Part shown: in pieces, positions 1 through 64,000 of the stretch
Position numbering within the stretch: position 1 is the first letter of the stretch
Layout: every line of letters begins with the position of its first letter
Source: Candidatus Aenigmatarchaeota archaeon
Lineage (GTDB): Archaea; EX4484-52
Direction: 5' to 3'
DNA length: 64,000 bases
Assembly (NCBI GenBank): GCA_023137195.1
Contig: JAGLPV010000015.1
Coordinates: 27,075 to 91,074, forward strand
Translations under genes and position numbers: made by a program
Notes under the pieces: generated by a model
The model's database searches: none
Seen by the model: the letters and a program-made list of their open reading frames with translations, nothing else
Told to the model about the DNA's origin: nothing

Positions 1-727
1 GCTGACCTTTGATCAAACTCGTCGGTGCGCTACCAACAGAACATTTGCCTCCTGATATTTCCTGGCTTGTGCACTCACATACGCTATTGGCAGAGGTGCC
101 ACTACTCTTGATGTATGTACATAGCTCCTCATTCTGGCAAGTCTTGTATTTCTGTCCAGACCCAGTTATTCCATCACTGCAAAACAACCCTTCTGCGCAA
201 TCCTCTGTGGCTGTGCACACTACTCCCTCCTTTAATTTATTCCTGTCCTCTGCATCACTGCCTACAATATAGACTGCCCTGACAAACACAGCGCTTATTT
301 TTCCATCCGGATATTTTATGTTTGCGTATTTCCATACTACAAATTTTTCTTCTTCGGGAGCTATCTTAAAACTTGCGTCAAGAGGAATATAATTTTTAAA
401 ATCCCATTGTTTGCCTGTCTGAGTATCTACAATATGTATATGATATCGCGTAGTACCTATATCATAACCGGACGCATTTTTATCTTTTTGAAGAAGAGCA
501 TCTGTTAATTTATCAGCATCGAACATGAAATTTTCCGGCTCTCCCTTGGAGTTTTCTACCACAAGCCCCGGAAGATGCATGAGCTGGACAAGAAGTGCGT
601 CCTTGTATCCTTTCATTTCATGGAACTGCATCTCGGTATTTGCTACACTAAAGTGCAGAGCTGTGAAAATGCCAATAAATGTAGAGAAAAAGAGTATGCA
701 CAATATTTTTTCAATTGTTGATGACAT
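1..727 (-). CDS. Secreted or membrane-anchored Cys-rich hypothetical protein (partial, 3' end off window)
   Basis: Own translation of the minus strand from the ATG at 725-727 gives MSSTIEKILCILFFSTFIGIFTALHF... and stays open to position 1. It has an N-terminal hydrophobic anchor and a distal Cys-rich stretch (VCTATEDCAEGLFC..KTCQNEELC). It is absent from the ORF track because it has no in-window stop. Plus-strand ORFs 9..272 and 525..755 are antisense shadows. Confidence 0.55.
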   Translation of the reverse strand, partial: MSSTIEKILCILFFSTFIGIFTALHFSVANTEMQFHEMKGYKDALLVQLMHLPGLVVENSKGEPENFMFDADKLTDALLQKDKNASGYDIGTTRYHIHIVDTQTGKQWDFKNYIPLDASFKIAPEEEKFVVWKYANIKYPDGKISAVFVRAVYIVGSDAEDRNKLKEGVVCTATEDCAEGLFCSDGITGSGQKYKTCQNEELCTYIKSSGTSANSVCECTSQEISGGKCSVGSAPTSLIKGQ

Positions 728-790
728 TACAAATTCTCCCATAACAATTATTTAGACAAAAATATATAAATATGAGCCGCCCTCTTTTTT

Positions 791-1597
791 ATGCATTTAT
801 ATACTGAAGAGACAAATCTGATTAAAGAGAGTGCCGGAACACGCGCAAATACGCCTGTTACTATCCTGGGGGTTCCTTTTGACAGCACAGAGACTACATT
901 ATCTGGTCAAAGGAAAGCTCCTGATTCCATTAGGAACGCGTTTTTAAATATAGAGACAGGAGATGTTTTTGATAAACTAACAGATGCCGGGAATTTGATG
1001 GTTGTACACGGCAGTGCTTCCAAGACATTGTCTCGACTGGAGCAGACAATTGATGATTTGTTTTCCGGCAACAAAGAGGTAATTCCTGTTCTCCTGGGGG
1101 GAGAGCATACAGTAACGCTCGGGGCAGTAAAATCAATGATTAAGAGGCATGGAGAATTTGATATTTTGTGTTTTGATGCGCATTATGACTTGAAAAACAA
1201 CTGGCAGACAGAAAAACTCAATCATTCAACTGTTATGAGAAGGATATATGAGTTGAATAAAAATATAGGGTTTATTGGAGTAAGAGAATATAGTTGTGAA
1301 GAGAAAGATTTTTTTAAGAAAAATGGTATTGGTAGGAATTTGGATAAAATTAAGCGTTCGGGGAAGCCATTGTATGTTTCTGTTGATGTTGATGTTTTTG
1401 ATACTTCTGTTATGCCGGGGGTTTCTGATAGCGTTCCTGGTGGGATTAGAGTAAAAGAATTTTTTGATGTGATGAAGCTGTTTAAAAAAAGAAAAATAAT
1501 CGGGATGGATATTGTTGAATTTAATCCTCTTGTGGAAGAATATAGCACTGCAAGGAATATTGCTTATGTTTTGAGGGAATTGGTTAATTTATTGTAA
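791..1597 (+). CDS. speB: Agmatinase (arginase/ureohydrolase family)
   Basis: Ureohydrolase Mn-site motifs in the translation: GGEHTVTLG, FDAHYDL, SVDVDVFD. 268 aa with an ATG start. Confidence 0.85.
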   Translation: MHLYTEETNLIKESAGTRANTPVTILGVPFDSTETTLSGQRKAPDSIRNAFLNIETGDVFDKLTDAGNLMVVHGSASKTLSRLEQTIDDLFSGNKEVIPVLLGGEHTVTLGAVKSMIKRHGEFDILCFDAHYDLKNNWQTEKLNHSTVMRRIYELNKNIGFIGVREYSCEEKDFFKKNGIGRNLDKIKRSGKPLYVSVDVDVFDTSVMPGVSDSVPGGIRVKEFFDVMKLFKKRKIIGMDIVEFNPLVEEYSTARNIAYVLRELVNLL

Positions 1598-1607
1598 TTG
1601 TTTATGT

Positions 1608-3134
1608 TTAATTTAAGAGGTTCTCTATCTTTCTTTTCAATTCCTTGATGGTTTTTTCCAGCTCGTTTTTATTTGCTGTTGACATATCCTTATTTTCAAC
1701 CACAATAGGAACAGGTTTTGGTTGTTTTCCAATAACAGTTCTTTTGTTTTTTTCAACTGTGGTCAAATCAACACCAGGCATTTGTTCTTTTATCTCTTTT
1801 ATTAATTTTTCAAACATAGCTATTGATTTTTTATCATCTTTGCGATACTTGTAAAGCAACTCACTTATTTGTATTGTCAACCCATATATATATTTTATTG
1901 ATTCCCTGGATGGTTTTGTTATCTGGCTTGTCGTATATAAAATCAGATTCAAGAAAGCGCATACAGTTTCTGTATCTCTGTGTTCTATTACAAAAGAAGC
2001 CATTTTCCGGAAATCTCTGTTGAGCAGATAACTTTGGATAAATGAATTAATGATATTTTCATCTACATATAATTTTAACTCCTCACACATACGAATATCC
2101 TTTATTTCTCCATAAAACAATTTTTTGGTTATTCCTTTTTTTCCCGGAGTGTGTTCGCTATCAGAAAAATCAATAATTTTCCATAGCCCTTTATTGGTCA
2201 GCATAATATTTTTAGAATTCAAATCACGATGAATAAAATTACTATTATGCATAACTGAGATGATTTTACCCAGTTCTGCAATAAGATTAGCTTTTATTGT
2301 TTTTTCTTTCAGAATAACTTCTAATGTCTTGCCTTCTATCTTTTCCATTATAATATGGTTATTTTTATCATACCTATATATTCTGGGGCTGTTTTTTTTA
2401 AGAATTTTTTTAGCTTTAAGTATTTTGCCGTACTCTATCGCACTAACAATCTTTAATATTTTATTCATAAGGGGGTTCAGAATAGGTGCATCAGAAAGCT
2501 TTTTGGTGGACTTTACAGCAAACTCCATCGCAGATCCCTTTTTTTCAACAGAAACGCCATCTACGTATCCTCTACGCCCACTTCCTATTCTTTCTTTAGT
2601 AATTATAGTTTCATCTGGTTTTTTTATAATCTCATCAATTGTACTATTTCCGGACTTTTCGTCATTTTTTATTATCGCGTCAACCGCCTCTGTTGTCGGA
2701 ACAACAGTTTCATAAAAATCATTTATCAAACGCGGATTTGTAGTTTCTCCCTTCTTTTTTTCATCTCGGTATTCTTTGCTTTCTCTTATGTTGTGAATGG
2801 CATCTCCATCGTTTTCCAAAAAATCAGATAATTCTCCCTCTGCTTTTTCTTTCTCAACTCGTTGTTTTTCCTCTTTGTTTTTTAACATCCCTGAAATTAT
2901 TGGCAATTTATGCAAAATTCCTTTTAATGTAGGACGTCCTTTTGCTAATTTCCGAAGTGCTTTTTTTTCAGCAATTTCAGCATTTTCTATTGACTCGTCA
3001 AGTACTTCTATTATTGGAGATTCTGAAGGCAGTCTGTATTTTAGTCTTTTAAGTTGTTTTTTTAGTTTCTCAACTTTTTTGAGTTTTTCAAATAGTTCTT
3101 TATCCTGCATATTATTATTCTCTCCTGCTGGCAT
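1608..3134 (-). CDS. Atypical protein kinase (Bud32/RIO-like core) with coiled-coil extensions; paralog of 5192..6466
   Basis: Gly-loop IGSGRRGYV, Lys motif FAVKS, hinge IMEKIEG, catalytic loop HRDLNSKNIML, metal-binding WKIIDFSDS. Lys/Glu-rich coiled-coil N and C termini. ATG at 3134; an alternative ATG lies at 3110. Confidence 0.7.
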   Translation of the reverse strand: MPAGENNNMQDKELFEKLKKVEKLKKQLKRLKYRLPSESPIIEVLDESIENAEIAEKKALRKLAKGRPTLKGILHKLPIISGMLKNKEEKQRVEKEKAEGELSDFLENDGDAIHNIRESKEYRDEKKKGETTNPRLINDFYETVVPTTEAVDAIIKNDEKSGNSTIDEIIKKPDETIITKERIGSGRRGYVDGVSVEKKGSAMEFAVKSTKKLSDAPILNPLMNKILKIVSAIEYGKILKAKKILKKNSPRIYRYDKNNHIIMEKIEGKTLEVILKEKTIKANLIAELGKIISVMHNSNFIHRDLNSKNIMLTNKGLWKIIDFSDSEHTPGKKGITKKLFYGEIKDIRMCEELKLYVDENIINSFIQSYLLNRDFRKMASFVIEHRDTETVCAFLNLILYTTSQITKPSRESIKYIYGLTIQISELLYKYRKDDKKSIAMFEKLIKEIKEQMPGVDLTTVEKNKRTVIGKQPKPVPIVVENKDMSTANKNELEKTIKELKRKIENLLN

Positions 3135-5184
3135 TATTCAACTCTCCAGTTGCTTTGTTTAATTCGTCCACGATTCCTAATACCTCTTGTTCGCGTGTCA
3201 GTTTATCTATTTTGTTTTTTAAGTTCTTCTTCTTTTCAACCCAATCCTTTCGTTCTCTGGGCGACATTGAAGGAGAGTATTGACTATTCAATATCCTGAG
3301 CTCTTCTTTTGCATTATCCAACTTCCATTTGGTTAATAGTGGTTTTCCTTGTGGTTTTGTTTCTGGTGGTTTTTCGGCTTTTCTTTGCACTCTTAGTTTT
3401 TCTATTATAGCTGCTTCATAAAATTCCTTTATCAACTGGTAATTATTTTTATGTTCTTCTGCAATTCTCCGGTATTTTGGATGATTTAACATATAATGAA
3501 GTCGCTTTCTGTGTTCTAAATATTCTCTCTCTTCAGCAGGGTTTTTCCATTTTTTATTTGATGCATTGTGCGGTTCTTTTATCATTTCAGGATTTTCATG
3601 AATCTTTGCCGTTTCATGATTTTGTGCGTGTTGTTGATAGGTTATATCTTTACATAGATAATTGTCGTTTATACAGATATTTCCTTCGGGTCTCATCAAT
3701 TTAAGAATGGTGTTGTAGAATTCTGTTAAATCAATTTTCGGGGGAGTTGTTTTGGCTGAAGCCAAAGGTATGTTTTTATAATCCCTGTCTTTAATCTCGA
3801 ATTCCTTCGAGTAGATATAAAAAGAAGGCAGTTTATTGCTGGATATGCCTTCGTATTTTGAATAATACTGCTGTATTGTCGGGTCATAATAGGCATCATC
3901 TATCTTTAACAAAATATGGCTCCATCCACTTTCAGTATCCCTAACCACCCTCTTATCCCCTATATGTAAAATACATCTGTTTTCTTTACCATCATCCAAA
4001 GATATTGTTTTTTCCAGACTATTTTGTTTCTTCCCCTTCACATATATTTTTTCAACATTATTTTTACAAATACAGCAAATAACAATAACTCTTGCATTTA
4101 CTAGTTTGATTCTTTTCGGTTCTATAAATTCCAGACACTTTTCTATCATTTCATATGTCGCCAATCCACAGGCATTGAAATTGTATTTTTCAAAAGCTGT
4201 TTTTTTAATCTCTTCGAAAATTTTTTTAATCCTCTCTGGTTGATTCTCTTTTCTTTCAAACAGGTTATTTTCTTCAATAAGTCCCTTTTTCAGATAAATT
4301 ATTTTTTCCAGGATGTTTTCATACTTCTTTTTTTCAAGAGGATTTTTTTTAATATTTTCTTCAAGTGCAGATATTTTTTGGTTCAAAACAAGTTCTATCA
4401 AACCTATTTTGCTGTTTTTTTTTATTCTCACGAGTTCTTTTACTGCTTTTATTTTATCATCTGCGCTTTTTGAATCGACATAATCAATGACTATCGAAAG
4501 TATCTTTTGCTTATTTGATTTCTCTTCATCTTGCGGGTTTTCTTTTTTTATGCCGTATTTGTTTTGCAATTCTCTTATCTGGCTGTCGCCGAATCCCATT
4601 ATTTCCAGTAGAGGACAAACATACTCTATCTTGATTTTCTTTCTTTCTACTAACGTCATTATGTTGTCCAAAGCGGGTTTTCCGATATTTGAAAGTGTGG
4701 TTAAAGCCTTGTTGCGCACATTATAGTTTTTGTCTTCGAGTTCTTTTATTAGGATATACATTGTTGTCAATGTTTTTTTAATTGTTTCTCCCTTTATTTT
4801 TTTTATTTTATCTCGTGCCCCACCTATCAATTTACTAATCTCTTCTACTTCTTCTTTACTTAATTCTACCTTCTCTCCATCATCTTCAAATTCCATTGAA
4901 CTTGTCCCTGACTTAAAATTATTTATGTGATATTTCCACATCAATCGACGGAATGCACCACGATATTTTTTTCCGGCATCCTCAAAAAACTCATCTGGTT
5001 TTTCTATAGAAAACAGGTCACAAACATTGTCTAATGTTGCCTCTTTCTTGTCTCGAAAATGGATCTTGTCGATAACAAAATACTTTATGTCTGCACCTAA
5101 AATCAGGAAAGCCTCATTTGCAGTCATCTTGCCAGAGTTAATTTTAGTGTCTCTTAAAAATTTTGTGTGGTTTGTTTTTACCAT
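3115..5184 (-). CDS. HEAT-like repeat plus transglutaminase-like (Cys-His-Asp) domain protein; paralog of 6482..7879
   Basis: NACGLATYEMIEKCLE ... RIKLVNARVIV ... SHILLKIDDAYYDPTIQ matches the order and spacing of the transglutaminase-like cysteine peptidase core. There is an upstream HEAT-like segment (NVRNKALTTLSNIGKPALDNIM). The track ORF starts at TTG 5211; the first ATG is at 5184. Confidence 0.55.
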   Translation of the reverse strand: MVKTNHTKFLRDTKINSGKMTANEAFLILGADIKYFVIDKIHFRDKKEATLDNVCDLFSIEKPDEFFEDAGKKYRGAFRRLMWKYHINNFKSGTSSMEFEDDGEKVELSKEEVEEISKLIGGARDKIKKIKGETIKKTLTTMYILIKELEDKNYNVRNKALTTLSNIGKPALDNIMTLVERKKIKIEYVCPLLEIMGFGDSQIRELQNKYGIKKENPQDEEKSNKQKILSIVIDYVDSKSADDKIKAVKELVRIKKNSKIGLIELVLNQKISALEENIKKNPLEKKKYENILEKIIYLKKGLIEENNLFERKENQPERIKKIFEEIKKTAFEKYNFNACGLATYEMIEKCLEFIEPKRIKLVNARVIVICCICKNNVEKIYVKGKKQNSLEKTISLDDGKENRCILHIGDKRVVRDTESGWSHILLKIDDAYYDPTIQQYYSKYEGISSNKLPSFYIYSKEFEIKDRDYKNIPLASAKTTPPKIDLTEFYNTILKLMRPEGNICINDNYLCKDITYQQHAQNHETAKIHENPEMIKEPHNASNKKWKNPAEEREYLEHRKRLHYMLNHPKYRRIAEEHKNNYQLIKEFYEAAIIEKLRVQRKAEKPPETKPQGKPLLTKWKLDNAKEELRILNSQYSPSMSPRERKDWVEKKKNLKNKIDKLTREQEVLGIVDELNKATGELNNASRRE

Positions 5185-5191
5185 ATTGTTT

Positions 5192-6466
5192 TTATTTATT
5201 TTCTCCAACAATTTGATTTATTAACTTTATTATTTCTTCTTTCGTTTGATTCATTTGATTTTCACATATACCGTTTTTGTGTTTTAAGTTCTCAAATAAA
5301 GATAAATCAATATTTGGATTTTTAAGAAGACGTTCTTTAAGCTTCATTCGAAGAATATGATGTTTAAGTTTTCTTAATTCCTTTGCTTCTTGAACTTCGC
5401 ATTTATCCAAACGCTTTTCCTGTGTTAAATTTTCAATTTTGAGCAAAAACATAGAAAGATATTTATTTACTTCATTGGAAGGAAGATTAATATTTTCTAC
5501 GATATATTTTATAAATTCAAATAAACCATATCCTGCTTCATAATCAATTGGTCTTTGATTATATATTCCATCAATATAAGTTATTAAATTTCTATTAATT
5601 AAATAATTTTGAAAGAAAATATTTTTTATTTTTTTATCAGGACACTTTTTCATTACTTTATATACGTCTCGTCCTTGACGATGGATTTTACCTCTAAAAT
5701 CAAGATTTTTTTCTAACTCAATAAGTTTTTCTAACTTAATGTTTTTTTCATTACTACTATTTGGATTCCTGCCCCCAAAATCAATTATTTTCCATATTCC
5801 CTGTTCATCTAAAATAACATTATTGGAATGTAAATCTCCGTGAATGAAATCCTGATTGTGCATGACTGCAATTATTTTTCCTAACCGAGTAATTAGTTCT
5901 GGTTTTTCTAATAATATTTCTAATGGAATATCCCTTAGCTGAAATCCTTCAATTGGTTCCATAAGCAATTTTTGGGTCATTTCATTATTATAATACTCAT
6001 AAACTTTAGGTATATTATTTGGATGAATGCATCCAAAAATACGCATTCTTTTATATTCTTCCTCTTTTATTTCTTTTCCCATCAAAGGTATCTTTACAGC
6101 AATATTATGGCTATGTCCTTCTTTATCTTCAGCAGAAATACCAATCACTTCCCCTCTGCTTCCAGTCCCCAATTTGTTCGGTGGCTTAATAATATATTCT
6201 CCCCATTCTATATCCTCTTGGTCATTTTTCTGATTTAATGGTATTTCTCCGTTTTTTATTCCATAAACCAATTCTGTTATTTTTGAACCGCCCTGTAGAA
6301 AGTTTCCAAGCCACGTACCTTGCTCTTCTGTTTTTTTAGTCTTGTTTTCCTTTTTTTCTTTCAATAGTTTAAAAGTTTCAAAGACCCTTTCTTTAAATTC
6401 ATTTTCACTGTCTGGCAGGCTTTCAGTCAATTCAATAATTTTCATTTCTATTTCTTCCTTCCTCAT
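5192..6466 (-). CDS. Atypical protein kinase (Bud32/RIO-like core); paralog of 1608..3134
   Basis: LGTGSRGEV, IAVKI, LMEPIEG, IHGDLHSNNVIL, WKIIDFGG, in the same order as the other kinase. It shares C-terminal region motifs with it (NYLINRN versus SYLLNRD). Confidence 0.7.
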   Translation of the reverse strand: MRKEEIEMKIIELTESLPDSENEFKERVFETFKLLKEKKENKTKKTEEQGTWLGNFLQGGSKITELVYGIKNGEIPLNQKNDQEDIEWGEYIIKPPNKLGTGSRGEVIGISAEDKEGHSHNIAVKIPLMGKEIKEEEYKRMRIFGCIHPNNIPKVYEYYNNEMTQKLLMEPIEGFQLRDIPLEILLEKPELITRLGKIIAVMHNQDFIHGDLHSNNVILDEQGIWKIIDFGGRNPNSSNEKNIKLEKLIELEKNLDFRGKIHRQGRDVYKVMKKCPDKKIKNIFFQNYLINRNLITYIDGIYNQRPIDYEAGYGLFEFIKYIVENINLPSNEVNKYLSMFLLKIENLTQEKRLDKCEVQEAKELRKLKHHILRMKLKERLLKNPNIDLSLFENLKHKNGICENQMNQTKEEIIKLINQIVGENK

Positions 6467-6481
6467 ATTATTCTTGATGTT

Positions 6482-7879
6482 TTAATCGTCTGCTCCTTTA
6501 TATTTTTTAATAAGTTTAATTATTTCTTCTTCTGTTTTTTTTATTTCTTTTGGAGACATTGCCGCATCTACTGCTCTCTGATTTTCTTCATCCTGTTCGT
6601 CTATCTTTTTTTTATTATCTATTGCCCATTCATACCTATTTTTTACCAGTTTCTCATTACTTTCTATGGGCTTTACTTTTTCTTCATACGCAGATGGATT
6701 TATCCTCCTTAAATAATCCAATCGTTCAAGATGTTCTGGATTTATAGATGAATCTTCAAAATTACTCAAATCTCTGCATACATAATTGTCGTTTACAATA
6801 ATATTTGAATTTTCTTTTTTCAACAGAAATACAACATCATTGCGCAACAGTATTTTCCTTTTTTCTTCTGATGTATTTTCTGTTAATGCAACCGGCGCAT
6901 GTTCGCGATCTTTTTTTCTGATTTGATCTTCTACTGCATGGACATAATAATAAGGCAATTTATGTTCGTATATTCCTCTTGCTTTCGAATAATAGCGCTG
7001 TATTGTAGGATCATAATACGTGTCATCTATTTTCAGGAGGCTATGGTTGCGACCCATATCCTCATCAACAAGTATTTTTTCATCTCTAACAGACAAGATG
7101 TCTTTCCCCCTGTGGATTATCTCATCCATAGAAGACGTTGTCTTTTCCGGGTTGTCTATTTTTATTGTTTTTTTCTCTCCATCTCTTCTTCTTATTAGGT
7201 AAACTGCCTTAACCGAGTCTGTACAAATAAGTTTAGAAACAATTACTCTCGCATTGACAAATTTTATTCTTTTTGAATTTATGCCTTTTTCCAGGCATCT
7301 ATTTATCATTTCCTCTATTATTTCATTGCAGGGAATATCAATTTTCGATGCCTGTTTTTGAATATCCAATAATATTACGCTTATTTTTCCTTTATTCCCA
7401 CTGTTTCTCCCTGAACTGTTTTCGGCATTTGTTGGAATTGGTGGATTTTTTCCAGTAAGACTTTTCGAAGATGGTCTGAATTTTCCAGATAAGATATCCC
7501 CAATATTGGGACTTTTTTTCTCCAACTCCCGCGCCGCATCAGGATCTTTTTCTTTTAGTTCATTTAGTGAATGCTTAATTTTCTTATTCAATTCATTTAA
7601 TTTGTTAACATCTTTGGCTTTTTCCTTTTGTATGTTCTTAATATATTCATTTAATTGTTCTACTAGTTCTAGATGGTCTTTGAGAAATAGTTTTTTAACA
7701 GCAGGATATTCATTTATAATATGCACTGCATACATCGGATCTTTTTTTACAAGCGTTGCTGCCAGTCCAGAATCGTTTTTAAAAGCAGAGAGAATTGCTT
7801 TTTCTGCTGCCGGTTTGTCATCTGTCTTTAACGCCCCATTCTTTAACGCCAATTCTTCTATCATTTGCAATGAGTTCAT
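6482..7879 (-). CDS. Transglutaminase-like (Cys-His-Asp) domain protein with coiled-coil N-terminus
   Basis: IPCNEIIEEMINRCLE ... RIKFVNARVIV ... NHSLLKIDDTYYDPTIQRYYSK ... IVNDNYVCRDL is collinear with the C-terminal half of 3115..5184. Confidence 0.55.
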   Translation of the reverse strand: MNSLQMIEELALKNGALKTDDKPAAEKAILSAFKNDSGLAATLVKKDPMYAVHIINEYPAVKKLFLKDHLELVEQLNEYIKNIQKEKAKDVNKLNELNKKIKHSLNELKEKDPDAARELEKKSPNIGDILSGKFRPSSKSLTGKNPPIPTNAENSSGRNSGNKGKISVILLDIQKQASKIDIPCNEIIEEMINRCLEKGINSKRIKFVNARVIVSKLICTDSVKAVYLIRRRDGEKKTIKIDNPEKTTSSMDEIIHRGKDILSVRDEKILVDEDMGRNHSLLKIDDTYYDPTIQRYYSKARGIYEHKLPYYYVHAVEDQIRKKDREHAPVALTENTSEEKRKILLRNDVVFLLKKENSNIIVNDNYVCRDLSNFEDSSINPEHLERLDYLRRINPSAYEEKVKPIESNEKLVKNRYEWAIDNKKKIDEQDEENQRAVDAAMSPKEIKKTEEEIIKLIKKYKGADD

Positions 7880-7902
7880 AGTATTTTAATTACTGATTAA
7901 AT

Positions 7903-8006
7903 ATATCGCGGCACAAGTAATGCATGTATGTGGCGTGATATACTAGCAAAATACATAAATACTATATAAATACGGATTATCCTTTGTATTATTTATGTGT
8001 TTTGCT
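7903..8006 (+). repeat. Two-hairpin intergenic element, family 1, copy a
   Basis: Hairpin 1 pairs atatcgcggcac (7903-7914) with gtggcgtgatat (7930-7941). Hairpin 2 pairs agcaaaatacataaata (7945-7961) with tatttatgtgttttgct (7990-8006). A second copy lies at 42325..42512. Confidence 0.6.
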
Positions 8007-8190
8007 ATAATATATTTCTTAATTGTAAATAAATTATATATAATTATACAAAAATTATTTATACTCTCTATCCTAATTGAAACACTCTCACATCCTGATT
8101 TCCGACAGCACCATCAAACATAAAAATATAAACTACTTTTCTCGCATTTCATTTAACTCATCGAATTTTCAGAAAACATTATCTTTTCTT

Positions 8191-8261
8191 GTGCATTCCG
8201 TGCGTCATTCAACAAAGTTGAATGTGCAAAAAAGCAGAGCTTTTTTCGCATCCGGTGGATT
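8191..8261. repeat. Intergenic hairpin element, family 2, copy a
   Basis: Hairpins cattcaac-aaa-gttgaatg (8206-8224) and aaaaaagc-aga-gctttttt (8228-8246), ending in cgcatccggtggatt. An inverted homologous copy lies at 30561..30642. Confidence 0.5.
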
Positions 8262-8315
8262 AAAATAAGTTCCTCTTTTTATTCACATTTAAAAATATAA
8301 ATTATATAATCTTGT

Positions 8316-9692
8316 ATGGATATTTTGAATAACACAATAAAAAAAATAAGCCCATCACAAAAAGAAACAGACGAACTAAACTATTTGTTCCGGGAAATAA
8401 AAAAATACATCCTGTCTAAATACAATATAAATGCCGAATTAATGGGTTCTGTCGCAAAAAACACTTTTTTGAAAAACAACAACGACCTAGATATATTTAT
8501 CTTTTTTGACAAGTCGACTTCTCTTGATGATTTAGAAAAAGAAGCTCTTCAAATAGGCAAAGATGCATTTGAACATTTCGATGGCAGTTGGCAGATAGAC
8601 TATGCATCCCACCCATACACAAAAGGGAAAATAAGAAATTACAAAGTAGAGATAGTTCCCTGCTATAAGATAAAGTCCATAAAAGAGATGATTTCGGCGG
8701 TGGACAGGACTCCTTTCCATACAAAATACATCATAAAAAACTTAGAACCTGCCAGAAGAAAAGACGTGCTTTTATTAAAGCAGTTCTTAAAAACAATAAA
8801 CTGCTATGGCTCTGACCTAAAGACAAAAGGCTTTGCCGGATATTTGTGCGAATTGCTGATTATAAAATATAAGACATTTGAAGGCGTATTAAATGAGTTT
8901 TCAGACCTAAAGAGAAATACAATAATATCTCTGTCGAACTCTTTAAACAACACCAAAAAAATCATTGAAAAATTCGATGCTCCGTTTATCTTCCTGGACC
9001 CTGTTGACAAGAACAGGAATGTTGCTGCATCTCTTAGCATTGACGTTCTTTTAAGGACAAAATACTACAGCCAACAATACCTGCAAAACCCGGGCGAAAT
9101 ATATTTCAACCCAACAAAATTTGAAAAGAAAACCGCTTCAAAAAAATCGCTAAAATCCCTCCTGGAAAATCGTCATTTTTATGTGCTGTGCTTTGAAAAG
9201 CCGGATTTAATCGAAGATATATTATATCCGCAATTAGAAAGGTTCAAGAATTCCCTTGAAAAATATGTTTTATCTAAAGAATTTCATCTGAATGATTGCT
9301 TTTTTGACTGCTGCCCAGAAAGTAATTTGTGCATAATTGGATTTGATTTTTTGACAGATGATTTGTCCTGCTTTTGTCACAGGAGAGGACCGGATATTTT
9401 TGCCCAGAAAGAAAAGACAGAAGGGTTCTTAAATAAGCATAAAAATGCATATTTATCCAACGGTAATTATATGTGCTTTGAAAAAAGAAAAATAACAAAT
9501 GCATGTGATTTAATCAATTCTGTAAAGAAAAAGGAAGCGCAAAAACAGATTGCAATCCCTAAAGAGATAGAAAAAACATTAAATAAAAGTTTTTGCGTCC
9601 TGGACATCAAAAGAATAGAAGAATATGTGAAATCCAATAAAATCAGTTCTAATGTCATTTGCAGGAATATTGCTGGCGGAAAAACAATCTGA
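8316..9692 (+). CDS. cca: CCA-adding enzyme (archaeal class I tRNA nucleotidyltransferase)
   Basis: Class I nucleotidyltransferase motif GSVAKNTFLKNNNDLDIFIFF, then RTPFHTKYI. 458 aa, typical of the archaeal enzyme. Confidence 0.85.
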   Translation: MDILNNTIKKISPSQKETDELNYLFREIKKYILSKYNINAELMGSVAKNTFLKNNNDLDIFIFFDKSTSLDDLEKEALQIGKDAFEHFDGSWQIDYASHPYTKGKIRNYKVEIVPCYKIKSIKEMISAVDRTPFHTKYIIKNLEPARRKDVLLLKQFLKTINCYGSDLKTKGFAGYLCELLIIKYKTFEGVLNEFSDLKRNTIISLSNSLNNTKKIIEKFDAPFIFLDPVDKNRNVAASLSIDVLLRTKYYSQQYLQNPGEIYFNPTKFEKKTASKKSLKSLLENRHFYVLCFEKPDLIEDILYPQLERFKNSLEKYVLSKEFHLNDCFFDCCPESNLCIIGFDFLTDDLSCFCHRRGPDIFAQKEKTEGFLNKHKNAYLSNGNYMCFEKRKITNACDLINSVKKKEAQKQIAIPKEIEKTLNKSFCVLDIKRIEEYVKSNKISSNVICRNIAGGKTI

Positions 9693-9696
9693 CCTC

Positions 9697-10848
9697 TTAG
9701 AGCAATCCAAGCAGGTACGGCAGTGCGATGAATGTAGCGATAGAACTTCCGATATTGGCAAATAAGACAACCAAAAGAATTCTTGAAATCCTGTTTTTCC
9801 AAAAACCACCCACACTTGTTAGTTGACTGAGTTTCTCAAAGTCCTTGACCTTTGGTTCTCTTAGTCTTGCCTCGACATATCCTCCAACAATGCCTGCAGC
9901 TATTGTAGGATTGAGGGACGTGAACGGAGCGGCAAAGAAGACAGCTATTATTGTGAGTGGATGTGGGAGGCTGAAAGATACTGCCAATGCACTAAGCACA
10001 CCATTGATAATAAACCAGTACCATATCATCGAGAGAGCAACATCTGTTGATTTGCCGAAAGCAAAACCAGCCAATATTATTCCAATGACTATTGCAGGAA
10101 TCAAATAATTTATTGTCTTTAATAATTTCGATTTTTTTGGGATTTTTTCAAGCGGTTTTATGTCCTGTTTTTTTTTCAGGTGTTTTTTTATGCCTTTTAT
10201 ATGCCCTGCCCCGACTACTGCAACTATTTTTTTGCCTTTTGAGTCAAGTATTTTGTTTGCGATGTAGATATCTCTTTCATCAATTAGAACTTTTTTTGCA
10301 TCAGGCATTTGTTTCCCTAGTTCCTCTACCATGTGACTCATCATGTCTTTTGCTTTCATTTCCTCAATTGTTTTTTCATCCACTTCTTCTGAAATGATGA
10401 GTCCTTCCATAAGCCCGTAGAATAATTTTGCTTTTTCAGTAAATTTTGCTTTTGACCATGCTCTCTTTAGGGTAATCTGGATGTCCCTGTCGAGCAGGGC
10501 AATTTTTGCCTTTTGCTTTTTTGCGGCATTGATTGCCTCAATCATCTCTGCCCCGGGTATCACTTCAACATTTGCGCCCATTCTTTTTTGAAATATTCCA
10601 AGAAGCAGGTTTGTCAAAAATAAGTATGTCTTGCCTTCTTTAATGATTTGCGTGATTTTTGTGTTCTGCCATTTCTTCTTGTCTGTCAATGTCTTGTACC
10701 TGTTTTCGCACAGTTCTACTCCAACAACATCCGGCTTTTCCTTTTTAATTGTTTCATTGACGAGTTCTACGCTTTTTTTTGAGATATGGGCAGTCCCAAC
10801 CAGGATTATTTCCTTGTCCTTTAGTTTTATCCTGTCGATATTATTCAT
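9697..10848 (-). CDS. TraB/PrgY-family protein with C-terminal membrane domain
   Basis: N-terminal ILVGTAHISKKSVELV...PDVVGVELCENR is the TraB family signature. The C-terminal part is hydrophobic with several TM segments. Confidence 0.8.
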   Translation of the reverse strand: MNNIDRIKLKDKEIILVGTAHISKKSVELVNETIKKEKPDVVGVELCENRYKTLTDKKKWQNTKITQIIKEGKTYLFLTNLLLGIFQKRMGANVEVIPGAEMIEAINAAKKQKAKIALLDRDIQITLKRAWSKAKFTEKAKLFYGLMEGLIISEEVDEKTIEEMKAKDMMSHMVEELGKQMPDAKKVLIDERDIYIANKILDSKGKKIVAVVGAGHIKGIKKHLKKKQDIKPLEKIPKKSKLLKTINYLIPAIVIGIILAGFAFGKSTDVALSMIWYWFIINGVLSALAVSFSLPHPLTIIAVFFAAPFTSLNPTIAAGIVGGYVEARLREPKVKDFEKLSQLTSVGGFWKNRISRILLVVLFANIGSSIATFIALPYLLGLL

Positions 10849-10879
10849 ATTCTTTTAAATCTAATTTGTTTAAAAATAT

Positions 10880-11866
10880 ATGCAAATAAAATGTCTGGGG
10901 ATTGAGTCTACTGCACATACATTCGGAGCAGGCGTGGTGTCTTTTAACGGCGAGGATAAATTCGAGATTTTATCGAGTCAAAAGGCCTGCTACTTTGAAA
11001 AAGAAGGTATCCGACCTACCCTGGCAGCCCAGCACCATACGCAAAAAGCGCCGGAGACAATAAAGGTTGCATTGAAAGAAGCAGACATGAAAATGACAGA
11101 TATAGATATAATTGCTTATTCAATCGGTCCGGGAATGACCCCGTGCCTGATTGTCGGTTCAACAGCAGCCAAGATTCTGGCATTAAAGCACAAAAAGCCA
11201 TTGGTGGCTGTGAATCATTGTGTCGCCCACATAGATATTGCAAAAGAAATGACCGAATGCAAAGAGGCATTTGTCGCTGTTTTTGTCTCAGGAGGAAATT
11301 CCCAGATACTCTCGAAAACAGAAGGCAGATACAGGATTTTCGGGGAGACGCAGGATATTGCTGTTGGAAATGCAATAGACAAGTTTGCAAGAAGTGTTGA
11401 TTTAGGATTTCCCGGCGGTCCGGTAGTGGAAAAATTAGCAAAAGACGGCAAATACATAGGACTGCCTTATTCAGTAAAAGGTTGCGATTTCTCATTCGCC
11501 GGCATTGAGACCCAGGCAGAAAGGACATTAAAGACCAATAGAATTGAGGATGTATGCTATTCTATGCAGGAAGTTATGTTCTCTGCTATTTGCGAGAGTG
11601 CAGAGCGGGTTCTGGGACATTTAAAACTAAAGACTCTTGTTTTATGCGGCGGCGTTGCAAGAAACAAGACACTACAGGAAAAATTAAAGATAATGACCTC
11701 TGAGCGGGATGCAAAAGTGTTTTGTGTCCCTGGTGAATATGCGGGCGACAATGGGGCGATGATTGCAATTACCGGGATTAAAAATTATCTAAAGAAAATA
11801 AATTGTTTTGATAAAAAAGATATTCGCAAAACAGCAGTAATTCCAAAAATAAGGATTGACCAGTGA
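10880..11866 (+). CDS. kae1: tRNA N6-adenosine threonylcarbamoyltransferase Kae1 (stand-alone, not fused to Bud32)
   Basis: CLGIESTAHTFGAGVV, VNHCVAHI (His pair), SGGNSQ and GDNGAMIA motifs. 328 aa. Confidence 0.9.
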   Translation: MQIKCLGIESTAHTFGAGVVSFNGEDKFEILSSQKACYFEKEGIRPTLAAQHHTQKAPETIKVALKEADMKMTDIDIIAYSIGPGMTPCLIVGSTAAKILALKHKKPLVAVNHCVAHIDIAKEMTECKEAFVAVFVSGGNSQILSKTEGRYRIFGETQDIAVGNAIDKFARSVDLGFPGGPVVEKLAKDGKYIGLPYSVKGCDFSFAGIETQAERTLKTNRIEDVCYSMQEVMFSAICESAERVLGHLKLKTLVLCGGVARNKTLQEKLKIMTSERDAKVFCVPGEYAGDNGAMIAITGIKNYLKKINCFDKKDIRKTAVIPKIRIDQ

Positions 11867-11879
11867 AATGAGTTTGTTT

Positions 11880-12278
11880 TTATTTTTTACCGACTGTTTC
11901 TCTTAGTTCCTTTTGCATATCTATGACTTTTTGCCTTAGTTCAGAATACATTTTTTTGATGGACTCTTCCTGTTTGGTTAGTTGTTTTTGTCTCAGGGTT
12001 ATTTTATCCTTTTCTTCTTCAAGCTCTGTCTTAATTTCATCAAATGGTTTTTTCAACAGAATCATGCCGTAGAATCGATATACTTCTTTTGGCTTTTTTT
12101 TCAACTCTTCCATGGAAATTTCTATTCCTTTCATGTCAAGATTCATCTTCTCGTTTGTATACATTATATTTGAGAGCATCTTTTCATATTTTTGCAAAGC
12201 AACGATATTTTCCCTCAATTGGGATTCGCATTGTTTGGCTTCTGCCTGGTTTGTTTTTATGTGAATATCTTGTTCCAT
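11880..12278 (-). CDS. pfdB: Prefoldin beta subunit-like coiled-coil protein
   Basis: 132 aa with two heptad-rich helices flanking EVYRFYGMILLKKPFDEIKTELEE, which fits the beta-hairpin region of prefoldin beta. Confidence 0.6.
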   Translation of the reverse strand: MEQDIHIKTNQAEAKQCESQLRENIVALQKYEKMLSNIMYTNEKMNLDMKGIEISMEELKKKPKEVYRFYGMILLKKPFDEIKTELEEEKDKITLRQKQLTKQEESIKKMYSELRQKVIDMQKELRETVGKK

Positions 12279-12308
12279 AGACTAATATAATCAAAGAATA
12301 ATTTAAAT

Positions 12309-13331
12309 TTATCCATTTAGGTAATCTTTCCTTCTTGCAAATAGAGACAAAAACATTAGTCCTACAGATAAAAACATTACCGGGAACTCAGGAATTATCG
12401 TTAAGGGAAGAAAATCTATATTGTCTCCTCCACTTATATTGTGGGGTATTTCGCCAAATCCATCGCCGTCTGTGTCAGGATATGGATAATCCGAGAAGTA
12501 ATTTCCTCCAATGTATGGTCCCCCGATTATGTTTGGTCCTGTTGAGTTTGTTGTGTTCCAGGAATTGCTTCCTGTATCTATTGCATTGCATGTATTGTTG
12601 GCAAAGATATTGTTGAATATAAGATTAGAGTTGCAGTTTGATGTAAGGTAAACCCCTTTGAATGCATTATATGATACCTTGTTGTCATTCACTTCATTAT
12701 TGTCTGAAGAACTCTGGAATTTTATCCCCTGCATATTGTTGTAGATGGTGTTGTATTCTATGTCATTGTTATTGCTTTCTCCAACAAAAATACCGTCAAG
12801 AGTATTGTGGTGTATTTCATTATTATAGATGTGTCCTTGGTTTGTTTGCCAGAACTTGATGCCGTATCCAAACAGGTGATAATATATTTCATTGTCATAT
12901 ATTTTGGTATTTGTACTTCCAGTGAATAAAACGCCCGTCATTTTATTGTGGTATATTTCGTTATTGTGTATGGCTGCGTTGTTTGTATTATGGAATTCAA
13001 TAGCATAATCCCACATTTTGATTTCGCAGTTCTTTACAGTACTGTTTTCCATCTCAGAATATACAGCTGCGCTTATTACTGTGGTTAATTTGCCTTGTAT
13101 AGAATAATTGGCGGGGTCATAGAGCATATATCCTTTGCAGTCAAAGGTTACATTGTCTGCCTGTATATCTATGCATTTTCTTATAGGTCCTGTGATTATA
13201 TCTCCAGTCATGTAATATTCTCCAGGAGTAGTTATTGTTGTACAGCCGGTAATCGCTGTAGCAGCACTTGCCGTCTGCAAAAGCATAGAACTGATTATCA
13301 AAATAGTTAGAATAAATATTGTTTTTTTCAT
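12309..13331 (-). CDS. Secreted right-handed beta-helix (NosD/PbH1-like) protein with PEF-CTERM-like tail, paralog 1
   Basis: Signal peptide MKKTIFILTILIISSMLLQTASA. Repetitive N-rich beta-helix turns (NNEIYHN.., YNNEIHHN..). GPNIIGGPYIGGNYFSDY..DTDGDGFGE, then PEFPVMFLSVGLMFLSLFARRK. The track start 13340 is GTG; the ATG is at 13331. Confidence 0.75.
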   Translation of the reverse strand: MKKTIFILTILIISSMLLQTASAATAITGCTTITTPGEYYMTGDIITGPIRKCIDIQADNVTFDCKGYMLYDPANYSIQGKLTTVISAAVYSEMENSTVKNCEIKMWDYAIEFHNTNNAAIHNNEIYHNKMTGVLFTGSTNTKIYDNEIYYHLFGYGIKFWQTNQGHIYNNEIHHNTLDGIFVGESNNNDIEYNTIYNNMQGIKFQSSSDNNEVNDNKVSYNAFKGVYLTSNCNSNLIFNNIFANNTCNAIDTGSNSWNTTNSTGPNIIGGPYIGGNYFSDYPYPDTDGDGFGEIPHNISGGDNIDFLPLTIIPEFPVMFLSVGLMFLSLFARRKDYLNG

Positions 13332-13381
13332 AGATACCACTTATTGTTACCATTATTAGGTAGTAAATTATAAAAAGATAA

Positions 13382-14584
13382 TCATTTGAAGGAACAGCAT
13401 CCATTTGCTCTTCTTGCAAACAAAGACAAAAACACAATCCCGAATGATAAAAATATTGTCGGAACTTCAGGAATCAGAGGAAGATTATCCTGGCTGTATC
13501 CTCCCTCAATATCATAATGTGTTTCTCCGAAGCCGTCTCCATCTGTATCATTGCCGGGATAGTCCGAAAAGTAATTTCCTCCAATGTATGGTCCCCCGAT
13601 TATGTTTGGTCCGCTCTGGTTTACAGCATTCCATGTATTGGCACTCAGGTACTCTTTAGTATTGTTTACATTGTCAAAGTAATTGTTGTAAATCAGGTTG
13701 TTATTTGATCTATCTATGTGTATGCCATTCCACCCGTTGTTTTGCACGATATTGCTTCTTATTGTATTATCTTCACTTTCCTGTTTGACATATATTCCTT
13801 TCTTTATGTTATTTTTGACGATATTGCTTTTCACAAGATTGTTGGTGCAATAATTTTGCAGTATGATTCCGTATTGGTTTTCTGATGCGTTGTTGTCTAT
13901 CACGCTGTTTTGATTGTTTGAAGAAAATAAATATATTCCATTGTAATTGTCATACACTGTATTGTTTGATACTATGTTGTGAGTGGATAAGGTCAGGTAA
14001 ATGCCCTCGTCGTTATCATATACATCATTAGCCGATATGTTGTTGTTGCCGCAGTAAGACATATATATGCCTTTTTCGTTCAATAGCATAGTATTGTCTT
14101 TCACTATGCAGTTTTGTGAATATCCCATGCATATACCTTTGTTGTTTGATTCAACATTGTTGTTTTTTACCATTAGATTATCTGAATGCCATGTGTGGAT
14201 TCCAAAGTAGTTGTCTGAAACATTGTTGTCTGTCAATGTATTGTTGTCTGCGTTATTTAGGTATATTCCATATCTCCAGTCAGTGACTACGCAGTTTTTT
14301 ATTGTGATGTTTGTATCTGTTGCAGATGTTCTGTCAATGAGTATTCCTTTTGTCGTATAACTGTCGACCCCGTCAATTATATTGTTCTGGCAGTCCAGGA
14401 CGACGTTATTTGCTGTTATGTCAATACATACTGTATTTCCGGAATTAATTATATTACTGCTTAAGTAATATTCCCCGGGAGAAGTTATTGTTGTGCATGA
14501 AGTAATCGCTGTAGCAGCACTTGCTGTCTGCAAAAGCATAGAACTGATTATCAAAACAGTCAGAATAAATATTGTTTTTTTCAT
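13382..14584 (-). CDS. Secreted beta-helix protein with PEx-CTERM-like tail, paralog 2
   Basis: Near-identical signal peptide and first beta-helix turn, a longer repeat core, and the same GPNIIGGPYIGGNYFSDYPGNDTDGDGFGE block. The tail is PEVPTIFLSFGIVFLSLFARR. Confidence 0.75.
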   Translation of the reverse strand: MKKTIFILTVLIISSMLLQTASAATAITSCTTITSPGEYYLSSNIINSGNTVCIDITANNVVLDCQNNIIDGVDSYTTKGILIDRTSATDTNITIKNCVVTDWRYGIYLNNADNNTLTDNNVSDNYFGIHTWHSDNLMVKNNNVESNNKGICMGYSQNCIVKDNTMLLNEKGIYMSYCGNNNISANDVYDNDEGIYLTLSTHNIVSNNTVYDNYNGIYLFSSNNQNSVIDNNASENQYGIILQNYCTNNLVKSNIVKNNIKKGIYVKQESEDNTIRSNIVQNNGWNGIHIDRSNNNLIYNNYFDNVNNTKEYLSANTWNAVNQSGPNIIGGPYIGGNYFSDYPGNDTDGDGFGETHYDIEGGYSQDNLPLIPEVPTIFLSFGIVFLSLFARRANGCCSFK

Positions 14585-14650
14585 TGTATTACTCCTTATT
14601 GTTACTATTATAGGGTGGTAAATTATAAAAAGATGAGGGTATTGAAGCCA

Positions 14651-15505
14651 TTAAATAAGATTTCTTCTTGCAAACAGGGACAAAAACATTAGTCCTACGG
14701 ATAAAAACATTGCCGGGAATTCGGGAATAACCAGCGGAAGATAATCCCTGTTTTGTCCGCCAATATTATCATAAGGTGTTTCTCCAAATCCATCTCCGTT
14801 TTCGTCAACTCCATCATAGTCAGAGTAGTAATTTCCCCCGATATAAGGACCGCCTATTATATTTGGTCCTGTTGAGTTTGTTGTGTTCCAGAAGTTGTTT
14901 CCCTTTCCTGCATCCTTCCCGTCATGGTTATTGCCGGCAAGATAGTTGTTGTAGATTAGGTTTGAAAAGCAATTGCTTTCAACATAAATCCCGTTAATTT
15001 TATTGTAGGTTGCAATATTGTTTTTTATCTCATTTTCATTGGAATTATCGTTAAGTTTTATTCCATACTGGTTGTAGCTTGCGTTGTTGTCCGACAGGAC
15101 GTTGTATTTGCTTTCTTTCAAAAGAATGCCGCTTGCCTTATTTGAATATGGTTCATTGTTGTGGATTGTTCCGTTGTTTGCATTGTAAAAGACGATGCCG
15201 TTATTCCAGTCGCTGACAATGCAGTTTTTTATAGTAGTCATATTCTGGTTTGAATATATGCCATAAGTATTTGATTTGCCTGTTCCGTCAATAACATTAT
15301 CTCCACAGTCCAGAGTAATATTTTTTGCCGTTATTTCAATGCATTTTCCTGCACCAGAGTTATCAATTATGCTCTCATTCAAATAATAATGCTCGTTTTC
15401 TACATTGAGTGTTTGGCATTTGTTGATATTTTCCAAAGCATCAACATTTTGCAAAAGCAAAAGACTCATCATTAAGACACATGCGAGAAACGTCTTTTTA
15501 TTCAT
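14651..15505 (-). CDS. Secreted beta-helix protein with PEF-CTERM-like tail, paralog 3
   Basis: Divergent signal peptide (MNKKTFLACVLMMSLLLLQNVDA) but the same C-terminal block and PEFPAMFLSVGLMFLSLFARR. Its ATG overlaps the stop of the upstream paralog (ATGA at 15502-15505). Confidence 0.75.
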   Translation of the reverse strand: MNKKTFLACVLMMSLLLLQNVDALENINKCQTLNVENEHYYLNESIIDNSGAGKCIEITAKNITLDCGDNVIDGTGKSNTYGIYSNQNMTTIKNCIVSDWNNGIVFYNANNGTIHNNEPYSNKASGILLKESKYNVLSDNNASYNQYGIKLNDNSNENEIKNNIATYNKINGIYVESNCFSNLIYNNYLAGNNHDGKDAGKGNNFWNTTNSTGPNIIGGPYIGGNYYSDYDGVDENGDGFGETPYDNIGGQNRDYLPLVIPEFPAMFLSVGLMFLSLFARRNLI

Positions 15506-16500
15506 AATAAACCATTTTTTCTTCTTACAAACAGAGACAAAAATATTAGTCCTACTGATAAAAACATTACAGGGAACTCGGGAATTACCAGAGGAAGATA
15601 ATCGCTGTTACATCCCCATTTAATTTTATATGGTGTTTCTCCAAAACCATCTCCATTTGTATCATTGCCGGTATAATCCGAGAAATAATTTCCCCCGATG
15701 TATGGTCCGCCAATTATGTTTGGTCCTGTCTGGTTTGTGGTATTCCATGAGTTTTTCCCATAGCTACGGTCAGAAGCACTATATGTATTGTTGGCCACAT
15801 AGTTGTTGAATATCCTGTTACTTATCGAATCACAGGATATGTGAATCCCGTTCAAAGCATTAAAAGAGATATTATTATTCCTGATTTCATTTTTGTCGGA
15901 ATCTGTTTGAACTGATATTCCATTTTCGTTATTGTGGATTGTGTTGTTTTTTACATTGTTCTGGTTGCTCCGGGATAAATAAATGCCGCTTCCTTCGTTA
16001 GAATGCATTTCATTGTCATATATATTTCCCCAATATGTCTTCCATAAATCAAGACCATGAGCTATTGTAGACCCGTGTATTTCATTATCATGTATATTCG
16101 GATATGTGCATTCCACCAGACGAATACCTGACATTTTGCAATAAAGTATATCATTATAGCTTATATTTGCGTTCTCTGTTCCACCTAAAGTAATCCCGGA
16201 AGACCATCCCCGGATAACGCAATTGGTGATAGTAACATCATCTTTTTCGGAAAATATCCCTGTGGTGGTGGAAAAGAACCCATTATAACGAATCATGTGA
16301 CCTTCGCAGTTTAATGTAACATTGTCTGCATTTATTTCAATGCATTTTTGCACACAGTTTGTGGTTATATCTCCTGACAGGTAATATTCTCCCGGAGAAG
16401 TTATTTTAGTACATGAAGTAATTGCTGTGGCGGCACTTGCCGTCTGCAAAAGCATAGAACTGATTATCATAACAGTCATAACAAATATTGTTTTTTTCAT
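15502..16500 (-). CDS. Secreted beta-helix protein with PEF-CTERM-like tail, paralog 4
   Basis: MKKTIFVMTVMIISSMLLQTASAATAITSC..., a beta-helix core, GPNIIGGPYIGGNYFSDYTGNDTNGDGFGE and PEFPVMFLSVGLIFLSLFVRRK. Confidence 0.75.
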   Translation of the reverse strand: MKKTIFVMTVMIISSMLLQTASAATAITSCTKITSPGEYYLSGDITTNCVQKCIEINADNVTLNCEGHMIRYNGFFSTTTGIFSEKDDVTITNCVIRGWSSGITLGGTENANISYNDILYCKMSGIRLVECTYPNIHDNEIHGSTIAHGLDLWKTYWGNIYDNEMHSNEGSGIYLSRSNQNNVKNNTIHNNENGISVQTDSDKNEIRNNNISFNALNGIHISCDSISNRIFNNYVANNTYSASDRSYGKNSWNTTNQTGPNIIGGPYIGGNYFSDYTGNDTNGDGFGETPYKIKWGCNSDYLPLVIPEFPVMFLSVGLIFLSLFVRRKNGLL

Positions 16501-16630
16501 TGTTATTCACCTTATATTCTGATACAATATTAAAAATTCTGCACAATAGCAGGAGTTTTATTGTAAATACCATTTATTGTTACTATTATATGGTGGTAAA
16601 TTATAAAAACATTCCTACCCGCGGACATAA

Positions 16631-16640
16631 TATTTATATA
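16631..16640 (+). promoter_or_regulatory. Candidate TATA box for purE
   Basis: tatttatata lies about 25 nt upstream of the ATG at 16662, which fits an archaeal short-leader promoter. Confidence 0.35.
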
Positions 16641-16661
16641 CTTTCTTTTTCTATTCCAATT

Positions 16662-17081
16662 ATGGATAATATAATTGCAATAATAATGGGCTCTGAGGGC
16701 GACAGGGATTTTGTAAAAAAGATAGAAGATGAATTGAAAGGATTTGATGCGGCTTTCCAGACGAAAGTGGCTTCTGCGCACAAGACGCCTGCTCTTGTAT
16801 TGAAGACAATTGCAGAATATGATAAAAAATATGATAATGTCGTCTATATAACTGTCGCGGGACTTTCAAATGGTCTTAGTGGTGTTGTTGCTGCCAATAC
16901 GAAAAATCCTGTGATTGCATGTCCTCCGTTGAATGACCAGAATTATATGATTGATGTTCATTCTACTCTTAGGATGCCTTCCAAAGTGCCTTCTATGTGC
17001 GTGCTGAATCCTAAAAACGCGGCTCTTGCGGCTGTAAGAATCCTTGCAATAGAAGATAAAAAGTTGAAAGAAAAATTATAA
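16662..17081 (+). CDS. purE: PurE-family (N5-)carboxyaminoimidazole ribonucleotide mutase/carboxylase
   Basis: IAIIMGSEGDRDF, ASAHKTPALV and ITVAGLSNGLSGVVAANTKNPVIACPP are PurE signatures. The track ORF start 16488 adds 58 aa of implausible AT-rich leader, so I use the internal ATG at 16662. Confidence 0.75.
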   Translation: MDNIIAIIMGSEGDRDFVKKIEDELKGFDAAFQTKVASAHKTPALVLKTIAEYDKKYDNVVYITVAGLSNGLSGVVAANTKNPVIACPPLNDQNYMIDVHSTLRMPSKVPSMCVLNPKNAALAAVRILAIEDKKLKEKL

Positions 17082-17483
17082 CCCAATCAAAACAACAGCC
17101 ACCGCACCAAACACAACCCCTAACCCCTGCGTAAAGCTTATTTTCTCTGCAAGGAAAAGCACCGCAATTATTGTTGTTATCAAAAAACTTAAACCCCTCA
17201 ATGTTGTTGCGACGCTTATTTTGCCAAGAGTGACAGAAGAAACAAACGCGATAAAAGCAAGACCTGCAATGACCCCGGCAATTGCCGAATATTCAAAACC
17301 TTTCATGGCGATATATTTTTGCCTGTAAAACACCCAGAAAAGAAAGATAGTAAATGTCATAAAACACGATACGACCAGGGTCAATGATACAGAATCAATG
17401 GACGGGCTTGCAAGCTTGTAAATGATGGCAGTTACGCCATAACCAATCATTGCAATAATGCCCAGTATAAAATATAGTTCCAT
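17076..17483 (-). CDS. Small EamA/DMT-type membrane protein
   Basis: 135 aa with four to five hydrophobic helices and a single EamA-like half-transporter layout. It converges on and overlaps purE by 6 nt. Confidence 0.5.
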   Translation of the reverse strand: MELYFILGIIAMIGYGVTAIIYKLASPSIDSVSLTLVVSCFMTFTIFLFWVFYRQKYIAMKGFEYSAIAGVIAGLAFIAFVSSVTLGKISVATTLRGLSFLITTIIAVLFLAEKISFTQGLGVVFGAVAVVLIGL

Positions 17484-17505
17484 TTTCTTGGTTGTTTACA
17501 AAATA

Positions 17506-18468
17506 TTATAAATTTGCTTTTTCGTTATTGCAGGAATAATACATAACCCCTTGCTTAGTTCTCGTGCTTACCTGCCCTTTCTCAACAAAATCATCTATCA
17601 TTTCCTCAAGATTTCCTTTCCCGAACCGGGTAATCAAATCTTCTTTTGTGCATGGTCTGCGCTTCAGTAAATCCAGGACATCTTTTTCTTCTGTTTTAGA
17701 CCTTTCGCCCCCAACAACAACAGGTCTGTTTTTCTTATAATAAACAACCTGAATTTTTGTTTCTCTATTTATCTGTCCTGCGATTTCTTCCAGCCTCTCG
17801 GGAGGCAATGCCATTAGTTTTTCACTGCCTGATGGTCTGTAGGCAGTTCCAAGGAATATTTCTATAGGTTTTACTTCGTTTATTTTTTTATAAATCTCTA
17901 TTAATGATTTGATACTTTCCTCATCTGCATTGGTTAACTTTTTGAATGAAAATAATAATGTCTGTATTGCGACCCGTGTATGTATCTCTTTAATGCCTTC
18001 AACTATGTTGTTTAAGTTAATTCCCCGGCATGGTTGATTTATTTTTCCAAATAATTTTTGTGTGCCTGCATCTATTTTTGCTATCACCAGATCGCATTTG
18101 TTCAGACCTCTTCTTACTTCTTTGTTTGGAATAAGAGAACTATTGGTCAGGACAGCAAGAGGAATGTCTGTCATCTGTTTTATTTTGTCCGCCACGCGCC
18201 CCAAGGTTAGGTTGAGTGTTGGTTCTCCCTGACCTGAAAAAGTTATGTAATCTGGCTTTGTCTGTTTTATTTTTGTTTTTAAAACATCAAACTCATGTTC
18301 GGCAATATCCATATGTTTCGGGTGTATGGTTCTAAACGCATTGTGACCTAACTGGCAATAAAGGCAGTCGTAGGAACATATTTTCGAGTAACTTTTTGGT
18401 GGTTCTACTAAGTCAACGCCCAATGAATTTCCAAGTCTCCATGAAGGGACAGGTCCGTAAATTTTCAT
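17506..18468 (-). CDS. Radical SAM protein (housekeeping-type, unknown substrate)
   Basis: N-terminal GPVPSWRLGNSLGVDL followed by CSYDCLYCQ (Cx3Cx2C) and SGQGEPTL. 320 aa. Confidence 0.75.
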   Translation of the reverse strand: MKIYGPVPSWRLGNSLGVDLVEPPKSYSKICSYDCLYCQLGHNAFRTIHPKHMDIAEHEFDVLKTKIKQTKPDYITFSGQGEPTLNLTLGRVADKIKQMTDIPLAVLTNSSLIPNKEVRRGLNKCDLVIAKIDAGTQKLFGKINQPCRGINLNNIVEGIKEIHTRVAIQTLLFSFKKLTNADEESIKSLIEIYKKINEVKPIEIFLGTAYRPSGSEKLMALPPERLEEIAGQINRETKIQVVYYKKNRPVVVGGERSKTEEKDVLDLLKRRPCTKEDLITRFGKGNLEEMIDDFVEKGQVSTRTKQGVMYYSCNNEKANL

Positions 18469-18538
18469 GTATGTATAATAAATAAAATTTTATATTTCTT
18501 GGGTATCTTTATATATTTTTATATGTATTAAAGATATT

Positions 18539-19657
18539 ATGATTTTATCTGCTGGTGAAGAAGAAAAAGACACCCTGACGAATATTGAAGCAGAAAAAAT
18601 ACTAAGTGATGTCCAGAACCAGATAAATGACATAAAATATGCTCATGTCAAGGAAGAGATAGTTCACGATGAAGAGCTTGTCTCTGCCGGCAACATTGTT
18701 GAAATAAACAATATTTTTGAGAATTCCCTTGTTAAAAAAGAGACTTTTAATCATCTGAACAGTGTGCTGGAGCGTTTGCATGAAACAGTGAGGCAAAAAA
18801 AGAATCTGCTTGAGATGGAGGAGAATATAGATGAAGCAGAAGATGGAACAATAGATAATATAGGGTCCTTTTTGGATATTGAAGAGAAAAACAAGGAAGC
18901 GAAGAAAAACATAGATTCATTAAAAAAATTCCGGGAGGAGGGCGTTCTGTCCAAACCGGCGTATGATAAATTAAGTGAAAAAATAAGCAATACTCCTGAA
19001 GGGCAGGTTATAGGGAAGGTGGAAACTGTTTTTGATAAATTCAAGAATAATGAATTGTCCAATGCGGGCAAAGGTCTGCTCTTTACAGACAGTAGTGAAT
19101 TGGAGACTGTTTTGGAAGAGATAAAAAAACCAAAAATAGAGGAGAAAGAAGTTGAAGAGGAAAAAGAACCAGAGGAAGAAGAAGTAGAGGAAGTTAAGAA
19201 GGACGAGGATGGTTTTCTTAAAAAGCTAAGAGGAAAGTTTTCGAAGATAAAGCCCCCTGCTTTTGTTTCAAAGATTGTAGACAAGATTCCTTTCATAAAG
19301 CACAAGAAAAAAGAAGTCGAGGAAACCGAGAGTAGTGGCAACAAAGACGAAGAAAAAGAGGAATATGATAACATACTAAAACTGCCTGATTTGAGAAGAA
19401 AAACAATGAATCTAAAATTGTTTGTAAAAAAGAAAGTTCTGAAAAAAATAAAGATAGATAGCCAGATGACAAATGCTGTATTTAAGGAACACGTAAATTC
19501 AGCCAGGATAGATGAAAACCTGCGCGATGAGATAAATGTGTATTTTGGAGACTATGGTATTTCTGAGTACATGGGTCATTTCAGTCAGACAGAGGAGGGT
19601 ATTAAAAAGCTGGAGAAGGATACAAAGGCATTTCTTAGGAAGCTAGATAGTTATTAG
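18539..19657 (+). CDS. Acidic coiled-coil hypothetical protein
   Basis: Long ORF (372 aa) rich in Glu/Lys with an EEEVEEVKKDED tract. No recognisable motif. Coding is supported only by length and by the antisense ORF being low-complexity Ser/Phe. Confidence 0.4.
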   Translation: MILSAGEEEKDTLTNIEAEKILSDVQNQINDIKYAHVKEEIVHDEELVSAGNIVEINNIFENSLVKKETFNHLNSVLERLHETVRQKKNLLEMEENIDEAEDGTIDNIGSFLDIEEKNKEAKKNIDSLKKFREEGVLSKPAYDKLSEKISNTPEGQVIGKVETVFDKFKNNELSNAGKGLLFTDSSELETVLEEIKKPKIEEKEVEEEKEPEEEEVEEVKKDEDGFLKKLRGKFSKIKPPAFVSKIVDKIPFIKHKKKEVEETESSGNKDEEKEEYDNILKLPDLRRKTMNLKLFVKKKVLKKIKIDSQMTNAVFKEHVNSARIDENLRDEINVYFGDYGISEYMGHFSQTEEGIKKLEKDTKAFLRKLDSY

Positions 19658-19876
19658 ATGATACTAAAAGTTATGTTCTTGGCAGACATTATTTGTGCTA
19701 TTTTACCATAAATTTAGCATCAACATATGCGATTAAGAGAGTTTCGGCAAAGCTGAAATTTGGGCGATGCCGAATGCAACAAAGCCCTCTTAATTGCTGT
19801 TTGTTTCTCTGACCCTATAAAGTGGGGTCGGATTGCGTCCGCGAAGTCACGAGAACGCCGTCTCGAAGAAGCAAGT

Positions 19877-19886
19877 TTTATATAAT
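19877..19886 (+). promoter_or_regulatory. Candidate TATA box for the cupin gene
   Basis: tttatataat is centred about 27 nt upstream of the ATG at 19908. Confidence 0.35.
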
Positions 19887-19907
19887 ACCTGTGTTATTAT
19901 AGTATTT

Positions 19908-20234
19908 ATGGTATTCAAGAATTTAAAAGATATTGAACAAAGGGAATTGATTCCGGGATATAAGGTAAGATTTATCCATTCTAAAAATATGACTTTTGCA
20001 TATTGGGATATTGAGGAAGGAGCGCCTTTACCAGAACATTCTCATCCACATGAGCAAGTGGCAACTATGATTGAAGGGGAATTTGAATTAACTGTTGAGA
20101 GCGAGACAAAAAGAGTACAAAAGGGAGATGTTGCAGTTATTCCACCTAACGCAAAACATTCCGGCAAAGCGATAACAGATTGTAAAATTCTTGATGTATT
20201 CTATCCCATTAGAGAAGATTACCTGAATAAGTAA
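19908..20234 (+). CDS. Cupin-domain protein
   Basis: EHSHPHEQVATMIEGEFEL...GDVAVIPPNAKHSG matches the two-motif cupin metal site. The track start 19833 lies in a GC-rich structured region upstream of the TATA box, so I use the ATG at 19908. Confidence 0.7.
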   Translation: MVFKNLKDIEQRELIPGYKVRFIHSKNMTFAYWDIEEGAPLPEHSHPHEQVATMIEGEFELTVESETKRVQKGDVAVIPPNAKHSGKAITDCKILDVFYPIREDYLNK

Positions 20235-20294
20235 ATGCGTTCTCGTGATTGAAATTAACAACAATTATTTATATTCTCTTTCCACTAATATCTC

Positions 20295-20930
20295 ATGAGC
20301 ATCGACAAAATCTATTCAATACTTGAATCTGAATTCAAAAAATACCCGATGCCTGTTGTTGATTTGATTACAATTCAGACAAAAGACCCGTATAAAATTC
20401 TGGTTGCAACAATACTTTCTGCAAGGACCAAGGACAAGACCACGAAAGAAGCGGCAGAAAGATTATTTAAACAGGCAGATTCTCTTGTATCTCTGTCAAA
20501 ATTATCTATAGAGAAAATAGAGGAATTAATATATCCTGTTGGATTTTACAAGAATAAATCAGAATATCTCCATGAACTGCCAAAAGAAATACAAATGAGA
20601 TTCTCGGGAGTAATCCCGTCCACAATTGATAATCTGGTAAGACTTCCTGGTGTTGGTAGAAAAACTGCCAACTTAGTTGTTTCAATGGCATTTAACAAGC
20701 CAGGGATATGCGTTGATGTTCATGTTCACAGGATTTGCAACCGTTTAGGGTATGTGAAGACGAATAAACCTTATGATACAGAGATGGCTTTGAGAAAAAA
20801 GCTTCCGAAAAAATACTGGACTTATTTTAATTCGTATCTGGTATCATTTGGACAGCATCTGTGCAGACCGGTTGGTCCGAAGTGTATTGAATGTCCGATA
20901 AAGGAGTATTGCGAGAAAAGATTATTTTAA
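20295..20930 (+). CDS. nth: Endonuclease III (HhH-GPD DNA glycosylase with 4Fe-4S cluster)
   Basis: HhH motif LPGVGRKTANLV and C-terminal CRPVGPKCIECPIKEYC (Cx6Cx2Cx5C). Confidence 0.9.
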   Translation: MSIDKIYSILESEFKKYPMPVVDLITIQTKDPYKILVATILSARTKDKTTKEAAERLFKQADSLVSLSKLSIEKIEELIYPVGFYKNKSEYLHELPKEIQMRFSGVIPSTIDNLVRLPGVGRKTANLVVSMAFNKPGICVDVHVHRICNRLGYVKTNKPYDTEMALRKKLPKKYWTYFNSYLVSFGQHLCRPVGPKCIECPIKEYCEKRLF

Positions 20931-22847
20931 AAATTCCTTTATTTGTTCAATGTGAGGATAATTTCTTTCTTTTAGTATTCTTATGATTTCATTTTTGTCT
21001 TCTATTGCTTCAGGAACATTTTTTGCTCCATTTTTTCTCAAATATTCTACAAAGATTTTATCATTTATTATTGCATCTTTGAAATTTGTGTTTTTTACTT
21101 TTAAACCAGAATATTCTTGTACATTCAACATAACCGCTTTCGTCAGATCCATTATAGATAAATCTATATTATGCAATATTGTTCCAGACAGATTACCACT
21201 CATTCCATCCATTAACTCAACAGATGACAAATCAGCCATGAAAAAATTAGCTTCAAATAAATTGGCATTGTATAATGAGGCACCATTCAAACTAGCACCA
21301 GATAAATTAACTTGAGTTAAATCAGCATCATTTAAATAAGCCCCAGATAAATCTGCTCTGGATAAATCTGCGCAGTATAAACTAGCCCCGTTTAAATCAG
21401 CATTGGATAAATCAGCCCCACTCAAATTGGTTTTGGGCAAATAACTATTCCTTAAATTAGCATCCATTAATCTGGATTCAGATAAATTGGATTTTGTTAA
21501 AATGGCTTCACTTAAATCAATTTCGTATAAGTCAAGTCCAGATAAATCAACTTCATTTAAATCAACTGTTTTTACTTCTTTTCTCAATTCATTAAATTCA
21601 TCAACTTTTCCTGTTTTTAGGAGTTGAATAAAAGTTTCTTTATTGGGCGTTACATTAATTTCTTTTGGAACAGTTATTATTATTTTTTTGTACTTCGACA
21701 ATTTATCGTCATCAAGAGGCGTTATTTTATCAATTATTCTATCGTCTTTTTTATTTTTATTGAGGAATTTACTTAAATTTCTATTATCTTTGAATTTATC
21801 GAGACGTTCTCCAAACTGACCATTTGAGTTCGCCATAAAGTCTTTTTTTAATTTTTTGCGATTTTCTTTTTTAAAAATATGATTATAAAAATCATTCCAT
21901 TTAAATCTCATGATTGTTAAAATTAGATGCACCTCTATATCAAGTTCGGTCTTTTCTGCTTTCAAAAGTTCGTAACCTAAAATATACACATTTATGAATC
22001 TTTTAATATCTCTTGGCGTTCCGGTAATTGTTTCTGAAATAATATCTTTGTATTCTCTTAATACTGCATATTCTTTTCCTTCTTCATTTGTTATTTCTTT
22101 CAGATATTTTTTGAATTCATCATTATCCCACTCTGGCATTAAGACGGGTATTTGAATTATTTTTTCAAGATAATTGTCGCCCTTAATTTCCAAATCTTTA
22201 TATTTTTCCTCTATTGCTTTTTCAACAATATCCTTACTCATAGCTATTACATAAACAAATCCCTTGATGTCGAGAAAAACCTTAAATGATTCAATGATTT
22301 CAATAACTTTGTCTGGTCTACACCTATCGAGGTCATCAATAAAAACAACTATTTTTTTATTTTTTAGATTATTTTCAATTTTCTTTAAACTATCATAATA
22401 TTGACTTTCTATTTCTTCAAGTTTTGTTACATCTGGTTTTTTATCCCTATTGGAGATACCAATACTACCCTTGGCAAGACCCATATTTCCTTCAAGCCCA
22501 CATTTTAGTTCAATTGAATTTAAAAAATTAGAAAGAGCCGATACAATCTTTTCTAATTTCTCGTCTTTTTTAATTGTATGAATTATTGTCCCCAAAAGAG
22601 GAATTAATGCAAATGTTTTTTCCTGCTGACATCTCCACGCATCAAACCAGACAATTACAGGAGGATTGCTCTTTTTGTGTTCCAATTTACTAATTATATT
22701 TTTCATTAAACTGGTTTTGCCAGTTCCCCATTCTCCTAATATGCCAATAGTAAAGGGAGAATCCGAATCTATAATTATATTGGATAAAGCTTCAGCATAT
22801 TCCTTAAATGCATCTTCTGCTGGAATATCAGTAATTATTTTTGCCAT
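20922..22847 (-). CDS. KAP-family P-loop NTPase fused to a C-terminal pentapeptide-repeat domain
   Basis: GILGEWGTGKTSLMKNI (Walker A), FDAWRCQ and VVFIDDLDRC (Walker B) are typical of KAP NTPases. The C-terminus is a long run of A(D/N)LSx pentapeptides (DLSGADLSNADLNGASLYCADLSRADLSGAYLNDADL...). Confidence 0.75.
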   Translation of the reverse strand: MAKIITDIPAEDAFKEYAEALSNIIIDSDSPFTIGILGEWGTGKTSLMKNIISKLEHKKSNPPVIVWFDAWRCQQEKTFALIPLLGTIIHTIKKDEKLEKIVSALSNFLNSIELKCGLEGNMGLAKGSIGISNRDKKPDVTKLEEIESQYYDSLKKIENNLKNKKIVVFIDDLDRCRPDKVIEIIESFKVFLDIKGFVYVIAMSKDIVEKAIEEKYKDLEIKGDNYLEKIIQIPVLMPEWDNDEFKKYLKEITNEEGKEYAVLREYKDIISETITGTPRDIKRFINVYILGYELLKAEKTELDIEVHLILTIMRFKWNDFYNHIFKKENRKKLKKDFMANSNGQFGERLDKFKDNRNLSKFLNKNKKDDRIIDKITPLDDDKLSKYKKIIITVPKEINVTPNKETFIQLLKTGKVDEFNELRKEVKTVDLNEVDLSGLDLYEIDLSEAILTKSNLSESRLMDANLRNSYLPKTNLSGADLSNADLNGASLYCADLSRADLSGAYLNDADLTQVNLSGASLNGASLYNANLFEANFFMADLSSVELMDGMSGNLSGTILHNIDLSIMDLTKAVMLNVQEYSGLKVKNTNFKDAIINDKIFVEYLRKNGAKNVPEAIEDKNEIIRILKERNYPHIEQIKEFLK

Positions 22848-22873
22848 AATTAGTTTTCCTTCTTACTTCGCTA

Positions 22874-23926
22874 TTAAACAGACAAATCCCTCTGCTCCAT
22901 CCATTCCCTGGTCTTTCCAACAACAACCACAGGAACTTTCTTTAATTCCTCTAGATTTTTAGCTCCACACAAAAACATTGCTGTCTTTAATTCCTCTGCC
23001 ATGATATTTATTTTTTCAATCACAGCTTCCGGGCTTTTCATCGCTGGTTTTAGTAACGGAAGAGCAAAACCAGTATAAGAAGCCCCGAGGCGTATTAATT
23101 TTGCGCATTCTATCCCGTTCCTCACTCCGCCCGAAGCAATTGTTTGGACGTTGCAGGAGTTTGCTTCCATCACAGAAAGAGGTGTAGGAACACCCCAGTC
23201 CTTAAAGCATTCTCCAAACCTGTCTTTTCTTCTCAATGTTTCTATGTAAGTAAAGGAAGTCCCGCAGTTTCCTCCAACATCAATTAAATCAACGCCGGAT
23301 TTTGAAATTTTTTTGCAGTCTTCTTTAATCATCCCGCATCCTGTTTCTTTTGCAATTACAGGAACTTTTGAAACAGAAACTATTCTTTTCAAAATCTCAA
23401 AACCGTTTTGAAAATTCACATCTCCTTCTTTTTGCAGTGCCTCCTGCGCAGGATTTAAATGAATTGCAATTGCATCAGTATTGATTGAACTGCTTATTTT
23501 ATTTACTATATTCTCTTCATATTCACCGGAACAAAACTGAACCAGACCTATATTGGCAATTAATACAGGAATCCCTGGGGCAAATTTCTTTAAAGCATAT
23601 GTTCGCATTTGTTTTTCATCCTTGATCATTGCTCTTTGAGAACCGACACCAATAGGGATATTTAATTTTTCCGCGGCAATTGCCAGGTTTCTATTGATTT
23701 TTTCTCCCAGTTTACAGCCGCCTGTCATTGCCTCAATCACAAAAGGATAATCTATTTTTCTGCCTAAAAATTGTGTCGACAAGTCAATTTCGTTTTTGTC
23801 AATTTCAGGCATTGTCCTGTGAAGAAGAAGAATATCATTATACCATGAAGTATTACCTGTCTGGACATCTTGTTTGATGCATAAATCAATATGCTCTTCT
23901 TTTCTTTTTTCCACTTCTGAAATCAT
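22874..23926 (-). CDS. fni: Type 2 isopentenyl-diphosphate delta-isomerase (FMN-dependent)
   Basis: RKEEHIDLC near the N-terminus, GVGSQRA and ASGGVRNG motifs. 350 aa with TIM-barrel pattern. Confidence 0.85.
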   Translation of the reverse strand: MISEVEKRKEEHIDLCIKQDVQTGNTSWYNDILLLHRTMPEIDKNEIDLSTQFLGRKIDYPFVIEAMTGGCKLGEKINRNLAIAAEKLNIPIGVGSQRAMIKDEKQMRTYALKKFAPGIPVLIANIGLVQFCSGEYEENIVNKISSSINTDAIAIHLNPAQEALQKEGDVNFQNGFEILKRIVSVSKVPVIAKETGCGMIKEDCKKISKSGVDLIDVGGNCGTSFTYIETLRRKDRFGECFKDWGVPTPLSVMEANSCNVQTIASGGVRNGIECAKLIRLGASYTGFALPLLKPAMKSPEAVIEKINIMAEELKTAMFLCGAKNLEELKKVPVVVVGKTREWMEQRDLSV

Positions 23927-24030
23927 ATATCTTGATAGGGGCGTTCAATAATAAAAACATTGCGGGTTCAACTTAATTTTAGAAAACAGATTAAGAAACA
24001 TTTATAAATATTGCCTCGTTTATAATACAC

Positions 24031-27015
24031 ATGAGAAGGGGGTTTGCGGAAGTATTCTTGTTTTGCCTGATTTTAACTTCTTTTATTGCATTTAGTTCCA
24101 TAGATACTTTTTCGTGCCAGCAGATAAGTACCTCTGCTGTTTCTAATGTGACAAAATCAGGAACAACTTCCCTTTATAATTTTTCAGTAGTTACGACAGG
24201 CAATTTTACTGCCCTTAATCTGACAATACCTACGGCATTTACTTACATTGAAAATTCTTCGAATAGTACATTATATCCAAACTGGACATGTTCTAATGTA
24301 ACAAGCAATGTTGTTAATTGCTCCTGTCTTACATGCAATGTTTCGGTCAACGAGACAACATCCATTTACGTGTGGTTTAATGCGACATCTCCTTCGGGTG
24401 ATAGTGAAACAGCATATAATTTTACTGCTTTTGTCTGGGCAAACCAGACCAATAATGCCACAGCCAATACAACCATCGGCAATGATGGCAATATCACAAT
24501 TATAAGCTATGTCAATGGCGTTACAAACGACACAATTGTCCAGAACCAAAACATAACAATTATTGCATTGGTTCAGGATGCATTTTCAGGAATAAATTTA
24601 TCCCTGGAAAACTCTGTGCAGGTTCTTTTGCTGGATTATACGACCGGAGTTGTAAACAAGACATACAATATGACAAACACCACGTCCTCCGGTACAAACG
24701 GGCAAAACAATTACTCTGCCACATTTGATACAGGCATCCTGACAGATGGCGCATACAATATATCTATTTATGCAACAGACCAAGTTGGAAATTATAATTA
24801 TTCAAACACATCTTATTACTTTACTGTAACCCCTCAACCGGATTTGATAATTGAGTCAGTTAACTGGACTTCTGTTTACGGCGACTCACATCCATTTATG
24901 TCATATAATGGAAGTTATACCAATTTTACAATCAATGTCAGTGTAAAAAATAACGGGACTGCAAATATAGTTAATTTAACGAAAATGATATTTAAATGGG
25001 ACAGCTACACAGTAACGAGAAATTTGACTTTATTATCTGTTGGTGCAACCCAAAATTTCAATTACTCTATTGTGGGAGATTCTACTAATGTAAGTCGCGG
25101 AAACCATGCAATAAACATAACATTAGATACTCTTTCCAACCAGACAGAAAAAAGCGAAACTAACAACAATTATGTAGAAAATATATATGTCGGATACAAT
25201 GTCAGTGTTTTGGGGATAAGTCCGTCTTCTGTTGTGCCGGGAGGAGTAATAAATATAACGGTAAAACTGCTTTATGGTAACGGTAGTGCGGTAACAGGAC
25301 TTTCTAATAAAGATAACTTTACAATATTTGACCGATGGGGAAGTGGGAATTATATTGATTACGGGAGCGGGAAATTTTCATTATATTCTTCATTAAATGC
25401 ATCGGGAATTTACAATCTTAGCTATACTGTAAACTCTTCTTTATTCTCTGCCACAAAAGTCGCTCAATATGGAGTTCATGATATTCGCGTCGGTGTTGAA
25501 AACGGAAATTATTCCGGGTGGATAAATAGCACGGATAATGATTATGTAATTACTGCACCGAATCTGGACATAAGATTCTATGGCGTAGATACAACACTTA
25601 CTAAAAACACCCAGGAAGATGCATTCCAGATAAAGTACGAGAATACAGGAAATGCAGCAATAAGCAATATTACTCTAAGAATACAGACAAATAGTAGTAA
25701 TATAAAAATAGCAACCACTGCGGGAGGAACATACAGCCAGACATATACTTGTAATGTATATTGGGGATCGGGACAGTCTTTGAGTTCCGCTAATGGAGAA
25801 CAGGCATGCTCTACAATATACCTGAAAGGGACATCGACAGGTACATACAAATTATATTATATTTATGCTTTTGGAGCAGCAACGACAGACGGCACGAAAT
25901 ACAACAGCACCAGTCTGCCTTACAATACAATTACTGTAGCCGACCCTCCTGCTGATGAAGATGATAGTAGTAGCAGTAGCACCAATACATACACCCCTAC
26001 CACTACCACAACATATGAATGCACATTAGATTCAAACTGCTCAAGCAATGAGTTTTGCAATTCCTCAAAAAAATGCCAAAAGAGAACATGCAGTTCAGAC
26101 CAGTTAATTTCAAATCACAAATGCGTAACCATTAACATCAATACAATATACAATTCTACTTACAATATAAAACAAGGAAGCAGCATAACCATTCCTTTTT
26201 ATTTAAATTCAACAAGATATAAAGTCACAAGCGTTTATTTGAAAGCGACAAAACCAGCAGATTTCAACGGGACAATTTCCATCACTCCTTCTTCACATAC
26301 ACTGATAAAAAACACACTTAAGCAGTACAATATTACTTTCACAATGCCGGCAAATGCCCATTTTAAAAAAGAATACATTATTTCCCTGGCAGTAAAAAAA
26401 GGAACAACCAAGACATTTGCAACAGCAAACATAACCCTTGTGGCTTCAGGTGGAAACGCTACTAAAATAGAAATTTCTGAAAGCATAAACGCATACGGAG
26501 AAAACTTAAAAAAATATCTGGATGATCTTGAAAAAATAAAATCAAAATTAGATGATGAAGACCAGAGTTCTATAGATGCAAGGACATCCAAAGTGAATAG
26601 ATTAATAGAAGAAATATCCGGATTGATTGAAAACGAAGAGTACCTTAGGGCTGATGAAAAAATCACAGAACTGAATACAGAAATGCAAAATCTCAATAAT
26701 TCAATCAATGAATTGACAGAAAAGACAAAGAAAAAACAAAGGAATTTCAGGATATTTTTGTTTGTAATCTTTATTTTTGCAGGGATAGGGGCTCTTACTT
26801 ATTATATGTTGCTTCCGGATGAGGCAGGATATATTCCAAACAAGGGATTTGTGAAGAAAGGCAAGAAACAGGAAACTAAAGAAACGCTCCTTGAGATGAT
26901 TGAAGAAGCAAAAGACGAAATGAAGAAAATCTTTAATAAAAAAAAAGACAAAAACCCCCTCAAAAAAAGGGCTTATAATTATAAAAAAACAGTATTGAAA
27001 AGAGCGGTGCGATAA
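24031..27015 (+). CDS. Giant sequon-rich cell-surface glycoprotein (CARDB-like domain, C-terminal TM anchor)
   Basis: Signal peptide and dozens of N-x-S/T sequons. PDLIIESVNWTS...NVSVKNNGTANIVN is CARDB-like. There is a Thr/Ser linker, a Cys knot (ECTLDSNCSSNEFCNSSKKC), a coiled coil, TM segment FRIFLFVIFIFAGIGALTYYMLL and a Lys-rich tail. Confidence 0.6.
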   Translation: MRRGFAEVFLFCLILTSFIAFSSIDTFSCQQISTSAVSNVTKSGTTSLYNFSVVTTGNFTALNLTIPTAFTYIENSSNSTLYPNWTCSNVTSNVVNCSCLTCNVSVNETTSIYVWFNATSPSGDSETAYNFTAFVWANQTNNATANTTIGNDGNITIISYVNGVTNDTIVQNQNITIIALVQDAFSGINLSLENSVQVLLLDYTTGVVNKTYNMTNTTSSGTNGQNNYSATFDTGILTDGAYNISIYATDQVGNYNYSNTSYYFTVTPQPDLIIESVNWTSVYGDSHPFMSYNGSYTNFTINVSVKNNGTANIVNLTKMIFKWDSYTVTRNLTLLSVGATQNFNYSIVGDSTNVSRGNHAINITLDTLSNQTEKSETNNNYVENIYVGYNVSVLGISPSSVVPGGVINITVKLLYGNGSAVTGLSNKDNFTIFDRWGSGNYIDYGSGKFSLYSSLNASGIYNLSYTVNSSLFSATKVAQYGVHDIRVGVENGNYSGWINSTDNDYVITAPNLDIRFYGVDTTLTKNTQEDAFQIKYENTGNAAISNITLRIQTNSSNIKIATTAGGTYSQTYTCNVYWGSGQSLSSANGEQACSTIYLKGTSTGTYKLYYIYAFGAATTDGTKYNSTSLPYNTITVADPPADEDDSSSSSTNTYTPTTTTTYECTLDSNCSSNEFCNSSKKCQKRTCSSDQLISNHKCVTININTIYNSTYNIKQGSSITIPFYLNSTRYKVTSVYLKATKPADFNGTISITPSSHTLIKNTLKQYNITFTMPANAHFKKEYIISLAVKKGTTKTFATANITLVASGGNATKIEISESINAYGENLKKYLDDLEKIKSKLDDEDQSSIDARTSKVNRLIEEISGLIENEEYLRADEKITELNTEMQNLNNSINELTEKTKKKQRNFRIFLFVIFIFAGIGALTYYMLLPDEAGYIPNKGFVKKGKKQETKETLLEMIEEAKDEMKKIFNKKKDKNPLKKRAYNYKKTVLKRAVR

Positions 27016-27159
27016 TTTTGCTTGTTTCAATCCGCAGAACCCATGAGAACTGATTTAAAGTAGTATTTAGTGTAAGGAATAGTTATAGTTTTATTTTCTA
27101 TTATCCTGGATAAGAAAGAATAATTACTTTTAAAAAAACTGTATTTATTATATATTCTT

Positions 27160-27861
27160 ATGGATAAGAACGCGGCACATGTGGTGTCTCTTGAAGATAT
27201 TGAAAAGAGTGTAAATATTTCTGATAATTTCAAAAAATGCTTTGTAACGCCGACTGGTGTTGAACTTGAAGAAGTTAATGTCATTGGTGTTGTTGCTGAC
27301 TCTCCTTCTAATGAAAAAGAGTACCTGCTTGTAAAAGACAAAACCGGCGAGTGTTATATAAAAATGATATGGCAAAATCAAACCAAAGAAATAAAGGAAG
27401 GAACTATCCTGCATGTAATTGGATTTCTTAATTTCAATGGACAGAAAAAATACATCAATCCTTATATTGTGAAAAAAATAGAAGAAAACCCAGAAGAAAG
27501 GCAAAAGTTAAGAGAACTTGAAATAATTGAATTCTGCAATTATATTGACAAGAATAAGGAAAAATTCTCTTCAAATACAGAAAAATACAAATATGTGTTG
27601 GAGAAAATTATGAAAGGAAAAAAAGATGAAAAGGCAGAAACTATAGAACATAAGGAGAATGGGGATGAAAAAGAAATTACAGAAATCAATATTATTGATA
27701 TCATAAAACAGTTGGACAAGGAAGATAAAGGAGTTTCTTATGTTGATGTTCTTGATAAATTCAGTGATGAGCAAAGAGAGGCAGTGGAAACTGTGATTGA
27801 TTCTTTGCTTGATGAGGGATTATGCTATGAGCCAATAGCGGGAAAAATAAAAGTTCTTTAA
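27160..27861 (+). CDS. OB-fold plus C-terminal winged-helix protein (RPA32/Stn1-like architecture)
   Basis: VNVIGVVADS...LVKDKTGECYIKMIWQ resembles an OB-fold ssDNA-binding core. The C-terminal VSYVDVLDKFSDEQREAVETVIDSLLDEGLCYE resembles a wH domain. The assignment is by pattern only. Confidence 0.4.
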   Translation: MDKNAAHVVSLEDIEKSVNISDNFKKCFVTPTGVELEEVNVIGVVADSPSNEKEYLLVKDKTGECYIKMIWQNQTKEIKEGTILHVIGFLNFNGQKKYINPYIVKKIEENPEERQKLRELEIIEFCNYIDKNKEKFSSNTEKYKYVLEKIMKGKKDEKAETIEHKENGDEKEITEINIIDIIKQLDKEDKGVSYVDVLDKFSDEQREAVETVIDSLLDEGLCYEPIAGKIKVL

Positions 27862-28114
27862 CCATTACGTTTTATCTTAATTTTTGCACAATAAAAGAGT
27901 CTTGCGAAAGTTGCTTCTTTTAATGCATAGAAATCATTATACGCTAATTACATAATTTCCAGATAACAAGCATATTTTTTAACGAAAAATATGGGTAAAC
28001 TTTCATGAAAGTGTCTGAATTTGTACGCAAGATACAATATATACACAATATACACAATGATAAATAGATAATTATAAATAGTTAAAAAATAATAATTCAT
28101 TAAGTGAATAAATT

Positions 28115-30535
28115 ATGAATAGAAAAGATGAATTAATTTTATGGTTTGATCAATTAGGGATTGATGATGTTCCTGTTGTTGGGGGCAAAAATGCCTCCTT
28201 GGGAGAAATGTACAGTAATCTTACAAAAGAGGGAGTGAATATTCCAAACGGCTATGCTGTCACATCTCATTCTTATGAGTTGCTTCTTGATGAAAGCAAC
28301 GCAAAAAACAGGATAAAAGAAATCCTTAAAGATTTAGATACAAAAGACATAAATAATCTTCAGCAAAGGGGAAGGAAAGTAAGAGAAGTGCTTTTGTCAC
28401 TTGAATTCCCGGGAGAATTAAAGCGGGCAATTACAGAAGCATATCACCACCTGGAAAAGCAATATAGCGAAGGTGTTGATGTTGCTGTCAGAAGTTCTGC
28501 TACAGCAGAAGACCTGCCTGATGCATCTTTTGCAGGACAGCAGGAAACTTACCTGAATATTAGCGGAGAGGTATCTCTCTTGGATGCATGCAGGAAATGC
28601 TATGCCTCATTGTTTACTGACAGGGCTATATCCTATCGTGAAGACAAGAATTTTGATCATTTTAACATCGCTCTTTCTATTGGCGTACAGAAGATGGTAA
28701 GAAGCGATATGGCTTCAAGCGGGGTTATGTTTTCTATTGATACAGAGACTGGATTCAACAATGTCGCATTTGTGACCTCTTCTTATGGTCTTGGAGAAAA
28801 TGTTGTTCAGGGTGCTGTCAACCCGGACGAGTTCTATGTGTTCAAGCCAACATTAAAAGAAGGGAAAAAACCGATTATCATGAAAAAAGTCGGCTCGAAA
28901 AAGATAAAAATGATTTACACAAACGACCTAAAACATCCTGTGATAAATGTGCCTACCCCAAAAGCAGACAGGCAAAAATATTCTCTTGATGATGATGAAA
29001 TATTGACGCTTGCAAAATGGGCGTGCATCATTGAAGACCATTACAGCAAAAAGGCAGGCTATCTAAAGCCCATGGACATGGAATGGGCAAAAGACGGTCA
29101 GACCAATGAATTATTTATTGTGCAGGCAAGACCCGAAACAGTCCAGTCAAGAAAAGACGCAAATGTTTATGAAGAATATCATTTAAAAGAAAAAGGCACT
29201 GTCCTTGTGAAAGGATTAAGTGTCGGGGAAAAGATAAGCACAGGCAAATCCCATATAATAAATGATGTAAAAAACATCAACCAGTTCAAGGCAGGAGCAG
29301 TGCTTGTAACAGATATGACTGACCCCGACTGGGAGCCTATAATGAAAATTGCATCTGCTATCGTCACAAACCGCGGCGGGCGTACATGCCATGCGGCAAT
29401 CATCTCAAGGGAACTTGGGATTCCATGCGTTGTCGGGTGCGGCGATGCGACAGAAAAAATAAAAAATAACAAGCCCTTAACTGTCTCCTGCACTTCCGGA
29501 GAAGAAGGAACTGTCTATGACGGAACGCTAAAATATACTGTTGAAAAAATAAACTTGGGCGACATTCCTGAAACAAAGACAAAAATAATGCTTAATCTTG
29601 GATCGCCAGATCAGGCATTCAAATTCTCCTTCCTGCCACAGGAAGGAGTCGGTCTTGCAAGAGAAGAATTTATCATCAATTCTTACATAAAAATCCATCC
29701 TATGGCTTTAATGAATTTCAAAAGCATAAAGAAAGATGAAAAGCACAGGAAACTAGTAGAAAAAATAGAGAAATTGACTATCGGCTATGCTGATAAAAAA
29801 CAATATTTTATTGACAAGCTTGCAGAAGGTGTGAGTACAATTGCTGCTGCATTTTATCCAAAGCCGGTTATTGTACGCCTGTCTGATTTCAAGAGCAATG
29901 AATATGCGAACCTGATTGGAGGAACTCTTTACGAGCCGACAGAAGACAATCCTATGATTGGATGGAGAGGGGCTTCAAGATATTATGATAAAAACTACAG
30001 GGATGCATTTTCTCTTGAATGCCGGGCTCTTAAAAAAGCAAGAGAAGATTTTGGTCTGACAAATATCAAAATAATGATTCCATTCTGCAGGACGGTTGAG
30101 GAAGGAAAAAAAGTGCTTAAAGAAATGGAAAAGAACGGTCTGAAAAAGGGAGAGAATAATTTACAGGTTTATGTAATGTGTGAGATACCTGCTAATGTCA
30201 TACTTGCTGATGAATTTTTGGATGTGTTTGACGGATTTTCAATTGGTTCTAATGATTTGACGCAACTTACACTTGGGCTAGACAGAGACTCTGAACTTGT
30301 AGCTCATATATACGATGAGCGGAATGATGCTGTAAAAAAACTGATAAGAAATGTAATTGAAGTTGCAAACTCCAAGGGCAAATACATCGGAATATGCGGT
30401 CAGGCACCGTCGGATTTCCCTGATTTCGCGGAGTTCCTTGTTGAATGCGGCATAAAGACAATGTCTTTGAACCCGGATACAATTGTCAAGACAAGGATGC
30501 TTGTTGCTGAAAAAGAGAAGAAAATCAATAGATGA
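28115..30535 (+). CDS. ppsA: Phosphoenolpyruvate synthase (pyruvate, water dikinase)
   Basis: 806 aa. Phosphohistidine swivel motif TNRGGRTCHAAIISRELGIPCVVG and a C-terminal PEP-utilising TIM motif (GFSIGSNDLTQ). Confidence 0.92.
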   Translation: MNRKDELILWFDQLGIDDVPVVGGKNASLGEMYSNLTKEGVNIPNGYAVTSHSYELLLDESNAKNRIKEILKDLDTKDINNLQQRGRKVREVLLSLEFPGELKRAITEAYHHLEKQYSEGVDVAVRSSATAEDLPDASFAGQQETYLNISGEVSLLDACRKCYASLFTDRAISYREDKNFDHFNIALSIGVQKMVRSDMASSGVMFSIDTETGFNNVAFVTSSYGLGENVVQGAVNPDEFYVFKPTLKEGKKPIIMKKVGSKKIKMIYTNDLKHPVINVPTPKADRQKYSLDDDEILTLAKWACIIEDHYSKKAGYLKPMDMEWAKDGQTNELFIVQARPETVQSRKDANVYEEYHLKEKGTVLVKGLSVGEKISTGKSHIINDVKNINQFKAGAVLVTDMTDPDWEPIMKIASAIVTNRGGRTCHAAIISRELGIPCVVGCGDATEKIKNNKPLTVSCTSGEEGTVYDGTLKYTVEKINLGDIPETKTKIMLNLGSPDQAFKFSFLPQEGVGLAREEFIINSYIKIHPMALMNFKSIKKDEKHRKLVEKIEKLTIGYADKKQYFIDKLAEGVSTIAAAFYPKPVIVRLSDFKSNEYANLIGGTLYEPTEDNPMIGWRGASRYYDKNYRDAFSLECRALKKAREDFGLTNIKIMIPFCRTVEEGKKVLKEMEKNGLKKGENNLQVYVMCEIPANVILADEFLDVFDGFSIGSNDLTQLTLGLDRDSELVAHIYDERNDAVKKLIRNVIEVANSKGKYIGICGQAPSDFPDFAEFLVECGIKTMSLNPDTIVKTRMLVAEKEKKINR

Positions 30536-30560
30536 TTGTTTGTTTAGCAAACACAAAATT

Positions 30561-30642
30561 AATCCACGGATGCGGGAATGCAGGAAAATCTCTATGATTT
30601 TTTGTACATTCAATTTCATTGAATGACATATGAGAATCCACG
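30561..30642. repeat. Intergenic hairpin element, family 2, copy b (inverted relative to copy a)
   Basis: aatccacggatgcg ... ttttttgtacattcaat-ttc-attgaatgac ... gaatccacg aligns with the reverse complement of 8191..8261. Confidence 0.5.
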
Positions 30643-30660
30643 AGAAATCAATTGTTTTTA

Positions 30661-31827
30661 TTAGCTATATGAGCAATTCGCCATGAGATAAATCAGGCTG
30701 CTGTATCCTCCTTTTGCAATCCCATAAGGGATGTTTAGCCACCAGAAAAGTGTTTTGTTCTCTCCTGTTGAAAGAGGAATATTATCGTAGTTGAGTTTTT
30801 GCCAGGATTCAGACATATTTCTTGCCGTGGCAACTGTGTTGTAAATGTTCCATTTTAGTTCATAGACAGGGATGTAATATACTACGCCATCATCGTTTAG
30901 AATCCCGTCGTCATTTGTCAGGTTTTCTCCTTTTATCCACAGATATTCTGCTTCCCCGGAATTTGAGTCAACACTAATGTTGTAGTAGTAATTATTGTTT
31001 TGAGGTGCCGCGATGCCGGAATCTCCCGGGTCATTAAGACCAAAGTCTACCTCATCAAAATGAGTTGTTATTGTGATGATGATTGCTGACTCAACTGTTG
31101 AGTCTGCTGTGTTGTTGTCTGGTATGCTGGCATTAGTTGATTCAAATATAACATCTATTTCATAAGTCTTATGCAAATCTGCTGTTGTATTGACAGTCCA
31201 GTTAATATAGCAGATTTCGTCTTTTTCAAGAGGGTTATTTGAACAGTTTTGGGCGTTTGTTCCGGAGGGCAGGTAGAATGGTTTGGCTCCTGTTGTGGTG
31301 TTGATGTCTTCATCGGGAAGAGATGTTGTTTTGTTGTATCTTACTCTTGCAGAAACATTTGAGCAGTTGGCATACATGCATACAACACTTGCATTTACAA
31401 CAAAAGTCCTGTTCTGGGGAACGCTGGTGGTGTCCTCAGGGATAATAATGGTTGGAAAAATACGAGGGTATTTTGTTGTATTTATTGTAATGAATTGCCT
31501 CTGGCTCTGGTTGGAGTTTCCTGTCGTGTTTTGAGCCCAAACAGTATAATTATAGGTGTGATCAGATAAACCAGTCATGTTTATATACCAGTTCGTTGTT
31601 GAAGAATTATCCATTGTGATATTTGTAAATCCGGATGCGTTGCCCCATTCGATTAATGCCTGATTTAACGGTTCGTCAGATGTTATATTAATGTAGGTAT
31701 ACTTATCGTTTGTTGTCGTTCCATTATTTTCTGTAGGTAGGACAAAAGTGACCGTCGGGATGGCGTAAGAAAAAGGAATAATAACAGCAATCAAGAGTCC
31801 CAAGTACAATAAAATACCTTTTATCAT
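30661..31827 (-). CDS. Secreted sequon-rich hypothetical surface protein
   Basis: N-terminal signal/anchor MIKGILLYLGLLIAVIIPFSYA and many N-x-S/T sites. No catalytic motif recognised. Confidence 0.5.
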   Translation of the reverse strand: MIKGILLYLGLLIAVIIPFSYAIPTVTFVLPTENNGTTTNDKYTYINITSDEPLNQALIEWGNASGFTNITMDNSSTTNWYINMTGLSDHTYNYTVWAQNTTGNSNQSQRQFITINTTKYPRIFPTIIIPEDTTSVPQNRTFVVNASVVCMYANCSNVSARVRYNKTTSLPDEDINTTTGAKPFYLPSGTNAQNCSNNPLEKDEICYINWTVNTTADLHKTYEIDVIFESTNASIPDNNTADSTVESAIIITITTHFDEVDFGLNDPGDSGIAAPQNNNYYYNISVDSNSGEAEYLWIKGENLTNDDGILNDDGVVYYIPVYELKWNIYNTVATARNMSESWQKLNYDNIPLSTGENKTLFWWLNIPYGIAKGGYSSLIYLMANCSYS

Positions 31828-31828
31828 A

Positions 31829-33043
31829 TTATCTCTTTATATTTTCTTTTACCATGCTATTGGGCATAACTCTTGCGTTTGACTCTATCAAAACACCAGG
31901 CATAAAATTTACATTTGTCCCGACGTCAATATCATCCCCGCATATTATTCCAAGACTTGTAATTCCTGTATTTATGTGCTTCTTTTTTGCTTCGATAAAG
32001 CACTGGATTTGAGGACGTATGCCTTGTTTTCTAAACAGGCGGTTTGAAGTTATGCATCCTGCCCCAAACCTACAGTTTTGTCCTATTACTGAGTCGCCGA
32101 TATAACTTCTGTGAATTGAAGTACCCGAATAAATAACTGAATTCTTGATTTCGCTGTGTGCCCCGACTACAACATCATCTTCTACATTTGTATAATCCCT
32201 TACAACTGAATGATTTCCGATAACGCAGTTGTCCCCAACATAGACATTGTTTTTTACAATAGCCCCTTCCATCAGGATTGTGTTTTTTCCTATATAAACA
32301 TTTTTGCCGATTATCGCGGATTTGGCTATCTTCGCGCTTTTGCTGATGCCGGGTTTTAAAAAAGAATCAAAAATACTGTTTTTTATCGCAAGAAGATGGA
32401 AAGGATATTTTATGGAATTTAATTCTTCTTTGATTATTTTTACCTCCACCTTATTACTTTCAAGAAGGATGTTGAGAGCTTCTTCAAAATTATATTCTGA
32501 TGGTTTTTGATTATCCAGAATATTGAGAAATTCTTTTGACAAATGATAGAGACCTACTATCCTGGTATCTGACGGCTCTTTTCCTTTCGCGGGTTTTTCA
32601 ACTATTTTTTTGGGCTTGTTGTTTTTGAATTCAAAGATACCGTATAATTGAGGGGTGGTTGTTTTTTTCCCAAGCAAGACGTCTTTGTTGTCGAGCATTT
32701 TTTTCATTAATGTGTCGCAGGCAAAGTGGTTTGGGAAAACAAGAAAAAAATCATCATTTATCTGCTTTTTGGCGCAAAGTAGTGCATTTCCCATCCCGCC
32801 GGGATTTTTTTGCTCTGCAAAACTAATGTGTATTTCTTTTTTCCTGTATTTTTCAAAATCAATTGCTTTTTCGTTGAAGTCCGGTCTTTTTACTATTATT
32901 ATGTCTTTTGTGATTTTTGAAGCTGAGTCTATTGTGTATTCCAGCAGGGTTTTGCCGCATATTTTGCTGAATGACTTGTGTTTGTCCTGTCCAAGTGGCC
33001 AGAATCTTGATGAATTCCCGCCGCATAAAATTACTGTCTGCAT
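31829..33043 (-). CDS. Bifunctional sugar-1-phosphate nucleotidyltransferase / left-handed beta-helix acyltransferase (GlmU-like)
   Basis: N-terminal ILCGGNSSRFWPLG nucleotidyltransferase loop. C-terminal hexapeptide repeats (IGKNVYIGKNTIL..VGDNCVIGNHSVV..VGAHSEIKNSVI). Confidence 0.75.
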   Translation of the reverse strand: MQTVILCGGNSSRFWPLGQDKHKSFSKICGKTLLEYTIDSASKITKDIIIVKRPDFNEKAIDFEKYRKKEIHISFAEQKNPGGMGNALLCAKKQINDDFFLVFPNHFACDTLMKKMLDNKDVLLGKKTTTPQLYGIFEFKNNKPKKIVEKPAKGKEPSDTRIVGLYHLSKEFLNILDNQKPSEYNFEEALNILLESNKVEVKIIKEELNSIKYPFHLLAIKNSIFDSFLKPGISKSAKIAKSAIIGKNVYIGKNTILMEGAIVKNNVYVGDNCVIGNHSVVRDYTNVEDDVVVGAHSEIKNSVIYSGTSIHRSYIGDSVIGQNCRFGAGCITSNRLFRKQGIRPQIQCFIEAKKKHINTGITSLGIICGDDIDVGTNVNFMPGVLIESNARVMPNSMVKENIKR

Positions 33044-33044
33044 A

Positions 33045-33404
33045 TTATTTCCTGGTTTTGATATTTAAAAATGTATTAAACTTCTTCTGCGTTCCGCTTA
33101 CTTCCCGGATATTTATTATTATTTTGCAATTGTTCAGTTCTTTTATGTTTGCAAGTGCAAATTCTACCTGCTCTACATGATTGTAGTTGCACATCACGAT
33201 AAAATAAACTTCTTTATTTTGCTCTTTTACCTGGATTATTTTTGCATTTGTTTTTGCTGAGCCGATATCGCCGTATAAAGAAAAAATTTGTTTTGATAGA
33301 GTTATCCTAATTTCTTTGCCTGCGTCCATGCCTTCTTTTTTTTCGACATTTATCAGCCTGCATAGGAGATATCTTTTTTTGTCTCGCATGGATTTTGGAA
33401 GCAT
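33045..33404 (-). CDS. rnp2: RNase P protein component 2 (Pop5 homolog)
   Basis: MLPKSMRDKKRYLLCRL start and a 119-aa size match archaeal Pop5/Rnp2. Confidence 0.7.
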   Translation of the reverse strand: MLPKSMRDKKRYLLCRLINVEKKEGMDAGKEIRITLSKQIFSLYGDIGSAKTNAKIIQVKEQNKEVYFIVMCNYNHVEQVEFALANIKELNNCKIIINIREVSGTQKKFNTFLNIKTRK

Positions 33405-33453
33405 AAGGACACTTTGCTTTTAAGTTTAAATATATAATGATTTATATATTCTT

Positions 33454-36400
33454 ATGAGAAAAGCTCAAGTTTTACCCCTTAGTCTAATCGTGATAACGTT
33501 AATTCTTACTATTTATTATGTCGGCGGGACATTTTTCAAGGATGTCTCTCTCACAAAACAAGAAACAATGAATTATTATGTGGAAAATGCAAATGAAAAC
33601 GTGCAATTGATTAAACAGGCATTTGAAAAAACGGCATTATTCTGGGGGGTTATGAAAACTGCGGATGAGTTGGCTGAGAGCGGGGGAATTAGCAGTGCTG
33701 ACCTTGCCCTCGGTGCTGCAGACTCTGATAATTTCTGCCCACGGATGAACACTTCTTTAATAGGAGGAGAGAATATACTATACTGGGCATTGGCAGGAAA
33801 CAAGAGGATTGTAAAAAGAGTGCCTTTTATATATTATCTTGACAAAGAAACAACCGCCTATGATGTTACATTTCCTCTCCTTAATAAAGCCCAGCACGAG
33901 CAATATCTGAAAGATGTATCTAATAAGGTTTACAATTTGTCTATGACTATCCAGGTGTTATTCCTGAAACATGGAACAGTCAACATCACTTTTAACCAGG
34001 ATACGAGATATGCCACGTATATTATTGATGATACAGAAAAAGACGGGATTTATGAAATAAATTTCTTAAATGATAGTTTTATTCGCTCAACAAATGATGT
34101 TGATATAAGCATTAGAGGGGAAGATACAGCAGGAAACGTTGAAAAAATCGCAAAAATAAAGCAGATTGTCGTCTCAATATATAATGGGACTGTTGTTTTT
34201 GGACCTAATTCAATATTAAACAGTCACCTTACTGCCCCTGTAGCAAACCTTAATACAGAACTTGGCATAAATGCAGACGAAGAGATAAAAATATCTGTAG
34301 GCACTTTTGATGGTTCTTTTTCAAGAAAAACAACAAGTCCTAACAGTCCGGTATCTTCGCTTATGTGGGCAAGTGATGTGGGAATTGTCGCTACAATGAA
34401 AGATCCTTTTGATGATTCTGTTGATGCAGTCAAGATCAGGAGTAGGGGTCTTGTTGATGAAGATGTGTATATTCGGTACTGGTACCTGTACGATGCAGGG
34501 ATTTATTTTATAAACAATCTCGATGGATTGGTCAAGGCAAGGATTTGGGATAGGTTAAATACACTTGAGGATTATTATACAGACGTAGGTGATCAAGTTT
34601 GTGGGAAACCCGGGTGTCAAGTCAATGATAGTAGCACACGATCTTATTCAGAAGAGGATATTTATGATGAAATAGATGCCGGTCTTTCAGCATTAACTAC
34701 TCGTCTAAATAATGCGTATAGTTCTGCGGGCATAGAGTGGAGTGTATCTGCACCAAGAGCAATGCTTGATGATACGTCATTAGATACCAATTATAAGCAT
34801 ATGTGCAGTTCTTCTGTTGAAACAAATAGAACTGGCAATATAGTATATAAAGACAGTTACTTGAGCAAATGCACTCAAGACGGGACGTTATGTGGTGGGA
34901 AAACATGCATTAGAAGGAAGTCCTGTCCTACTTGTTATTACACTGTTGGGTGGCAGAATAAAAAATATAATACATGCACTTATTATTATGGTCATATATA
35001 TATTGTAAAAAATATCCCTGTCCTTGTAGAAATAACAGACACAAAATATCAAATTACTGACTCAAACGGGAATCAAAAAAATCCTACGATTAAATTCTTT
35101 GCAGAGATAGATAAAGTACAAGACAATTGCTGCAATAGCGGCAATACAGTATGCAGTTCATTAAGAAACAGCCATTGTTCAAATCCGTATGGGAAAATAA
35201 CTCCTGTTGCGCCTCCAGAGGTAAATCTTCCTCTTAATATTACCGATGTATTTGTATCTGATATAAATGAAAACAATGTGACAATAAACTGGCAATCAAC
35301 AAAGGATGCCACTTCTGTGCTCGTGGTTAAAAATTCATTGGGTGCTACTGTCTATTCCCATGCATATTCTTTAGATACTTTATTTGACCAAATAGTGACT
35401 GGTCTTGCAGAGGATCAGGTGTATACTTACGATATCACTGTAACTTCCGGGGCAGTAACAGATTCCTATTCTGATACGTTCACAACACATAAGACAGATA
35501 CTCCTCCTTCACCCGATCCTTTTTGCACCATAACAATAAATCCTCCTGTTGGTGGAGCTATCCTTTCGGGAACTGTAACTATAACTGCAACAGTAACCTG
35601 TCCTCCGGCCATAGGCAATATAGTTGCGGCAGATAATGTTTCATTTATGCTGGAGCAAGATTACGCACCAACCAGTTCTGCCTTGGCAGGACTAACAGCG
35701 ACATATAATCTAAATTGGGACTCTGAAGTAATATTAGAGGATGGATGGAAAAATATAAGCGCAAAATTCACAAAAACTGGGAAAAGTGTAAATGATAGAA
35801 TTCTTGTGATATTGAACAACGGTCAGGTTACATTGAATGTCAATGATATTGAAATAATACAGATGTCACTCACAACAGTAGATGTTATCGTTGACTTAAA
35901 CAAAGGCAGTCCGATGGTGACAACTCCTAAGCTTCTGAACCCAGATGATACAGACACGGGCATAATCCCTACTGAATCGCCTGCCAATACATATACATTT
36001 AGTCTTGCTGGTCTTAGTCCAGACACACACTATCCTACCACCGGAGCTAATGATAATTATACTTTTTATGCAACTGATGGAGCAGATATAGTGGAGAGGA
36101 ATATTTCATTTACAACAAACCCAAAAATTACCATTTCTACACTGGATACAACAGCAGAGGTTGTTGTTGAGACTACCCGGTCTGCATTAACCATGAAATT
36201 AGAAGATCATAATGGTGTTGGTGCAGGACCGCCGAACCAGATAGGAAACATATATACTTTCAATCTTAATGGGCTCAGCGCAGACACTCGCTATCCTCAC
36301 CCAACAGATATGACAAAATTTTATACTCTTAAAATAAATGATGCCGGAACAATAGAGGAATGTGATAGTCTTTGGTTCCAGACAAAGACATCATGCAAAA

Positions 36401-36690
36401 TAGAGATAATAACGCCTTCTTCCGGGATTGTTAAAGGAATAAAGACAATACAAGTAGATGTAACGGAATGTCCTAATGATATTACGGAAAATGTTAATGT
36501 TATTGTTAATGGTGGGGTTTTTTCAACAGTGATTAGTCCATCTTTTACTGGTCCAGACCACACGAAATCAGAATACATAACTTCATGGAATACCGCTATG
36601 GATGTAAATGGAACTTATGATCTTGATGCTTCTTTTACAAAGTTAGGCAAAACAATAACCGATAGTATAATTGTAACAATAGACAATTGA
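33454..36690 (+). CDS. Giant extracellular protein with FN3/Ig-like repeats
   Basis: N-terminal hydrophobic anchor. An FN3-like segment (NITDVFVSDINENNVTINWQSTKDATSVLVV). Two related Cys-bracketed Ig-like modules (CTITINPPVGGAILSGTVTITATVTC and CKIEIITPSSGIVKGIKTIQVDVTEC). Confidence 0.55.
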   Translation: MRKAQVLPLSLIVITLILTIYYVGGTFFKDVSLTKQETMNYYVENANENVQLIKQAFEKTALFWGVMKTADELAESGGISSADLALGAADSDNFCPRMNTSLIGGENILYWALAGNKRIVKRVPFIYYLDKETTAYDVTFPLLNKAQHEQYLKDVSNKVYNLSMTIQVLFLKHGTVNITFNQDTRYATYIIDDTEKDGIYEINFLNDSFIRSTNDVDISIRGEDTAGNVEKIAKIKQIVVSIYNGTVVFGPNSILNSHLTAPVANLNTELGINADEEIKISVGTFDGSFSRKTTSPNSPVSSLMWASDVGIVATMKDPFDDSVDAVKIRSRGLVDEDVYIRYWYLYDAGIYFINNLDGLVKARIWDRLNTLEDYYTDVGDQVCGKPGCQVNDSSTRSYSEEDIYDEIDAGLSALTTRLNNAYSSAGIEWSVSAPRAMLDDTSLDTNYKHMCSSSVETNRTGNIVYKDSYLSKCTQDGTLCGGKTCIRRKSCPTCYYTVGWQNKKYNTCTYYYGHIYIVKNIPVLVEITDTKYQITDSNGNQKNPTIKFFAEIDKVQDNCCNSGNTVCSSLRNSHCSNPYGKITPVAPPEVNLPLNITDVFVSDINENNVTINWQSTKDATSVLVVKNSLGATVYSHAYSLDTLFDQIVTGLAEDQVYTYDITVTSGAVTDSYSDTFTTHKTDTPPSPDPFCTITINPPVGGAILSGTVTITATVTCPPAIGNIVAADNVSFMLEQDYAPTSSALAGLTATYNLNWDSEVILEDGWKNISAKFTKTGKSVNDRILVILNNGQVTLNVNDIEIIQMSLTTVDVIVDLNKGSPMVTTPKLLNPDDTDTGIIPTESPANTYTFSLAGLSPDTHYPTTGANDNYTFYATDGADIVERNISFTTNPKITISTLDTTAEVVVETTRSALTMKLEDHNGVGAGPPNQIGNIYTFNLNGLSADTRYPHPTDMTKFYTLKINDAGTIEECDSLWFQTKTSCKIEIITPSSGIVKGIKTIQVDVTECPNDITENVNVIVNGGVFSTVISPSFTGPDHTKSEYITSWNTAMDVNGTYDLDASFTKLGKTITDSIIVTIDN

Positions 36691-36691
36691 A

Positions 36692-37567
36692 TCAGACAAA
36701 ACAAGATAGGATGAGTCCCAGAACCACGAAAACAGACAGATTAATTGTTTTTTGTATCTTTAATGTATCAATACCACCTGCTTTTAATTTTTCAATATCC
36801 TGGTGTGTTATTGGTCGAAAAGGAGAGATGACCTCTTTTTTATTCATGTAATTGTTCATCATCTTCTGACGGAAAATTGAATTTATGAACATTGGAATAT
36901 TCTGCCTCGTGAATTTTTCTTTTGTTCGGATTACAAACTCCGCGGGAATCATGCCGGCTCGCAACTGGTTTGTCGGGCACCATATTGAAAAAGAATCTGT
37001 GATTACATTAAATGCGAAAACAGCAAATAGCAAGACCAGGGAATTTTCCAGTGAAGCAATTGAATTCAATGCAATGAAAAAATACATATCTGCAAGGAAA
37101 TAAAGCAGCATTTTGTTTTTATTCAACAATTTCATTGTTTTGTTTTTGCCCATCCTGTTCAAAAAAACCTCTATGCAGAAGAATAAAAGGGCAGATAAAA
37201 TAAAGGAGATTCTTTGGTTTTTCAATACGACCATGAAAAGGGAATTGTAAAAGAACATTGCAAGAAAAAAAGAATAATAATATTCTATCTGCTTTCTTGT
37301 TTTGCTGGGGTATTTTACCTGCTCCTCTTCTTTGTAGAATATTGTTTTTTTGGAAAGAGAGTATAGAAATACATAAGCAAAATACAAAATTACTGTGTTT
37401 TTAAGTACGCTTTCTGCGATGTATGGGTTTGGGTTAAAGAAGAACAAAACCAAGACTCCGGTAAAATAAAGGGTTGCTGTCTTTCTGCCCATTACTTTTA
37501 GAAAAACCAAAATCAGGCAAATCAATATTAATTTTGCCATGACAATAAATAATGGTGGTATAATCAT
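36692..37567 (-). CDS. Polytopic membrane protein, last gene of the radical-SAM peptide operon
   Basis: 291 aa with about 7 hydrophobic helices and a soluble basic insert before the last helix. Its ATG lies 3 nt after the stop of the upstream rSAM gene. No family motif recognised. Confidence 0.5.
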   Translation of the reverse strand: MIIPPLFIVMAKLILICLILVFLKVMGRKTATLYFTGVLVLFFFNPNPYIAESVLKNTVILYFAYVFLYSLSKKTIFYKEEEQVKYPSKTRKQIEYYYSFFLAMFFYNSLFMVVLKNQRISFILSALLFFCIEVFLNRMGKNKTMKLLNKNKMLLYFLADMYFFIALNSIASLENSLVLLFAVFAFNVITDSFSIWCPTNQLRAGMIPAEFVIRTKEKFTRQNIPMFINSIFRQKMMNNYMNKKEVISPFRPITHQDIEKLKAGGIDTLKIQKTINLSVFVVLGLILSCFV

Positions 37568-37570
37568 AAT

Positions 37571-38956
37571 CTATTCTTCTGTCTTCAATATTGCCTTAAA
37601 ATAGTCAATATATTTTTTATCATTTAGTCTTTTGAACAGGTAATCCAGTATGACTTTATTTACATAACAGTCGAAATCGCCCGGTGTTTTTGCGACAAAA
37701 CTCCCGTAAGTGGCATAAGTCATGACAGCACAGTTTCCGCAGAAATTATTGTATGCGCATGTGTCGCACAATGGCTGGAATTCCTGTGTGCGTGTTCTCA
37801 AATCCAGAGTATCCATTACAATCTGGCTGAAGGTTGTTGTCTTTATATTCCCTACTTTCAATTCAGGTATGCTTCTTGCAATGTCGCAGGGATAAATATC
37901 TCCGTTTGGCGTAATGGAAACCTGGGTCATTGCCGCTCCGCAGGGCATTCTCATACACATATATCTTTTTACAGGAAAGATTATGTTTTTTATAAATGTA
38001 GTTATGTTTCGGTCTGCCATCAGGTATTTTTTTTCGTTGAATAAAAAGACGCAATACTCAAATGAGTCTTTCAAAAAGTCTGCAAATTCTTTTTTGCCCG
38101 GGGTCAAATAAGTGTTTTTTTTGCCCCTGCCCAGCTCATTTACGGCGCGCAGATAAATGCCGTTTCTTCCCAGTTTTATGTACTCGTCAATTATTGCCCT
38201 TGCGCCAACATCAATTGATTTTTTTGTGATTGTGGGCATTGTGCCCACTGTTCTTTTTCTTTTTTCAAAATAATCGCACCACTTCACTACTGCATCATAA
38301 CTGCCTCTTCCGTCAATAAAACTTCTTTGGGCATCATGAAGTTCTCTTGGACCGTCAAGGGATGAAGAAAGACCTATGTTGTTTTCCAGGATGTAATCTG
38401 CTATTTCTAGGTTCATCAGGGTGAGATTGGATACGATTGTTGCGCTTGCAAGGGTCTTGTTGTATTTTTTTTTCCTTTTGTTGAATTCTTCCAGGATATA
38501 TTTTATTTTGTCAAACCTCAGCAATGGCTCTCCGCCCTGGAATTCAATTGTTATGTTCTTGTGGGGGAGATTTAGGATAAAATCAAGATATGCCTCAATT
38601 GTCCTGTCGTCCATGTCCAGATTCTCTTCTTCCCTGGTTCCGGCATTTGCATGGCAATAAAGGCAACCCAAATTGCACCTGTGTGTGAGATTGACAATGC
38701 AATTCATAAATATGGATTTGTTCTGCATGTATTGCATACCAGTAAGAGCAATAACATCTTTTGTGTTTTGTGTGTCAAGTAAAATCTTGTTTTCGACTAG
38801 CTTTTTTGTCCAGTTCTTATTTTGCCTGTATTGACCATTATTTAATGCCCTATACTCTTTTTCAGACAGCAATGCATAAGTTCCGCATCTGGTTGTTACC
38901 AAAAACAGGTCTTTGTCTATTTTCCTTGAAAAATACTCGTTTAGTACTGGTTCCAT
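37571..38956 (-). CDS. Radical SAM / SPASM-domain peptide-maturase-like protein
   Basis: CNLGCLYC (Cx3Cx2C) and EFQGGEPLL. C-terminal PCGAA...NGDIYPCD and CDTCAYNNFCGNC (SPASM CxxCx5Cx3C). About 85 aa precede the cluster motif and could be a peptide-binding domain. Confidence 0.8.
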   Translation of the reverse strand: MEPVLNEYFSRKIDKDLFLVTTRCGTYALLSEKEYRALNNGQYRQNKNWTKKLVENKILLDTQNTKDVIALTGMQYMQNKSIFMNCIVNLTHRCNLGCLYCHANAGTREEENLDMDDRTIEAYLDFILNLPHKNITIEFQGGEPLLRFDKIKYILEEFNKRKKKYNKTLASATIVSNLTLMNLEIADYILENNIGLSSSLDGPRELHDAQRSFIDGRGSYDAVVKWCDYFEKRKRTVGTMPTITKKSIDVGARAIIDEYIKLGRNGIYLRAVNELGRGKKNTYLTPGKKEFADFLKDSFEYCVFLFNEKKYLMADRNITTFIKNIIFPVKRYMCMRMPCGAAMTQVSITPNGDIYPCDIARSIPELKVGNIKTTTFSQIVMDTLDLRTRTQEFQPLCDTCAYNNFCGNCAVMTYATYGSFVAKTPGDFDCYVNKVILDYLFKRLNDKKYIDYFKAILKTEE

Positions 38957-38969
38957 ATTGCATCATTTG

Positions 38970-40736
38970 TCATTGTCTGGGGTTAAACTCACCTATCCCA
39001 TATTCTTTTATGTAGTTTGACCAGACGCCGTCGCATTTAGTCCTGTAAAATGAACAGGTTTTGCATATGTTGTTGTTTGCAGCTTCCTGGCTTTCTCTAT
39101 CATACAAAGGCATTCTTTTTTGCCTCAATGAATTTATGTTTTTGTAATTTTTTAAAACACAGATAGGGAACATGTCTACCTGACAATTTATTTTTTTTGA
39201 TTTTGCAAAGTTTATTGCAGAATCCATGTAAGGGGCTACTTTGCCTGCTTTTATAGAAAGTATTTTCTTGTTTCTTATTGCAGAGCCGTTTATACTTAGG
39301 AAACTAAAAATAATGCTTGTTTTGCCGGGGAATCTCGTGTGTAGAAAATCCACTATGTCTTTTAGATATATGTAATTCATCTTATGCATGACTATCTTTA
39401 TTATTATGGCGCAATTGTTGTTTACTAAGTTCTCAATGCCATTTAGTGTTTCGTTGAAACTTCCCTTTCTTTGTGTGATTTTGTCATGCAGTTCTGCATT
39501 GTGCCCGTGAATATCAATGCAAAAACGAGTTATTCCTGCTTGAATTATATTTTTCGCAAAAATATCATCCTTTAATTTTCTGCCATTTGTAGTTATGGAG
39601 ACATTGTCTGTGTATTTTTTTATGTGTTTTATCAAAGGAATTATGTCCTTAAATATTGTCGGCTCTCCGCCCATCAATACAATAGAATCCTGTTTTCTTA
39701 ATTTAAGCAAATCAATCTTTTCCTTTATTTTTTCCGGGGTCTTGTCGTTGGATGGGTTGTTTCCGTTTTCAGAGCAAAAAAGACAGTCATTATTGCATGC
39801 GCCGCATACATCAAAAACGATTGTTTTCTTATTTTCTTTTTTTTCCTGCTTTAATTCGCCTGTTCCAAACGCATCATAATAGCTGGACCATGTGCCATAG
39901 CATTTTTTGTTCAAATCGCATGAATAACATTCCGGGGCAGCTCCATGTTCATCTGTTTTATTCTGCACTTCCTTTGAAGGTGACCTATATAGGGAAACTG
40001 TGTCTGGCTGCTGCCCGGCATAATTCCGATATTCCTTACTAAGAACGCACAAAGGAATAGAATACAAAACCATGTTGATATTATATTTATTTGCGATATC
40101 TATTGCCTTATAGACATAAGGAATATAATCTGTAAAGGAAACTGCAACTTTGTCTTTAGATGCCAGTGCCATCCCCCTGATATCCAGCCCGTTTATTGAC
40201 ATATTCTTTACTGAAGGGAAATTCTTTGCGACAAACTCGACAATCTGCGGCATGTCTTTATAATTTAGCTTTGTGACTATTATTTTTACAGTTACAGGAA
40301 CATTTAGTTGGGATAAATTTTTTATTCCCTGGTGGGTCTCTCTAAAACTCCCTTTTACCTGTGTGAGTTCATCGTGTTTTTCCTCTTTCCAGTGATGCAA
40401 TGCAGTAATGACGCTTCTTATATTGTATCCTGAAAATTCTCCGGCAAATGCAAAATTGCAAAATCTCCTGCCGTTTGTAAGCAGAGAGTAATGCAAATAA
40501 GGATATTTTTGACCCAGGTATGATAAAATATACAAAAAATCTTCTCTTACTGTCGGCTCACCACCAGAAAGTTCAATAAGCCCAATGTCCTTGTTTTTTT
40601 CCAGGCGATTATTAAAGAAATCCAAAACTTCTTTTTTTGTCATATTCTTATTCCTGTTGGAATGCGCATCCACAACACAAATAAGACAATTATTATTGCA
40701 CCTGTATCCGAGCGCGCAATAGCATTTTGTAAACAT
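38970..40736 (-). CDS. Fused tandem double radical SAM protein
   Basis: There are two homologous halves. Half 1 has YRCNNNCLIC, LSGGEPTV, LTNGRRF, HDELTQVKGSFRETHQGIKNL and CYSCDLNKKCYGTWSSYY. Half 2 has CGACNNDCLFC, LMGGEPTI, TTNGRKL, HDKITQRKGSFNETLNGIENL and CKTCSFYRTKCDGVWSNY. Confidence 0.8.
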   Translation of the reverse strand: MFTKCYCALGYRCNNNCLICVVDAHSNRNKNMTKKEVLDFFNNRLEKNKDIGLIELSGGEPTVREDFLYILSYLGQKYPYLHYSLLTNGRRFCNFAFAGEFSGYNIRSVITALHHWKEEKHDELTQVKGSFRETHQGIKNLSQLNVPVTVKIIVTKLNYKDMPQIVEFVAKNFPSVKNMSINGLDIRGMALASKDKVAVSFTDYIPYVYKAIDIANKYNINMVLYSIPLCVLSKEYRNYAGQQPDTVSLYRSPSKEVQNKTDEHGAAPECYSCDLNKKCYGTWSSYYDAFGTGELKQEKKENKKTIVFDVCGACNNDCLFCSENGNNPSNDKTPEKIKEKIDLLKLRKQDSIVLMGGEPTIFKDIIPLIKHIKKYTDNVSITTNGRKLKDDIFAKNIIQAGITRFCIDIHGHNAELHDKITQRKGSFNETLNGIENLVNNNCAIIIKIVMHKMNYIYLKDIVDFLHTRFPGKTSIIFSFLSINGSAIRNKKILSIKAGKVAPYMDSAINFAKSKKINCQVDMFPICVLKNYKNINSLRQKRMPLYDRESQEAANNNICKTCSFYRTKCDGVWSNYIKEYGIGEFNPRQ

Positions 40737-40739
40737 AGC

Positions 40740-41072
40740 CTATAACCACCTAAGAGACCATGTATTGGAATGCCTGGTCCAGTTGCACCAGTCGCTCCAG
40801 TCGCACCAGTCACACCACTGCGCCCAGTTACTCCATCCAGCATGATGCGTGTTTTTTACAGAAGGGTTTGTGCTATTATTCCACCCGGAAACGCAGGTTG
40901 ATGCCTCTGCCTCCGGTGAGCTGGAAAGCAGATATCCTGCTGCTGCACCTAAAAGGACAAGCCCTGTAATAACTCCTGTTTTTTCATCATTACTCAGGTA
41001 ATTCAGAGAAAACATAGCTTTCTTGTTTTCAAGCTTGTTTTTTATCTTTTTTATTTTATCTGCAAAAGCCAT
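40740..41072 (-). CDS. Candidate precursor peptide with a C-terminal (W-x-x)7 Trp/Cys ladder
   Basis: 110 aa with an ATG start, and its stop lies 3 nt before the rSAM gene ATG. It has a Lys-rich N-terminus, a hydrophobic segment GVITGLVLLGAAAGYLL, the AEAS motif, then ...HHAGWSNWAQWCDWCDWSDWCNWTRHSNTWSLRWL. Confidence 0.6.
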   Translation of the reverse strand: MAFADKIKKIKNKLENKKAMFSLNYLSNDEKTGVITGLVLLGAAAGYLLSSSPEAEASTCVSGWNNSTNPSVKNTHHAGWSNWAQWCDWCDWSDWCNWTRHSNTWSLRWL

Positions 41073-41121
41073 ATAAAAGCATAATATTTAATTATTTAAA
41101 TTTAATTCATTCAATATACTT

Positions 41122-42276
41122 ATGAAAATTGCAATAATAGGAACAGGACTTACTAATTTTGGAGAACATTGGGACAAAAACCTCTCTGATTTAGCATTTG
41201 AAGCAGGAATACAGGCAATAACAGATGCAGAAATTACCAGCAAGGATATTGACTCAATGTACCTGGGGAATATGAGTGCCGGAAGATTCACAGGACAGGA
41301 TCATCTCGGGGCATTTTTTGCAGATAAAATCGGATTGACTGTTCCTTCCACCCGTATTGAAGGTGCATGTGCCTCTGGTGCTCTTGCACTTCGATGCGGT
41401 ATAAATTCTATACTTGCCGGTGAATCAAAGGTTGTAATGGTGGGTGGTGCGGAAAAAATGACGGATGTTTCCACTGCCAATGTCACAACAGGGCTCATGG
41501 GTGCAGGAGATGAAGAATGGGAAGGTGAAGTCGGCGCAACGTTTCCTTCTCTTTATGCTCTGATGGCTCAAAGATACATCCATGAGTTTGGTGCAAAAAA
41601 AGAGTATATTTCTTATGCAGCGGTAAAAAATCATTATCATGCTTCTATGAATCCTACTGCCCAGTTTCCAAAAGAAATCACGCTGGATACTGTTATGAAT
41701 GCTACTATGGTAGCAGACCCGCTAACTTTATTTGACTGTTCTCCTATTACTGACGGCGCAGCAGCAGTAATTATTGCAGATGAGGCGACCGCAAAAAAAT
41801 ATACGGATTCTCCCATATATATTACTGCCTCTACACAGGCACAGGACACTTTAGCCCTCCATAACAGGAAAAGCCTGACGACATTGAATGCAACTGTGAT
41901 GGCAGGGAAAAAAGCATTGGCTCAGTCAAACAAGACAATAAAAGATATTGATTTGTGCGAAGTCCATGACTGCTTTACGATAGCAGAAATCCTTGCAATA
42001 GAGGACTTGGGCTTCTTTGAGAAAGGAAAAGGTGCTCTTGCAACATACAATAAAGAAACTACGCTAAACCATGGAGAAGTAACAATAAACTCTTCCGGTG
42101 GACTTAAAGCATGCGGACATCCTGTGGGGGCAACCGGAATAAAGCAGATTGTTGAAGTTGTAGAACAATTGAAAGGAACCTGTGGGAAGAGACAGGTAAA
42201 GGATGCAGAAGTCGGCATGACACACAATGTCGGCGGAAGCGGGGCAACTGCGGTTGTTCATGTTCTTGAAAAATAA
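41122..42276 (+). CDS. Thiolase (acetyl-CoA C-acetyltransferase, archaeal type)
   Basis: Active-site RIEGACASGALAL. C-terminal GHPVGATG and NVGGSGAT motifs. 384 aa. Confidence 0.85.
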   Translation: MKIAIIGTGLTNFGEHWDKNLSDLAFEAGIQAITDAEITSKDIDSMYLGNMSAGRFTGQDHLGAFFADKIGLTVPSTRIEGACASGALALRCGINSILAGESKVVMVGGAEKMTDVSTANVTTGLMGAGDEEWEGEVGATFPSLYALMAQRYIHEFGAKKEYISYAAVKNHYHASMNPTAQFPKEITLDTVMNATMVADPLTLFDCSPITDGAAAVIIADEATAKKYTDSPIYITASTQAQDTLALHNRKSLTTLNATVMAGKKALAQSNKTIKDIDLCEVHDCFTIAEILAIEDLGFFEKGKGALATYNKETTLNHGEVTINSSGGLKACGHPVGATGIKQIVEVVEQLKGTCGKRQVKDAEVGMTHNVGGSGATAVVHVLEK

Positions 42277-42324
42277 TCCCCTAAGAAGTGATTTGTTTGG
42301 GTTTGTGCGTACTGTCTCCTAACT

Positions 42325-42512
42325 ATATCGCGGCACAAAAGTAATCATGGAAGTTTCCTTGAGATATGCAATACTTCCAAGATTTTTTTCTTGTTTTCTT
42401 ACGATTATGCAACAACAAAAAAATGCAAGTATTGTGGCGTGATATACTAGCAGAATACATAAATACTATCAAATACCAATTATATTTTTTTGCATTATTT
42501 ATGTGTTCTGCT
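42325..42512 (+). repeat. Two-hairpin intergenic element, family 1, copy b (expanded first loop)
   Basis: It has the same stems as 7903..8006: atatcgcggcac with gtggcgtgatat, and agcagaatacataaata with tatttatgtgttctgct. About 80 extra nt sit in loop 1, and one A-U to G-C compensatory change is in stem 2. Confidence 0.6.
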
Positions 42513-42530
42513 ATATTCTTTTGTGTAATC

Positions 42531-43625
42531 CTAAATTAGCAAACAATATAAATAATTCAAAAGCAGGATTATTATAAAACTGGCAACAAATGCCTTGAGC
42601 AAATCCTCTTTTTGGGCATATTCCTGCTTGTTGTAATAAATTAGTGCAATTAGAGCCGAAGCGAAAATTATCCAAAACCAGTATGTACTGCATGTTTTAG
42701 CAGAAACATCTTTTGATATTATGTTGTCTCCATCCTCTGTTGCTATTCCTGCCGGTGAAATATCAGAAGTCACAATAATAAATCCGGTTTTGTATATTTT
42801 TTTTCCCCTTACATCAAGTGCTATTTTTACCTTGTATTTCCCGTCCTTTATTTCCTCTCTGTCCCTCCACAATACTGTGCTTTTTCTTAGGTCACTATCT
42901 CCCAATAACATTGTTCCTAAATTTTCCTTTTCAAAAATAATATCATCATACTCATCATATATTTTTATTGCTTTTGCTTCAAAAGGCACTGTGATTGTTC
43001 CTGTGTTTTTAACATGATAATCCACATATACGGAATTCTTGTTTGTTCTTCGCCCTTCTATCTGGGAAATTTCTCCATCTATTGAAACTTTTCCCGGGAC
43101 CCTGAATATTATCGATGGTCTTGTAAGGGCAACCAAATTAACGGTTGGTCTTCCTATCTTTTTGGGTAAATTTGAACTCATAGAAATGGATAACACATGA
43201 ATTCCCGGCTCTGCATCCAATGGAACAGATATTTTTACAGGGATGACTGCATTTGGGTCGAGGTTATATTCTTTAGGAACAGGAATACTAACTGATGAGG
43301 AAGAACTAAATTTTATATTGTCTTTTATTTCCACCCACGAAGATACATCTTCAAATGAAAGTTCCATAGGATCGTATTTGAATTTTTCCCCTGTTCCGGA
43401 CTCCATAAATATATTATGGTGGGGTTGAATATAACTGGTGCTTAAAACTATCTTTTCCTCAGAATCTGTAGCTACAAATATATAATTCGTTATAATTTCT
43501 CCTTTTGAGATTGTCCCGAAATTTGAAATGAGAGGCGTTGCACCCACAGAATAGCCGGATGCATCAAAAGAAAATAAATACATTGCTGTAATGGCAAAAT
43601 AAATAAAAAACTTTGATTTAAACAT
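42531..43625 (-). CDS. Secreted hypothetical protein with C-terminal TM anchor
   Basis: MFKSKFFIYFAITAMYLFSFDASG signal and C-terminal YWFWIIFASALIALIYY anchor. The track start 43643 is TTG; the first ATG is at 43625. Confidence 0.5.
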   Translation of the reverse strand: MFKSKFFIYFAITAMYLFSFDASGYSVGATPLISNFGTISKGEIITNYIFVATDSEEKIVLSTSYIQPHHNIFMESGTGEKFKYDPMELSFEDVSSWVEIKDNIKFSSSSSVSIPVPKEYNLDPNAVIPVKISVPLDAEPGIHVLSISMSSNLPKKIGRPTVNLVALTRPSIIFRVPGKVSIDGEISQIEGRRTNKNSVYVDYHVKNTGTITVPFEAKAIKIYDEYDDIIFEKENLGTMLLGDSDLRKSTVLWRDREEIKDGKYKVKIALDVRGKKIYKTGFIIVTSDISPAGIATEDGDNIISKDVSAKTCSTYWFWIIFASALIALIYYNKQEYAQKEDLLKAFVASFIIILLLNYLYCLLI

Positions 43626-43654
43626 AGATACTAAAAGAACCAATGTTTTTATAA

Positions 43655-44065
43655 TTATCCGGTATTATCCGGCTCTGTGTCTGGTTCAATTAATTTTATT
43701 TTGAAAAACCGCTCCAGCTTGCTTATTGTTGAATCATCAGGAGTAAATTCCCCATGCTCTATTTTTTTCATAATGCTTTCTTTGATGTTGAGCTTATTGG
43801 CAAGATCCTTTATTGTAAGTCCCTGCTGCTGGCGTTTTTTCTGAATCAATAGGTTAAAATTGCCTTTCAATTCTCTTTCATTTTCAGAAAAAATATCCTC
43901 TTTGTCTTCTGATTGTTTTTCAAAAACATATGGTTTGCTTTCCGGCTCTTTTTCTATTACTTTGCCCCGATTAGCACAATTTGGGCACACATACATAGAA
44001 CTTCCTTCAATTTCACAATTAATTAATTCCCTGCATTCCTTACTACAAATTTCACACTCTTCCAT
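43655..44065 (-). CDS. mbf1: Archaeal multiprotein-bridging factor 1 (Zn-ribbon plus XRE-type HTH)
   Basis: N-terminal CEICSKEC...CPNCANRG zinc ribbon. C-terminal HTH QQGLTIKDLANKLNIKESIMKKIEHG. Confidence 0.8.
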   Translation of the reverse strand: MEECEICSKECRELINCEIEGSSMYVCPNCANRGKVIEKEPESKPYVFEKQSEDKEDIFSENERELKGNFNLLIQKKRQQQGLTIKDLANKLNIKESIMKKIEHGEFTPDDSTISKLERFFKIKLIEPDTEPDNTG

Positions 44066-44078
44066 AAAAACACCTTTA

Positions 44079-44153
44079 TGGTCTGAGTGAGACTTGAACT
44101 CACGACTTCTGCGTTATCAGCGCAGCGCTCTAACCAAACTGAGCCACCAGACC
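44079..44153 (-). tRNA. tRNA-Ile (anticodon GAU)
   Basis: Hand-folded cloverleaf: GGTCTGG TG GCTC AGTTTGGTTA GAGC G CTGCG CTGATAA CGCAG AAGTC GTGAG TTCAAGT CTCAC TCAGACC A. All four stems pair, with one G-U in the acceptor stem. Confidence 0.9.
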
Positions 44154-44327
44154 GTTTTTTGGCAGTGTATGCTAATTCAATCCCCCTATGTATTTTTTGC
44201 ATGAGTAGAGGTTGTGAAAAAAGATTCCCCTACTGACCAACTGAGCTACAAGACGGTTTTATTGCTTTAACTACCAAGTGATTAATTAAGAATTATAATT
44301 TTAAATAATTACTTTTATCTGATTGAT

Positions 44328-45071
44328 ATGGATAAAATCTACGATTTACTTGTCTGCCCGGAAAATACCACTAAAGAAGAACTTGACAAATTCGTCGAAA
44401 TTGGACAGGAACTGAACCTATCCGGGTTGTGTTTTTGTTTTAAAGGAGAATCAATAAAAGAAGCAGATAATATGAAATCTATTGTTGAAACAATGAAGAG
44501 AAGCAAAAAAACAAAGATGGAAATTTTCTTTGGAATCATAATCTCTGAGGCAAAAAAAGAAAAGATGATTCAAAAAATAAATTTATTTAGAAATATGGCG
44601 GACATAATCGCAGTAAAAGCACTCAACTCTCCAATGCAAAGAGCAATATGTGAAAATAAAAAAACAGATTTGCTTATCCGGAATTATGTTGTTGCGCCTG
44701 AATCACATAAAGAAGGGTATTTTGACAAAATCATGACGGATTTATGCAAAAAAAACAATGTCGCAAATACCATATTGTTTTCTGATTTAATAACATTTTA
44801 TAAAACAAAAAGAGCAAATTACATTAAATTCGTAAAAAGTGATTTGATGCTATTTAATAAAAGAAAAGCACCTTTTGTTGTTGTGAGTGCCGCAAAGACT
44901 CCTTCTGAATTAAGAGATGCTTATTCTTTGCTGTCCATTGTAAAAATATTTGAAAAGGACAATGAATACAGGAAAACTATAGGGAATAACTCAGTCAACA
45001 TAATAGAAAAAATAAAAGCGAAAATGAGTGAAAATTACATCTCAGAAGGAATAAATACTAAAAATATATAA
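44328..45071 (+). CDS. rnp3: RNase P protein component 3 (Rpp30 homolog)
   Basis: 247 aa. It follows the pattern of the archaeal Rpp30 TIM-barrel (..DIIAVKALNS.., ..FDKIMTDLCKKNNVANTILFSDL.., ..RANYIKFVKSDLMLFNKRKAPFVVVSAAKTPSELRD..). Assigned by similarity recalled from Pyrococcus Rpp30. Confidence 0.6.
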   Translation: MDKIYDLLVCPENTTKEELDKFVEIGQELNLSGLCFCFKGESIKEADNMKSIVETMKRSKKTKMEIFFGIIISEAKKEKMIQKINLFRNMADIIAVKALNSPMQRAICENKKTDLLIRNYVVAPESHKEGYFDKIMTDLCKKNNVANTILFSDLITFYKTKRANYIKFVKSDLMLFNKRKAPFVVVSAAKTPSELRDAYSLLSIVKIFEKDNEYRKTIGNNSVNIIEKIKAKMSENYISEGINTKNI

Positions 45072-45092
45072 ATGTAAACAAATAATAAGATT

Positions 45093-45683
45093 ATGGTGCC
45101 GCATTTAAAAGGAATTCTGGATCAAATTATAGATATATCTAATTTAAAACTTGGGATTTACCAGTCTAAAACAAAATATATCGCGGAATTCGGCTTTTAT
45201 TCCATGATTGCTTATTTTACGCCTATTCTTTTTATGCATCATCAGTTGTACACAGGTGTACTTGTAAATTCTATGCTTATTGCTGGTGCGCTATATATGA
45301 AAGGGAAAAATCTGATTCCTCTGATAGTACTTCCGAGCGTGGGTGCCTTGTCACAAGGGTATTTGTTTGGCTCTCTTGGTGTTTACCTGTTTTATATGCT
45401 GCCTTTTATATGGGTCGGCAATGCACTCCTTATATTTTTAATAAAAACAGTTTACCTGAAAAAGAAAAAACATTTCGTCTCAGGGATATTATTTGGAAGC
45501 GCATTGAAAAGCGTTTTTTTATTTGGTTGTGCTTTTGCCTTATTTTCTGCAGGTATGGTGCCAAAAATGTTCCTTGTTGCATTTGGAACTATGCAATTCA
45601 CAACTGCCTTTTTTGCAGGAATGGTCATATGGCCATTGAATGAATTGCGCTTAAAGCTAAATAAAAAAGCATTATCCGGATAA
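45093..45683 (+). CDS. Polytopic membrane protein (unknown function)
   Basis: 196 aa with five to six hydrophobic helices. No motif recognised. Confidence 0.45.
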   Translation: MVPHLKGILDQIIDISNLKLGIYQSKTKYIAEFGFYSMIAYFTPILFMHHQLYTGVLVNSMLIAGALYMKGKNLIPLIVLPSVGALSQGYLFGSLGVYLFYMLPFIWVGNALLIFLIKTVYLKKKKHFVSGILFGSALKSVFLFGCAFALFSAGMVPKMFLVAFGTMQFTTAFFAGMVIWPLNELRLKLNKKALSG

Positions 45684-45685
45684 TT

Positions 45686-46114
45686 ATGAAGAAAACTACT
45701 ATAAAAAAAACAATTGGTTGTGTTGAAATAATAACCCTAAAAGGGACTCTTTGTTCAAAAAAAGTTGTTGCTCTTATCGATACCGGCGCAACATACACAT
45801 GCATCGACAAAAAAATAGCAGAAGAAATCGGATTTGAAAAAATTACAAGGCACATAAAAATTAAATTAAAAGCATCTGAAGAAAATTTCGTGAGGCGACC
45901 GGTCATAAAAACATGTGTGGGGCTGGATGGAGCTGTCTTTGATGTAGAAGCAAATATTGAAGACCGGTCTAATATGACCTTTCCTGTAATTGTCGGGAGA
46001 AATGTATTGTACAATCATTTCCTTGTTGATGTTGAAAAAAACAATACTTCATTTATTATAACTGAACAAAAAGATTCCTTTGGGGAAAAAATCAAGGATT
46101 TGACTGAAAATTAA
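45686..46114 (+). CDS. Retropepsin-like aspartic peptidase-fold protein
   Basis: VALIDTGATYTCI (D-T-G-A) and a later VIVGRNVL motif. 142 aa. The start lies 3 nt after the upstream stop. Confidence 0.6.
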   Translation: MKKTTIKKTIGCVEIITLKGTLCSKKVVALIDTGATYTCIDKKIAEEIGFEKITRHIKIKLKASEENFVRRPVIKTCVGLDGAVFDVEANIEDRSNMTFPVIVGRNVLYNHFLVDVEKNNTSFIITEQKDSFGEKIKDLTEN

Positions 46115-46181
46115 GATTAAATAAATTCCAAAAGTATATAATATCAATATGTACTTATATTTATAGGGAAATGTGAATCAT

Positions 46182-46550
46182 ATGTCAAATAAATGTGTTA
46201 AGTGTGGAAAATTGCATCCTGACGATGCAAAATATTTGATTAATGGGTGTGATGTGTGTGGCGCAAAGTTCTTTTTTTATGTTAATGAAAATGATGAGAA
46301 AAAAGCAGAAAAACTATCTGCAAATTTGACTAAAAAACAAATTACTGAAATGGAGAGGGATGTTCGCGCTATCATCAAAAATAAAAAAAATGATATTCTT
46401 GTGTTGAGTATTGAAGCAGTAAGGGTTTTGTCGCCGGGAAAATATGAATTGGATTTAATTAATTTGTTTAATCAAAAACCTCTTGTTATTAAAATAGGCG
46501 AGGGGAAATATCGGATTGATATGACGGAAATACCTCGAAAAGAGAGATGA
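46182..46550 (+). CDS. Zn-ribbon protein (unknown function)
   Basis: CVKCGK...CDVCGAKFFF is a four-Cys ribbon at the N-terminus. The track start 46173 is GTG; the ATG is at 46182. Confidence 0.5.
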   Translation: MSNKCVKCGKLHPDDAKYLINGCDVCGAKFFFYVNENDEKKAEKLSANLTKKQITEMERDVRAIIKNKKNDILVLSIEAVRVLSPGKYELDLINLFNQKPLVIKIGEGKYRIDMTEIPRKER

Positions 46551-46578
46551 AATGTTTGTTTATTGGGATTAGGAGTGG

Positions 46579-46656
46579 TTTCTGTAGTCTTACGGAAATT
46601 GTTGGAAATTGTGTTCCTTATGCTTACGACATTTTTCTGCAGTCTTACGGAAATTG
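46579..46656 (+). repeat. Two 23-nt direct repeats spaced 55 nt apart
   Basis: tttctgtagtcttacggaaattg (46579-46601) and tttctgcagtcttacggaaattg (46634-46656) differ by one mismatch. Degenerate cttacg cores occur at 46623 and 46688. Confidence 0.5.
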
Positions 46657-46774
46657 CGTGCAGAAAAATACCATGAAAATCGCTGGGCTTACGGTGTTAC
46701 CGCGCTTTTCAAGGTTAAAAAGGGTTCACTGCGGAATTCACTCCTAGGTGAATTCCTTTGTTACTCCTTTTTAA

Positions 46775-46892
46775 TCCCGTCGCCCGGACTTGAACCGGGA
46801 ACAACTCGGTTACTGCTAACCAAATGCCTGCTGGCAAAAAGCGCAATGCACTCTTCTACAGCCGAGCACTCTACCAATTGAGTTACAACGGG
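46775..46892 (-). tRNA. tRNA-Tyr (anticodon GUA) with a 45-nt canonical-position intron
   Basis: Exon 1 (46892-46856) is CCCGTTG TA ACTC AATTGGTA GAGT G CTCGG CTGTAG. The intron is 46855-46811. Exon 2 (46810-46775) is A CCGAG TTGTT CCCGG TTCAAGT CCGGG CGACGGG A. The C1-G72 pair is the archaeal/eukaryal Tyr identity element. Confidence 0.85.
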
Positions 46893-46947
46893 GTATGTAT
46901 ATAATAGGTGTTAATTTTTAAAACATAATCTATCGTTATAAATATAT

Positions 46948-47280
46948 ATGAGATACAAAACAATTGTAAAAAATAAAAAAGAGCAGTCCATCATTGCAAA
47001 AACAAGGATTGAGCTTTTATATGCGCTGGCTTTGGATTCCTTGAGAAAAAAAGATATTGTTTTGGCAAGAAACAGTATAAAAAACATGATAAAAATCTCA
47101 AGAAAAAATAAGATTTCATTGAAAGATTACAACTGGTTTTTCTGCAAAAAATGCTTTGAGCCTTATGGTGTGGATACGATTGATATTTCTACAAATAAAC
47201 ATACGAAAACGCTAGATGTTCTTTGTAAAAATTGCGGATATGTCCGGAGAAAGCCATTGCAAAAAAATATTAATTCATAG
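46948..47280 (+). CDS. rnp4: RNase P protein component 4 (Rpp21 homolog)
   Basis: 110 aa. N-terminal helical IAKTRIELLYALA... and C-terminal zinc ribbon CKKCFEP...CKNCGYVRR. Confidence 0.7.
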   Translation: MRYKTIVKNKKEQSIIAKTRIELLYALALDSLRKKDIVLARNSIKNMIKISRKNKISLKDYNWFFCKKCFEPYGVDTIDISTNKHTKTLDVLCKNCGYVRRKPLQKNINS

Positions 47281-48229
47281 GGCTTCTTTTAACGGCTTGT
47301 ATAAAACATACGCTCGTGGATAAATCCCCGTTAGAAATATCCTTAAATTTTACTGTAAGTTTCTTTCTTTGGATTCCTGAATTTAGTGTTGTTTTAATAT
47401 CACGTATAATTTTAAAACCATTTTTATTTAAAAGATGCATATGGGTGGAATGCGGTGCTCTGTTTATTAAAAATTTTTTTCTTCCTGTTATGAATTTCCA
47501 TTCAAAATCAGAATAAGTCCAATGTCCATTCCATCTTCCTGATGTTCCGTGAGATTTAAAATCAATAGTATGGCTCATAAAACCATTTGGCTTCAACCAT
47601 TTATACATACTTTCATAACTATGATTTAATTCAGTTACATGTTCCATAACTGCCTGAGAATATATCATGTCCACTGATTCTGGAATTATTACATTTGTAT
47701 CATTCCAAGGTATAAAATATTTAATGACTATTTTTCCTTTGTCCTCATTTGGGTTTACAAGTGCATTTCTTATGGAATCTAATCTTTTTGAATTTAACAT
47801 TTTTTTAAGATGTTTTTCTGTTAAAATTTGTATTGGAAACTCATAATTATCTAAGTCTGGTTTGACTCGAGGATATTCATCTGGACCAGGTATATTTTCT
47901 TTTTTTTTAAACAAGTCCGCTAATTCTTCAAATATCTTAATGTTTTTCTCCTTATTCCAGTATTTTACTACATCAAGAGCATAATATTTATCTGCTCCGC
48001 AAATTAAAGCTGCAATTCCAACGCCCAATGAATCGCCCGGTCCAAGTTCTGCAATAGTTGAAGGAATTTTAAAACCGTTTTTATGGGCCAAACAAAGATG
48101 TCTTAGCCAAATAGAGTAACAATATCTTGCTTCATCAGTACCGCCTGTACTTTTATGTAAATTTATAATTTTTTCTATACCAGGTATATTTTTTATTATT
48201 GATTTTATTAATAATTTAAACCCAATCAT
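47270..48229 (-). CDS. Class I SAM-dependent methyltransferase
   Basis: Motif I IAELGPGDSLGVGIAALICGA followed by an acidic loop YYALDV. 319 aa. Confidence 0.65.
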   Translation of the reverse strand: MIGFKLLIKSIIKNIPGIEKIINLHKSTGGTDEARYCYSIWLRHLCLAHKNGFKIPSTIAELGPGDSLGVGIAALICGADKYYALDVVKYWNKEKNIKIFEELADLFKKKENIPGPDEYPRVKPDLDNYEFPIQILTEKHLKKMLNSKRLDSIRNALVNPNEDKGKIVIKYFIPWNDTNVIIPESVDMIYSQAVMEHVTELNHSYESMYKWLKPNGFMSHTIDFKSHGTSGRWNGHWTYSDFEWKFITGRKKFLINRAPHSTHMHLLNKNGFKIIRDIKTTLNSGIQRKKLTVKFKDISNGDLSTSVCFIQAVKRSPMN

Positions 48230-48396
48230 TATCTAAAATTAGTATATGCAATTAAATAATTATTCTTTCTTCCTTGATATTTTTGAGCATTATTGTTAAC
48301 ATTTCAACAAATAAATCTGCAAAACCCCAGAATATCCTATGTAAAAACTACAGATATGCCAAAATAAAAACCCCTTGCAAACACGATTTTACTGAT

Positions 48397-50895
48397 TTAA
48401 TAACTATAAAGTGACGTTTCTTCTGACTCATCCAAAATACTTGTTTTTTCTGATTCAGTATTGTTGTCGATATTATTTTCTTTTATTAACTTAAATATCT
48501 TTATTTCTTCATTGTCAAAGACTTTTTCCAAAAAAGGAATATTGTGACCATCAAAAATATACAACCTTGCAAAATTTGAAATCCCGGGAGTTTTTGTCGG
48601 ATATGGAATGTATGTGCCGTATTTTGAAAACAGCATGCAGAAATCAGCTACATTGCTTGTTTCGTTCGGAGCTAAATCAACAAGACCATCTTGAGTGCAT
48701 AAGTATTTTATTTTCATATTTTGCATTCCCTGCGTCAGCATTATATTTCCCATCAAACCGCCGTTTTCATTCAAAGGAACCGAAATGATGCCTCCTCCGA
48801 AATTAAATATTGCAACAGTTATGTTGTTTTTCTTTTCCAGTTGTGGTTGAGGTAATGGCGAAAAATAATTCTCTGGCTTCTTGAATAAGTTGTCCTCTTC
48901 ATAATAGTCGTTCTGTCCGGCATAATGACCTATCCTGCTCATCATAGGGTACTTTCCAATTAATGTCCTGTCTACTACCATATAGTCTGCCTGGTACTCT
49001 ATCATCAAATCTTTTATGTGAGTTATGTTTGTATCTGTAAACATTTGTGCAAGATGCTCATTTACTGTATTATTAGCATTCATTCCATCTGCTGTACTTC
49101 TTCTGTTACCTGCCGTCTGGAACCAATATCCATAATCCCACCAACTCATGATTGCCGCATCTTCGGGCGTATTGTGTTTCATCCACTTCATTGATTCCTG
49201 CCATTTTGAATCAAATGTAAGCCCTGTGTATTTGTTTACAACATAAGCAGAAGAAATATTTACAGAGATAAAACACACGGCGATAAAAATAACAGCAATT
49301 GCTTTTGCAAAGGGAATTATATTAATTGTCTCATCCTCTTCATTTTGAACATCTTCTTTTTTTGAAGAAGAACGTTCTTTTATTTTTTCAAAAAAATCAA
49401 TTGTTTTTTGGTTTTTAATTAAACTCCGGCTTCCCTCATATAAATATGAAGCACCCATCCCTGCCATTATACAAAAAGGAGCTCCCAGAATAAACATGAC
49501 TCTTATGTACTTTAATGATCCGTGGATGGATGAAGCCATCCATAAAACAATTAAAATGATGCCAATATTTGTACTGTAAAATGAGATAAAAAACACAAAA
49601 GCAATCAGACCGTAATAAAAATTAAAGTAACCTAAAAGAGGAACAGCAATCAATGCAAGATAAAAGATATCTTTATTTTTATATTCTCCTCTCTTTTTAT
49701 ACAACTCATAAAATATAAATATCAAAAATATCCATAATAGAGAAGTTACGCTAAAATAAGACAGGATTGTTCCTGGTATGTTGTAGGACTTGTCCTGATT
49801 GAACAAAGGAGTATTCAAAACCTGTTGCATATAGCTTATTCCTGAAGCAACACTAAATTGATTTTCTATTTGCGCAAGAGATCCAGGGGCATTTTCTGCA
49901 ACAGTCGTGGTAGACACACCCTTTTCTAAAGCCACAAGCCCTGTTACTGACTTAATTAAACCAGCACATGAAGGAATAAAAAAAGAGCCGATAAATACCA
50001 TAAAAATAACGCCCGTTATTGACACAGGAATAATGTATTTGTGCATGGATTTGTCTTTTACTTTCTTCTGGGCAAAATAAACAAAACAAATCAACGCGGA
50101 TAATCCTAAAAGCAATTGTCCATTTGCATATAATGGAGAAACTGAAATTCTTTTAAATCCCAGCAAAAAAGGAAGAATAACTCCCATAACGGCAATTGGA
50201 ATCTGTGATTTTAAAAGTAAAGAAATATTCTTTTTTTTAAACAGGAGAAGAATAAAATAAAATCCAATAATCAAAAGCATAATTGGATTTGCAAGACCGC
50301 TTATTACATTTAAAAAACAAAAACACATTCCTCCAAGCATTGAATTGAAAATGGTGTCCTTCTTAAATGATTTTACAATATAATACATTGTCATTATTAT
50401 AAAAATACCTGCCAGAGGCTCTTTTTCGATAAACCCCGCAGATGTTCTGTATAATATGGCTGGAGTTGTCGCATAAAGAAATGCGGCGAAAAGCCCTGTT
50501 TTTTTATTCCTCAGTTGGGATGCCAGCAAATAAATCGCCAGAACCTGCAATGTTCCCATAAGCGCCGGGTAAATCCATGCAAATTTATAATATGTAAAAA
50601 AGAATTTGAAAAAAACAGAATACAAAATTGCAGGAATATAATATGTCAATGCCAGGTTTTCATGAGGATCTCTTCCATTAGGATAATACTGCATCAAATC
50701 ATTATCCGGTAGATGAAATTCATTTTCAATTAAATGCAAACTTATCCTGTACATATAAAATGGATCTAATGCACGAAAGCAATCTACTCCTTCAACACAC
50801 GTATCCATTAAATCCATCGGTATGAGTCTAATCCATAAAGAAACAAGCAAAACAAAAACAAGAAGCCCGACATAGAGATATTTGTTTTTATTCAT
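48397..50895 (-). CDS. aglB: Archaeal oligosaccharyltransferase AglB (STT3 family)
   Basis: A multi-TM N-terminal half and the WWDYGYW motif (MSWWDYGYWF) at the start of the soluble C-terminal domain. 832 aa. Confidence 0.9.
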   Translation of the reverse strand: MNKNKYLYVGLLVFVLLVSLWIRLIPMDLMDTCVEGVDCFRALDPFYMYRISLHLIENEFHLPDNDLMQYYPNGRDPHENLALTYYIPAILYSVFFKFFFTYYKFAWIYPALMGTLQVLAIYLLASQLRNKKTGLFAAFLYATTPAILYRTSAGFIEKEPLAGIFIIMTMYYIVKSFKKDTIFNSMLGGMCFCFLNVISGLANPIMLLIIGFYFILLLFKKKNISLLLKSQIPIAVMGVILPFLLGFKRISVSPLYANGQLLLGLSALICFVYFAQKKVKDKSMHKYIIPVSITGVIFMVFIGSFFIPSCAGLIKSVTGLVALEKGVSTTTVAENAPGSLAQIENQFSVASGISYMQQVLNTPLFNQDKSYNIPGTILSYFSVTSLLWIFLIFIFYELYKKRGEYKNKDIFYLALIAVPLLGYFNFYYGLIAFVFFISFYSTNIGIILIVLWMASSIHGSLKYIRVMFILGAPFCIMAGMGASYLYEGSRSLIKNQKTIDFFEKIKERSSSKKEDVQNEEDETINIIPFAKAIAVIFIAVCFISVNISSAYVVNKYTGLTFDSKWQESMKWMKHNTPEDAAIMSWWDYGYWFQTAGNRRSTADGMNANNTVNEHLAQMFTDTNITHIKDLMIEYQADYMVVDRTLIGKYPMMSRIGHYAGQNDYYEEDNLFKKPENYFSPLPQPQLEKKNNITVAIFNFGGGIISVPLNENGGLMGNIMLTQGMQNMKIKYLCTQDGLVDLAPNETSNVADFCMLFSKYGTYIPYPTKTPGISNFARLYIFDGHNIPFLEKVFDNEEIKIFKLIKENNIDNNTESEKTSILDESEETSLYSY

Positions 50896-50929
50896 ATTTG
50901 TTTACCTGTTATAATTTTAAATAGTTAAT

Positions 50930-52390
50930 TTATTCGTCTTTTAATTTATACCTGTGCACCCAATCGTAATGGATGCCCCCGTCCCTTGAAAAAATGCGAC
51001 CTTCTTCGCTTAATTTTGTGAAATATTGTTCTGACCTTTTTTCTGTCCAGTTCATGAGCTCCACTATGTTTGCAATGATATCCTCTTTTGTTTTATCTGA
51101 GATTAAAATCGCTCTTCTGATATCCAATGGGATTTCGACCTTCCATTCCCTTTCTTTTAGATTGTATTTTTTTTCTTCATCAATCTTTTCTATGACCTGG
51201 GTTATATTTTTCTCAAAAGTATTGATTACATTTTTTTGTATTTTTTGATTATTCTTTTCAAAGGCAGTATAATAAGAAGTTATTCTTGCGCATTGTATTT
51301 CAATCAAATCCATGTCGTAAATGTTATTAAATATTATTTCTTCTGTTTTGTTCATCCATGAGCTGATTTTTAATATTGAAGAATCAAGAACCTGATTGAA
51401 TGATTTTGAAGTTAGTTGCTTATCTCCCAAACAGCCGTAATATATCAAAGAATTTTGCAGGGCGGTATTGTTCGCGATGTCCTTTTCTCCATAAACATTA
51501 ATCCCGTCTATTGCATATTTGTATTCAGATTCCCGGATATTGTTGTCTTTTATTTTTGAAGCAACATTCCATGATAAGACATTGTAGTTCTTTAAGATTT
51601 CCCTGTTTTTTCGCATGGATTCAAATTCCTTTATTGTCCCGTTTAATTCATTTAAAATGCCTACATGCTCAAGAGTAATTCCATAATCTGAATTATTCAA
51701 ATACTTGTCAAAAACATCCACATCTTTTTTTGTCCGGGAATCGTATATATAAGAAGCTCCTAATCCATCTACATACGTCTTTCTATCCAAAATATCCGAG
51801 CCAATGTAAGGAGATAAAAGGGAATCTGAGACATGGTTGTCTCTCATGCTTAATGAAGATATTTCTGTAATGCTTTTTTGCATCTCTTTTAGCGTCAGGA
51901 CAGGATACTTTGGGTTGTTGTCTTTTGAAATTTTTAATGTGGTCGCCTCCGGCTTACTCATAAGGGAAAATAATTCATAATAGTTTTTATTGTGTTCTAG
52001 TTTACTGCCTGTTATTTTTTTTATTTTAATAGAATAAGGTATGTCTGAATCCAATTTTGTTTCATACGGGGCGATTATTATTGTCATTAAATCATTCCTA
52101 GATAATTCTGCATAAAAATTATATAACTTAAAACCACTATCTGATTCCATGCATTTGTTTCTTTTAAATATAAACTGTATTTTTTTAATTAGTAGTTTTG
52201 AAGGTTTTTTTATCAATTCCAGATATCCTTCTATTGCCTTGATTTTTTTTCCGGATCTTAATTTTGCATTTGCCTGCGAATAGAGCTTTTGATTTAGAGG
52301 TAGTTTTTTGATTGCTGTGGAATCATAATTTTCATAAAAATTCTTTTTTCCTGAATATCCTATTTCTTCAATTAATTCTTCAAATGACAT
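50930..52390 (-). CDS. Hypothetical protein translationally coupled to mcm
   Basis: 486 aa with no recognisable motif. Its ATG (52388-52390) sits 1 nt after the mcm stop codon (52392-52394). Confidence 0.5.
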   Translation of the reverse strand: MSFEELIEEIGYSGKKNFYENYDSTAIKKLPLNQKLYSQANAKLRSGKKIKAIEGYLELIKKPSKLLIKKIQFIFKRNKCMESDSGFKLYNFYAELSRNDLMTIIIAPYETKLDSDIPYSIKIKKITGSKLEHNKNYYELFSLMSKPEATTLKISKDNNPKYPVLTLKEMQKSITEISSLSMRDNHVSDSLLSPYIGSDILDRKTYVDGLGASYIYDSRTKKDVDVFDKYLNNSDYGITLEHVGILNELNGTIKEFESMRKNREILKNYNVLSWNVASKIKDNNIRESEYKYAIDGINVYGEKDIANNTALQNSLIYYGCLGDKQLTSKSFNQVLDSSILKISSWMNKTEEIIFNNIYDMDLIEIQCARITSYYTAFEKNNQKIQKNVINTFEKNITQVIEKIDEEKKYNLKEREWKVEIPLDIRRAILISDKTKEDIIANIVELMNWTEKRSEQYFTKLSEEGRIFSRDGGIHYDWVHRYKLKDE

Positions 52391-52391
52391 A

Positions 52392-54443
52392 TTACAACCT
52401 CTTTATTTTGCCTACACTTGGCTCGTAGATATCGCCGCTTTGTTTTAGTTTGGATATAAATATCTCGGCATCAACGCGACTTATTTTTTCGTTTTCTGCC
52501 TGCTCTATCACATCATCCATAAGAGCAACAGATTGTGGACTTGAGCCCTGTAGTTCCTCGATTATTTTTAGCATCATGTATAGTTTATTTCTCTGGGCAC
52601 TGGATGTTCTTCCTTCCATCCTGTCTATGTCTATTTCTCCTGTTTCAGGGTCCACGCCGATTTGCGTCAGGCAATATCTCACTATTTTTATTGCCTGCTT
52701 TGCATCCTCCTTCGTCACTTCCTCAGACAGTCGTATCTTTGCAGAAGCCTCAGAAAGACGGATTAGTGCTTCCAACTGTCTTGCGCCGATAGGAACGATA
52801 TTTTTATCTTCAGAAGCGTATTTGTTTCTTAGAGTTACATAAAACTTTTCAATTTCTACCATAGCATCCTTCATGAGTTTTGGGCGCATATGGATTTTTG
52901 CGTAAGCGATATATTTTCTCAACAGTTCCCGCTCTATTGGTGTTTCTTCTTCTACTTCTTCTTCATGTATCCTTAAAATATGCTTTACGAGCTTTGAATC
53001 TCTTTTTTTGTCAGGAATATCTCTTATGGCGAATATTAAATCAAAACGGGAAAGCAGAGTGTCCGGGATGTCTATCTGCTCTACAATGGAGCTGTTGGGG
53101 TCAAATCTTCCGAATTTTGGATTCGCGGCTGCAAGAACTGTTGTCTGGGCTTGAAGTGTTGCCTGGATGTTTGCTTTTGAAATGGTTATAGTCTGTTGTT
53201 CCAGCGCTTCGTGCATTGCAGAACGGTCTTCCTTGCTCATCTTGTCCAGTTCATCAATAAGCGCCATCCCTTTGTTTGCAAGAACCAATGCACCTGCTTC
53301 CAGTGCCCACCCTCGCATAAATTCATCCTTTACGACAGTCGCTGTAATTCCTGCTCCTGTAGTTGATTTTCCCACGATGTATCTTGCCTTTGGAGCCAAC
53401 TTTGACACATATTTAAGTATCTGTGATTTACCTCCGCCTGGGTCTCCTACAAGAAATATATGGATGTCTCCCCTGCTTGTGACTCCGTCAGATCTTTCCT
53501 TTCTTGAACCGCCAAACAGCTGGTACATAATCGCTTCTTTTATTTTTTCATGACCGTATATGGATGGAGCTATGGATTTTACTATATTTGCATAGACTTC
53601 CGGGTCAGCGGCGTATTCTTTTATTTTCTTTTCTTCTTCTTTGCTTATTTCAATATCTTCAAATTCATGTTCTATTATAAATAAGTAATTTGCTTCCAGA
53701 AAAATGTCTCTCCTTCTTGTCTCTTTGCCCTCCTCCACTCGCATAGGCATATCTCTTAAAATTCCGGTCAGGTTGACCTTGGAACCAGGGACTACGCTTC
53801 TCTGAAAAAGAGGATCTACTAAATCATCTCTTAAAAACACGCCCAGTTTTCTTGGCTGTGCGCCACCTTCTAATTTTTCCGGTAGTTCTTCTATTTCCAG
53901 CCGCTGGACATCCCTTAATTTTCTCATTGTCTGGGTAAATCCTCTCTTGTTTCCGCATTCGCAAACATAGGGCTTTTTTAGATAGGTGTCTTCCTGTATG
54001 ACTGTTGTCTTGGCGTTACAGGCAGGACAGGTAAATGTTATGAAAATGATTTCCGGTCTTACTTCAGATGCCTGTTTTATTATTCCTTCAAACGAGACAA
54101 ATTTTTTGAGGTGCTCACTTCTTAAGTTCTTTATTTTCAGGACTTTGTGTTCAGGGAGATTAAATACTCTTACTGTTTTTTTACCCTCTATGTCTAAATC
54201 AACCTTGTTTATTGCTTCCTCTACGTACTCGAACCATTCGTCCGGGCGGTTGATGAGGGCGTCTGATAATTTTGTGCTGTATTTGTCCAAGTCTGCAAAA
54301 TCAACGAGAAGGGGTTTTCCGGCAGAAAAACTCTTCCGGGCTTTTTTTAAGTATTTTTTTTCAAAAAAAGAAGTGAGTTGTTCTACTAATTCGTCATCGT
54401 ATGCATTTTCTTCCTCAGAAAATAGATTTTGTTCACTACCCAT
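52392..54443 (-). CDS. mcm: Replicative MCM helicase
   Basis: Zn finger CPACNAK...CECGN, Walker A GDPGGGKSQ, Walker B ALIDELDKM, arginine finger SRFDLIF, and a C-terminal wH. 683 aa. Confidence 0.92.
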   Translation of the reverse strand: MGSEQNLFSEEENAYDDELVEQLTSFFEKKYLKKARKSFSAGKPLLVDFADLDKYSTKLSDALINRPDEWFEYVEEAINKVDLDIEGKKTVRVFNLPEHKVLKIKNLRSEHLKKFVSFEGIIKQASEVRPEIIFITFTCPACNAKTTVIQEDTYLKKPYVCECGNKRGFTQTMRKLRDVQRLEIEELPEKLEGGAQPRKLGVFLRDDLVDPLFQRSVVPGSKVNLTGILRDMPMRVEEGKETRRRDIFLEANYLFIIEHEFEDIEISKEEEKKIKEYAADPEVYANIVKSIAPSIYGHEKIKEAIMYQLFGGSRKERSDGVTSRGDIHIFLVGDPGGGKSQILKYVSKLAPKARYIVGKSTTGAGITATVVKDEFMRGWALEAGALVLANKGMALIDELDKMSKEDRSAMHEALEQQTITISKANIQATLQAQTTVLAAANPKFGRFDPNSSIVEQIDIPDTLLSRFDLIFAIRDIPDKKRDSKLVKHILRIHEEEVEEETPIERELLRKYIAYAKIHMRPKLMKDAMVEIEKFYVTLRNKYASEDKNIVPIGARQLEALIRLSEASAKIRLSEEVTKEDAKQAIKIVRYCLTQIGVDPETGEIDIDRMEGRTSSAQRNKLYMMLKIIEELQGSSPQSVALMDDVIEQAENEKISRVDAEIFISKLKQSGDIYEPSVGKIKRL

Positions 54444-54469
54444 ACTACAAAAATAAAATTTATTAAATC

Positions 54470-55249
54470 TTATTTTTTTAAATCACCTCCACTCAAATAG
54501 ATATAATTTGCTTCTAAATATAAGTCCCTTAGTGTTGTTTCTTTATTATTTTCTGATGATTTGTCGCGTAATATTCCTGTTAAATATATTTCTTTGCCAA
54601 TATTCTGCTCAAATAAAGGATTGACCAAATCACCATTTAACTCAATATCAATATCTTTTTTTTTAATCCCTATTTTATTGTTTTTATAAGTCATTTGCCC
54701 TTTTAGATTTTGAGTATTTCTATATTTTTTCATTTCTTGTGTGAAACCACGCTTGTTTCCACATTCGCACATAAATGGCTTTTTTACGAACATTTCATCC
54801 TGTATTACTATTTTTTTAGCGTTGCAGGCGGGACAGACGAATGTTATGTAAATAATGCGGGGTTTGACTCCATATACTTTCTTTATTGTCCCTTCAAACG
54901 AGACAAATTTATTCAAGTTCTCGCATATTAAGTCCTTTATTTTCAGGATTTTGTGCTTAGGGAGATTAAATGCCATTACTGCTCTTTTTCCATCAACTCC
55001 AAAATCAATTTTCTCCAGCGCACCATTACTGCATTCAAACCAATCCTCTGGTCGGTTGATGAGGGCGTCTGACAATTTTGTGCTATACTTGTCTAAGTCT
55101 GCAAAATCAACGAGAAGGGGTTTTCCGGCAGAAAAACTCTTCCGGGCTTTTTTTAAGTATTTTTTTTCAAAAAAAGAAGTGAGCTGTTCTACTAATTCGT
55201 CATCGTATGCATTTTCTTCCTCAGAAAATAGATTTGACTCAGCCCCCAT
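54470..55249 (-). CDS. Stand-alone MCM N-terminal domain protein (no AAA+ module)
   Basis: The first ~67 aa are almost identical to MCM. The remainder is collinear but diverged through the Zn finger (CPACNAK..CECGN) and the OB region up to LEANY, where the ORF stops. The track start 55252 is GTG; the ATG is at 55249. Confidence 0.7.
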   Translation of the reverse strand: MGAESNLFSEEENAYDDELVEQLTSFFEKKYLKKARKSFSAGKPLLVDFADLDKYSTKLSDALINRPEDWFECSNGALEKIDFGVDGKRAVMAFNLPKHKILKIKDLICENLNKFVSFEGTIKKVYGVKPRIIYITFVCPACNAKKIVIQDEMFVKKPFMCECGNKRGFTQEMKKYRNTQNLKGQMTYKNNKIGIKKKDIDIELNGDLVNPLFEQNIGKEIYLTGILRDKSSENNKETTLRDLYLEANYIYLSGGDLKK

Positions 55250-55332
55250 CACAATATATAGATATTAAGATTAAAAAATTAGTGTTTTGTTACAATGTCC
55301 GGCCTATAATTATTATTGACCAAGAGACTTCT

Positions 55333-56649
55333 TTAATCTTTCAAATTTTTCATAAACGTAAAAAACTTTTCAATTATGTAACTCAACTGTTCTTCTTTCA
55401 AGCCAGGATAGACGCCAATCCAAAACATATCCTTCATAATGGTGTCTGTATTGGATAAATCACCATGTGTCCGATATTTTATATTTTCAAAACAAGGGTG
55501 TCTTGTAATATTTCCTGCAAAAAGCATTCGTGTTGCAATTTTATTCTCTTCCAGATATTTTACAATCTCATCTCTTGTAAAACCTACGTCTTTTCTCACA
55601 GTAATAGGAAATCCAAACCAACTTGGTTCGGCTTCAGGTTCTGTTTTTGGCAAGATAAAGTATTTTTCATATTTCTTTAAACTCTCGTATATCCTTTTAT
55701 AATTGTCCTTTCGTGCTTGTATAAAAGATGGCAATTTTTTAAGTTGTTCTACTCCTATTGCCGCCTGCATATCTGTAATTTTCAGATTATAGCCTATATG
55801 CGAATAAATATACTTGTGGTCATATCCATAAGGCAATGTTCCTAACTTCTGGCTGAATCTTTTATTACATGTATTGTCGTGCCCTGGCTCACACCAACAA
55901 TCCCTCCCCCAATCTCTAAAAGACTTTATCAATCTCTTTAATTGACTGTCATTTGTTACTAATGCGCCTCCTTCGCCCATGGTCATATGATGGGCAGGGA
56001 AAAAACTGGATGTGGCTATATGCCCAAAAGTACCGGTGTATTTTCCGTTGTATTTTGATCCTAACGAATCGCAGTTATCTTCCACCACCCAAAGATTGTG
56101 TTTTTGAGCTATTTCCATTACTTTTTTTATGTCAAATGGGTTGCCCAGAGTATGAGCTAAAAAAATAGCCTTGGTTTTTTCAGAGATTGCACTTTCAATT
56201 TTATCTGCCTGTATATTATAAGTTCCAATGTCTATATCCAGAAAAACCGGAACCAGATTATTCTGTATGATTGGATTTACGGTAGTGGGAAAGGCGCAGG
56301 CTATTGTTATGACCTCATCGCCGGGTTTTAGTCTTTTTTCTCCTAATTTGGGTGATGTCAAAGCGGATATGGCCAAAAGATTTGCAGAAGAACCGGAGTT
56401 TGTCAAAATGCAATGTTTTGTCCCTAAAAATTTAGCAAATTCTTCCTCAAATTGATTTGCAAATCTCCCTGCGGTGAGCCAGAAATCCAAAGCCGAATCA
56501 ACAAGAGAAATCATTTCTTTATCGTCGTATACGCGACCAGCATAAGAAAGATATGTTTCACCAGAAATAAATTGCTTATTTTTGTGTTTTTCCCTATAAT
56601 ATTCAGATACGAGATTAAAAATCTCTTTTTTCAAGTCCTTATTTTCCAT
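55333..56649 (-). CDS. rfbH: RfbH/DdhC-like PLP/PMP-dependent CDP-4-keto-6-deoxyhexose 3-dehydrase (DegT family)
   Basis: LDFWLTAGRFANQFEEEFAKFLG, NSGSSANLLA, GDEVITIACAFPTTVNPIIQ, WVVEDNCDSLGS and FFPAHHMTMGEGGAL are collinear with RfbH. Confidence 0.8.
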   Translation of the reverse strand: MENKDLKKEIFNLVSEYYREKHKNKQFISGETYLSYAGRVYDDKEMISLVDSALDFWLTAGRFANQFEEEFAKFLGTKHCILTNSGSSANLLAISALTSPKLGEKRLKPGDEVITIACAFPTTVNPIIQNNLVPVFLDIDIGTYNIQADKIESAISEKTKAIFLAHTLGNPFDIKKVMEIAQKHNLWVVEDNCDSLGSKYNGKYTGTFGHIATSSFFPAHHMTMGEGGALVTNDSQLKRLIKSFRDWGRDCWCEPGHDNTCNKRFSQKLGTLPYGYDHKYIYSHIGYNLKITDMQAAIGVEQLKKLPSFIQARKDNYKRIYESLKKYEKYFILPKTEPEAEPSWFGFPITVRKDVGFTRDEIVKYLEENKIATRMLFAGNITRHPCFENIKYRTHGDLSNTDTIMKDMFWIGVYPGLKEEQLSYIIEKFFTFMKNLKD

Positions 56650-57991
56650 AATTTAATCCAACTCCTTTGTATTTTTTATAATGTTTTTTATTTAATTTTC
56701 TTCGTCCATCAATAATCAATGGCTGTTTTTCTAATTTATTTAACGAAATATGCAAATCATCAAATTCATCCCAATGTGTGATTAAAATTACTACATCAAC
56801 ACAATCTAAACTTTCATCCAGTGTCTTAGTATATTTTATGTTTGTTGTACCCAATATTTTTTTTGCTTCTTCCATTGCTATTGGATCGTATGCCCGAACA
56901 TTAACTCCTTTTTGAATTAATGATTCGATAACCAGAAGTGCGGGTGACTCTCTCATATCATCGGTATTTGCTTTGAAAGCCAATCCCAATACTGCCACAT
57001 TTAAATTTTCAAAAGATTCAAAATGATCGTCAAGAATATCTATTAATTTTTTCGGTTGTTTTTTATTAATTTCTATGACGGATTTTAACAAAGCCGGCTT
57101 CTGTCCTTTAGATTCAGCATAACTAACAAGTGCTTTTATATCTTTTGGGAAACAACTTCCTCCAAATCCACAACCTGCTTCCAGATAACTTAAAAACGCG
57201 GGATTCACTCTTTCTCCTCCAGGCATTATAGTATTGAGACGTTTGTCTAAATGAACGCCTGCCATAACATCTTTTACATCCACTTCCTTTGTCAAAGCGC
57301 ATATATTTGCAATTTCATTTGAGAAACTTATAAATGTTGCCAGTAGACTGTTGGAGGCATATTTTATCATCTCTGCCGTTTTATTGTTTGTTAATATCAT
57401 ATCGACATCGTCGAAATTTTCATACAATTGCAATATATTTTTCATTGTCTCTTCATCTATTCCTCCAATTATAATGCGGTCAGGATTCATAAAATCTTTT
57501 ATGGCGCAACCTTCTCTTAAAAATTCAGGATTCATCCCGACGCCAAAATCAATCCCTGCTTTTTTCTTTGAATGTTTTTCAAGAGCAGGCACTATTACTT
57601 CATCTGTGGTTCCAGGAATGACTGTGCTCTTTACAACCACAGTATGATAGGATTGCTTCTCTTTTAACGTGGCTCCTATCTGCTCTGATGCCTTTTTTAT
57701 AAAAGTTAAATCAATATTTTTTCCGTCAAATGGCGTGCCAACAGCAATAATTGAAATATCGCTTTCCAGTACTGCTCTTTTTAAGTCTGTAGTTGCGACA
57801 AGGTGCTTGTTTTTTATATTTTTTCCTAATAATTCTTCCAAGCCGTTCTCAAATATCGGCGGAATGCAGTTATTTATTTTTTCAATTTTTTCTTTATCTA
57901 TATCTATGCAAACAACAGAATGTCCTTTTTCAGCCAAGCATACTCCTGAAACCAGTCCTACATACCCTGTTCCTATTATAGATACTCTCAT
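56639..57991 (-). CDS. ugd: UDP-glucose/GDP-mannose 6-dehydrogenase family enzyme
   Basis: MRVSIIGTGYVGLVSGVCLAEKGH Rossmann start and catalytic GFGGSCFPKD. The track start 58027 is TTG. The ATG at 57991 forms an ATGA overlap with the upstream stop. Confidence 0.85.
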   Translation of the reverse strand: MRVSIIGTGYVGLVSGVCLAEKGHSVVCIDIDKEKIEKINNCIPPIFENGLEELLGKNIKNKHLVATTDLKRAVLESDISIIAVGTPFDGKNIDLTFIKKASEQIGATLKEKQSYHTVVVKSTVIPGTTDEVIVPALEKHSKKKAGIDFGVGMNPEFLREGCAIKDFMNPDRIIIGGIDEETMKNILQLYENFDDVDMILTNNKTAEMIKYASNSLLATFISFSNEIANICALTKEVDVKDVMAGVHLDKRLNTIMPGGERVNPAFLSYLEAGCGFGGSCFPKDIKALVSYAESKGQKPALLKSVIEINKKQPKKLIDILDDHFESFENLNVAVLGLAFKANTDDMRESPALLVIESLIQKGVNVRAYDPIAMEEAKKILGTTNIKYTKTLDESLDCVDVVILITHWDEFDDLHISLNKLEKQPLIIDGRRKLNKKHYKKYKGVGLNYGK

Positions 57992-59100
57992 TTTTTCGCC
58001 TTCTTTGTAAAATTTTCGCTGTACCAATACATTGTTCTTAGTAAGCCTTCATCAATGTCCACTGATGGACAATAGCCAATATGCTCTATGGCTTTGCTGA
58101 TATCCGGACATCTGCGGTTCGGAGAATCTGTGAGATATTCTTCATCCTTACTGTCTTTATAGATTATTTCGCCAGTATATCCAAAATGCCTTTTTCCAAT
58201 ATCCACTAATCTTTTTGCAAGATCCAGCATAGATATTTCCGGCTCCATCACACCAATATTGTATGATTCTCCATGTCGCCCCTTTATCAATATCTTATAA
58301 TATCCTACAACAGCATCAGATACATAACAAAAGGTTCTTGTCGGGGATCCGTCAGAAAGCATTACAATATCTTCGCCGGAAAGTATATTTCTCGCAAAAT
58401 CAGGTATTACTCTTTTGTCATTTATGTTTAACCCCGGACCATAATTGTTGAATGGGCGTGCTATTTTGACAGGAAGCCTGTGCTGTTTTGCAAAATTGAT
58501 GCATAATGTTTCTCCATATCTTTTCGATTCATCATAACATGCCCTGGGTCCTATACATGAAACATTTCCCCTGTATGTCTCAGGAGTAGGAATATTATCA
58601 TGCGTAGGATCCCCGTAAATCTCACTGCTGGAGAAAAATAAAAAACCTTCTATTGGTTTGTTGTTGTTCTTTTGTCTTACTGCATATTCCAGCAAATGTC
58701 GCAGTCCGTCAACATTGGCATGCATGGTCTCCAAAGGGTATATCCTATAGTAATGAGGAGACGCAATTGAAGCGGCATGAATAATATAATGAAAATTAGC
58801 CTCTGTTTGAGTAATTGGTTTTGTGATGTCTTTATCTATAATTTTTATGTCTTCTCTTTTTTTTAGTTCTGTAATCCATTCCGGAATCCCTCGCGAAAAA
58901 TTATCATACACCCATATTTTAATCGGTTTTTTATTTTTATTAGTATCATTCCAGTGCAATACAGAGTTAATCAGGTAATGACCCAAAAAACCAGCCCCTC
59001 CTGTAATCAGTAAATTCTTACCAGACATTTTGTTAAATTCTTCTTTAGCATTGTCTGCAATATATTTCATGTCTTTTTCTACAATTTTATTTTTTTCCAT
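57988..59100 (-). CDS. Extended SDR, UDP-glucuronate decarboxylase (UXS)-like
   Basis: LLITGGAGFLGHYL, SSSEIYG, YDESKRYGE (YxxxK) and RPFNNYGP. It lies directly upstream of ugd. Confidence 0.7.
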   Translation of the reverse strand: MEKNKIVEKDMKYIADNAKEEFNKMSGKNLLITGGAGFLGHYLINSVLHWNDTNKNKKPIKIWVYDNFSRGIPEWITELKKREDIKIIDKDITKPITQTEANFHYIIHAASIASPHYYRIYPLETMHANVDGLRHLLEYAVRQKNNNKPIEGFLFFSSSEIYGDPTHDNIPTPETYRGNVSCIGPRACYDESKRYGETLCINFAKQHRLPVKIARPFNNYGPGLNINDKRVIPDFARNILSGEDIVMLSDGSPTRTFCYVSDAVVGYYKILIKGRHGESYNIGVMEPEISMLDLAKRLVDIGKRHFGYTGEIIYKDSKDEEYLTDSPNRRCPDISKAIEHIGYCPSVDIDEGLLRTMYWYSENFTKKAKK

Positions 59101-60040
59101 GATAATTCAACATTTTTTTTATTCCTTCTTCCAAAGAGGTTTTCGGTTTCCATCCAAGCAATGTTTCTGCTTTTTTTATATTTGCCTCCATATACATCAT
59201 TTCATTGGATCTGTATGGCAATGCTCCAAATTGAAGGAGATTTTTATCTGCGCCAATTTGCTTTGCTATTATTAAAGCAATATCTTTTAATAATATTCCT
59301 TTGCCCGACCCAATGTTTATGATTTCTGCTTTTTTTTCTAAAGAAACATTTGATGCCAGAACATAAGCATCAATGATGTCTTCTACATATATGCAATCTC
59401 TTTTTTGTTCTCCACCAGTCATTTTTATTTCCTGATTTTTGCTTAATTTATCAATCATTTGCGGGAAAAACCTGTGCTGTCCTTCAGAATCCCCGAATGC
59501 ACCAAATAGTCTAAGAACGATTAGATTTCCTGTTTCTATTTGCTTTGCCATAGAAACCAACAATTGGACTGAAGAAGCTTTTGTTATGTTGTAGATACCT
59601 ATTGGTTCGAGAGAATCGCTTTCAGATATAGGTGTGTTTTTAGCTCCATATTCAAAGCAACTTCCTGTGTGTATAAATCGAGCGCCTTTGTTTTTAATAA
59701 ATGCTTCAAATAAATTGACACTGGCTTTGATATTTATATCTATTGCCTGTTGTATGTTTTGCTGTCTATAATCCGTTCCATATGCGGCCAGATGAAAAAT
59801 AACATCCGGCTTTATTTTACTGATTAAAACTTTTACAGATTCAAAATCAGTCAAATCAATTACATGGTTATTATAACTTTCTTTAATGTCTTTAATTCTC
59901 TCCAAAATGCTGTTTTTTCTTGTCAGGATATGCACCTGACAATTTTCCTTTAACAAACGCTTCAATAAATTAGAACCAATGAATCCTGTGGCTCCAGTCA
60001 TTAAAACATTCCTGTTTTGCATAATCACCAAATTTTCCAT
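59087..60040 (-). CDS. NAD-dependent sugar epimerase/dehydratase/reductase (extended SDR)
   Basis: VLMTGATGFIGSNL and YNITKAS (YxxxK). The track start 60058 is GTG. ATG candidates are at 60040 and 60022, so the start is ambiguous. Confidence 0.65.
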   Translation of the reverse strand: MENLVIMQNRNVLMTGATGFIGSNLLKRLLKENCQVHILTRKNSILERIKDIKESYNNHVIDLTDFESVKVLISKIKPDVIFHLAAYGTDYRQQNIQQAIDINIKASVNLFEAFIKNKGARFIHTGSCFEYGAKNTPISESDSLEPIGIYNITKASSVQLLVSMAKQIETGNLIVLRLFGAFGDSEGQHRFFPQMIDKLSKNQEIKMTGGEQKRDCIYVEDIIDAYVLASNVSLEKKAEIINIGSGKGILLKDIALIIAKQIGADKNLLQFGALPYRSNEMMYMEANIKKAETLLGWKPKTSLEEGIKKMLNYHGKK

Positions 60041-60792
60041 TCTGGTTTTTCTGCCCACATTTTATTTAGTTGTTTAAAATGCTTGTATGTATCCATACAA
60101 TGCCAAAATCCTTCATGTTTGTATAGTGCCACTTCTCCTTTTTCTGCTAATTTAGGCAATGTTGTATCTTCCAGCATACAATCCTCATCCTTTTTTATGA
60201 AATTAAATATTTCTTTATTAAAGACCATAAATCCGCCATTTATTAGGTCTTTAAGAATGGGTTTTTCCCTGAATTTTGTGACAACTCCTTCAGATACATC
60301 CAGAACACCATATTTTGAAAACGGGTTGAGTCCTGTTATGGTGCACATTTTTCCCATTTTTTTATGGAACTTTAACAAGTCATTTATGTTTATATTTGCC
60401 AGACCATCCCCGTAAGTTGCCATAAAAACATCTTCGTCCTTCAGGTAGTCTTCACACCTTTTTAGTCTTTTTGCAGTCAATGATTTTATCCCTGTATCCA
60501 CAAAGCTTATTTTCCAGTCTTCTATTTTTTCAAATTCATGATATTCTATTTTTTTATGTTTTAAATCCAGAGTAAAATCTGTTCTTGTTTTATAATTAAG
60601 AAAATAATCTTTAATCATATCTCCTTTATACCCCAACGGAAGGATAAATTCTTTATGACCATAATAATCATATATTTTCATAATGTGCCATATGATTGGT
60701 CTGTTCCCTACCAGAACCATTGGCTTGGGTTTGTATTCTGTTTCTTCTTTCAGTCGAGTGCCAATACCTCCGCAAAAAATAACTGTTTTCAT
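60025..60792 (-). CDS. rfbF: Glucose-1-phosphate cytidylyltransferase
   Basis: MKTVIFCGGIGTRLKEETEYKPKPMVLVGNRPIIWHIMKIYDYYGHKEFILPLGYKG is the RfbF/DdhA N-terminus. 255 aa. Confidence 0.85.
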   Translation of the reverse strand: MKTVIFCGGIGTRLKEETEYKPKPMVLVGNRPIIWHIMKIYDYYGHKEFILPLGYKGDMIKDYFLNYKTRTDFTLDLKHKKIEYHEFEKIEDWKISFVDTGIKSLTAKRLKRCEDYLKDEDVFMATYGDGLANININDLLKFHKKMGKMCTITGLNPFSKYGVLDVSEGVVTKFREKPILKDLINGGFMVFNKEIFNFIKKDEDCMLEDTTLPKLAEKGEVALYKHEGFWHCMDTYKHFKQLNKMWAEKPEWKIW

Positions 60793-60849
60793 ATCTTGTA
60801 TTATTAGTGAGAGTTTTAAATGTTTTTTCTTCTTTGTTATCCTAAATAA

Positions 60850-61566
60850 TCAGGCATTTGTTTTTATGCTTTTGAAAGTTTTCACCTGATCGTAGATAAA
60901 TATCAATGGATAGGTACTGCCATAAAATAAAATATATCTATAAAGTAGGTATTGTATTTCTATGCCGAATACAAAAGAAATGCAGATAGAGAATACTAAT
61001 ACTATATTTAAAAATACCAAACCATAGAGACATTTGATACCGGAAGAGATAAGAGGAGTTTTTTTTGTTTTTAACTCAATTTTTAGTTTTTCCAGAGACT
61101 CACGCGATGCAAATATCATCATCTTTGTCGTAACTGCACTTAGACATAAAAACAAGATAGATAATTCATTGTAATACTTGTATAGCCCTAAAAAAAGACC
61201 TCCTATTATTACCGGGGTAACAACATAATGAGACACCAAATCAAGATATTCTCCTTTTACTGAGGTTTGCTTCCTGAAACGGGCAACTTCTCCATCAACA
61301 CTATCTGAAATATAATAGAGATTAAAAAAAATAAATGCAGATATGTAATTTTGAAAAAATAATGCAACTCCGGATAAAATACCGAAAATCATCGAGGAAA
61401 AGGTTACCTGATTAGCGGTGACATCAGTGTGTTTTACAAGAAAGCTAGAGATATATACTGAAACTTTTCGCGAGATATAAGTCGCGTAAAGTGTCTGGGG
61501 CGCAGTAATCTGACTGCGTATTTCTTTTATAGTATTTTTTTTTTTTGCTTTTGCCAAACTGTACAC
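60850..61566 (-). CDS. CDP-alcohol phosphatidyltransferase-family membrane protein
   Basis: DSVDGEVARFRKQTSVKGEYLD matches DG(x)2AR(x)8G(x)3D, but the final conserved Asp is replaced (DLVSH). It is multi-TM. The only in-frame start near the 5' end is GTG at 61566. Confidence 0.55.
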   Translation of the reverse strand: MYSLAKAKKKNTIKEIRSQITAPQTLYATYISRKVSVYISSFLVKHTDVTANQVTFSSMIFGILSGVALFFQNYISAFIFFNLYYISDSVDGEVARFRKQTSVKGEYLDLVSHYVVTPVIIGGLFLGLYKYYNELSILFLCLSAVTTKMMIFASRESLEKLKIELKTKKTPLISSGIKCLYGLVFLNIVLVFSICISFVFGIEIQYLLYRYILFYGSTYPLIFIYDQVKTFKSIKTNA

Positions 61567-61575
61567 CTTGCTATG

Positions 61576-62718
61576 TTATTTTCCGAATATATTAAATACT
61601 TTATCTGTATTTTTTTCCAAGTCATATTCTTCATATATTCTCTGCTTTGCTTTTCGTCCTAATTCTTTAGCTATCTCCTTATGTTTTAGCAAATAAATAA
61701 TTTTTTCTGCCATAATTTCCGGATTTTTTGGCTCAATTAAAATGCCGCAACTGTTGTTCATATAATAAGAAACACCGCCTGTGTTTGTCGCAATGCATGG
61801 GATTCCCATCGCCATTGCCTCCATAAGTGATTTTGGAGAAGGATCATATCTTGAAGAACATATATAAATATCTGCTTTTTTTAAAACCCCTGCGACATTG
61901 CTTATTCTCCCCAGGTAATGCACTCCATTATCGCTTATTTTTTTGCATTCCTGCATTAGAGGTCCATCTCCGCAAATGATTAAATTCAAATCAGGGATTG
62001 TTTTTTTTGCTATTTTGTATGCTTTAATTAAGGTCATCGGGTCCTTCATCGGAACAATGCGCCCTACAAAAACAATAGAAGGTCCTCTTATTTTTTCATA
62101 AATTTTATGCAGTTTTATACTTTTATTAAATCCGTCTGTCCGGATTGCTTTTTTAATAGGCAAAATTTTTGACTTGTCTTTGATATATTTTTCAACAGCC
62201 GGGTCTCCCACAATAAAATAATCAACAAAATTTACAAGAAATTTTTCAAGAATCAATACAATGAGTGCCATGACTTTGTTTTTCTTTAATATTTCGTAAA
62301 AAGAATCGTCTCTCCTGTCCTCTTTGTAAATGGCATGCCAGAGATAATTATAATCCATTAGTATTTTCGTATTTGTAAGTTTATTCACCATAAAAACATT
62401 GGGTAAAACAGGACTCCTTATTGCTCGCAGATGCTGTATCTTGTATTTTTTTGCATAATGGGCAATTACAATCCAACCAAATAAAATGTAAAATAATTTA
62501 TTTTTAATAATTATATGAATGGCATTCTTTGGTAGGATGTGGCTATATTTTTTTTTATCGCACGAAAAAACAAATACTTTATCATATTTTTTTGAATATT
62601 TTTCAATTAAAAAAAATTCATTTATGCGGTTTATATCTCCACCATATATTTTCAGTGCCAGTTCCAATCCCCCATGATACCCGAAAATAAAGCCAGCCGT
62701 ATTTGAATTTTTAATCAT
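61576..62718 (-). CDS. GT-B glycosyltransferase (GT4-like)
   Basis: C-terminal E(x)7E-type region DPSPKSLMEAMAMGIPCIATNTGG. 380 aa. Confidence 0.75.
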   Translation of the reverse strand: MIKNSNTAGFIFGYHGGLELALKIYGGDINRINEFFLIEKYSKKYDKVFVFSCDKKKYSHILPKNAIHIIIKNKLFYILFGWIVIAHYAKKYKIQHLRAIRSPVLPNVFMVNKLTNTKILMDYNYLWHAIYKEDRRDDSFYEILKKNKVMALIVLILEKFLVNFVDYFIVGDPAVEKYIKDKSKILPIKKAIRTDGFNKSIKLHKIYEKIRGPSIVFVGRIVPMKDPMTLIKAYKIAKKTIPDLNLIICGDGPLMQECKKISDNGVHYLGRISNVAGVLKKADIYICSSRYDPSPKSLMEAMAMGIPCIATNTGGVSYYMNNSCGILIEPKNPEIMAEKIIYLLKHKEIAKELGRKAKQRIYEEYDLEKNTDKVFNIFGK

Positions 62719-62749
62719 ATTTATAAAAATATATCAATTATTTATAGCT

Positions 62750-64000
62750 ATGTGCGGGATAAGCGGATTCAACTGGTGCGACAAAATCCTAGTAAAAAAT
62801 ATGAACAAATCTATAAAGCACAGGGGTCCGGATGGAGATGGTTTTTTTCTGGACGACAATATTAGTTTGGGTCATGTGAGATTGTCTATTCTTGATTTGT
62901 CTGAAAAAGGAAAACAGCCGATGAAGGACGAGGAAGGAGAACTCATTGTTACATTCAACGGCGAAATATATAATTTTGAGGAAATCAAAAAAATACTTGA
63001 AAAAAAGGGCTATTCTTTTAACTCAGGCACAGATACTGAAGTGATAATATATGCTTACAAAGAATGGGGGACTAAGTGCGTAGAAAAATTCAATGGGATG
63101 TGGGCGTTCTGCCTTTATGACTCTGCTAAAAAGAAACTATTCTTGTCTCGTGACAGGATGGGTAAGAAACCAATATACTACTATATTGATGAAGATAAAT
63201 TCATATTCTGCTCTGAAATTAAAGGGATTTTAAAACATCCTGTAAAAAGAAAACTGAACAGGAATCAGCTTGCGACATATCTTACTTATCATTTTACTCC
63301 CGGAGAGGATACTTTGATTAAAAAAATAAAGAAAGTTCCTGCTTCGCACAATATGATTTTTGACTTAAAAACAAAAAAACTAAAACTGGAAAAGTACTGG
63401 GATATTGAAAAAGATGATATTAAATACGAAAATTTTGAAGAAGCAAAAGATAAACTGGATGAGTTATTGAATGATGCAGTTAAAAAACGCATCATAAGTG
63501 ATGTGCCTGTTGGAAGTTTCCTCTCGGGCGGACTGGATTCATCTATTGTTACGGCGATTTATTCAAAATATTATGATAAAGAAATGCACACCTTTTCCGT
63601 GGGGTTTGACGAGGGTATAGAAAACGAGTTTAAATATGCAAAAATAGTGGCAGACGAATTAGGAACAAACCATCATGAATTTATTGTGGATGGAGATATG
63701 TTTTCTAAAAGATTTGATGAAATGGTTTTGCATTATGATGATCCTCTTGCAGAAGCAGGATTCATCCCTAATTATTTCCTAAGCCAGTATGCGAAAAAAT
63801 ACGTCTCTGTTGCCTTGGCAGGAGAAGGTGGTGATGAGGTTTTTGCAGGGTATGAGTGGTATGGATTATTGAGATACACAAATATGATGTCAAAATTTCC
63901 TTTTAATTATTTCAAACCTATATTTTGCGACCTTGCAAAAATTATACCTCCTTCGAGAATGCTCAAGGGAGTGGAACTGCTTGCAAATGCCGGAAATTAT
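62750..64000 (+). CDS. asnB: Asparagine synthase (glutamine-hydrolysing), partial, runs off window
   Basis: Own translation from the ATG at 62750 gives MCGISGFNWCDK..HRGPDGDGFF (Ntn Cys2 amidotransferase). The PP-loop FLSGGLDSSIV follows later. The frame is open to 64000. It is absent from the ORF track because it has no stop. Confidence 0.88.
   Translation, partial: MCGISGFNWCDKILVKNMNKSIKHRGPDGDGFFLDDNISLGHVRLSILDLSEKGKQPMKDEEGELIVTFNGEIYNFEEIKKILEKKGYSFNSGTDTEVIIYAYKEWGTKCVEKFNGMWAFCLYDSAKKKLFLSRDRMGKKPIYYYIDEDKFIFCSEIKGILKHPVKRKLNRNQLATYLTYHFTPGEDTLIKKIKKVPASHNMIFDLKTKKLKLEKYWDIEKDDIKYENFEEAKDKLDELLNDAVKKRIISDVPVGSFLSGGLDSSIVTAIYSKYYDKEMHTFSVGFDEGIENEFKYAKIVADELGTNHHEFIVDGDMFSKRFDEMVLHYDDPLAEAGFIPNYFLSQYAKKYVSVALAGEGGDEVFAGYEWYGLLRYTNMMSKFPFNYFKPIFCDLAKIIPPSRMLKGVELLANAGNY

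What the first reader, a model, noticed from the sequence alone, without database searches (positions are those of the whole stretch)
1608..7879. Tandemly duplicated two-gene module: transglutaminase-like Cys-His-Asp protein plus Bud32/RIO-like kinase
Read 7879 to 1608 on the minus strand, the order is TGL-like (465 aa), kinase (424 aa), HEAT+TGL-like (~689 aa), kinase (508 aa). Both gene types are clear paralog pairs. The TGL pair shares RIKFVNARVIV/RIKLVNARVIV, HSLLKIDDTYYDPTIQRYYSK/HILLKIDDAYYDPTIQQYYSK and IVNDNYVCRDL/CINDNYLCKDI. The kinase pair shares AVMHNQDFIHGDLHSNNVIL/SVMHNSNFIHRDLNSKNIML and WKIIDF. A Cys at a helix start (IPCNEII / NACGLAT), then a His, then the Asp of YYDPT reproduces the order of the transglutaminase-like thiol peptidase triad. 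Gene spacing is tight, from about -20 to +15 nt depending on start choice. All four proteins carry long Lys/Glu coiled coils and none has a signal peptide. The first pair share a near-terminal EEIIKLI motif. I cannot name a known system built from an obligate kinase/TGL pair. It could be a signalling, conflict or host-interaction module.
Basis: partly seen in the sequence, partly recalled or inferred. Interest (0 to 1): 0.75.

Follow-up and report, generated by a model that had tools for sequence, protein, structure and literature searches.

The report
Paired kinase and orphan-protein operon
An uncultivated DPANN archaeon (Aenigmarchaeota) carries a four-gene operon made of two copies of [quoted passage not shown]; the module is real and undescribed, but the "transglutaminase-like" label for the orphan protein could not be confirmed by any test.

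Summary
Four minus-strand genes (T1-K1-T2-K2, window 7879-1608) are tightly packed. T1/T2 and K1/K2 are clear paralogue pairs (33% identity; E 5e-38 and 1e-29). K1 and K2 pass Pfam's protein-kinase threshold and keep all catalytic motifs, but the match stops at the DFG motif. Bud32 is the best named model, well below its cut-off.

The T proteins are true orphans. A profile search of 1.84 billion representative proteins found only their own two clusters. Pfam, NCBIfam, PHROGs, PADLOC, PDB sequences, GTDB genomes, JGI metagenomes, IMG/VR, phages and plasmids gave nothing.

Two AlphaFold runs failed (pLDDT about 37). hhalign against real transglutaminase-like, C39 and LRAT-like sequences gave probabilities of 0.1-0.2%. 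The Cys, His and Asp are invariant in all four known T sequences, but their spacing fits no reference family.

Each of the four T genes found, across three loci, is directly followed by a K gene; one locus is from another organism (T + a two-kinase fusion + a third kinase). A Guaymas DPANN genome pairs a K kinase with an unrelated 1222-aa protein.

T1, K1 and these partners share a C-terminal motif (TEEEIIKLI). One strain shows a mosaic patch in T1.

Verdict: a real, lineage-restricted, diversifying kinase-partner module; the partner's fold and chemistry are unknown.

The parts
6482..7879 (-). T1: orphan partner protein, 465 aa (NCBI MCK5039921.1, annotated hypothetical).
   Evidence: ORF. No family hit. 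NCBI name.
6764..7399 (-). T1 conserved core (aa 161-372). It holds invariant C184, C195, C219, H279, D290 (the YYDPT block) and C368 (the NDNYxC block).
   Evidence: Alignments A2 and A4. Paralogy shown.
7170..7700 (-). Strain-variable mosaic patch inside T1 (aa 67-240). It has 125 nt differences from a co-occurring strain whose surrounding DNA is otherwise identical for several kb.
   Evidence: dS 0.36, dN 0.21, dN/dS 0.57.
5192..6466 (-). K1: minimal protein kinase, 424 aa (NCBI MCK5039920.1, annotated protein kinase).
   Evidence: Pkinase 44.6 bits. arch_bud32 47 bits, below its cut-off.
5414..6199 (-). K1 kinase unit (aa 90-351). It contains the G-loop, the AVK lysine, the alpha-C glutamate, IHGDLHSNN and IDFG, followed by a family-specific helical domain with YLINRN.
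   Evidence: Alignment A5. PDB profile hits cover only the N-lobe through DFG.
3115..5211 (-). T2: orphan partner protein, 698 aa (689 aa from the ATG at 5184). It has a long helical N-terminal region that may contain HEAT repeats.
   Evidence: HEAT_2 hit at E = 0.053, below threshold.
3640..4236 (-). T2 conserved core (aa 326-524).
   Evidence: Alignment A4. 65% identical to the T3 core on L005.
1608..3134 (-). K2: minimal protein kinase, 508 aa (500 aa from the ATG at 3110).
   Evidence: Pkinase 52.6 bits. arch_bud32 57.1 bits, below its cut-off.
1845..2615 (-). K2 kinase unit (aa 174-430), with IHRDLNSKN, IDFS and YLLNRDF.
   Evidence: Alignment A5.
6509..6535 (-). C-terminal motif TEEEIIKLI of T1, ending 8 residues before the stop codon.
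   Evidence: It is the best local match between T1 and the Guaymas 1222-aa partner protein (E = 0.013).
5219..5245 (-). C-terminal motif TKEEIIKLI of K1, ending 8 residues before the stop codon.
7880..8315 (.). AT-rich 436-nt divergent intergenic region between T1 and the CCA-adding enzyme gene. It is the presumed promoter region of the operon.
   Evidence: Sequence. No structured RNA: fold z-score -0.06 and no credible Rfam hit. Identical in the second strain.

Best explanation
This is a four-gene operon in a Candidatus Aenigmarchaeota (DPANN) genome. It arose by an old tandem duplication of a unit of about 3.1 kb, 'partner protein T + kinase K'.

**K (largely shown).** K is a catalytically intact, minimal Bud32/RIO/KdoK-type protein kinase. 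It has the N-lobe, the catalytic loop and the DFG motif, but no activation segment or canonical C-lobe. It carries its own N-terminal helix and a C-terminal helical domain.

**T (properties shown, chemistry inferred).** T is a cytoplasmic orphan protein. Its conserved alpha/beta core has invariant Cys, His and Asp residues. It is flanked by helical or HEAT-like regions at the N-terminus and coiled-coil regions at the C-terminus.

**Inferred mechanism.**
- Each T is made together with its downstream K, and the two form a complex through their charged helical ends.
- The shared C-terminal helix (T-E-E-E-I-I-K-L-I) serves as a docking element and possibly as a phospho-acceptor site.
- K phosphorylates T or a common target, and so controls or cooperates with a thiol-dependent activity of the T core (peptidase, transamidase or deamidase on a papain-like scaffold).

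The narrow distribution, the changing copy number and architecture, and the strain-level mosaicism suggest a fast-evolving interaction or conflict function, not housekeeping.

**Shown:** gene structure, paralogy, kinase identity and motif integrity, orphan status of T, T-K adjacency, the shared motif and the strain mosaic.
**Inferred:** complex formation, phosphorylation of T, thiol catalysis and biological role.
For: - **Operon and duplication:**
- **Kinase:** Pkinase above its gathering score. Bud32 is the best NCBIfam model. The catalytic residues are invariant in K1, K2 and K3a and are also present in the Guaymas K. PDB hits stop at DFG.
- **T conserved core:** invariant C184, H279, D290 and C368 across T1, T2, the T1 strain variant and T3. 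These residues are kept even inside a patch that differs at 39% of its residues between strains.
- **Local secondary structure:** the low-confidence models put a helix starting at Cys184 and a beta-hairpin carrying the His, with the Asp just after it.
- **Adjacency:** T is followed by K in the window (twice), on L001 and on L005.
- **Shared C-terminal motif:**
- **Diversification:** T-KK-K architecture on L005. A different partner in the Guaymas genome. A mosaic patch with dN/dS 0.57 within an otherwise identical background.
- **Organism:**
Against: - No statistical or structural evidence supports any fold for T.
- The His-to-Asp spacing of 11 and the Cys-to-His spacing of 83-95 match none of the reference families measured.
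- Two different cysteines (C184 and C368) could be the nucleophile, and four invariant cysteines could equally be structural.
- No interaction, phosphorylation or expression data exist.
- dN/dS in the variable patch is below 1.
- The locus sits among housekeeping genes in conserved synteny, and no mobile-element or defence genes are adjacent.
- Only four T sequences exist, so 'invariant' is weak evidence.
Confidence: 0.4

Rival explanations
1. T is not an enzyme. It is a regulatory or scaffold subunit, or the dedicated substrate, of the kinase, much as Cgi121 and Kae1 serve Bud32 or cyclins serve CDKs. The invariant Cys and His residues are structural, for example metal-binding.
For: - Four invariant Cys plus one His, with no detectable peptidase homology.
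- Minimal Bud32/RIO-type kinases typically work inside complexes (established knowledge of KEOPS and RIO).
- In the Guaymas genome the partner slot is filled by an unrelated protein that shares only the C-terminal motif. This suggests the motif, not the T core, is what the kinase needs.
Against: - There are no CxxC or CxxH pairs typical of zinc sites.
- The most conserved block (HxLLKIDDxYYDPTIQxYY) looks like an active-site hairpin more than a structural site.
- The Guaymas partner itself carries enzyme-like domains: PI3/PI4-kinase-like and methyltransferase-like, both below threshold.
Confidence: 0.3
2. The module is an antiviral or abortive-infection defence system, or another conflict system, in which the kinase acts as sensor or effector.
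For: - Kinase-domain hits to the PADLOC families PD-T4-6, mad6, Stk2 and MkoA.
- Strain mosaicism and variable architecture.
- GC content is slightly lower than the surroundings, 0.29-0.33 against about 0.35.
Against: - The PADLOC hits cover only the generic kinase domain, with scores no better than Pfam Pkinase.
- T has no PADLOC or PHROG hit.
- There are no neighbouring defence or mobile genes, and the housekeeping synteny is conserved.
- Nothing was found in IMG/VR, phage or plasmid collections.
Confidence: 0.12
3. K1 and K2 are divergent Bud32 paralogues that act with the nearby stand-alone Kae1 (window 10880-11866) in KEOPS-type tRNA t6A modification. On this reading the T proteins are lineage-specific KEOPS accessory subunits.
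For: - arch_bud32 is the best NCBIfam model for both kinases.
- M. jannaschii Bud32 is among the top PDB hits.
- A Kae1 gene without a fused Bud32 lies 3 kb upstream, and a CCA-adding enzyme gene is the immediate divergent neighbour.
Against: - The scores are 47 and 57 bits against a cut-off of 125, and cover only part of the model.
- The K proteins are twice the size of Bud32, with unrelated N- and C-terminal domains.
- They are not adjacent to Kae1 and are not on its strand.
- The Guaymas K is not next to Kae1.
- Two or three copies per locus is unlike a housekeeping KEOPS subunit.
Confidence: 0.05

Closest known systems
Bud32 / RIO / Kdo-kinase branch of the protein-kinase-like superfamily (minimal kinases)
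   Same: - N-lobe with a G-loop, the VAIK lysine and the alpha-C glutamate.
- A non-RD catalytic loop, [FI]IHGDLxxxN[IV].
- IDFG directly after the catalytic loop, with no activation segment or APE motif.
- These kinases work with obligate partners.
- Sources; family properties from established knowledge.
   Different: - About 420-510 aa, with a conserved N-terminal helix (LLGxF...LVDA) and a C-terminal helical domain of about 100 aa (YL[IL]NR[ND]F). Neither is matched by any model.
- Below the Bud32 cut-off.
- No RIO winged helix was detected.
- Occurs in two or three tandem or fused copies.
Transglutaminase-like thiol peptidases (Pfam Transglut_core; Makarova, Aravind and Koonin 1999, cited from memory)
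   Same: - The order Cys ... His ... Asp.
- The Cys lies at the start of a predicted helix.
- A 'DPT' after the His-bearing hairpin.
- T2 and T3 have C-x16-P-K-R where TGL has C-x16-P-A-R.
- These are direct readings.
   Different: - No profile, profile-profile or structural support.
- Cys to His is 83-95 in T against 31-58 in TGL. His to Asp is 11 against 15-23.
- The His block is HxLLKI, not HxWxE.
Other papain-fold arrangements: C39 bacteriocin-processing peptidases, and permuted LRAT/PLAAT (NlpC/P60-like) enzymes
   Same: - C39: CGLAxxxMI in T2 resembles CG(A/L)AxLxMI, and Cys to His in C39 is 74-78.
- PLAAT3: His23, His35 and Cys113 give spacings of +12 and +90. T has His279, Asp290 and Cys368, giving +11 and +89 (and direct reading).
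   Different: - hhalign probability is about 0.2% for both.
- No Pfam hit.
- C39 has His to Asp = 16.
- The 'NCEHF' motif is not present as such in T.
Kinase-containing prokaryotic defence systems (Stk2, PD-T4-6, MADS Mad6)
   Same: A Ser/Thr-type kinase domain in a small, variable gene cluster.
   Different: - Only the generic kinase domain matches.
- The partner genes of those systems are absent, and T is unknown to PADLOC.

Membership tests
Transglutaminase-like thiol peptidase superfamily | Significant sequence-profile match to Transglut_core or a related model. | tested here: not met
   - No Pfam hit at E <= 10 for the four cores or for insert-deleted constructs.
- No hit in NCBIfam.
- hhalign against real TGL sequences: probability 0.08% with 4 sequences and 0.18% with 13.
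- A crude TGL HMM does not rank the T proteins among 288 ORFs.
Transglutaminase-like thiol peptidase superfamily | An invariant catalytic Cys, His and Asp, in that order. | tested here: met
   C184, H279 and D290 are invariant in T1, T2, the T1 strain variant and T3. Only four sequences exist, and other invariant Cys and Asp residues are also present.
Transglutaminase-like thiol peptidase superfamily | Triad spacing typical of the family. | tested here: not met
   T has Cys to His = 83-95 and His to Asp = 11. Ten real TGL sequences have 31-58 and 15-23.
Transglutaminase-like thiol peptidase superfamily | Papain-like alpha+beta fold, with the Cys at a helix N-terminus packed against the His/Asp sheet. 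| tested here: inconclusive
   - The AlphaFold2 models have pLDDT 37.6 and 36.8.
- Foldseek found nothing at E <= 0.001.
- Only the local secondary structure is compatible.
Protein kinase-like superfamily (Pfam Pkinase) | Score above the Pfam gathering threshold. | tested here: met
   K1 scores 44.6 bits and K2 52.6 bits, against a cut-off of 31.7.
Protein kinase-like superfamily (Pfam Pkinase) | Catalytic motifs: G-loop, VAIK lysine, alpha-C glutamate, HxD...N, and the DFG aspartate. | tested here: met
   All are present in K1, K2, K3a and the Guaymas K. K3b has a 2-residue insertion in the catalytic loop.
Protein kinase-like superfamily (Pfam Pkinase) | A canonical C-lobe with an activation segment and APE motif. 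| tested here: not met
   Pfam and PDB alignments end at or near DFG: profile positions 5-144 of 263 (K1) and 3-151 of 263 (K2) in Pfam, and 5-161 of the K profile in the PDB search.
Bud32 (KEOPS kinase/ATPase) | TIGR03724 equivalog cut-off of 125 bits. | tested here: not met
   47.0 and 57.1 bits, covering only part of the model.
Bud32 (KEOPS kinase/ATPase) | Fused or adjacent to Kae1, and about 200-260 aa long. | tested here: not met
   Kae1 lies 3 kb away on the other strand, with two genes in between. The K proteins are 424-508 aa.
RIO kinases | Pfam RIO1 gathering score, and RIO-specific N-terminal elements. | tested here: inconclusive
   RIO1 scores 25.6 and 24.8 bits against a cut-off of 22, but these are weaker than the overlapping Pkinase hit from the same clan. 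The winged helix and flexible loop were not testable.
HEAT repeat proteins (T2 N-terminus) | Pfam HEAT model above its threshold. | tested here: not met
   HEAT_2 scores 14.2 bits against a cut-off of 27.7, E = 0.053.
Known anti-phage kinase systems (PADLOC) | A system-specific kinase model together with its partner genes. | tested here: not met
   Only generic kinase-domain hits were found. T1 and T2 have no PADLOC hit.

The most novel reading that the evidence does not exclude
T is a previously unseen thiol-enzyme family: either a new fold or a papain-like domain diverged beyond recognition. It is obligately coupled to a Bud32-like kinase. Together with other K-linked proteins that carry the same C-terminal 'TEEEIIKLI-KKY' helix, it would form a DPANN-specific, recombining family of effector pairs. 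The shared C-terminal helix would be the address tag that docks different effector proteins onto the kinase, or onto a common export or host-contact machinery.
Probability: 0.15. Interest if true: 0.7.

Novelty: new variant of a known kind. Interest (0 to 1): 0.45.

Why it matters
DPANN archaea are obligate symbionts with small genomes, and much of their lineage-specific gene content is unexplained. This locus offers a concrete, testable module:
- an apparently active minimal kinase;
- always preceded by a partner;
- present in multiple diverging copies;
- with a shared C-terminal motif that also marks an unrelated partner protein in a distant DPANN genome.

If T is a thiol enzyme controlled by phosphorylation, this would be a new type of paired protein-modification system in archaea. 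If T is a regulatory subunit, it extends the 'minimal kinase needs a partner' theme of Bud32 and RIO. Either way, it illustrates how motif-level reading can over-name an orphan domain.

Tried and rejected
1. **Word-indexed homologue searches.**
   - Full-length T1 found only itself and an 85%-identical strain variant.
   - The core alignment returned nothing at all, not even the query's own protein, so I treat that run as uninformative.
   - The K1 domain found only itself.
2. **Pattern scans with the T profile.** GTDB genomes, JGI metagenomes and IMG/VR all gave nothing.
3. **Structure prediction.** T1 core and T2 core, each with the 4-sequence alignment, gave pLDDT 37.6 and 36.8. Foldseek on the poor model gave only noise.
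4. **Tests of the TGL idea with real sequences.**
   - I pulled 3isr, 6g49, 2f4m and TG2 segments from the PDB, and ten plasmid-borne TGL domains.
   - hhalign and HMMER with these found no signal.
   - Deleting the long insert between the Cys helix and the His hairpin did not produce a Pfam hit.
5. **Alternative papain-like templates.** C39 and PLAAT3/LRAT gave no signal.
6. **Scan of viral contigs for TGL proteins,** to enlarge the reference set: nothing.
7. **Comparison with the Guaymas 1222-aa partner.** It is not T-like. The only shared element is the C-terminal motif.
8. **Regulatory RNA in the 436-nt upstream region.** Fold z-score -0.06 and no credible Rfam match.
9. **Viral or plasmid origin.** No tblastn hits.
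10. **Literature.** I found no described system that pairs a TGL-like protein with a kinase.
Full report
**1. What is in the sequence**

Window 1608-7879 holds four long minus-strand ORFs in an AT-rich stretch (GC 0.29-0.33):

| Gene | Coordinates | Length |
|---|---|---|
| T1 | 6482-7879 | 465 aa |
| K1 | 5192-6466 | 424 aa |
| T2 | 3115-5211 | 698 aa (689 aa from the ATG) |
| K2 | 1608-3134 | 508 aa (500 aa from the next ATG) |

- The junctions are +15 nt, then -20 or +7 nt, then -20 or +5 nt, depending on the start codon chosen.
- A 436-nt AT-rich spacer separates T1 from the divergent CCA-adding enzyme gene.
- K2 ends 10 nt from the convergent agmatinase gene.

So this is one operon.

T1 and T2 share 33% identity (E = 5e-38). 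K1 and K2 share 33% identity (E = 1e-29). A 37-nt DNA remnant over the NDNYxC block recurs 3124 nt away, which is one unit length. None of the four proteins has a hydrophobic segment, and Lys+Glu make up 23-26% of each.

**2. Source organism**

The contig is DAOWDG010000010.1 of GCA_030639115.1. It was assembled from South China Sea Site-F cold-seep sediment reads (PMC9357000).

Identical or near-identical proteins in NCBI nr are labelled Candidatus Aenigmarchaeota archaeon, a DPANN lineage. There T1 and T2 are 'hypothetical protein' and K1 and K2 are 'protein kinase'. The neighbours are housekeeping genes:
- agmatinase, CCA-adding enzyme, TraB-family protein, Kae1 and prefoldin;
- further along, PEP synthase, MCM and AglB.

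**3. The kinases**

K1 and K2 pass Pfam Pkinase (44.6 and 52.6 bits; cut-off 31.7), but only over the first 144-151 of 263 profile positions. The best NCBIfam model is archaeal Bud32, at 47 and 57 bits against a cut-off of 125.

A four-unit alignment (K1, K2 and the two units of the L005 fusion) shows these conserved features:
- the G-loop, the AVK lysine and the alpha-C glutamate;
- the non-RD loop [FI]IH[GR]DLxxxN and the IDF(G/S/E) motif;
- a family-specific helix N-terminal to the kinase unit (seen in the full-length alignment);
- a C-terminal helical domain of about 100 residues with YL[IL]NR[ND]F.

The profile hits 846 PDB kinases, but only from the N-lobe to DFG. M. jannaschii Bud32 is among the best hits.

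K is therefore an apparently active minimal kinase of the Bud32/RIO/KdoK architectural type. It is not a member of Bud32 proper.

**4. The T proteins are orphans**

- Pfam, NCBIfam, PHROGs and PADLOC give no credible hit.
- A profile of the conserved core was searched against 1.84 billion representative proteins. It found only the T1 cluster and a second cluster represented by P0003. That cluster presumably also covers T2, whose core is 65% identical to it. There was also one spurious plant repeat.
- Nothing turned up in PDB sequences, GTDB representative genomes, JGI metagenomes, IMG/VR, phages or plasmids.

The core has invariant C184, C195, C219, H279, D290 and C368 (T1 numbering). Its most conserved block is HxLLKID[DE]xYYDPTI[QR]xYYxKxxGIxxxKLP.

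**5. Is T transglutaminase-like?**

I could neither confirm nor refute it, and every objective test was negative or uninformative.
- Two AlphaFold2 runs gave pLDDT 37.6 and 36.8. They agree only on local features: a helix starting at C184 and a hairpin carrying H279, with D290 just after it.
- Foldseek on such a model is noise.
- I assembled real TGL sequences from the PDB (3isr, 6g49, 2f4m, TG2) and from ten plasmid-borne genes annotated as transglutaminase family.
  - hhalign gave probabilities of 0.08% and 0.18%.
  - A TGL HMM did not rank the T proteins among 288 ORFs.
- Removing the long insert between the Cys helix and the His hairpin produced no Pfam peptidase hit at E <= 10.

By eye there are resemblances:
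- T2 and T3 have C-x16-P-K-R where TGL has C-x16-P-A-R.
- T has YYDPT where TGL has xxDPT.

But the spacing does not fit:

| Family | Cys to His | His to Asp |
|---|---|---|
| T | 83-95 | 11 |
| TGL | 31-58 | 15-23 |
| C39 | 74-78 | 16 |

The same invariant residues also fit other arrangements:
- C39-like: CGLAxxEMI in T against CGAAxLxMI in C39.
- Permuted LRAT-like: His279, +11 Asp, +89 Cys368. PLAAT3 has His23, +12 His35, +90 Cys113.

Neither has statistical support. The specific TGL label is therefore unsupported. 'Possible papain-like thiol enzyme' is the most that can be said, and a non-enzymatic reading remains open.

**6. Synteny and distribution**

Every T gene found is followed directly by a K gene:
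- T1-K1 and T2-K2 in the window.
- The T1 variant followed by K on L001, a co-occurring strain.
- T3 on L005, from a different organism in the same sediments. There a 392-aa T is followed 2 nt later by an 820-aa protein made of two K units fused. A third K-like gene follows 9 nt after that.

T3 has a T1-like N-terminus and a T2-like core (65% identity).

Outside the cold seep, the pattern scans found one K relative. It is in a Guaymas Basin DPANN MAG labelled Ca. Nanohalarchaeota B49_G9.
- That K overlaps by 8 nt the end of an unrelated 1222-aa protein.
- The partner has sub-threshold PI3/PI4-kinase-like and methyltransferase-like regions.
- The K distribution is a lower bound, because no exhaustive search was available for K.

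**7. Two additional features**

*(a) A shared C-terminal motif.*
- E[IL]IxL[IL] occurs only twice in all window ORFs of 100 aa or more: in T1 (KKTEEEIIKLIKKYKGADD) and in K1 (NQTKEEIIKLINQIVGENK). Both hits are 8 residues from the end.
- The L005 kinase fusion ends GEIIDLLKKYRDMNN, at the same offset.
- The best local alignment between T1 and the Guaymas 1222-aa partner is exactly this motif: SAPSKTKQTEKEIITLLEEKKYSEASD, E = 0.013.

So proteins of different families that sit in K operons share a C-terminal helix.

*(b) Strain mosaicism.* I compared the window with L001.
- The part of K1 that L001 covers, the C-terminal half of T1, the T1 N-terminus, the spacer and the CCA gene show no differences.
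- T1 residues 67-240 carry 125 nucleotide differences (dS 0.36, dN 0.21, ratio 0.57). The conserved Cys helix motifs are kept.
- The variant allele shares a five-residue insertion (VKNIN) with T3, which hints at exchange among family members.
- Assemblies from another sample break inside this locus.

**8. Interpretation**

The best-supported account is a DPANN-restricted, diversifying operon of 'partner + minimal kinase' units.

*Shown:*
- the operon and the duplication;
- the kinase fold class and its intact catalytic motifs;
- the orphan status and conserved core of T;
- strict T-to-K adjacency;
- the shared C-terminal motif;
- variable architecture and allelic mosaicism.

*Inferred:*
- T and K form a complex through their charged helical termini.
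- K phosphorylates T or a common target. The Thr in KKTEEE is followed by acidic residues, which would suit an acidophilic Bud32-type kinase; this is my own knowledge and is untested.
- The T core is a thiol enzyme.
- The role lies in symbiont-host or other conflict, not in housekeeping.

*Rivals:* T is a non-catalytic regulatory subunit or substrate; the module is an antiviral defence system; or it is a KEOPS-related function with the nearby Kae1. Their evidence is listed in the rival entries.

**9. Novelty and score**

I found no described system that pairs these two families.
- The kinase is a new subfamily of a well-known kind.
- T is an unclassifiable orphan.
- The pairing and the shared C-terminal tag are new variants on the theme of minimal kinases with obligate partners.

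The distribution is very narrow: a few DPANN genomes from hydrocarbon-seep sediments. The main reasons are that the headline TGL assignment is not supported and that nothing yet ties the module to a broader question.

Noticed in passing
window 12309-16500 (-): Four tandem paralogous genes for NosD/beta-helix proteins (about 284-400 aa). They contain internal DNA repeats about 77% identical to one another, and look like a surface-protein array.
   Followed up: partly
window 20922-22847 (-): A 641-aa protein that combines a KAP-family P-loop NTPase domain with C-terminal pentapeptide repeats.
   Followed up: no
window 24031-27015 (+), 33454-36690 (+), 50930-52390 (-): Three large ORFs (994, 1078 and 486 aa) with no Pfam hit at E <= 0.01. 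These are further lineage-specific orphans in the same window.
   Followed up: no
window 9800-11200: A second strain-variable stretch, about 80 differences in 1.4 kb, across the TraB-family and Kae1 genes relative to contig L001. The DNA beyond 11504 is 99.98% identical. On L001, Kae1 is called only as a 96-aa fragment.
   Followed up: partly
L006 1791-5459 (+): Guaymas DPANN MAG: a 1222-aa protein directly upstream of the K-family kinase, overlapping it by 8 nt.
- It has a HEAT-like N-terminal stretch.
- It has sub-threshold PI3_PI4_kinase/HipA_C-like and methyltransferase-like regions.
- It carries the same TEKEIITLLEEKKY motif near its C-terminus.

   Followed up: partly
L005 1399-3861 (+) and 3871-4203 (+): An 820-aa fusion of two K-type kinase units. 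The second unit has a 2-residue insertion in the catalytic loop (IHYNLDFNHGN), so it may be a pseudokinase. The start of a third K-like gene follows.
   Followed up: partly
window 46775-46892 (-): A tRNA-Gly(GCC) that Rfam reports as 118 nt and ARAGORN as 92 nt (46775-46866). The gene is longer than a standard tRNA, so it may carry an archaeal intron or an extension.
   Followed up: no
window 10880-11866 (+): Kae1 (TsaD family) is encoded alone, without a fused or adjacent Bud32. It lies 3 kb from the two Bud32-like kinases. Whether the genome has a canonical Bud32 could not be checked.
   Followed up: partly
L001 8021-9433 (+) versus L005 218-1396 (+): The variant T1 allele shares a five-residue insertion (VKNIN) and a DDK motif with T3 of the other organism. 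Over the variable stretch it is 31% identical to T3, against 22% for the window allele. This suggests exchange or an old polymorphism within the family.
   Followed up: partly

Follow-up and report, generated by a model that had tools for sequence, protein, structure and literature searches.

Four consecutive open reading frames, G1 to G4, occupy positions 12309-16500 on the minus strand of the window, the 64-kb stretch of archaeal DNA analyzed here. Every product starts with a signal peptide, continues as a beta-helix of the NosD/CASH type and closes with a tail in which IPE[FV]P precedes a membrane helix and RR. G1 (12309..13331) specifies 340 aa from its ATG and ends in an IPEFP-TM-RRK tail. 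G2 (13382..14584), a 400-aa paralog, has the longest core and a tail of the ancestral type, IPEVPTIFLS..ARR, which is also present in orthologs of other genera. G3 (14651..15505) is a 284-aa paralog with a signal peptide unlike the others and no promoter of its own, and G4 (15502..16500) encodes 332 aa, of which residues 311-328 are predicted to form a C-terminal helix. Alignment shows that all four proteins share GPNIIGGPYIGGNY[FY]SDY..GDGFGE, followed by the IPE[FV]P tail with about 15 hydrophobic residues and RR. In G1, the C-terminal cap block of the beta-helix, GPNIIGGPYIGGNYFSDY..GDGFGE (12450..12539, minus strand), closes the Pfam NosD domain and has equivalents in G2-G4. The tail-coding segment of G1 (DFLPLTIIPEFP plus TM and RRKDYLNG) lies at 12312..12419, with counterparts at 13385-13492 in G2, 14654-14749 in G3 and 15505-15606 in G4, all on the minus strand.

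Membership in the NosD/CASH right-handed parallel beta-helix proteins is clear, as all four products match Pfam NosD PF05048 (E about 1e-33 to 1e-54; 6.6e-33 for G1) and Beta_helix PF13229 with scores of 114-186 bits against a gathering cut-off of 23.6. The initial annotation, which described four tandem secreted beta-helix paralogs of 284-400 aa with differing cores, is therefore upheld, codon identity between the cores being at or near chance. The AlphaFold2 model of G4 is a right-handed beta-helix with a terminal helix (pLDDT 89.7), and its top Foldseek matches are AlgG, NosD, AlgE, DFA-IIIase and phage tailspikes, with a probability of 1.00 to the first three. NosD proper, the nitrous-oxide reductase maturation protein, was considered and rejected: the TIGR04247 model requires 300 bits and the four proteins score 58-94, and the neighbors are purE, prefoldin and Kae1 rather than a nos operon (nosZ/nosFY). 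Closer relatives are the NosD/CASH surface proteins of methanogens and ANME, annotated as 'cell surface protein' or 'NosD domain-containing protein', which share both Pfam domains, the AlgG/NosD/AlgE fold and the same cap, NIIGGPYIGGNYWSDY..D.DGDGIGD.PY..DYLPL. Unlike these relatives, G1-G4 are short (284-400 aa) and lack PKD domains or any further additions. They also have another kind of anchor: many relatives bear PGF-CTERM, and the tail of P0042 matches the Pfam PGF-CTERM model.

Upstream of the genes, the motif TTTTTATAATTTACYACC..ATAATrGTAACAATAA occurs in exactly three copies in the 64-kb window, at 13359-13376, 14614-14631 and 16592-16609. The promoter and 5'UTR block of G1 (13335..13380, minus strand) comprises a BRE/TATA-like TTTTTATAATTTAC and then ATAATGGTAACAATAAGTGG with a Shine-Dalgarno-like GGTG; that of G2 spans 14589..14634 on the same strand. 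The G4 copy (16556..16612, minus) is separated from its ATG by an extra leader, a G4-specific insert of ~62 nt (16501..16565, minus) with a hairpin (16537-16554), a T-run and a second TATA-like element, TTTTTAATATTG. The G4 block is kept in a 94%-identical relative (L093) and in an ortholog from another genus (L007). No copy precedes G3 anywhere in the window, as the ATG of G3 overlaps the stop codon of G4 (ATGA), and from this overlap G3 is probably co-transcribed with G4. Because the same block, at about 77%, stands upstream of the L007 ortholog, a single-copy gene, the likeness of the promoters largely reflects ancestral conservation of an inherited regulatory element. The upstream regions had been reported as alike, which the three copies bear out, and as homogenized, which the single-copy ortholog argues against.

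The coding ends behave differently from the cores. Over the first 75 nt, G1, G2 and G4 are 91-96% identical, in line with the near-identity of the first ~80 nt of three genes claimed earlier, while G3 reaches 56-59% against the others. Identity among the three remains high to about +115, which delimits a homogenized 5' coding module covering the signal peptide and first mature residues (G1 13217..13331, G2 14470-14584, G4 16386-16500, all minus strand); Logan unitigs break at these repeats. The 3' tails of G1-G4 are 69-85% identical, and a 44-nt run in the cap block is identical between G1 and G2. A synonymous test, which counts identical codons among conserved residues and compares them with the codon-usage expectation, separates the regions. 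In 5' codons 1-39 of G1, G2 and G4, 75-82% of codons are identical against 39-40% expected (P 6e-7 to 3e-5). The tails give 62-76% against 34-36% expected in 6/6 pairs (P 4e-5 to 6e-3), with just 19-25 codons per pair. In the core, identical codons amount to 35-62% against 42-47% expected; 4/6 pairs are not significant, and G1-G4 (P 0.033) and G3-G4 (P 0.005) modestly exceed expectation. The initial view that the ends are more alike than the cores thus survives proper measurement, and so does the similarity of the 3' tail segments, although 'nearly identical' overstates an identity of 69-85%.

The array lies at a conserved site, between purE and prefoldin/Kae1/TraB/CCA genes. Upstream of prefoldin-Kae1-TraB the copy number is one in L007, two in a related genome (L086/L087), and four in the window. 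The array itself is real, since it recurs at 99.6-99.9% identity in one NCBI MAG and five ENA metagenome assemblies, with all four genes present, their order unchanged and no indels, and four Logan-assembled runs contain 81-99% of its words. The runs that carry it are cold-seep metagenomes, and the nearly identical members of its protein cluster bear the name Candidatus Aenigmarchaeota. In the sister two-gene array, the last 240 nt are identical between the copies at 233/240 positions in L086 and 216/240 in L087, against 42-62% identity over the rest of the genes; L087 differs in a 27-nt patch of the 3' repeat, so the perfect repeat of L086 could be partly inflated by assembly. Phylogenies of the two regions disagree. 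The core tree interleaves paralogs with orthologs from other genera, so that G1 and G4 join the L007 ortholog, G3 falls beside P0133/P0136, and one sister-array copy (L086B) groups with P0007. With groups chosen after the trees were inspected, AU tests on the core rejected G1-G4 as a clade (p-AU 0.0009) and likewise L086A+B (p-AU 0.0035), and on the C-terminal module, whose tree clusters by genome, they rejected the core groupings (p-AU 0.0014, 0.016, 0.028). G2 goes with G1 and G4 at the 5' end, yet is an outlier in core and tail.

Lower synonymous divergence in the end modules, together with module trees that follow genomes against a core tree that does not, is what gene conversion leaves behind. 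The explanation we consider probable for the whole is a lineage-specific tandem expansion of one surface-protein family in which conversion has homogenized the ends around old cores. One cell-surface family would have been tandemly expanded in a tiny cold-seep archaeon of symbiotic type, a member of the Aenigmarchaeota (DPANN); its paralogous cores would be older than the genus split, with saturated synonymous sites, and the 5' signal-peptide module and 3' helix-cap/tail module would be kept uniform per genome by non-reciprocal recombination among neighbors, with purifying selection acting alongside. The conversion tracts appear to be short, covering some 115 nt of the 5' module and roughly 200-250 nt of the 3' module. 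Could purifying selection on signal peptide, cap and anchor produce the same picture with no recombination among copies? Function does constrain the end modules, conservation of the promoter block extends to a single-copy ortholog in another genus, and the cap motif is widespread among NosD-domain proteins. Selection on the protein alone, however, does not account for synonymous sites that are alike at the ends and unlike in the cores, for a G2 that changes company between its 5' end and the rest of the gene, for C-terminal modules that sort by genome and conflict with the core tree, each region rejecting the other's groupings in AU tests, or for a tract of ~200 nt that is almost perfectly identical in the sister array. 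That explanation is largely refuted and seems to us very unlikely. The concerted evolution of ends around diverged cores proposed at the outset is borne out by the synonymous statistics, the core/C-terminal discordance and the recently homogenized 3' module of the sister array.

It is equally improbable, in our estimate, that the array serves as an active variation system, its cores being exchanged between conserved ends by frequent recombination within populations. Conserved ends around diverged cores are the architecture of such systems, copy number does vary between genera, and low-depth Logan contigs of 90-95% relatives contain joints (13478->12406, 12317->13410) that are suggestive of a G2-like tail on a G1 ortholog. 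Against this, the six independent assemblies, drawn from several samples, are collinear and without indels, and the assembled population data examined held no genuine recombinant or cassette-type variants. The start and end points of the sole chimeric contig (L096) coincide exactly, which marks it as a cycle that the assembler made through the shared 5' repeat, while a SNP cluster in the G1 of L004 has no paralog donor. The four genes are complete and predicted to be expressible, with no silent donor cassettes and no promoterless copy save the operonic G3, and the divergence of the cores is ancient, with orthologs in other genera. The suggestion of a variable surface-protein cassette array is accordingly not supported. 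A parallel to the homogenized ends of G1-G4 is offered by Helicobacter pylori babA/babB/babC and other Hop paralogs, in which gene conversion keeps the 5' and 3' ends nearly identical around middles that diverge; there too the export and anchor ends are homogenized and the exposed ligand-binding middle has diverged. G1-G4 differ from them in being archaeal, tandem, membrane-anchored beta-helices with short conversion tracts and no sign of ongoing switching or phase variation. The array is a clear yet fairly ordinary instance of a known evolutionary pattern.

The tail poses a separate question. At the extreme C-terminus, IPEFP (G1, G3, G4) or IPEVP (G2) is followed by 15-16 hydrophobic residues and RR(K), and the protein ends 3-10 residues on. 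This is the tripartite layout of PEF-type signals, a P-E-F motif, a TM helix and a basic cluster, and the tripartite, PEF-like tail originally described is indeed present in all four genes. As presented in articles that cite the original description (Haft et al. 2012, cited in PMC5244752, PMC9723798 and PMC6098224), PEF-CTERM (TIGR03024) goes with archaeosortase C (TIGR03762). Neither the whole proteins nor the isolated tails match TIGR03024 (cut-off 23 bits) at E<=10, whereas the same library assigns 30.5 bits to the control L037 and 34.9 bits to the control L082. TIGR03024 is a narrow model, because the weaker but true-looking tail of L017 also falls below its cut-off. No match at E<=10 was obtained to the Pfam PGF-CTERM (PF18204) or PEP-CTERM models either (a control PGF tail gave 24.6 bits), and the tails matched no other curated C-terminal sorting model. 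Both controls, one from Methanolobus (L082) and one from a Halobacteriota MAG (L037), are NosD beta-helix homologs with genuine PEF-CTERM tails (IPEFPTIA..RRK), whose extended motif, [IV]PEFP(T)I, recurs in the array tails. Against a PEF profile built from four sequences the array tails score 5.5-10.8 bits, values reached by 0-2/200 shuffles. Assignment to the PEF-CTERM class, as first put forward, consequently stands for layout and motif position and falls for the TIGR03024 match. G1-G4 further depart from that class in a TM segment that is itself conserved and family-specific (FLSxGxxFLSL), in carriage by one protein family only, in a DPANN host and in an archaeosortase-free neighborhood of about 119 kb.

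Whether such a tail is read by an enzyme or simply holds the protein in place is finely balanced. As a plain type-I membrane anchor, with a conserved IPE[FV]P next to the membrane, a TM helix and an RR that follows the positive-inside rule, it would never be cleaved and would need no archaeosortase, a reading to which we give a little less than an even chance. It fits the lack of TIGR03024, PGF-CTERM or PEP-CTERM matches and the conserved TM segment. It also fits the narrow distribution of the tail: a tail-profile search of 1.84 billion representatives returned 8 clusters, all from the beta-helix family, though the profile is biased toward the family-specific TM and weak heterologous tails could be missed. 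No other ORF with such a tail occurs in the window or in the flanking sequence examined on the contig and the 211-kb scaffold, and portability, meaning that one genome uses the tail on a range of unrelated proteins, is not seen in the sequence examined. Being confined to the beta-helix family, the tail may serve as an anchor peculiar to it and not as a portable sorting signal. No archaeosortase was noted in the window by the initial annotation, and precomputed Pfam, NCBIfam on polytopic candidates and a CSGxxS motif scan agree. Over about 119 kb of contiguous sequence around the array (contig DAOWDG010000010.1 5588-118337 and ~6 kb more of the 211-kb scaffold) the same searches found no exosortase or archaeosortase (PF09721 / TIGR04178 / TIGR03762). 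One review assigns archaeosortases to a subset of Euryarchaeota (PMC6098224). Against a plain anchor stand the position of [IV]PE[FV]P(T)I, which is that of genuine PEF-CTERM tails on homologous beta-helix proteins, the invariance of IPE.P across genera while its flanks vary, and the uniformity of tails within a genome, as expected of co-evolution with a recognition enzyme. These points make it a tentative possibility, again somewhat short of even, that the tail is a PEF-CTERM-like signal for an archaeosortase-type enzyme and not merely a membrane anchor.

As for function, the proteins would be exported through a Sec-type signal peptide (..TASA|AT) and kept on the cell by the IPE[FV]P, TM helix and RR/K tail. 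Their cores, right-handed beta-helices of the carbohydrate-binding or -processing (CASH/NosD) type, contain 7-9 N-glycosylation sequons, and surface glycan binding, in attachment to host or substrate, is predicted. A more speculative reading, which we think unlikely, joins these strands. The IPE[FV]P-FLSxGxxFLSL-basic tail would be an uncatalogued, Aenigmarchaeota-specific sorting signal read by a divergent, possibly short-form archaeosortase elsewhere in the genome, conversion would match the end modules to that machinery, and the cores, older than the genera, would form a glycan-binding repertoire setting host-cell range. Were it true, gene conversion would keep the export and anchor modules of all paralogs matched to one machinery, and the repertoire of beta-helix specificities would determine which host cells are open to attachment by this DPANN symbiont. 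N-glycosylation of G1-G4 is also predicted, and an AglB/STT3 gene and a glycosyltransferase cluster within the same 64-kb window count toward this glycosylation context.

Four tandem minus-strand genes, G1 (12309-13331), G2 (13382-14584), G3 (14651-15505) and G4 (15502-16500), encode beta-helix surface paralogs of a common layout. The start of G1 that is consistent with its paralogs is the ATG at 13331; the GTG at 13340 chosen by the ORF lister would extend the protein by three residues. All four proteins match Pfam NosD (PF05048, 114-186 bits) and Beta_helix (PF13229), as well as the parallel beta-helix repeat of TIGR03804. None qualifies as NosD itself, since TIGR04247, with a cut-off of 300 bits, gives only 58-94. 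At the N-terminus of each, a Sec-type signal peptide (MKKTIFILTVLIISSMLLQTASA|AT in G1, G2 and G4) precedes a cap with four conserved cysteines; the mature part is acidic and carries 7-9 N-x-S/T sequons. The C-terminus of each consists of the end of the NosD domain (the cap, GPNIIGGPYIGGNY[FY]SDY..GDGFGE..D.LPL), followed by a tail of IPE[FV]P, about 15 hydrophobic residues and RR. For G4, AlphaFold2 predicts a right-handed beta-helix with a terminal helix at residues 311-328 (mean pLDDT 89.7, pTM 0.84). The Foldseek neighbors of this model, at 11-17% sequence identity, are the AlgG and AlgE epimerases, NosD, DFA-IIIase and phage tailspikes, that is, carbohydrate-binding or carbohydrate-processing helices.

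The motif I-T-S-C at residues 27-30 might be taken for a lipobox. Its cysteine lies about 11 residues past the hydrophobic core of the signal peptide and beyond the ASA|A cleavage site, and is one of the four conserved cap cysteines; on these features of the sequence, the lipobox reading is best rejected. Upstream of the window on the same contig, two genes (L100 16104-17696 and 18134-19642) encode secreted proteins of roughly 500 aa that do have lipobox-like N-termini (..ISGC and ..LSGC), so that the archaeon probably also uses lipobox-type anchoring. The window also encodes an AglB/STT3-type oligosaccharyltransferase at 48397-50895 (147 bits on TIGR04154) and, at 52000-64000, a large cluster of genes for glycosyltransferases and nucleotide sugars, which fits heavily N-glycosylated surface proteins. 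DPANN archaea rely on host-cell contact, yet little is known about their attachment proteins or about the machinery that anchors proteins to their surface. Most likely, the array specifies glycan-binding beta-helix proteins that are N-glycosylated and anchored in the membrane at the surface of such an archaeon.

The initial annotation described the ends of these genes as homogenised and nearly identical, and their cores as diverged. Homogenisation is correct, as the ends exceed the cores in both nucleotide and codon identity; near-identity applies to the 5' ends of G1, G2 and G4, which share 91-96% of their first 75 nt and remain highly similar to about +115. G3 differs in its signal peptide, with only 56-59% identity to its paralogs at the 5' end. 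Among all four genes, nucleotide identity is 44-58% in the core, 66-76% in the cap block and 69-85% in the tail. Because conserved protein sequence alone could produce such a pattern, identical codons at residues shared by two paralogs were compared with the expectation from codon usage; this synonymous-codon test took the place of a permutation test on the longest identical run, which ignores protein-level constraint. Over codons 1-39 of G1, G2 and G4, 75-82% of shared residues use identical codons versus 39-40% expected (P 6e-7 to 3e-5). The tails also exceed expectation in all six pairs (62-76% versus about 35%, P 4e-5 to 6e-3). Core codon identity (35-62% versus 42-47% expected) is not significant in four of six pairs and modestly elevated in G1-G4 (P 0.033) and G3-G4 (P 0.005), indicating that the core is largely saturated. 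Both ends are thus younger than the cores at the DNA level; the 5' end shows a strong and recent effect, the 3' end a weaker one.

Homologs from other genomes carry this pattern further. In a maximum-likelihood tree of the cores, the window paralogs are interleaved with proteins from other genomes: G1 and G4 group with the single-copy ortholog of a relative, L007 (support 92/94), and G3 with the homologs P0133 and P0136. Of the two genes of a sister array, L086B joins the homolog P0007 (100/99) and L086A is placed elsewhere. By contrast, a tree of the C-terminal module (cap and tail, about 80 residues) clusters by genome, uniting G1-G4 (84/88) and L086A with L086B (99/96). AU tests, for groups picked only after the trees had been seen, confirm that the conflict runs in both directions: monophyly is rejected by the cores for both G1-G4 (p 0.0009) and L086A+B (p 0.0035), and the groupings of the core tree are rejected by the C-terminal module (p 0.0014, 0.016 and 0.028). 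The sister pair is 42-62% identical at the DNA level along most of its length, and its last 240 nt match at 233 of 240 positions in L086 and 216 of 240 in L087, a second assembly of that array. Identity limited to end modules is a classical signature of gene conversion, here arising independently in two genomes. The earlier view of homogenised ends with diversified cores is therefore both supported and extended by the codon test, the tree conflict and the 3' identity of the sister array. Of the 24 differences between the two genes in the last 240 nt of L087, 17 lie in one 27-nt patch. The two sister assemblies are identical over 2.5 kb apart from a 27-nt patch with 17 differences (L087 729-755), which falls within gene A, in its C-terminal linker, and in L086 equals the patch of gene B, reflecting either a polymorphic micro-conversion or a mis-path through an assembly bubble.

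The array lies at a site whose synteny is conserved across genera. The window has four members flanked by purE and prefoldin; L007 has a single 476-aa member upstream of prefoldin-(ATPase)-Kae1-TraB-CCA, and L086/L087 have two tandem members (255 and 285 aa) upstream of prefoldin-Kae1-TraB. Among related assemblies with this locus, QMVB01 includes the L007 contig and GCA_023142775.1 the two-gene array. With flanking genes only 71-77% identical to those of the window at the DNA level, L007 and L086 represent different genera or species. The array itself recurs on a 118-kb contig of the NCBI MAG GCA_030639115.1, on an ENA scaffold of 211 kb and on several contigs from cold-seep metagenomes, and proteins near-identical to its members carry the NCBI name Candidatus Aenigmarchaeota. 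In L093, a relative with 94% identity, an ORF of 543 aa (558-2189) that matches no Pfam family is inserted between EamA and purE, just upstream of the array. On the 211-kb scaffold, a DDE_Tnp_1 transposase gene (L098 13804-15234) sits where the 118-kb contig ends, which probably explains that contig break.

These observations are best explained by a family that expanded at a conserved locus, in which local gene conversion keeps the signal-peptide module and the cap/tail module uniform within a genome, possibly because every copy must fit one export and anchoring machinery. The locus represents a compact syntenic surface beta-helix family whose copy number differs between genera (1, 2 and 4), and a clean archaeal case of module-wise concerted evolution, with export and anchor ends homogenised and exposed cores kept distinct. 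None of this overturns current understanding; the array joins known kinds, namely archaeal CASH/NosD surface proteins, PEF-like C-terminal anchors and concerted evolution of paralog ends.

Upstream similarity appears to have a different origin. The near-identical upstream regions reported initially are indeed shared by G1, G2 and G4, the only three copies of the promoter block in the window, at about 81-89% similarity as counted from the alignment; since its start codon overlaps the stop codon of G4, G3 has no copy. The single-copy ortholog of L007 carries the same block (TTTTTATAATTTACTAC..ATAATAGTAA..ATAAGTG, about 77% identical), from which it follows that the resemblance among paralogs is largely inherited. 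The block would be a family-specific regulatory element, largely inherited and kept by selection. The leader of G4 (16501-16565) has an extra 62 nt between block and ATG, with a hairpin at 16537-16554, a T-run and a further TATA-like element, TTTTTAATATTG. This insert is conserved in L093 and may act as an attenuator or as an alternative promoter; a scan for bacterial-type promoters and terminators is uninformative for an archaeon.

The proposal of a variable cassette array did not hold up in population data, consisting of Logan contigs and assemblies. Collinearity with the window extends to assemblies from different samples, at 99.6-99.9% identity and without indels in the array, and no genuine recombinant emerged, leaving an actively switching cassette system without support. 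One apparent G2-promoter/G4-body recombinant (L096) is a cyclic assembly path through a repeat, its end (window 16069) abutting its start (16068). Breaks in Logan unitigs coincide exactly with the shared modules, confirming exact repeats of at least 31 nt. Joints in two low-depth Logan contigs (X5 and X6; depth 2.5-4x, pieces <95% identical) hint at tail swapping in related strains, with a G2-like tail on the G1 ortholog of 90-95% relatives; this weak lead does not count as support. In one metagenome sample (L004), 13 SNPs, six of them non-synonymous, fall within 270 nt of the G1 core (12777-13044, codons 96-185) versus four in the remaining 3.6 kb. No paralog matches this cluster as a donor, which speaks against a paralog-derived conversion tract; it is probably strain variation in the form of a strain-level recombination tract.

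The tails had been assigned to the PEF-CTERM class of sorting signals, and here form and formal membership part ways. The array tails share the layout and the extended motif [IV]PE[FV]P(T)I with true PEF tails, and score 5.5-10.8 bits on a profile of four such tails, values reached by 0-2 of 200 composition-matched shuffles. No C-terminal sorting domain was matched in NCBIfam at E<=10, by whole proteins or isolated tails, and Pfam gave no PGF-CTERM or PEP-CTERM match. The negative result for TIGR03024 is meaningful because control tails on homologous NosD beta-helix proteins exceed its cut-off of 23 bits, at 30.5 (...EEIPEFPTIAIPAAMILGLVFIMQRRRK, L037, a Halobacteriota MAG) and 34.9 (...EQIPEFPTIALPMLAIMGIALVFVRRKE, L082, Methanolobus), and do so in whole-protein scans too. 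PGF tails, as a further NCBIfam control, matched Heimdall-CTERM and Loki-CTERM models and no PGF-CTERM model. The array tail is thus PEF-CTERM in form, not by curated model, and its transmembrane segment bears a family-specific conserved sequence, FLSxGxxFLSL. A tail profile run against 1.84 billion cluster representatives retrieved eight proteins only, all of this beta-helix family, and hence no evidence of a portable signal on unrelated proteins. Lying outside the curated model, the tail is a useful seed to widen the search for archaeosortase-type sorting in DPANN. The control proteins (L037 5511-6704 and L082 7332-8633) demonstrate that the architecture of beta-helix plus bona fide PEF tail exists in methanogen-type archaea sharing cold-seep habitats with the DPANN archaeon.

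As noted initially, no archaeosortase is visible in the window, whether by NCBIfam, Pfam annotation or the CSGxxS motif. Its polytopic membrane proteins gave no exosortase/archaeosortase match in NCBIfam, and 48397-50895 is the AglB/STT3 homolog; 36692-37567 (only a weak Arc_PepC match) and 45093-45683 were ruled out as hidden archaeosortases on the same grounds. Around the array, about 119 kb (positions 5588-118337 of the 118-kb contig record and about 6 kb of the 211-kb scaffold) contain no PF09721 gene in precomputed Pfam annotation, no core motif of the CSGxxS type and no other ORF with such a tail. A region-limited homolog search with the G4 tail considered three candidates and matched only the query itself, which makes it uninformative. 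With an ANME-1 exosortase (L020) as query, ANME- and methanogen-type exosortases and one bacterial-labelled protein were retrieved, none from Aenigmarchaeota. The NCBIfam library does hold relevant models, as an exosortase-family gene of an ANME-1 MAG contig, RXIE01000171.1 (L046 11177-12010), scores 134 bits on 8TM_EpsH, with an exo_archaeo signature of 60 bits. Within L046 11177-12803, this gene directly adjoins one for a 217-aa protein ending in PIPELP, a transmembrane segment and RRKG, by sequence a compact sortase-substrate pair; the locus also has two CPBP intramembrane proteases.

What the first reader, a model, noticed from the sequence alone, without database searches (positions are those of the whole stretch)
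36692..41072. Compact archaeal radical-SAM peptide-maturation operon: Trp-ladder precursor, three rSAM domains, membrane protein
Four minus-strand genes are packed with only 3-13 nt between them. The first is a 110-aa ORF with an extraordinary Trp/Cys-rich C-terminus. The second is a 588-aa fusion of two radical-SAM halves, each with Cx3Cx2C, GGEPT and a terminal CxxCx5-6C..G.WS.Y motif. The third is a 461-aa rSAM with CNLGCLYC and a SPASM-type CDTCAYNNFCGNC. The fourth is a 291-aa polytopic membrane protein. A small aromatic/Cys-rich ORF directly upstream of rSAM/SPASM enzymes is the classical signature of rSAM-dependent RiPP clusters (sactipeptides, ranthipeptides, streptide, darobactin, triceptides). 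These are described almost entirely from bacteria. I do not recognise this precursor, nor the combination of three rSAM domains, as a described family. I infer a new archaeal RiPP or crosslinked-peptide pathway. This is my best candidate for the undescribed system in the window.
Basis: partly seen in the sequence, partly recalled or inferred. Interest (0 to 1): 0.92.

Follow-up and report, generated by a model that had tools for sequence, protein, structure and literature searches.

The report
Trp-repeat variant of Hxs peptide-maturation system
A DPANN (Aenigmarchaeota) archaeon carries a rare relative of the bacterial His-Xaa-Ser (Hxs) radical-SAM peptide-maturation system, in which the substrate is a peptide with a Trp-x-Asn/Asp ladder and the last gene is a catalytically dead prepilin-peptidase homologue.

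Summary
Four tightly packed minus-strand genes (gaps 3, 13 and 3 nt) encode a 110-aa peptide with seven Trp at exact period 3, a 588-aa double radical-SAM protein, a 461-aa rSAM/SPASM protein and a 291-aa membrane protein.

The small ORF is conserved next to the enzymes in every related locus and is very probably their substrate. The enzymes, however, are not an unknown combination. The 461-aa protein is HxsB-like. The 588-aa protein is a tandem duplication of HxsC. All three domains score below NCBIfam's curated cut-offs.

More distant DPANN and Myxococcales relatives of the same enzymes sit next to canonical His-x-Ser repeat peptides (HxsA3/A4-like). This clade has therefore swapped H-x-S repeats for W-[S/G/C]-[N/D] repeats, a motif that triceptide cyclophane synthases are known to crosslink.

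The peptide family has about 25 clusters among 5.8 billion proteins and matches no Pfam or NCBIfam model. The membrane protein is an N-terminally truncated homologue of archaeal A24 prepilin peptidase without either catalytic Asp. A large surface protein gene is always convergent to the operon. HxsD is absent from the window.

Verdict: a new variant of a known kind. Chemistry and biological role are untested.

The parts
40740..41072 (-). Precursor peptide (110 aa). It has a Lys-rich N-terminal helix, an invariant EKTGV motif (40971-40985), a Gly-zipper hydrophobic helix (residues about 32-52), an AEA-S-x-C linker, and a Trp ladder WSNWAQWCDWCDWSDWCNW (40779-40835).
   Evidence: Searches give the sequence and motifs. 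One search shows a third-codon-position substitution bias. Searches show a family of about 25 clusters with E30, K31, G33, V34, L38, C60, W80 and W89 invariant. AF2 predicts helices 3-17 and 28-50 and a disordered core. Searches find no Pfam or NCBIfam hit.
38970..40736 (-). Tandem HxsC-like radical-SAM protein (588 aa). It has two CxxxCxxC/GGEPT cores. Each is followed by four conserved Cys (C230/C270/C273/C279 and C526/C558/C561/C568), which probably bind one auxiliary cluster per half.
   Evidence: the halves are 32% identical, E 3e-42; each half has TIGR03977 HxsC as best hit (171.2 and 141.2 bits; cut-off 267.9). The whole protein scores 300.6 bits only because the two domains add up. One search lists the invariant Cys. 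GenBank calls it 'radical SAM protein' MCK5039947.1.
37571..38956 (-). HxsB-like radical-SAM/SPASM peptide maturase (461 aa). About 85 aa precede the CNLGCLYC cluster motif, and the protein ends in a SPASM domain.
   Evidence: TIGR03978 HxsB at 299.7 bits, residues 11-454 on model positions 7-463 of 466, cut-off 370. The next family is PapB at 153 bits. Pfam Radical_SAM and SPASM; the closest solved structure is 5wgg, E 7e-30 (CteB, the SCIFF thioether maturase, by my own knowledge).
36692..37567 (-). Membrane protein (291 aa). It is an N-terminally truncated homologue of archaeal A24 (FlaK-type) prepilin peptidase with its Arc_PepC domain. It lacks both catalytic Asp, so it is a likely pseudo-peptidase.
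   Evidence: Arc_PepC at E 0.0094; among remote relatives, 15 of 24 hit Arc_PepC (best 5e-11) and 5 of 24 hit Peptidase_A24; hhalign probability 99.6%, E 1e-23, 270 columns; clade positions 12-297 match template positions 64-347, so TM1 with Asp1 is missing; the GxGD Asp aligns with T/N/S/A/H; an HMM built from catalytic A24-like proteins hits only this ORF in the window (E 5.7e-13).
33454..36690 (+). Convergent 1078-aa gene whose stop codon lies 1 nt from the stop of the membrane gene. It has an N-terminal anchor (MRKAQVLPLSLIVITL...) and no known domains. It is a conserved neighbour and a possible functional partner of the operon.
   Evidence: its N-terminal ~570 aa is found convergent to the operon in every W-type locus with enough flank (L004, L005, L006, L007/L009, L011, L091, L092, L093) at 22-53% identity, while other flanking genes differ; no Pfam family.
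41073..41121 (-). A 49-nt intergenic region shared with the divergent thiolase gene. It contains TTTAAATA about 21-28 nt upstream of the precursor ATG, a candidate archaeal TATA box (inference only).
   Evidence: Searches give the sequence; the bacterial-type promoter and terminator scan gave no more matches than shuffled sequence.

Best explanation
This is an Hxs-type radical-SAM peptide-maturation operon of an Aenigmarchaeota (DPANN) archaeon. The usual His-Xaa-Ser repeat substrate has been replaced by a Trp-[Ser/Gly/Cys]-[Asn/Asp] repeat peptide.

Proposed course of events:
1. The 110-aa precursor is made in the cytoplasm.
2. Its conserved Lys-rich leader and EKTGV-plus-Gly-zipper helix are recognised by the maturases. 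This step is inferred.
3. The HxsB-like SPASM enzyme and the duplicated HxsC-like enzyme modify the disordered Trp-ladder core. The most likely chemistry is intramolecular crosslinks within each W-x-N/D triplet, that is triceptide-like Trp-to-C-beta cyclophanes at -2 Da each. This is inferred, and I give about 0.35 to this specific chemistry.
4. The hydrophobic helix then takes the product into or across the membrane. Its highly conserved N-terminal segment docks on the Asp-less A24 prepilin-peptidase homologue. Removal of the leader is left to a housekeeping peptidase, either at EKTG|V or at the AEA|S site. This step is inferred.
5. The product ends up on the cell surface, next to the conserved large surface protein encoded convergently. 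This step is also inferred.

Shown here: the gene content, the homologies, the co-occurrence, the motif, and the loss of the catalytic residues. Not shown: any chemistry, the processing, the localisation, or the biological role.
For: Enzyme identity:
- HxsB and HxsC are the best and near full-length matches.
- HxsD (PF27806/TIGR03976) lies next to the precursor in sister loci L007, L010, L011, L091, L092 and L093.

Substrate link:
- The order precursor, HxsC, HxsB is kept in 9 independent W-type loci at 41-70% enzyme identity.
- More distant homologues of the same enzymes in Iainarchaeum, Woesearchaeota, Nanoarchaeota and Myxococcales sit beside H-x-S repeat peptides. These peptides hit NCBIfam HxsA3/A4. 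They share the design of a basic N-terminus, an EEK/G motif, a hydrophobic helix, and then repeats. The hhalign alignment is in register but weak, P 0.0023.

Motif, over 26 precursors:
- The spacing between consecutive Trp is 3 residues in 81 of 153 cases.
- X2 (the residue after Trp) is Ser, Gly or Cys in 58 of 81 triplets.
- X3 (the third residue) is Asn or Asp in 60 of 81 triplets.
- Trp-C7 to Asn/Asp C-beta (OscB) and Trp-C6 to Asn/Arg C-beta (XncB) crosslinks on exactly such triplets are established chemistry (review PMC11002830; PMC11499958).

Core and membrane protein:
- AF2 predicts the core as disordered, as expected for a peptide substrate.
- The membrane protein is an A24 homologue without catalytic Asp.
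- A catalytically intact relative (YQD plus WTAGDGKLF) lies inside an HxS-type operon in Nanoarchaeota locus L023.
- By analogy, bacterial HxsA is modified in the cytoplasm, N-terminally processed and exported (PMC13128918).
Against: - All three rSAM domains score below NCBIfam's curated Hxs cut-offs. GenBank's own annotation of the record does not call them Hxs.
- HxsD, which is required in E. coli, is absent from the 64-kb window and from the closest relatives.
- The only experimental Hxs chemistry reported is a +8 Da change on SHRSS, not a -2 Da crosslink (PMC13128918).
- After HxsB, the 461-aa enzyme scores higher against thioether-forming maturases (PapB 153 bits, SCIFF 120 bits) than against cyclophane synthases (YhhB 65 bits, GrrM/OscB 64 bits).
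- If the hydrophobic helix drives co-translational insertion, the core would be out of reach of cytoplasmic rSAM enzymes.
- One related locus (L005) lacks the membrane gene, and one copy in L006 is fragmentary.
- No Pfam pilin or class-III-signal model matches the peptide or its neighbours.
Confidence: 0.7

Rival explanations
1. Antiviral barrier, as in bacterial HXS. The matured peptide sits at the cell envelope and blocks entry of viral DNA. The operon would then be a DPANN defence system. This is a rival about the role of the system and is compatible with the maturation mechanism above.
For: The only characterised relatives (E. coli HxsABCD) form an anti-phage system whose rSAM-matured, exported effector blocks DNA entry (PMC13128918). 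The precursor here also combines an N-terminal export or anchor segment with C-terminal repeats.
Against: - The E. coli model relies on basic HxS repeats binding DNA electrostatically. The cores here are neutral to strongly acidic: net charge 0 in the window, and up to 8-9 Asp with no Lys or Arg in relatives.
- There is no peptidoglycan-binding domain.
- The operon lies among housekeeping genes (thiolase, RNase P subunits, AglB/STT3), not in a defence island.
- PADLOC gives only generic viperin-level rSAM similarity.
Confidence: 0.2
2. Structural surface peptide or mini-pilin. After cleavage at EKTG|V, the hydrophobic helix anchors a crosslinked Trp-rich head on the membrane or in a filament. 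There it works with the adjacent large surface protein, for example in attachment of the episymbiont to its host.
For: - The EKTGV motif immediately precedes a nearly invariant GxxxxGxxxG helix. This is far more conserved than ordinary signal peptides.
- The operon carries a homologue of prepilin peptidase.
- The convergent large protein is conserved in all W-type loci.
- In L011, L092, L093 and L007 that gene is followed by small proteins with a short basic leader plus a hydrophobic N-terminus.
Against: - The A24 homologue has lost both catalytic Asp.
- The leader is about 30 aa, which is long for a class III signal, and position -2 is Thr rather than Lys or Arg.
- No Pfam pilin or class-III-signal model hits any of these proteins, so the 'pilin-like' label rests on inspection only.
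Confidence: 0.25
3. Secreted antimicrobial or signalling RiPP. Signal peptidase cuts after AEA and releases a crosslinked peptide of about 50 aa. The membrane protein would act as immunity or export factor.
For: An AxA-type site follows the hydrophobic segment in most family members: AEA|S, ADA|P, AHA|Q. The arrangement of small precursor, rSAM/SPASM enzyme and membrane protein is the classical RiPP layout. Trp-rich peptides are often membrane-active (general knowledge).
Against: - There is no transporter or peptidase-containing ABC exporter in the operon.
- The membrane protein is related to a peptidase, not to a transporter.
- The high conservation of the TM helix is atypical for a disposable signal peptide.
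- The cores are acidic or neutral rather than cationic.
Confidence: 0.2
4. Thioether (sactipeptide or ranthipeptide-like) chemistry. The enzymes link the Cys residues of the core to acceptor carbons, for example Cys to Asp as PapB does on CxxxD. The Trp residues would be structural only.
For: - Apart from HxsB, the best family matches of the 461-aa enzyme are PapB (153 bits), the SCIFF maturase (120 bits) and CefB.
- The closest solved structure is 5wgg, which I know as the SCIFF thioether maturase CteB.
- C60 is invariant in the family.
- The window core contains C87-x3-D91 and C90-x3-D94.
Against: - Within the ladder, Cys is only one option at X2 (13 of 81 triplets, against Ser 28 and Gly 17).
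- Several precursors have just two Cys, for example L007 and P0130.
- What is conserved across the family is the Trp spacing and Asn/Asp at X3.
Confidence: 0.15
5. Housekeeping maturases whose true substrate is encoded elsewhere, with the small ORF an unrelated bystander.
For: SPASM enzymes include anaerobic sulfatase maturases (110 bits). The operon lies among housekeeping genes.
Against: - The small ORF co-occurs with the enzymes in all W-type loci.
- Homologous enzymes elsewhere pair with repeat peptides of the same architecture.
- Scores against the sulfatase and cofactor maturase models are far below their cut-offs.
- The family is very rare: about 11 close clusters of the fused enzyme and 25 of the peptide among 5.8 billion proteins. 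That is incompatible with a housekeeping role.
Confidence: 0.03

Closest known systems
Bacterial His-Xaa-Ser (HXS) system HxsABCD (TIGR03976-03979; Haft and Basu 2011; anti-phage function in Li et al. 2026, PMC13128918)
   Same: - An adjacent pair of an HxsB-type rSAM/SPASM enzyme and an HxsC-type rSAM enzyme.
- A substrate with an N-terminal export or processing segment and a period-3 repeat region.
- HxsD is present in sister loci.
   Different: - The repeats are W-x-N/D, not H-x-S.
- The substrate is a 110-aa peptide with no peptidoglycan-binding domain.
- The core is neutral or acidic rather than basic.
- HxsC is duplicated and fused.
- HxsD is absent from the window.
- The gene order is A-C-B-membrane, not D-B-C-A.
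- There is an extra A24-like membrane protein.
- The host is a DPANN archaeon, whereas 99.7% of known HXS systems are in Pseudomonadota.
- All enzyme scores are below the curated cut-offs.
Short-peptide Hxs variants in NCBIfam (HxsA2 NF038296, HxsA3 NF038309, HxsA4 NF038313, HxsC4 NF038332)
   Same: - Small (80-140 aa) precursors with a basic N-terminus, an acidic/Gly motif, a hydrophobic helix and then repeats.
- They are found next to homologues of the same enzymes in DPANN and Myxococcales loci.
- An A24 peptidase gene lies inside one such operon, L023.
   Different: - The W-type peptides hit none of these models, even at E<=10.
- Leader similarity is only weakly detectable (hhalign P 0.0023, probability 12.6%).
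- The second rSAM domain matches HxsC better than HxsC4 (141 against 122 bits).
- The A24 homologue here is catalytically degenerate.
Triceptides / three-residue cyclophane-forming rSAM enzymes (XncB, OscB/GrrM, MscB, YhhB, HaaB, HtkB)
   Same: - The precursor carries repeated aromatic-X-X triplets, and W-x-N/D is exactly the triplet that OscB and XncB crosslink (PMC11002830).
- The maturase is an rSAM/SPASM enzyme with an N-terminal extension.
- The repeats are many and contiguous.
   Different: - The SPASM enzyme is HxsB-like, not a member of any characterised cyclophane-synthase family (YhhB 65 bits against a cut-off of 445; GrrM/OscB 64 bits against 310).
- A second, non-SPASM rSAM enzyme type (HxsC, here in two copies) is present.
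- The precursor carries a transmembrane helix.
- The host is archaeal.
- The crosslink itself is untested.
Archaeal A24 prepilin/preflagellin peptidases (FlaK/PibD type, with Arc_PepC domain)
   Same: The 291-aa protein is homologous over about 270 columns, including the C-terminal Arc_PepC domain and the last TM helix.
   Different: - It lacks the first TM helix that carries Asp1.
- The Asp of the GxGD motif is replaced by Thr, Asn, Ser or Ala throughout the clade.
- It is encoded within an rSAM operon.

Membership tests
Hxs (His-Xaa-Ser) system | HxsB equivalog (TIGR03978) at or above the curated cut-off | tested here: not met
   299.7 bits against a cut-off of 370. It is the best hit, aligns end to end (model positions 7-463 of 466), and scores twice the next family. 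It is therefore homologous, but outside the curated equivalog.
Hxs (His-Xaa-Ser) system | HxsC equivalog (TIGR03977) at or above the curated cut-off | tested here: not met
   the N-half scores 171.2 bits and the C-half 141.2 bits, against a cut-off of 267.9. The whole-protein score of 300.6 bits passes only because the two domains add up.
Hxs (His-Xaa-Ser) system | Adjacent substrate with His-Xaa-Ser repeats (HxsA / A2 / A3 / A4 models) | tested here: not met
   no NCBIfam hit at E<=10. The sequence has W-x-x repeats and a single HSN.
Hxs (His-Xaa-Ser) system | HxsD (TIGR03976 / PF27806) present | tested here: not met
   an HMM built from 6 HxsD homologues finds nothing better than E 0.26 among all window ORFs. 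HxsD is present in sister loci L007, L010, L011, L091, L092 and L093.
Hxs (His-Xaa-Ser) system | HxsB and HxsC genes adjacent | tested here: met
   the two genes are 13 nt apart on the same strand.
Triceptides (3-residue cyclophane RiPPs) | Precursor with aromatic-X2-X3 motifs | tested here: met
   seven contiguous W-x-x triplets in the window. Across the family, X3 is Asn or Asp in 60 of 81 triplets.
Triceptides (3-residue cyclophane RiPPs) | Maturase belongs to a characterised cyclophane-synthase family | tested here: not met
   YhhB 65 bits (cut-off 445) and GrrM/OscB 64.3 bits (cut-off 310).
Triceptides (3-residue cyclophane RiPPs) | Aromatic carbon to C-beta crosslink between residues i and i+2 (-2 Da) | not testable with these tools
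   This needs co-expression followed by MS/MS and NMR.
A24 prepilin peptidase | Sequence homology to the A24 / Arc_PepC membrane fold | tested here: met
   hhalign probability 99.6%, E 1e-23. Arc_PepC in 15 of 24 relatives. E 5.7e-13.
A24 prepilin peptidase | Two catalytic Asp (TM1 Asp and the GxGD Asp) | tested here: not met
   the first ~63 template positions, which carry Asp1, have no counterpart. The GxGD Asp aligns with T/N/S/A/H in all 17 clade members.
Sactipeptide / ranthipeptide | Conserved Cys donors paired with acceptor residues in the core | tested here: inconclusive
   C60 is invariant. Cys within the ladder are variable (2-4 per core). The enzyme scores below the PapB and SCIFF cut-offs.
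Archaeal type IV pilin / class III signal peptide protein | Match to pilin N-terminal or class III signal models | tested here: not met
   no Pfam pilin or class-III-signal hit for the precursor, the 1078-aa protein or the small neighbours, even at E<=1. The resemblance (basic leader, Gly, hydrophobic helix) is by inspection only.

The most novel reading that the evidence does not exclude
DPANN archaea make a new class of surface molecule. It would be a pilin-like mini-protein whose N-terminal helix docks on a dedicated pseudo-prepilin peptidase. Its C-terminal head would be a rigid rod of consecutive radical-SAM-made Trp cyclophanes. It would act together with the conserved neighbouring giant surface protein, in attachment to the host cell or in exclusion of viruses. 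The Hxs enzyme pair would then be a general machine for period-3 aromatic repeats (His, Trp), and the W-type peptides would be the tractable substrate that reveals its still unknown chemistry.
Probability: 0.15. Interest if true: 0.85.

Novelty: new variant of a known kind. Interest (0 to 1): 0.6.

Why it matters
- The chemistry of the Hxs enzyme pair is still unresolved. The only experimental report is an odd +8 Da change on one SHRSS motif. A natural variant whose substrate is a short peptide with up to 13 contiguous W-x-N/D triplets gives a much cleaner substrate for MS and NMR. It also tests whether HxsB/HxsC are cyclophane synthases for period-3 aromatic repeats.
- It extends Hxs-type systems from Pseudomonadota to genome-reduced DPANN archaea. 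Few modified peptides are known from that group. Keeping three rSAM domains in a very small genome implies an important role, probably at the cell surface.
- A catalytically dead prepilin-peptidase homologue recruited into a peptide-maturation operon is an unusual example of an enzyme turned binding partner, if that reading is confirmed.

Tried and rejected
1. AF2 model of the membrane protein from a 4-sequence alignment. Mean pLDDT was 58.8, and Foldseek against the PDB gave no match with E<1. Uninformative.
2. Profile of the Asp-less clade against PDB sequences. No FlaK hit, only chance matches. Homology to A24 had to be shown through intermediate sequences instead.
3. The idea that the membrane protein is an active leader peptidase using Asp in LADMYF and ITDS. 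Rejected, because those Asp are not conserved and the canonical Asp positions are lost.
4. Pfam pilin and class-III-signal models on the precursor, the 1078-aa protein and the small neighbours. No hits.
5. PADLOC defence models. Only generic viperin-level rSAM similarity.
6. HxsD search in the window with a custom HMM. Nothing found.
7. Leader homology between W-type and HxS-type precursors by hhalign. The alignment is in register but weak (P 0.0023, probability 12.6%). I treat it as suggestive only.
8. JGI metagenome scan with the EKTGV pattern. Only 2 loci, one of them a duplicate of L004.
9. Bacterial-type promoter and terminator scan. At chance level, as expected for an archaeon.
10. The Haft and Basu 2011 paper could not be read. 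It is cited only through PMC9062424.
11. Search for a PMT_2 glycosyltransferase among ten large window ORFs. None found.
12. AF2 model of the precursor. Only the two N-terminal helices are predicted with moderate confidence, and the core is disordered.

Full report
**1. Observation**

The gaps between them are 3, 13 and 3 nt.

The 110-aa product ends in WSNWAQWCDWCDWSDWCNW. That is seven Trp at exact period 3, plus three more Trp and four Cys. Chance cannot give this (about 4e-14).

The 588-aa protein has two CxxxCxxC/GGEPT cores. Its halves are 32% identical (E 3e-42), and each ends in CxxCx5-6C.G.WS.Y. The 461-aa protein has CNLGCLYC and a SPASM domain.

The small ORF is a real gene. Orthologues differ mostly at third codon positions. 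A profile search finds 25 clusters of 72-121 aa with the same design.

The window is a metagenome scaffold (ERZ23498471, SAMN18200496). GenBank assigns the same proteins to a Candidatus Aenigmarchaeota MAG and names them 'hypothetical protein', 'radical SAM protein' and 'SPASM domain-containing protein'.

**2. What the enzymes are**

NCBIfam places the 461-aa protein closest to HxsB. It scores 299.7 bits against TIGR03978, aligned over model positions 7-463 of 466. The next family, PapB, scores 153 bits.

The 588-aa protein scores 300.6 bits on HxsC (TIGR03977). That score is the sum of two domains. Scanned separately, the halves give 171.2 and 141.2 bits, each over nearly the whole model, and HxsC is the best hit for both.

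All three domains are therefore HxsB- or HxsC-like, but all fall below the curated cut-offs of 370 and 267.9 bits. The 'three rSAM domains' are the known HxsB/HxsC pair with HxsC duplicated in tandem. Sister loci L010, L011, L091 and L092 carry a single HxsC of 296-323 aa.

The Hxs pair was predicted in 2011 to mature His-Xaa-Ser repeat proteins (cited in PMC9062424). In 2026 the E. coli HxsABCD system was shown to be an anti-phage system. Its rSAM-matured, N-terminally processed, periplasmic HxsA blocks phage DNA entry. The reported modification is +8 Da on SHRSS, and 99.7% of known systems are in Pseudomonadota (PMC13128918).

**3. Relatives and context**

Close relatives of the fused enzyme are few: about 11 clusters with at least 39% identity among 5.8 billion proteins. 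All come from DPANN MAGs labelled Nanohalarchaeota or Aenigmarchaeota.

In nine independent loci the order is precursor, HxsC (single or fused), HxsB. In eight of the nine loci where the region after HxsB is available, a homologue of the 291-aa membrane protein follows. HxsD precedes the precursor in L007, L010, L011, L091, L092 and L093. It is absent from the window and its three closest relatives.

More distant homologues of the same enzymes occur in Iainarchaeum, Woesearchaeota, Nanoarchaeota, Nanoanaerosalina and Myxococcales. These sit next to small peptides with canonical H-x-S repeats. Those peptides hit NCBIfam HxsA3/HxsA4; the Myxococcales example passes the cut-off at 128 bits. They share the architecture of a basic N-terminus, an acidic/Gly motif, a hydrophobic helix and then repeats.

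The W-type peptides hit no model. Their leaders align with the HxS-type leaders in register, but only weakly (hhalign P 0.0023).

I conclude that this DPANN clade is an Hxs-type system whose substrate repeat changed from His-x-Ser to Trp-x-Asn/Asp.

**4. The precursor**

Invariant or nearly invariant positions across 23 sequences are K9, I10, K11, E30, K31, T32, G33, V34, G37, L38, G42, C60, W80, W86 and W89. The parts are:
- a Lys-rich helix;
- an EKTGV motif;
- a Gly-zipper hydrophobic helix;
- an AxA-like site followed by S-x-C;
- a Trp-rich core.

AF2 predicts helices at 3-17 and 28-50 and a disordered core.

Over 26 cores, the spacing between consecutive Trp is 3 residues in 81 of 153 intervals. 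X2, the residue after Trp, is Ser, Gly or Cys in 58 of 81 triplets. X3, the third residue, is Asn or Asp in 60 of 81. A sub-family has W-x-D-H-C-W-W-D-H-C-W cores.

W-x-N/D is the triplet on which the triceptide synthases OscB (Trp-C7 to Asn/Asp C-beta) and XncB (Trp-C6 to Asn/Arg C-beta) form three-residue cyclophanes (PMC11002830; PMC11499958). That makes cyclophane formation the leading chemical hypothesis.

The hypothesis has clear limits. The enzyme is not a member of those families (64-65 bits). Apart from HxsB, it scores higher on thioether-forming maturases. The only experimental Hxs chemistry is not a simple -2 Da crosslink.

**5. The membrane protein**

It has only 4 close clusters. 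A profile search of 1.84 billion representatives gives 29 hits. The weaker hits (P0168-P0177) carry the A24 prepilin-peptidase motifs SYEDIKxGKIRN and WTAGDAKLF.

Pfam finds Arc_PepC in 15 of 24 aligned members and Peptidase_A24 in 5 of 24. A profile-profile comparison of the 17-member Asp-less clade with six catalytic members gives probability 99.6% and E 1e-23 over 270 columns. Clade positions 12-297 match template positions 64-347.

The first TM helix, which carries Asp1, is therefore missing. No upstream coding space exists to supply it, because the HxsB-like gene ends 3 nt before. The Asp of GxGD aligns with Thr, Asn, Ser, Ala or His. No alternative invariant acidic TM residue exists.

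A catalytically intact relative lies inside an HxS-type operon in Nanoarchaeota locus L023, in the order A24 peptidase, HxsD, HxsB, HxsA-like, HxsC.

I read the 291-aa protein as a pseudo-peptidase that kept the ability to bind the EKTGV-plus-helix segment. This is an inference. The unusually strong conservation of that segment supports it.

**6. The convergent neighbour**

The 1078-aa ORF at 33454-36690(+) ends 1 nt from the stop codon of the membrane gene. It has an N-terminal hydrophobic anchor and no Pfam domain.

Its N-terminal ~570 aa is found convergent to the operon in every W-type locus with enough flank, at 22-53% identity, while other flanking genes vary. In L011, L092, L093 and L007 it is followed by small proteins with short basic leaders and hydrophobic N-termini.

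They look pilin-like by eye, but no Pfam pilin model matches them. A functional link is plausible but unproven.

**7. Function**

- An HXS-like antiviral role is possible. It is weakened because the cores are neutral or acidic rather than basic, there is no defence-island context, and PADLOC gives nothing specific.
- A surface or attachment role fits three things: the conserved anchor helix, the A24 homologue, and the conserved surface-protein neighbour.
- A secreted peptide released at the AEA|S site is also possible.
- Housekeeping maturation of a distant substrate is essentially excluded by the co-occurrence data and by the rarity of the family.

**8. Verdict**

I classify it as a new variant of a known kind. 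The new features are the Trp-repeat substrate, the duplicated HxsC, the loss of HxsD, the pseudo-A24 partner and the DPANN host. Interest is moderate to high, about 0.6, mainly because it offers a clean handle on the unsolved Hxs chemistry and on DPANN surface biology.

Noticed in passing
L006 2562-4589; L007 1-1439 and 2696-4438: PMT_2 (GT-C, dolichyl-phosphate-mannose type) glycosyltransferase genes lie next to the W-type operon in two related loci. W-x-x-W is the consensus for Trp C-mannosylation in eukaryotes, which is done by GT-C enzymes. No such gene was found among ten large ORFs scanned in the window. The link is speculative.
   Followed up: partly
L006 1-8322: The operon appears twice on one contig. 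The order is: end of a fused HxsC, HxsB, a 146-aa fragment of the membrane gene, PMT_2, then precursor, fused HxsC and HxsB. A run of N lies in the second HxsB. This could be a true tandem duplication or a mis-join of two strains.
   Followed up: no
L093 4578-7296: A second HxsB-like gene (466 aa), a second HxsD (131 aa) and a DUF483-like protein lie directly upstream of the W-type operon. This locus may therefore encode two maturation sets.
   Followed up: no
L091 6875-7933; L093 2407-3405: A Peptidase_U32 gene lies within a few kb of the operon in two related loci. It is a candidate leader peptidase. I did not look for one in the window.
   Followed up: no
window 20922-22847 (-): A 641-aa protein combines a KAP-family P-loop NTPase domain (E 1.4e-48) with C-terminal pentapeptide repeats (E 5.5e-29). 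This is an unusual fusion, and KAP NTPases are often linked to conflict systems.
   Followed up: no
window 24031-27015 (+), 3115-5211 (-), 50930-52390 (-), 30661-31827 (-), 42531-43643 (-): Several large ORFs (370-994 aa) have no Pfam family at E<=0.001. The 388-aa ORF starts MIKGILLYLGLLIAVII, a short basic leader plus hydrophobic helix like that of the 1078-aa protein.
   Followed up: partly
window 36690-36692: The stop codons of the convergent 1078-aa gene and the membrane gene are separated by a single nucleotide. That leaves no room for terminators, so the transcripts must overlap or terminate inside the opposing gene.
   Followed up: no
window 1608-3134 (-); 52392-54443 (-); 48397-50895 (-): The context is housekeeping and archaeal. 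It includes a eukaryote-like Ser/Thr protein kinase domain protein, MCM helicase, STT3/AglB, RNase P subunits (Rpp14, p30, Rpr2) and a thiolase. This is consistent with a chromosomal DPANN locus rather than a mobile element.
   Followed up: partly
L010 (JAIWAJ010000174.1): This 3.4-kb contig carries a W-type operon and is binned as a Methanosarcinales MAG. All other family members are DPANN, so it is probably a binning error. It could also reflect a DPANN symbiont associated with that host.
   Followed up: no
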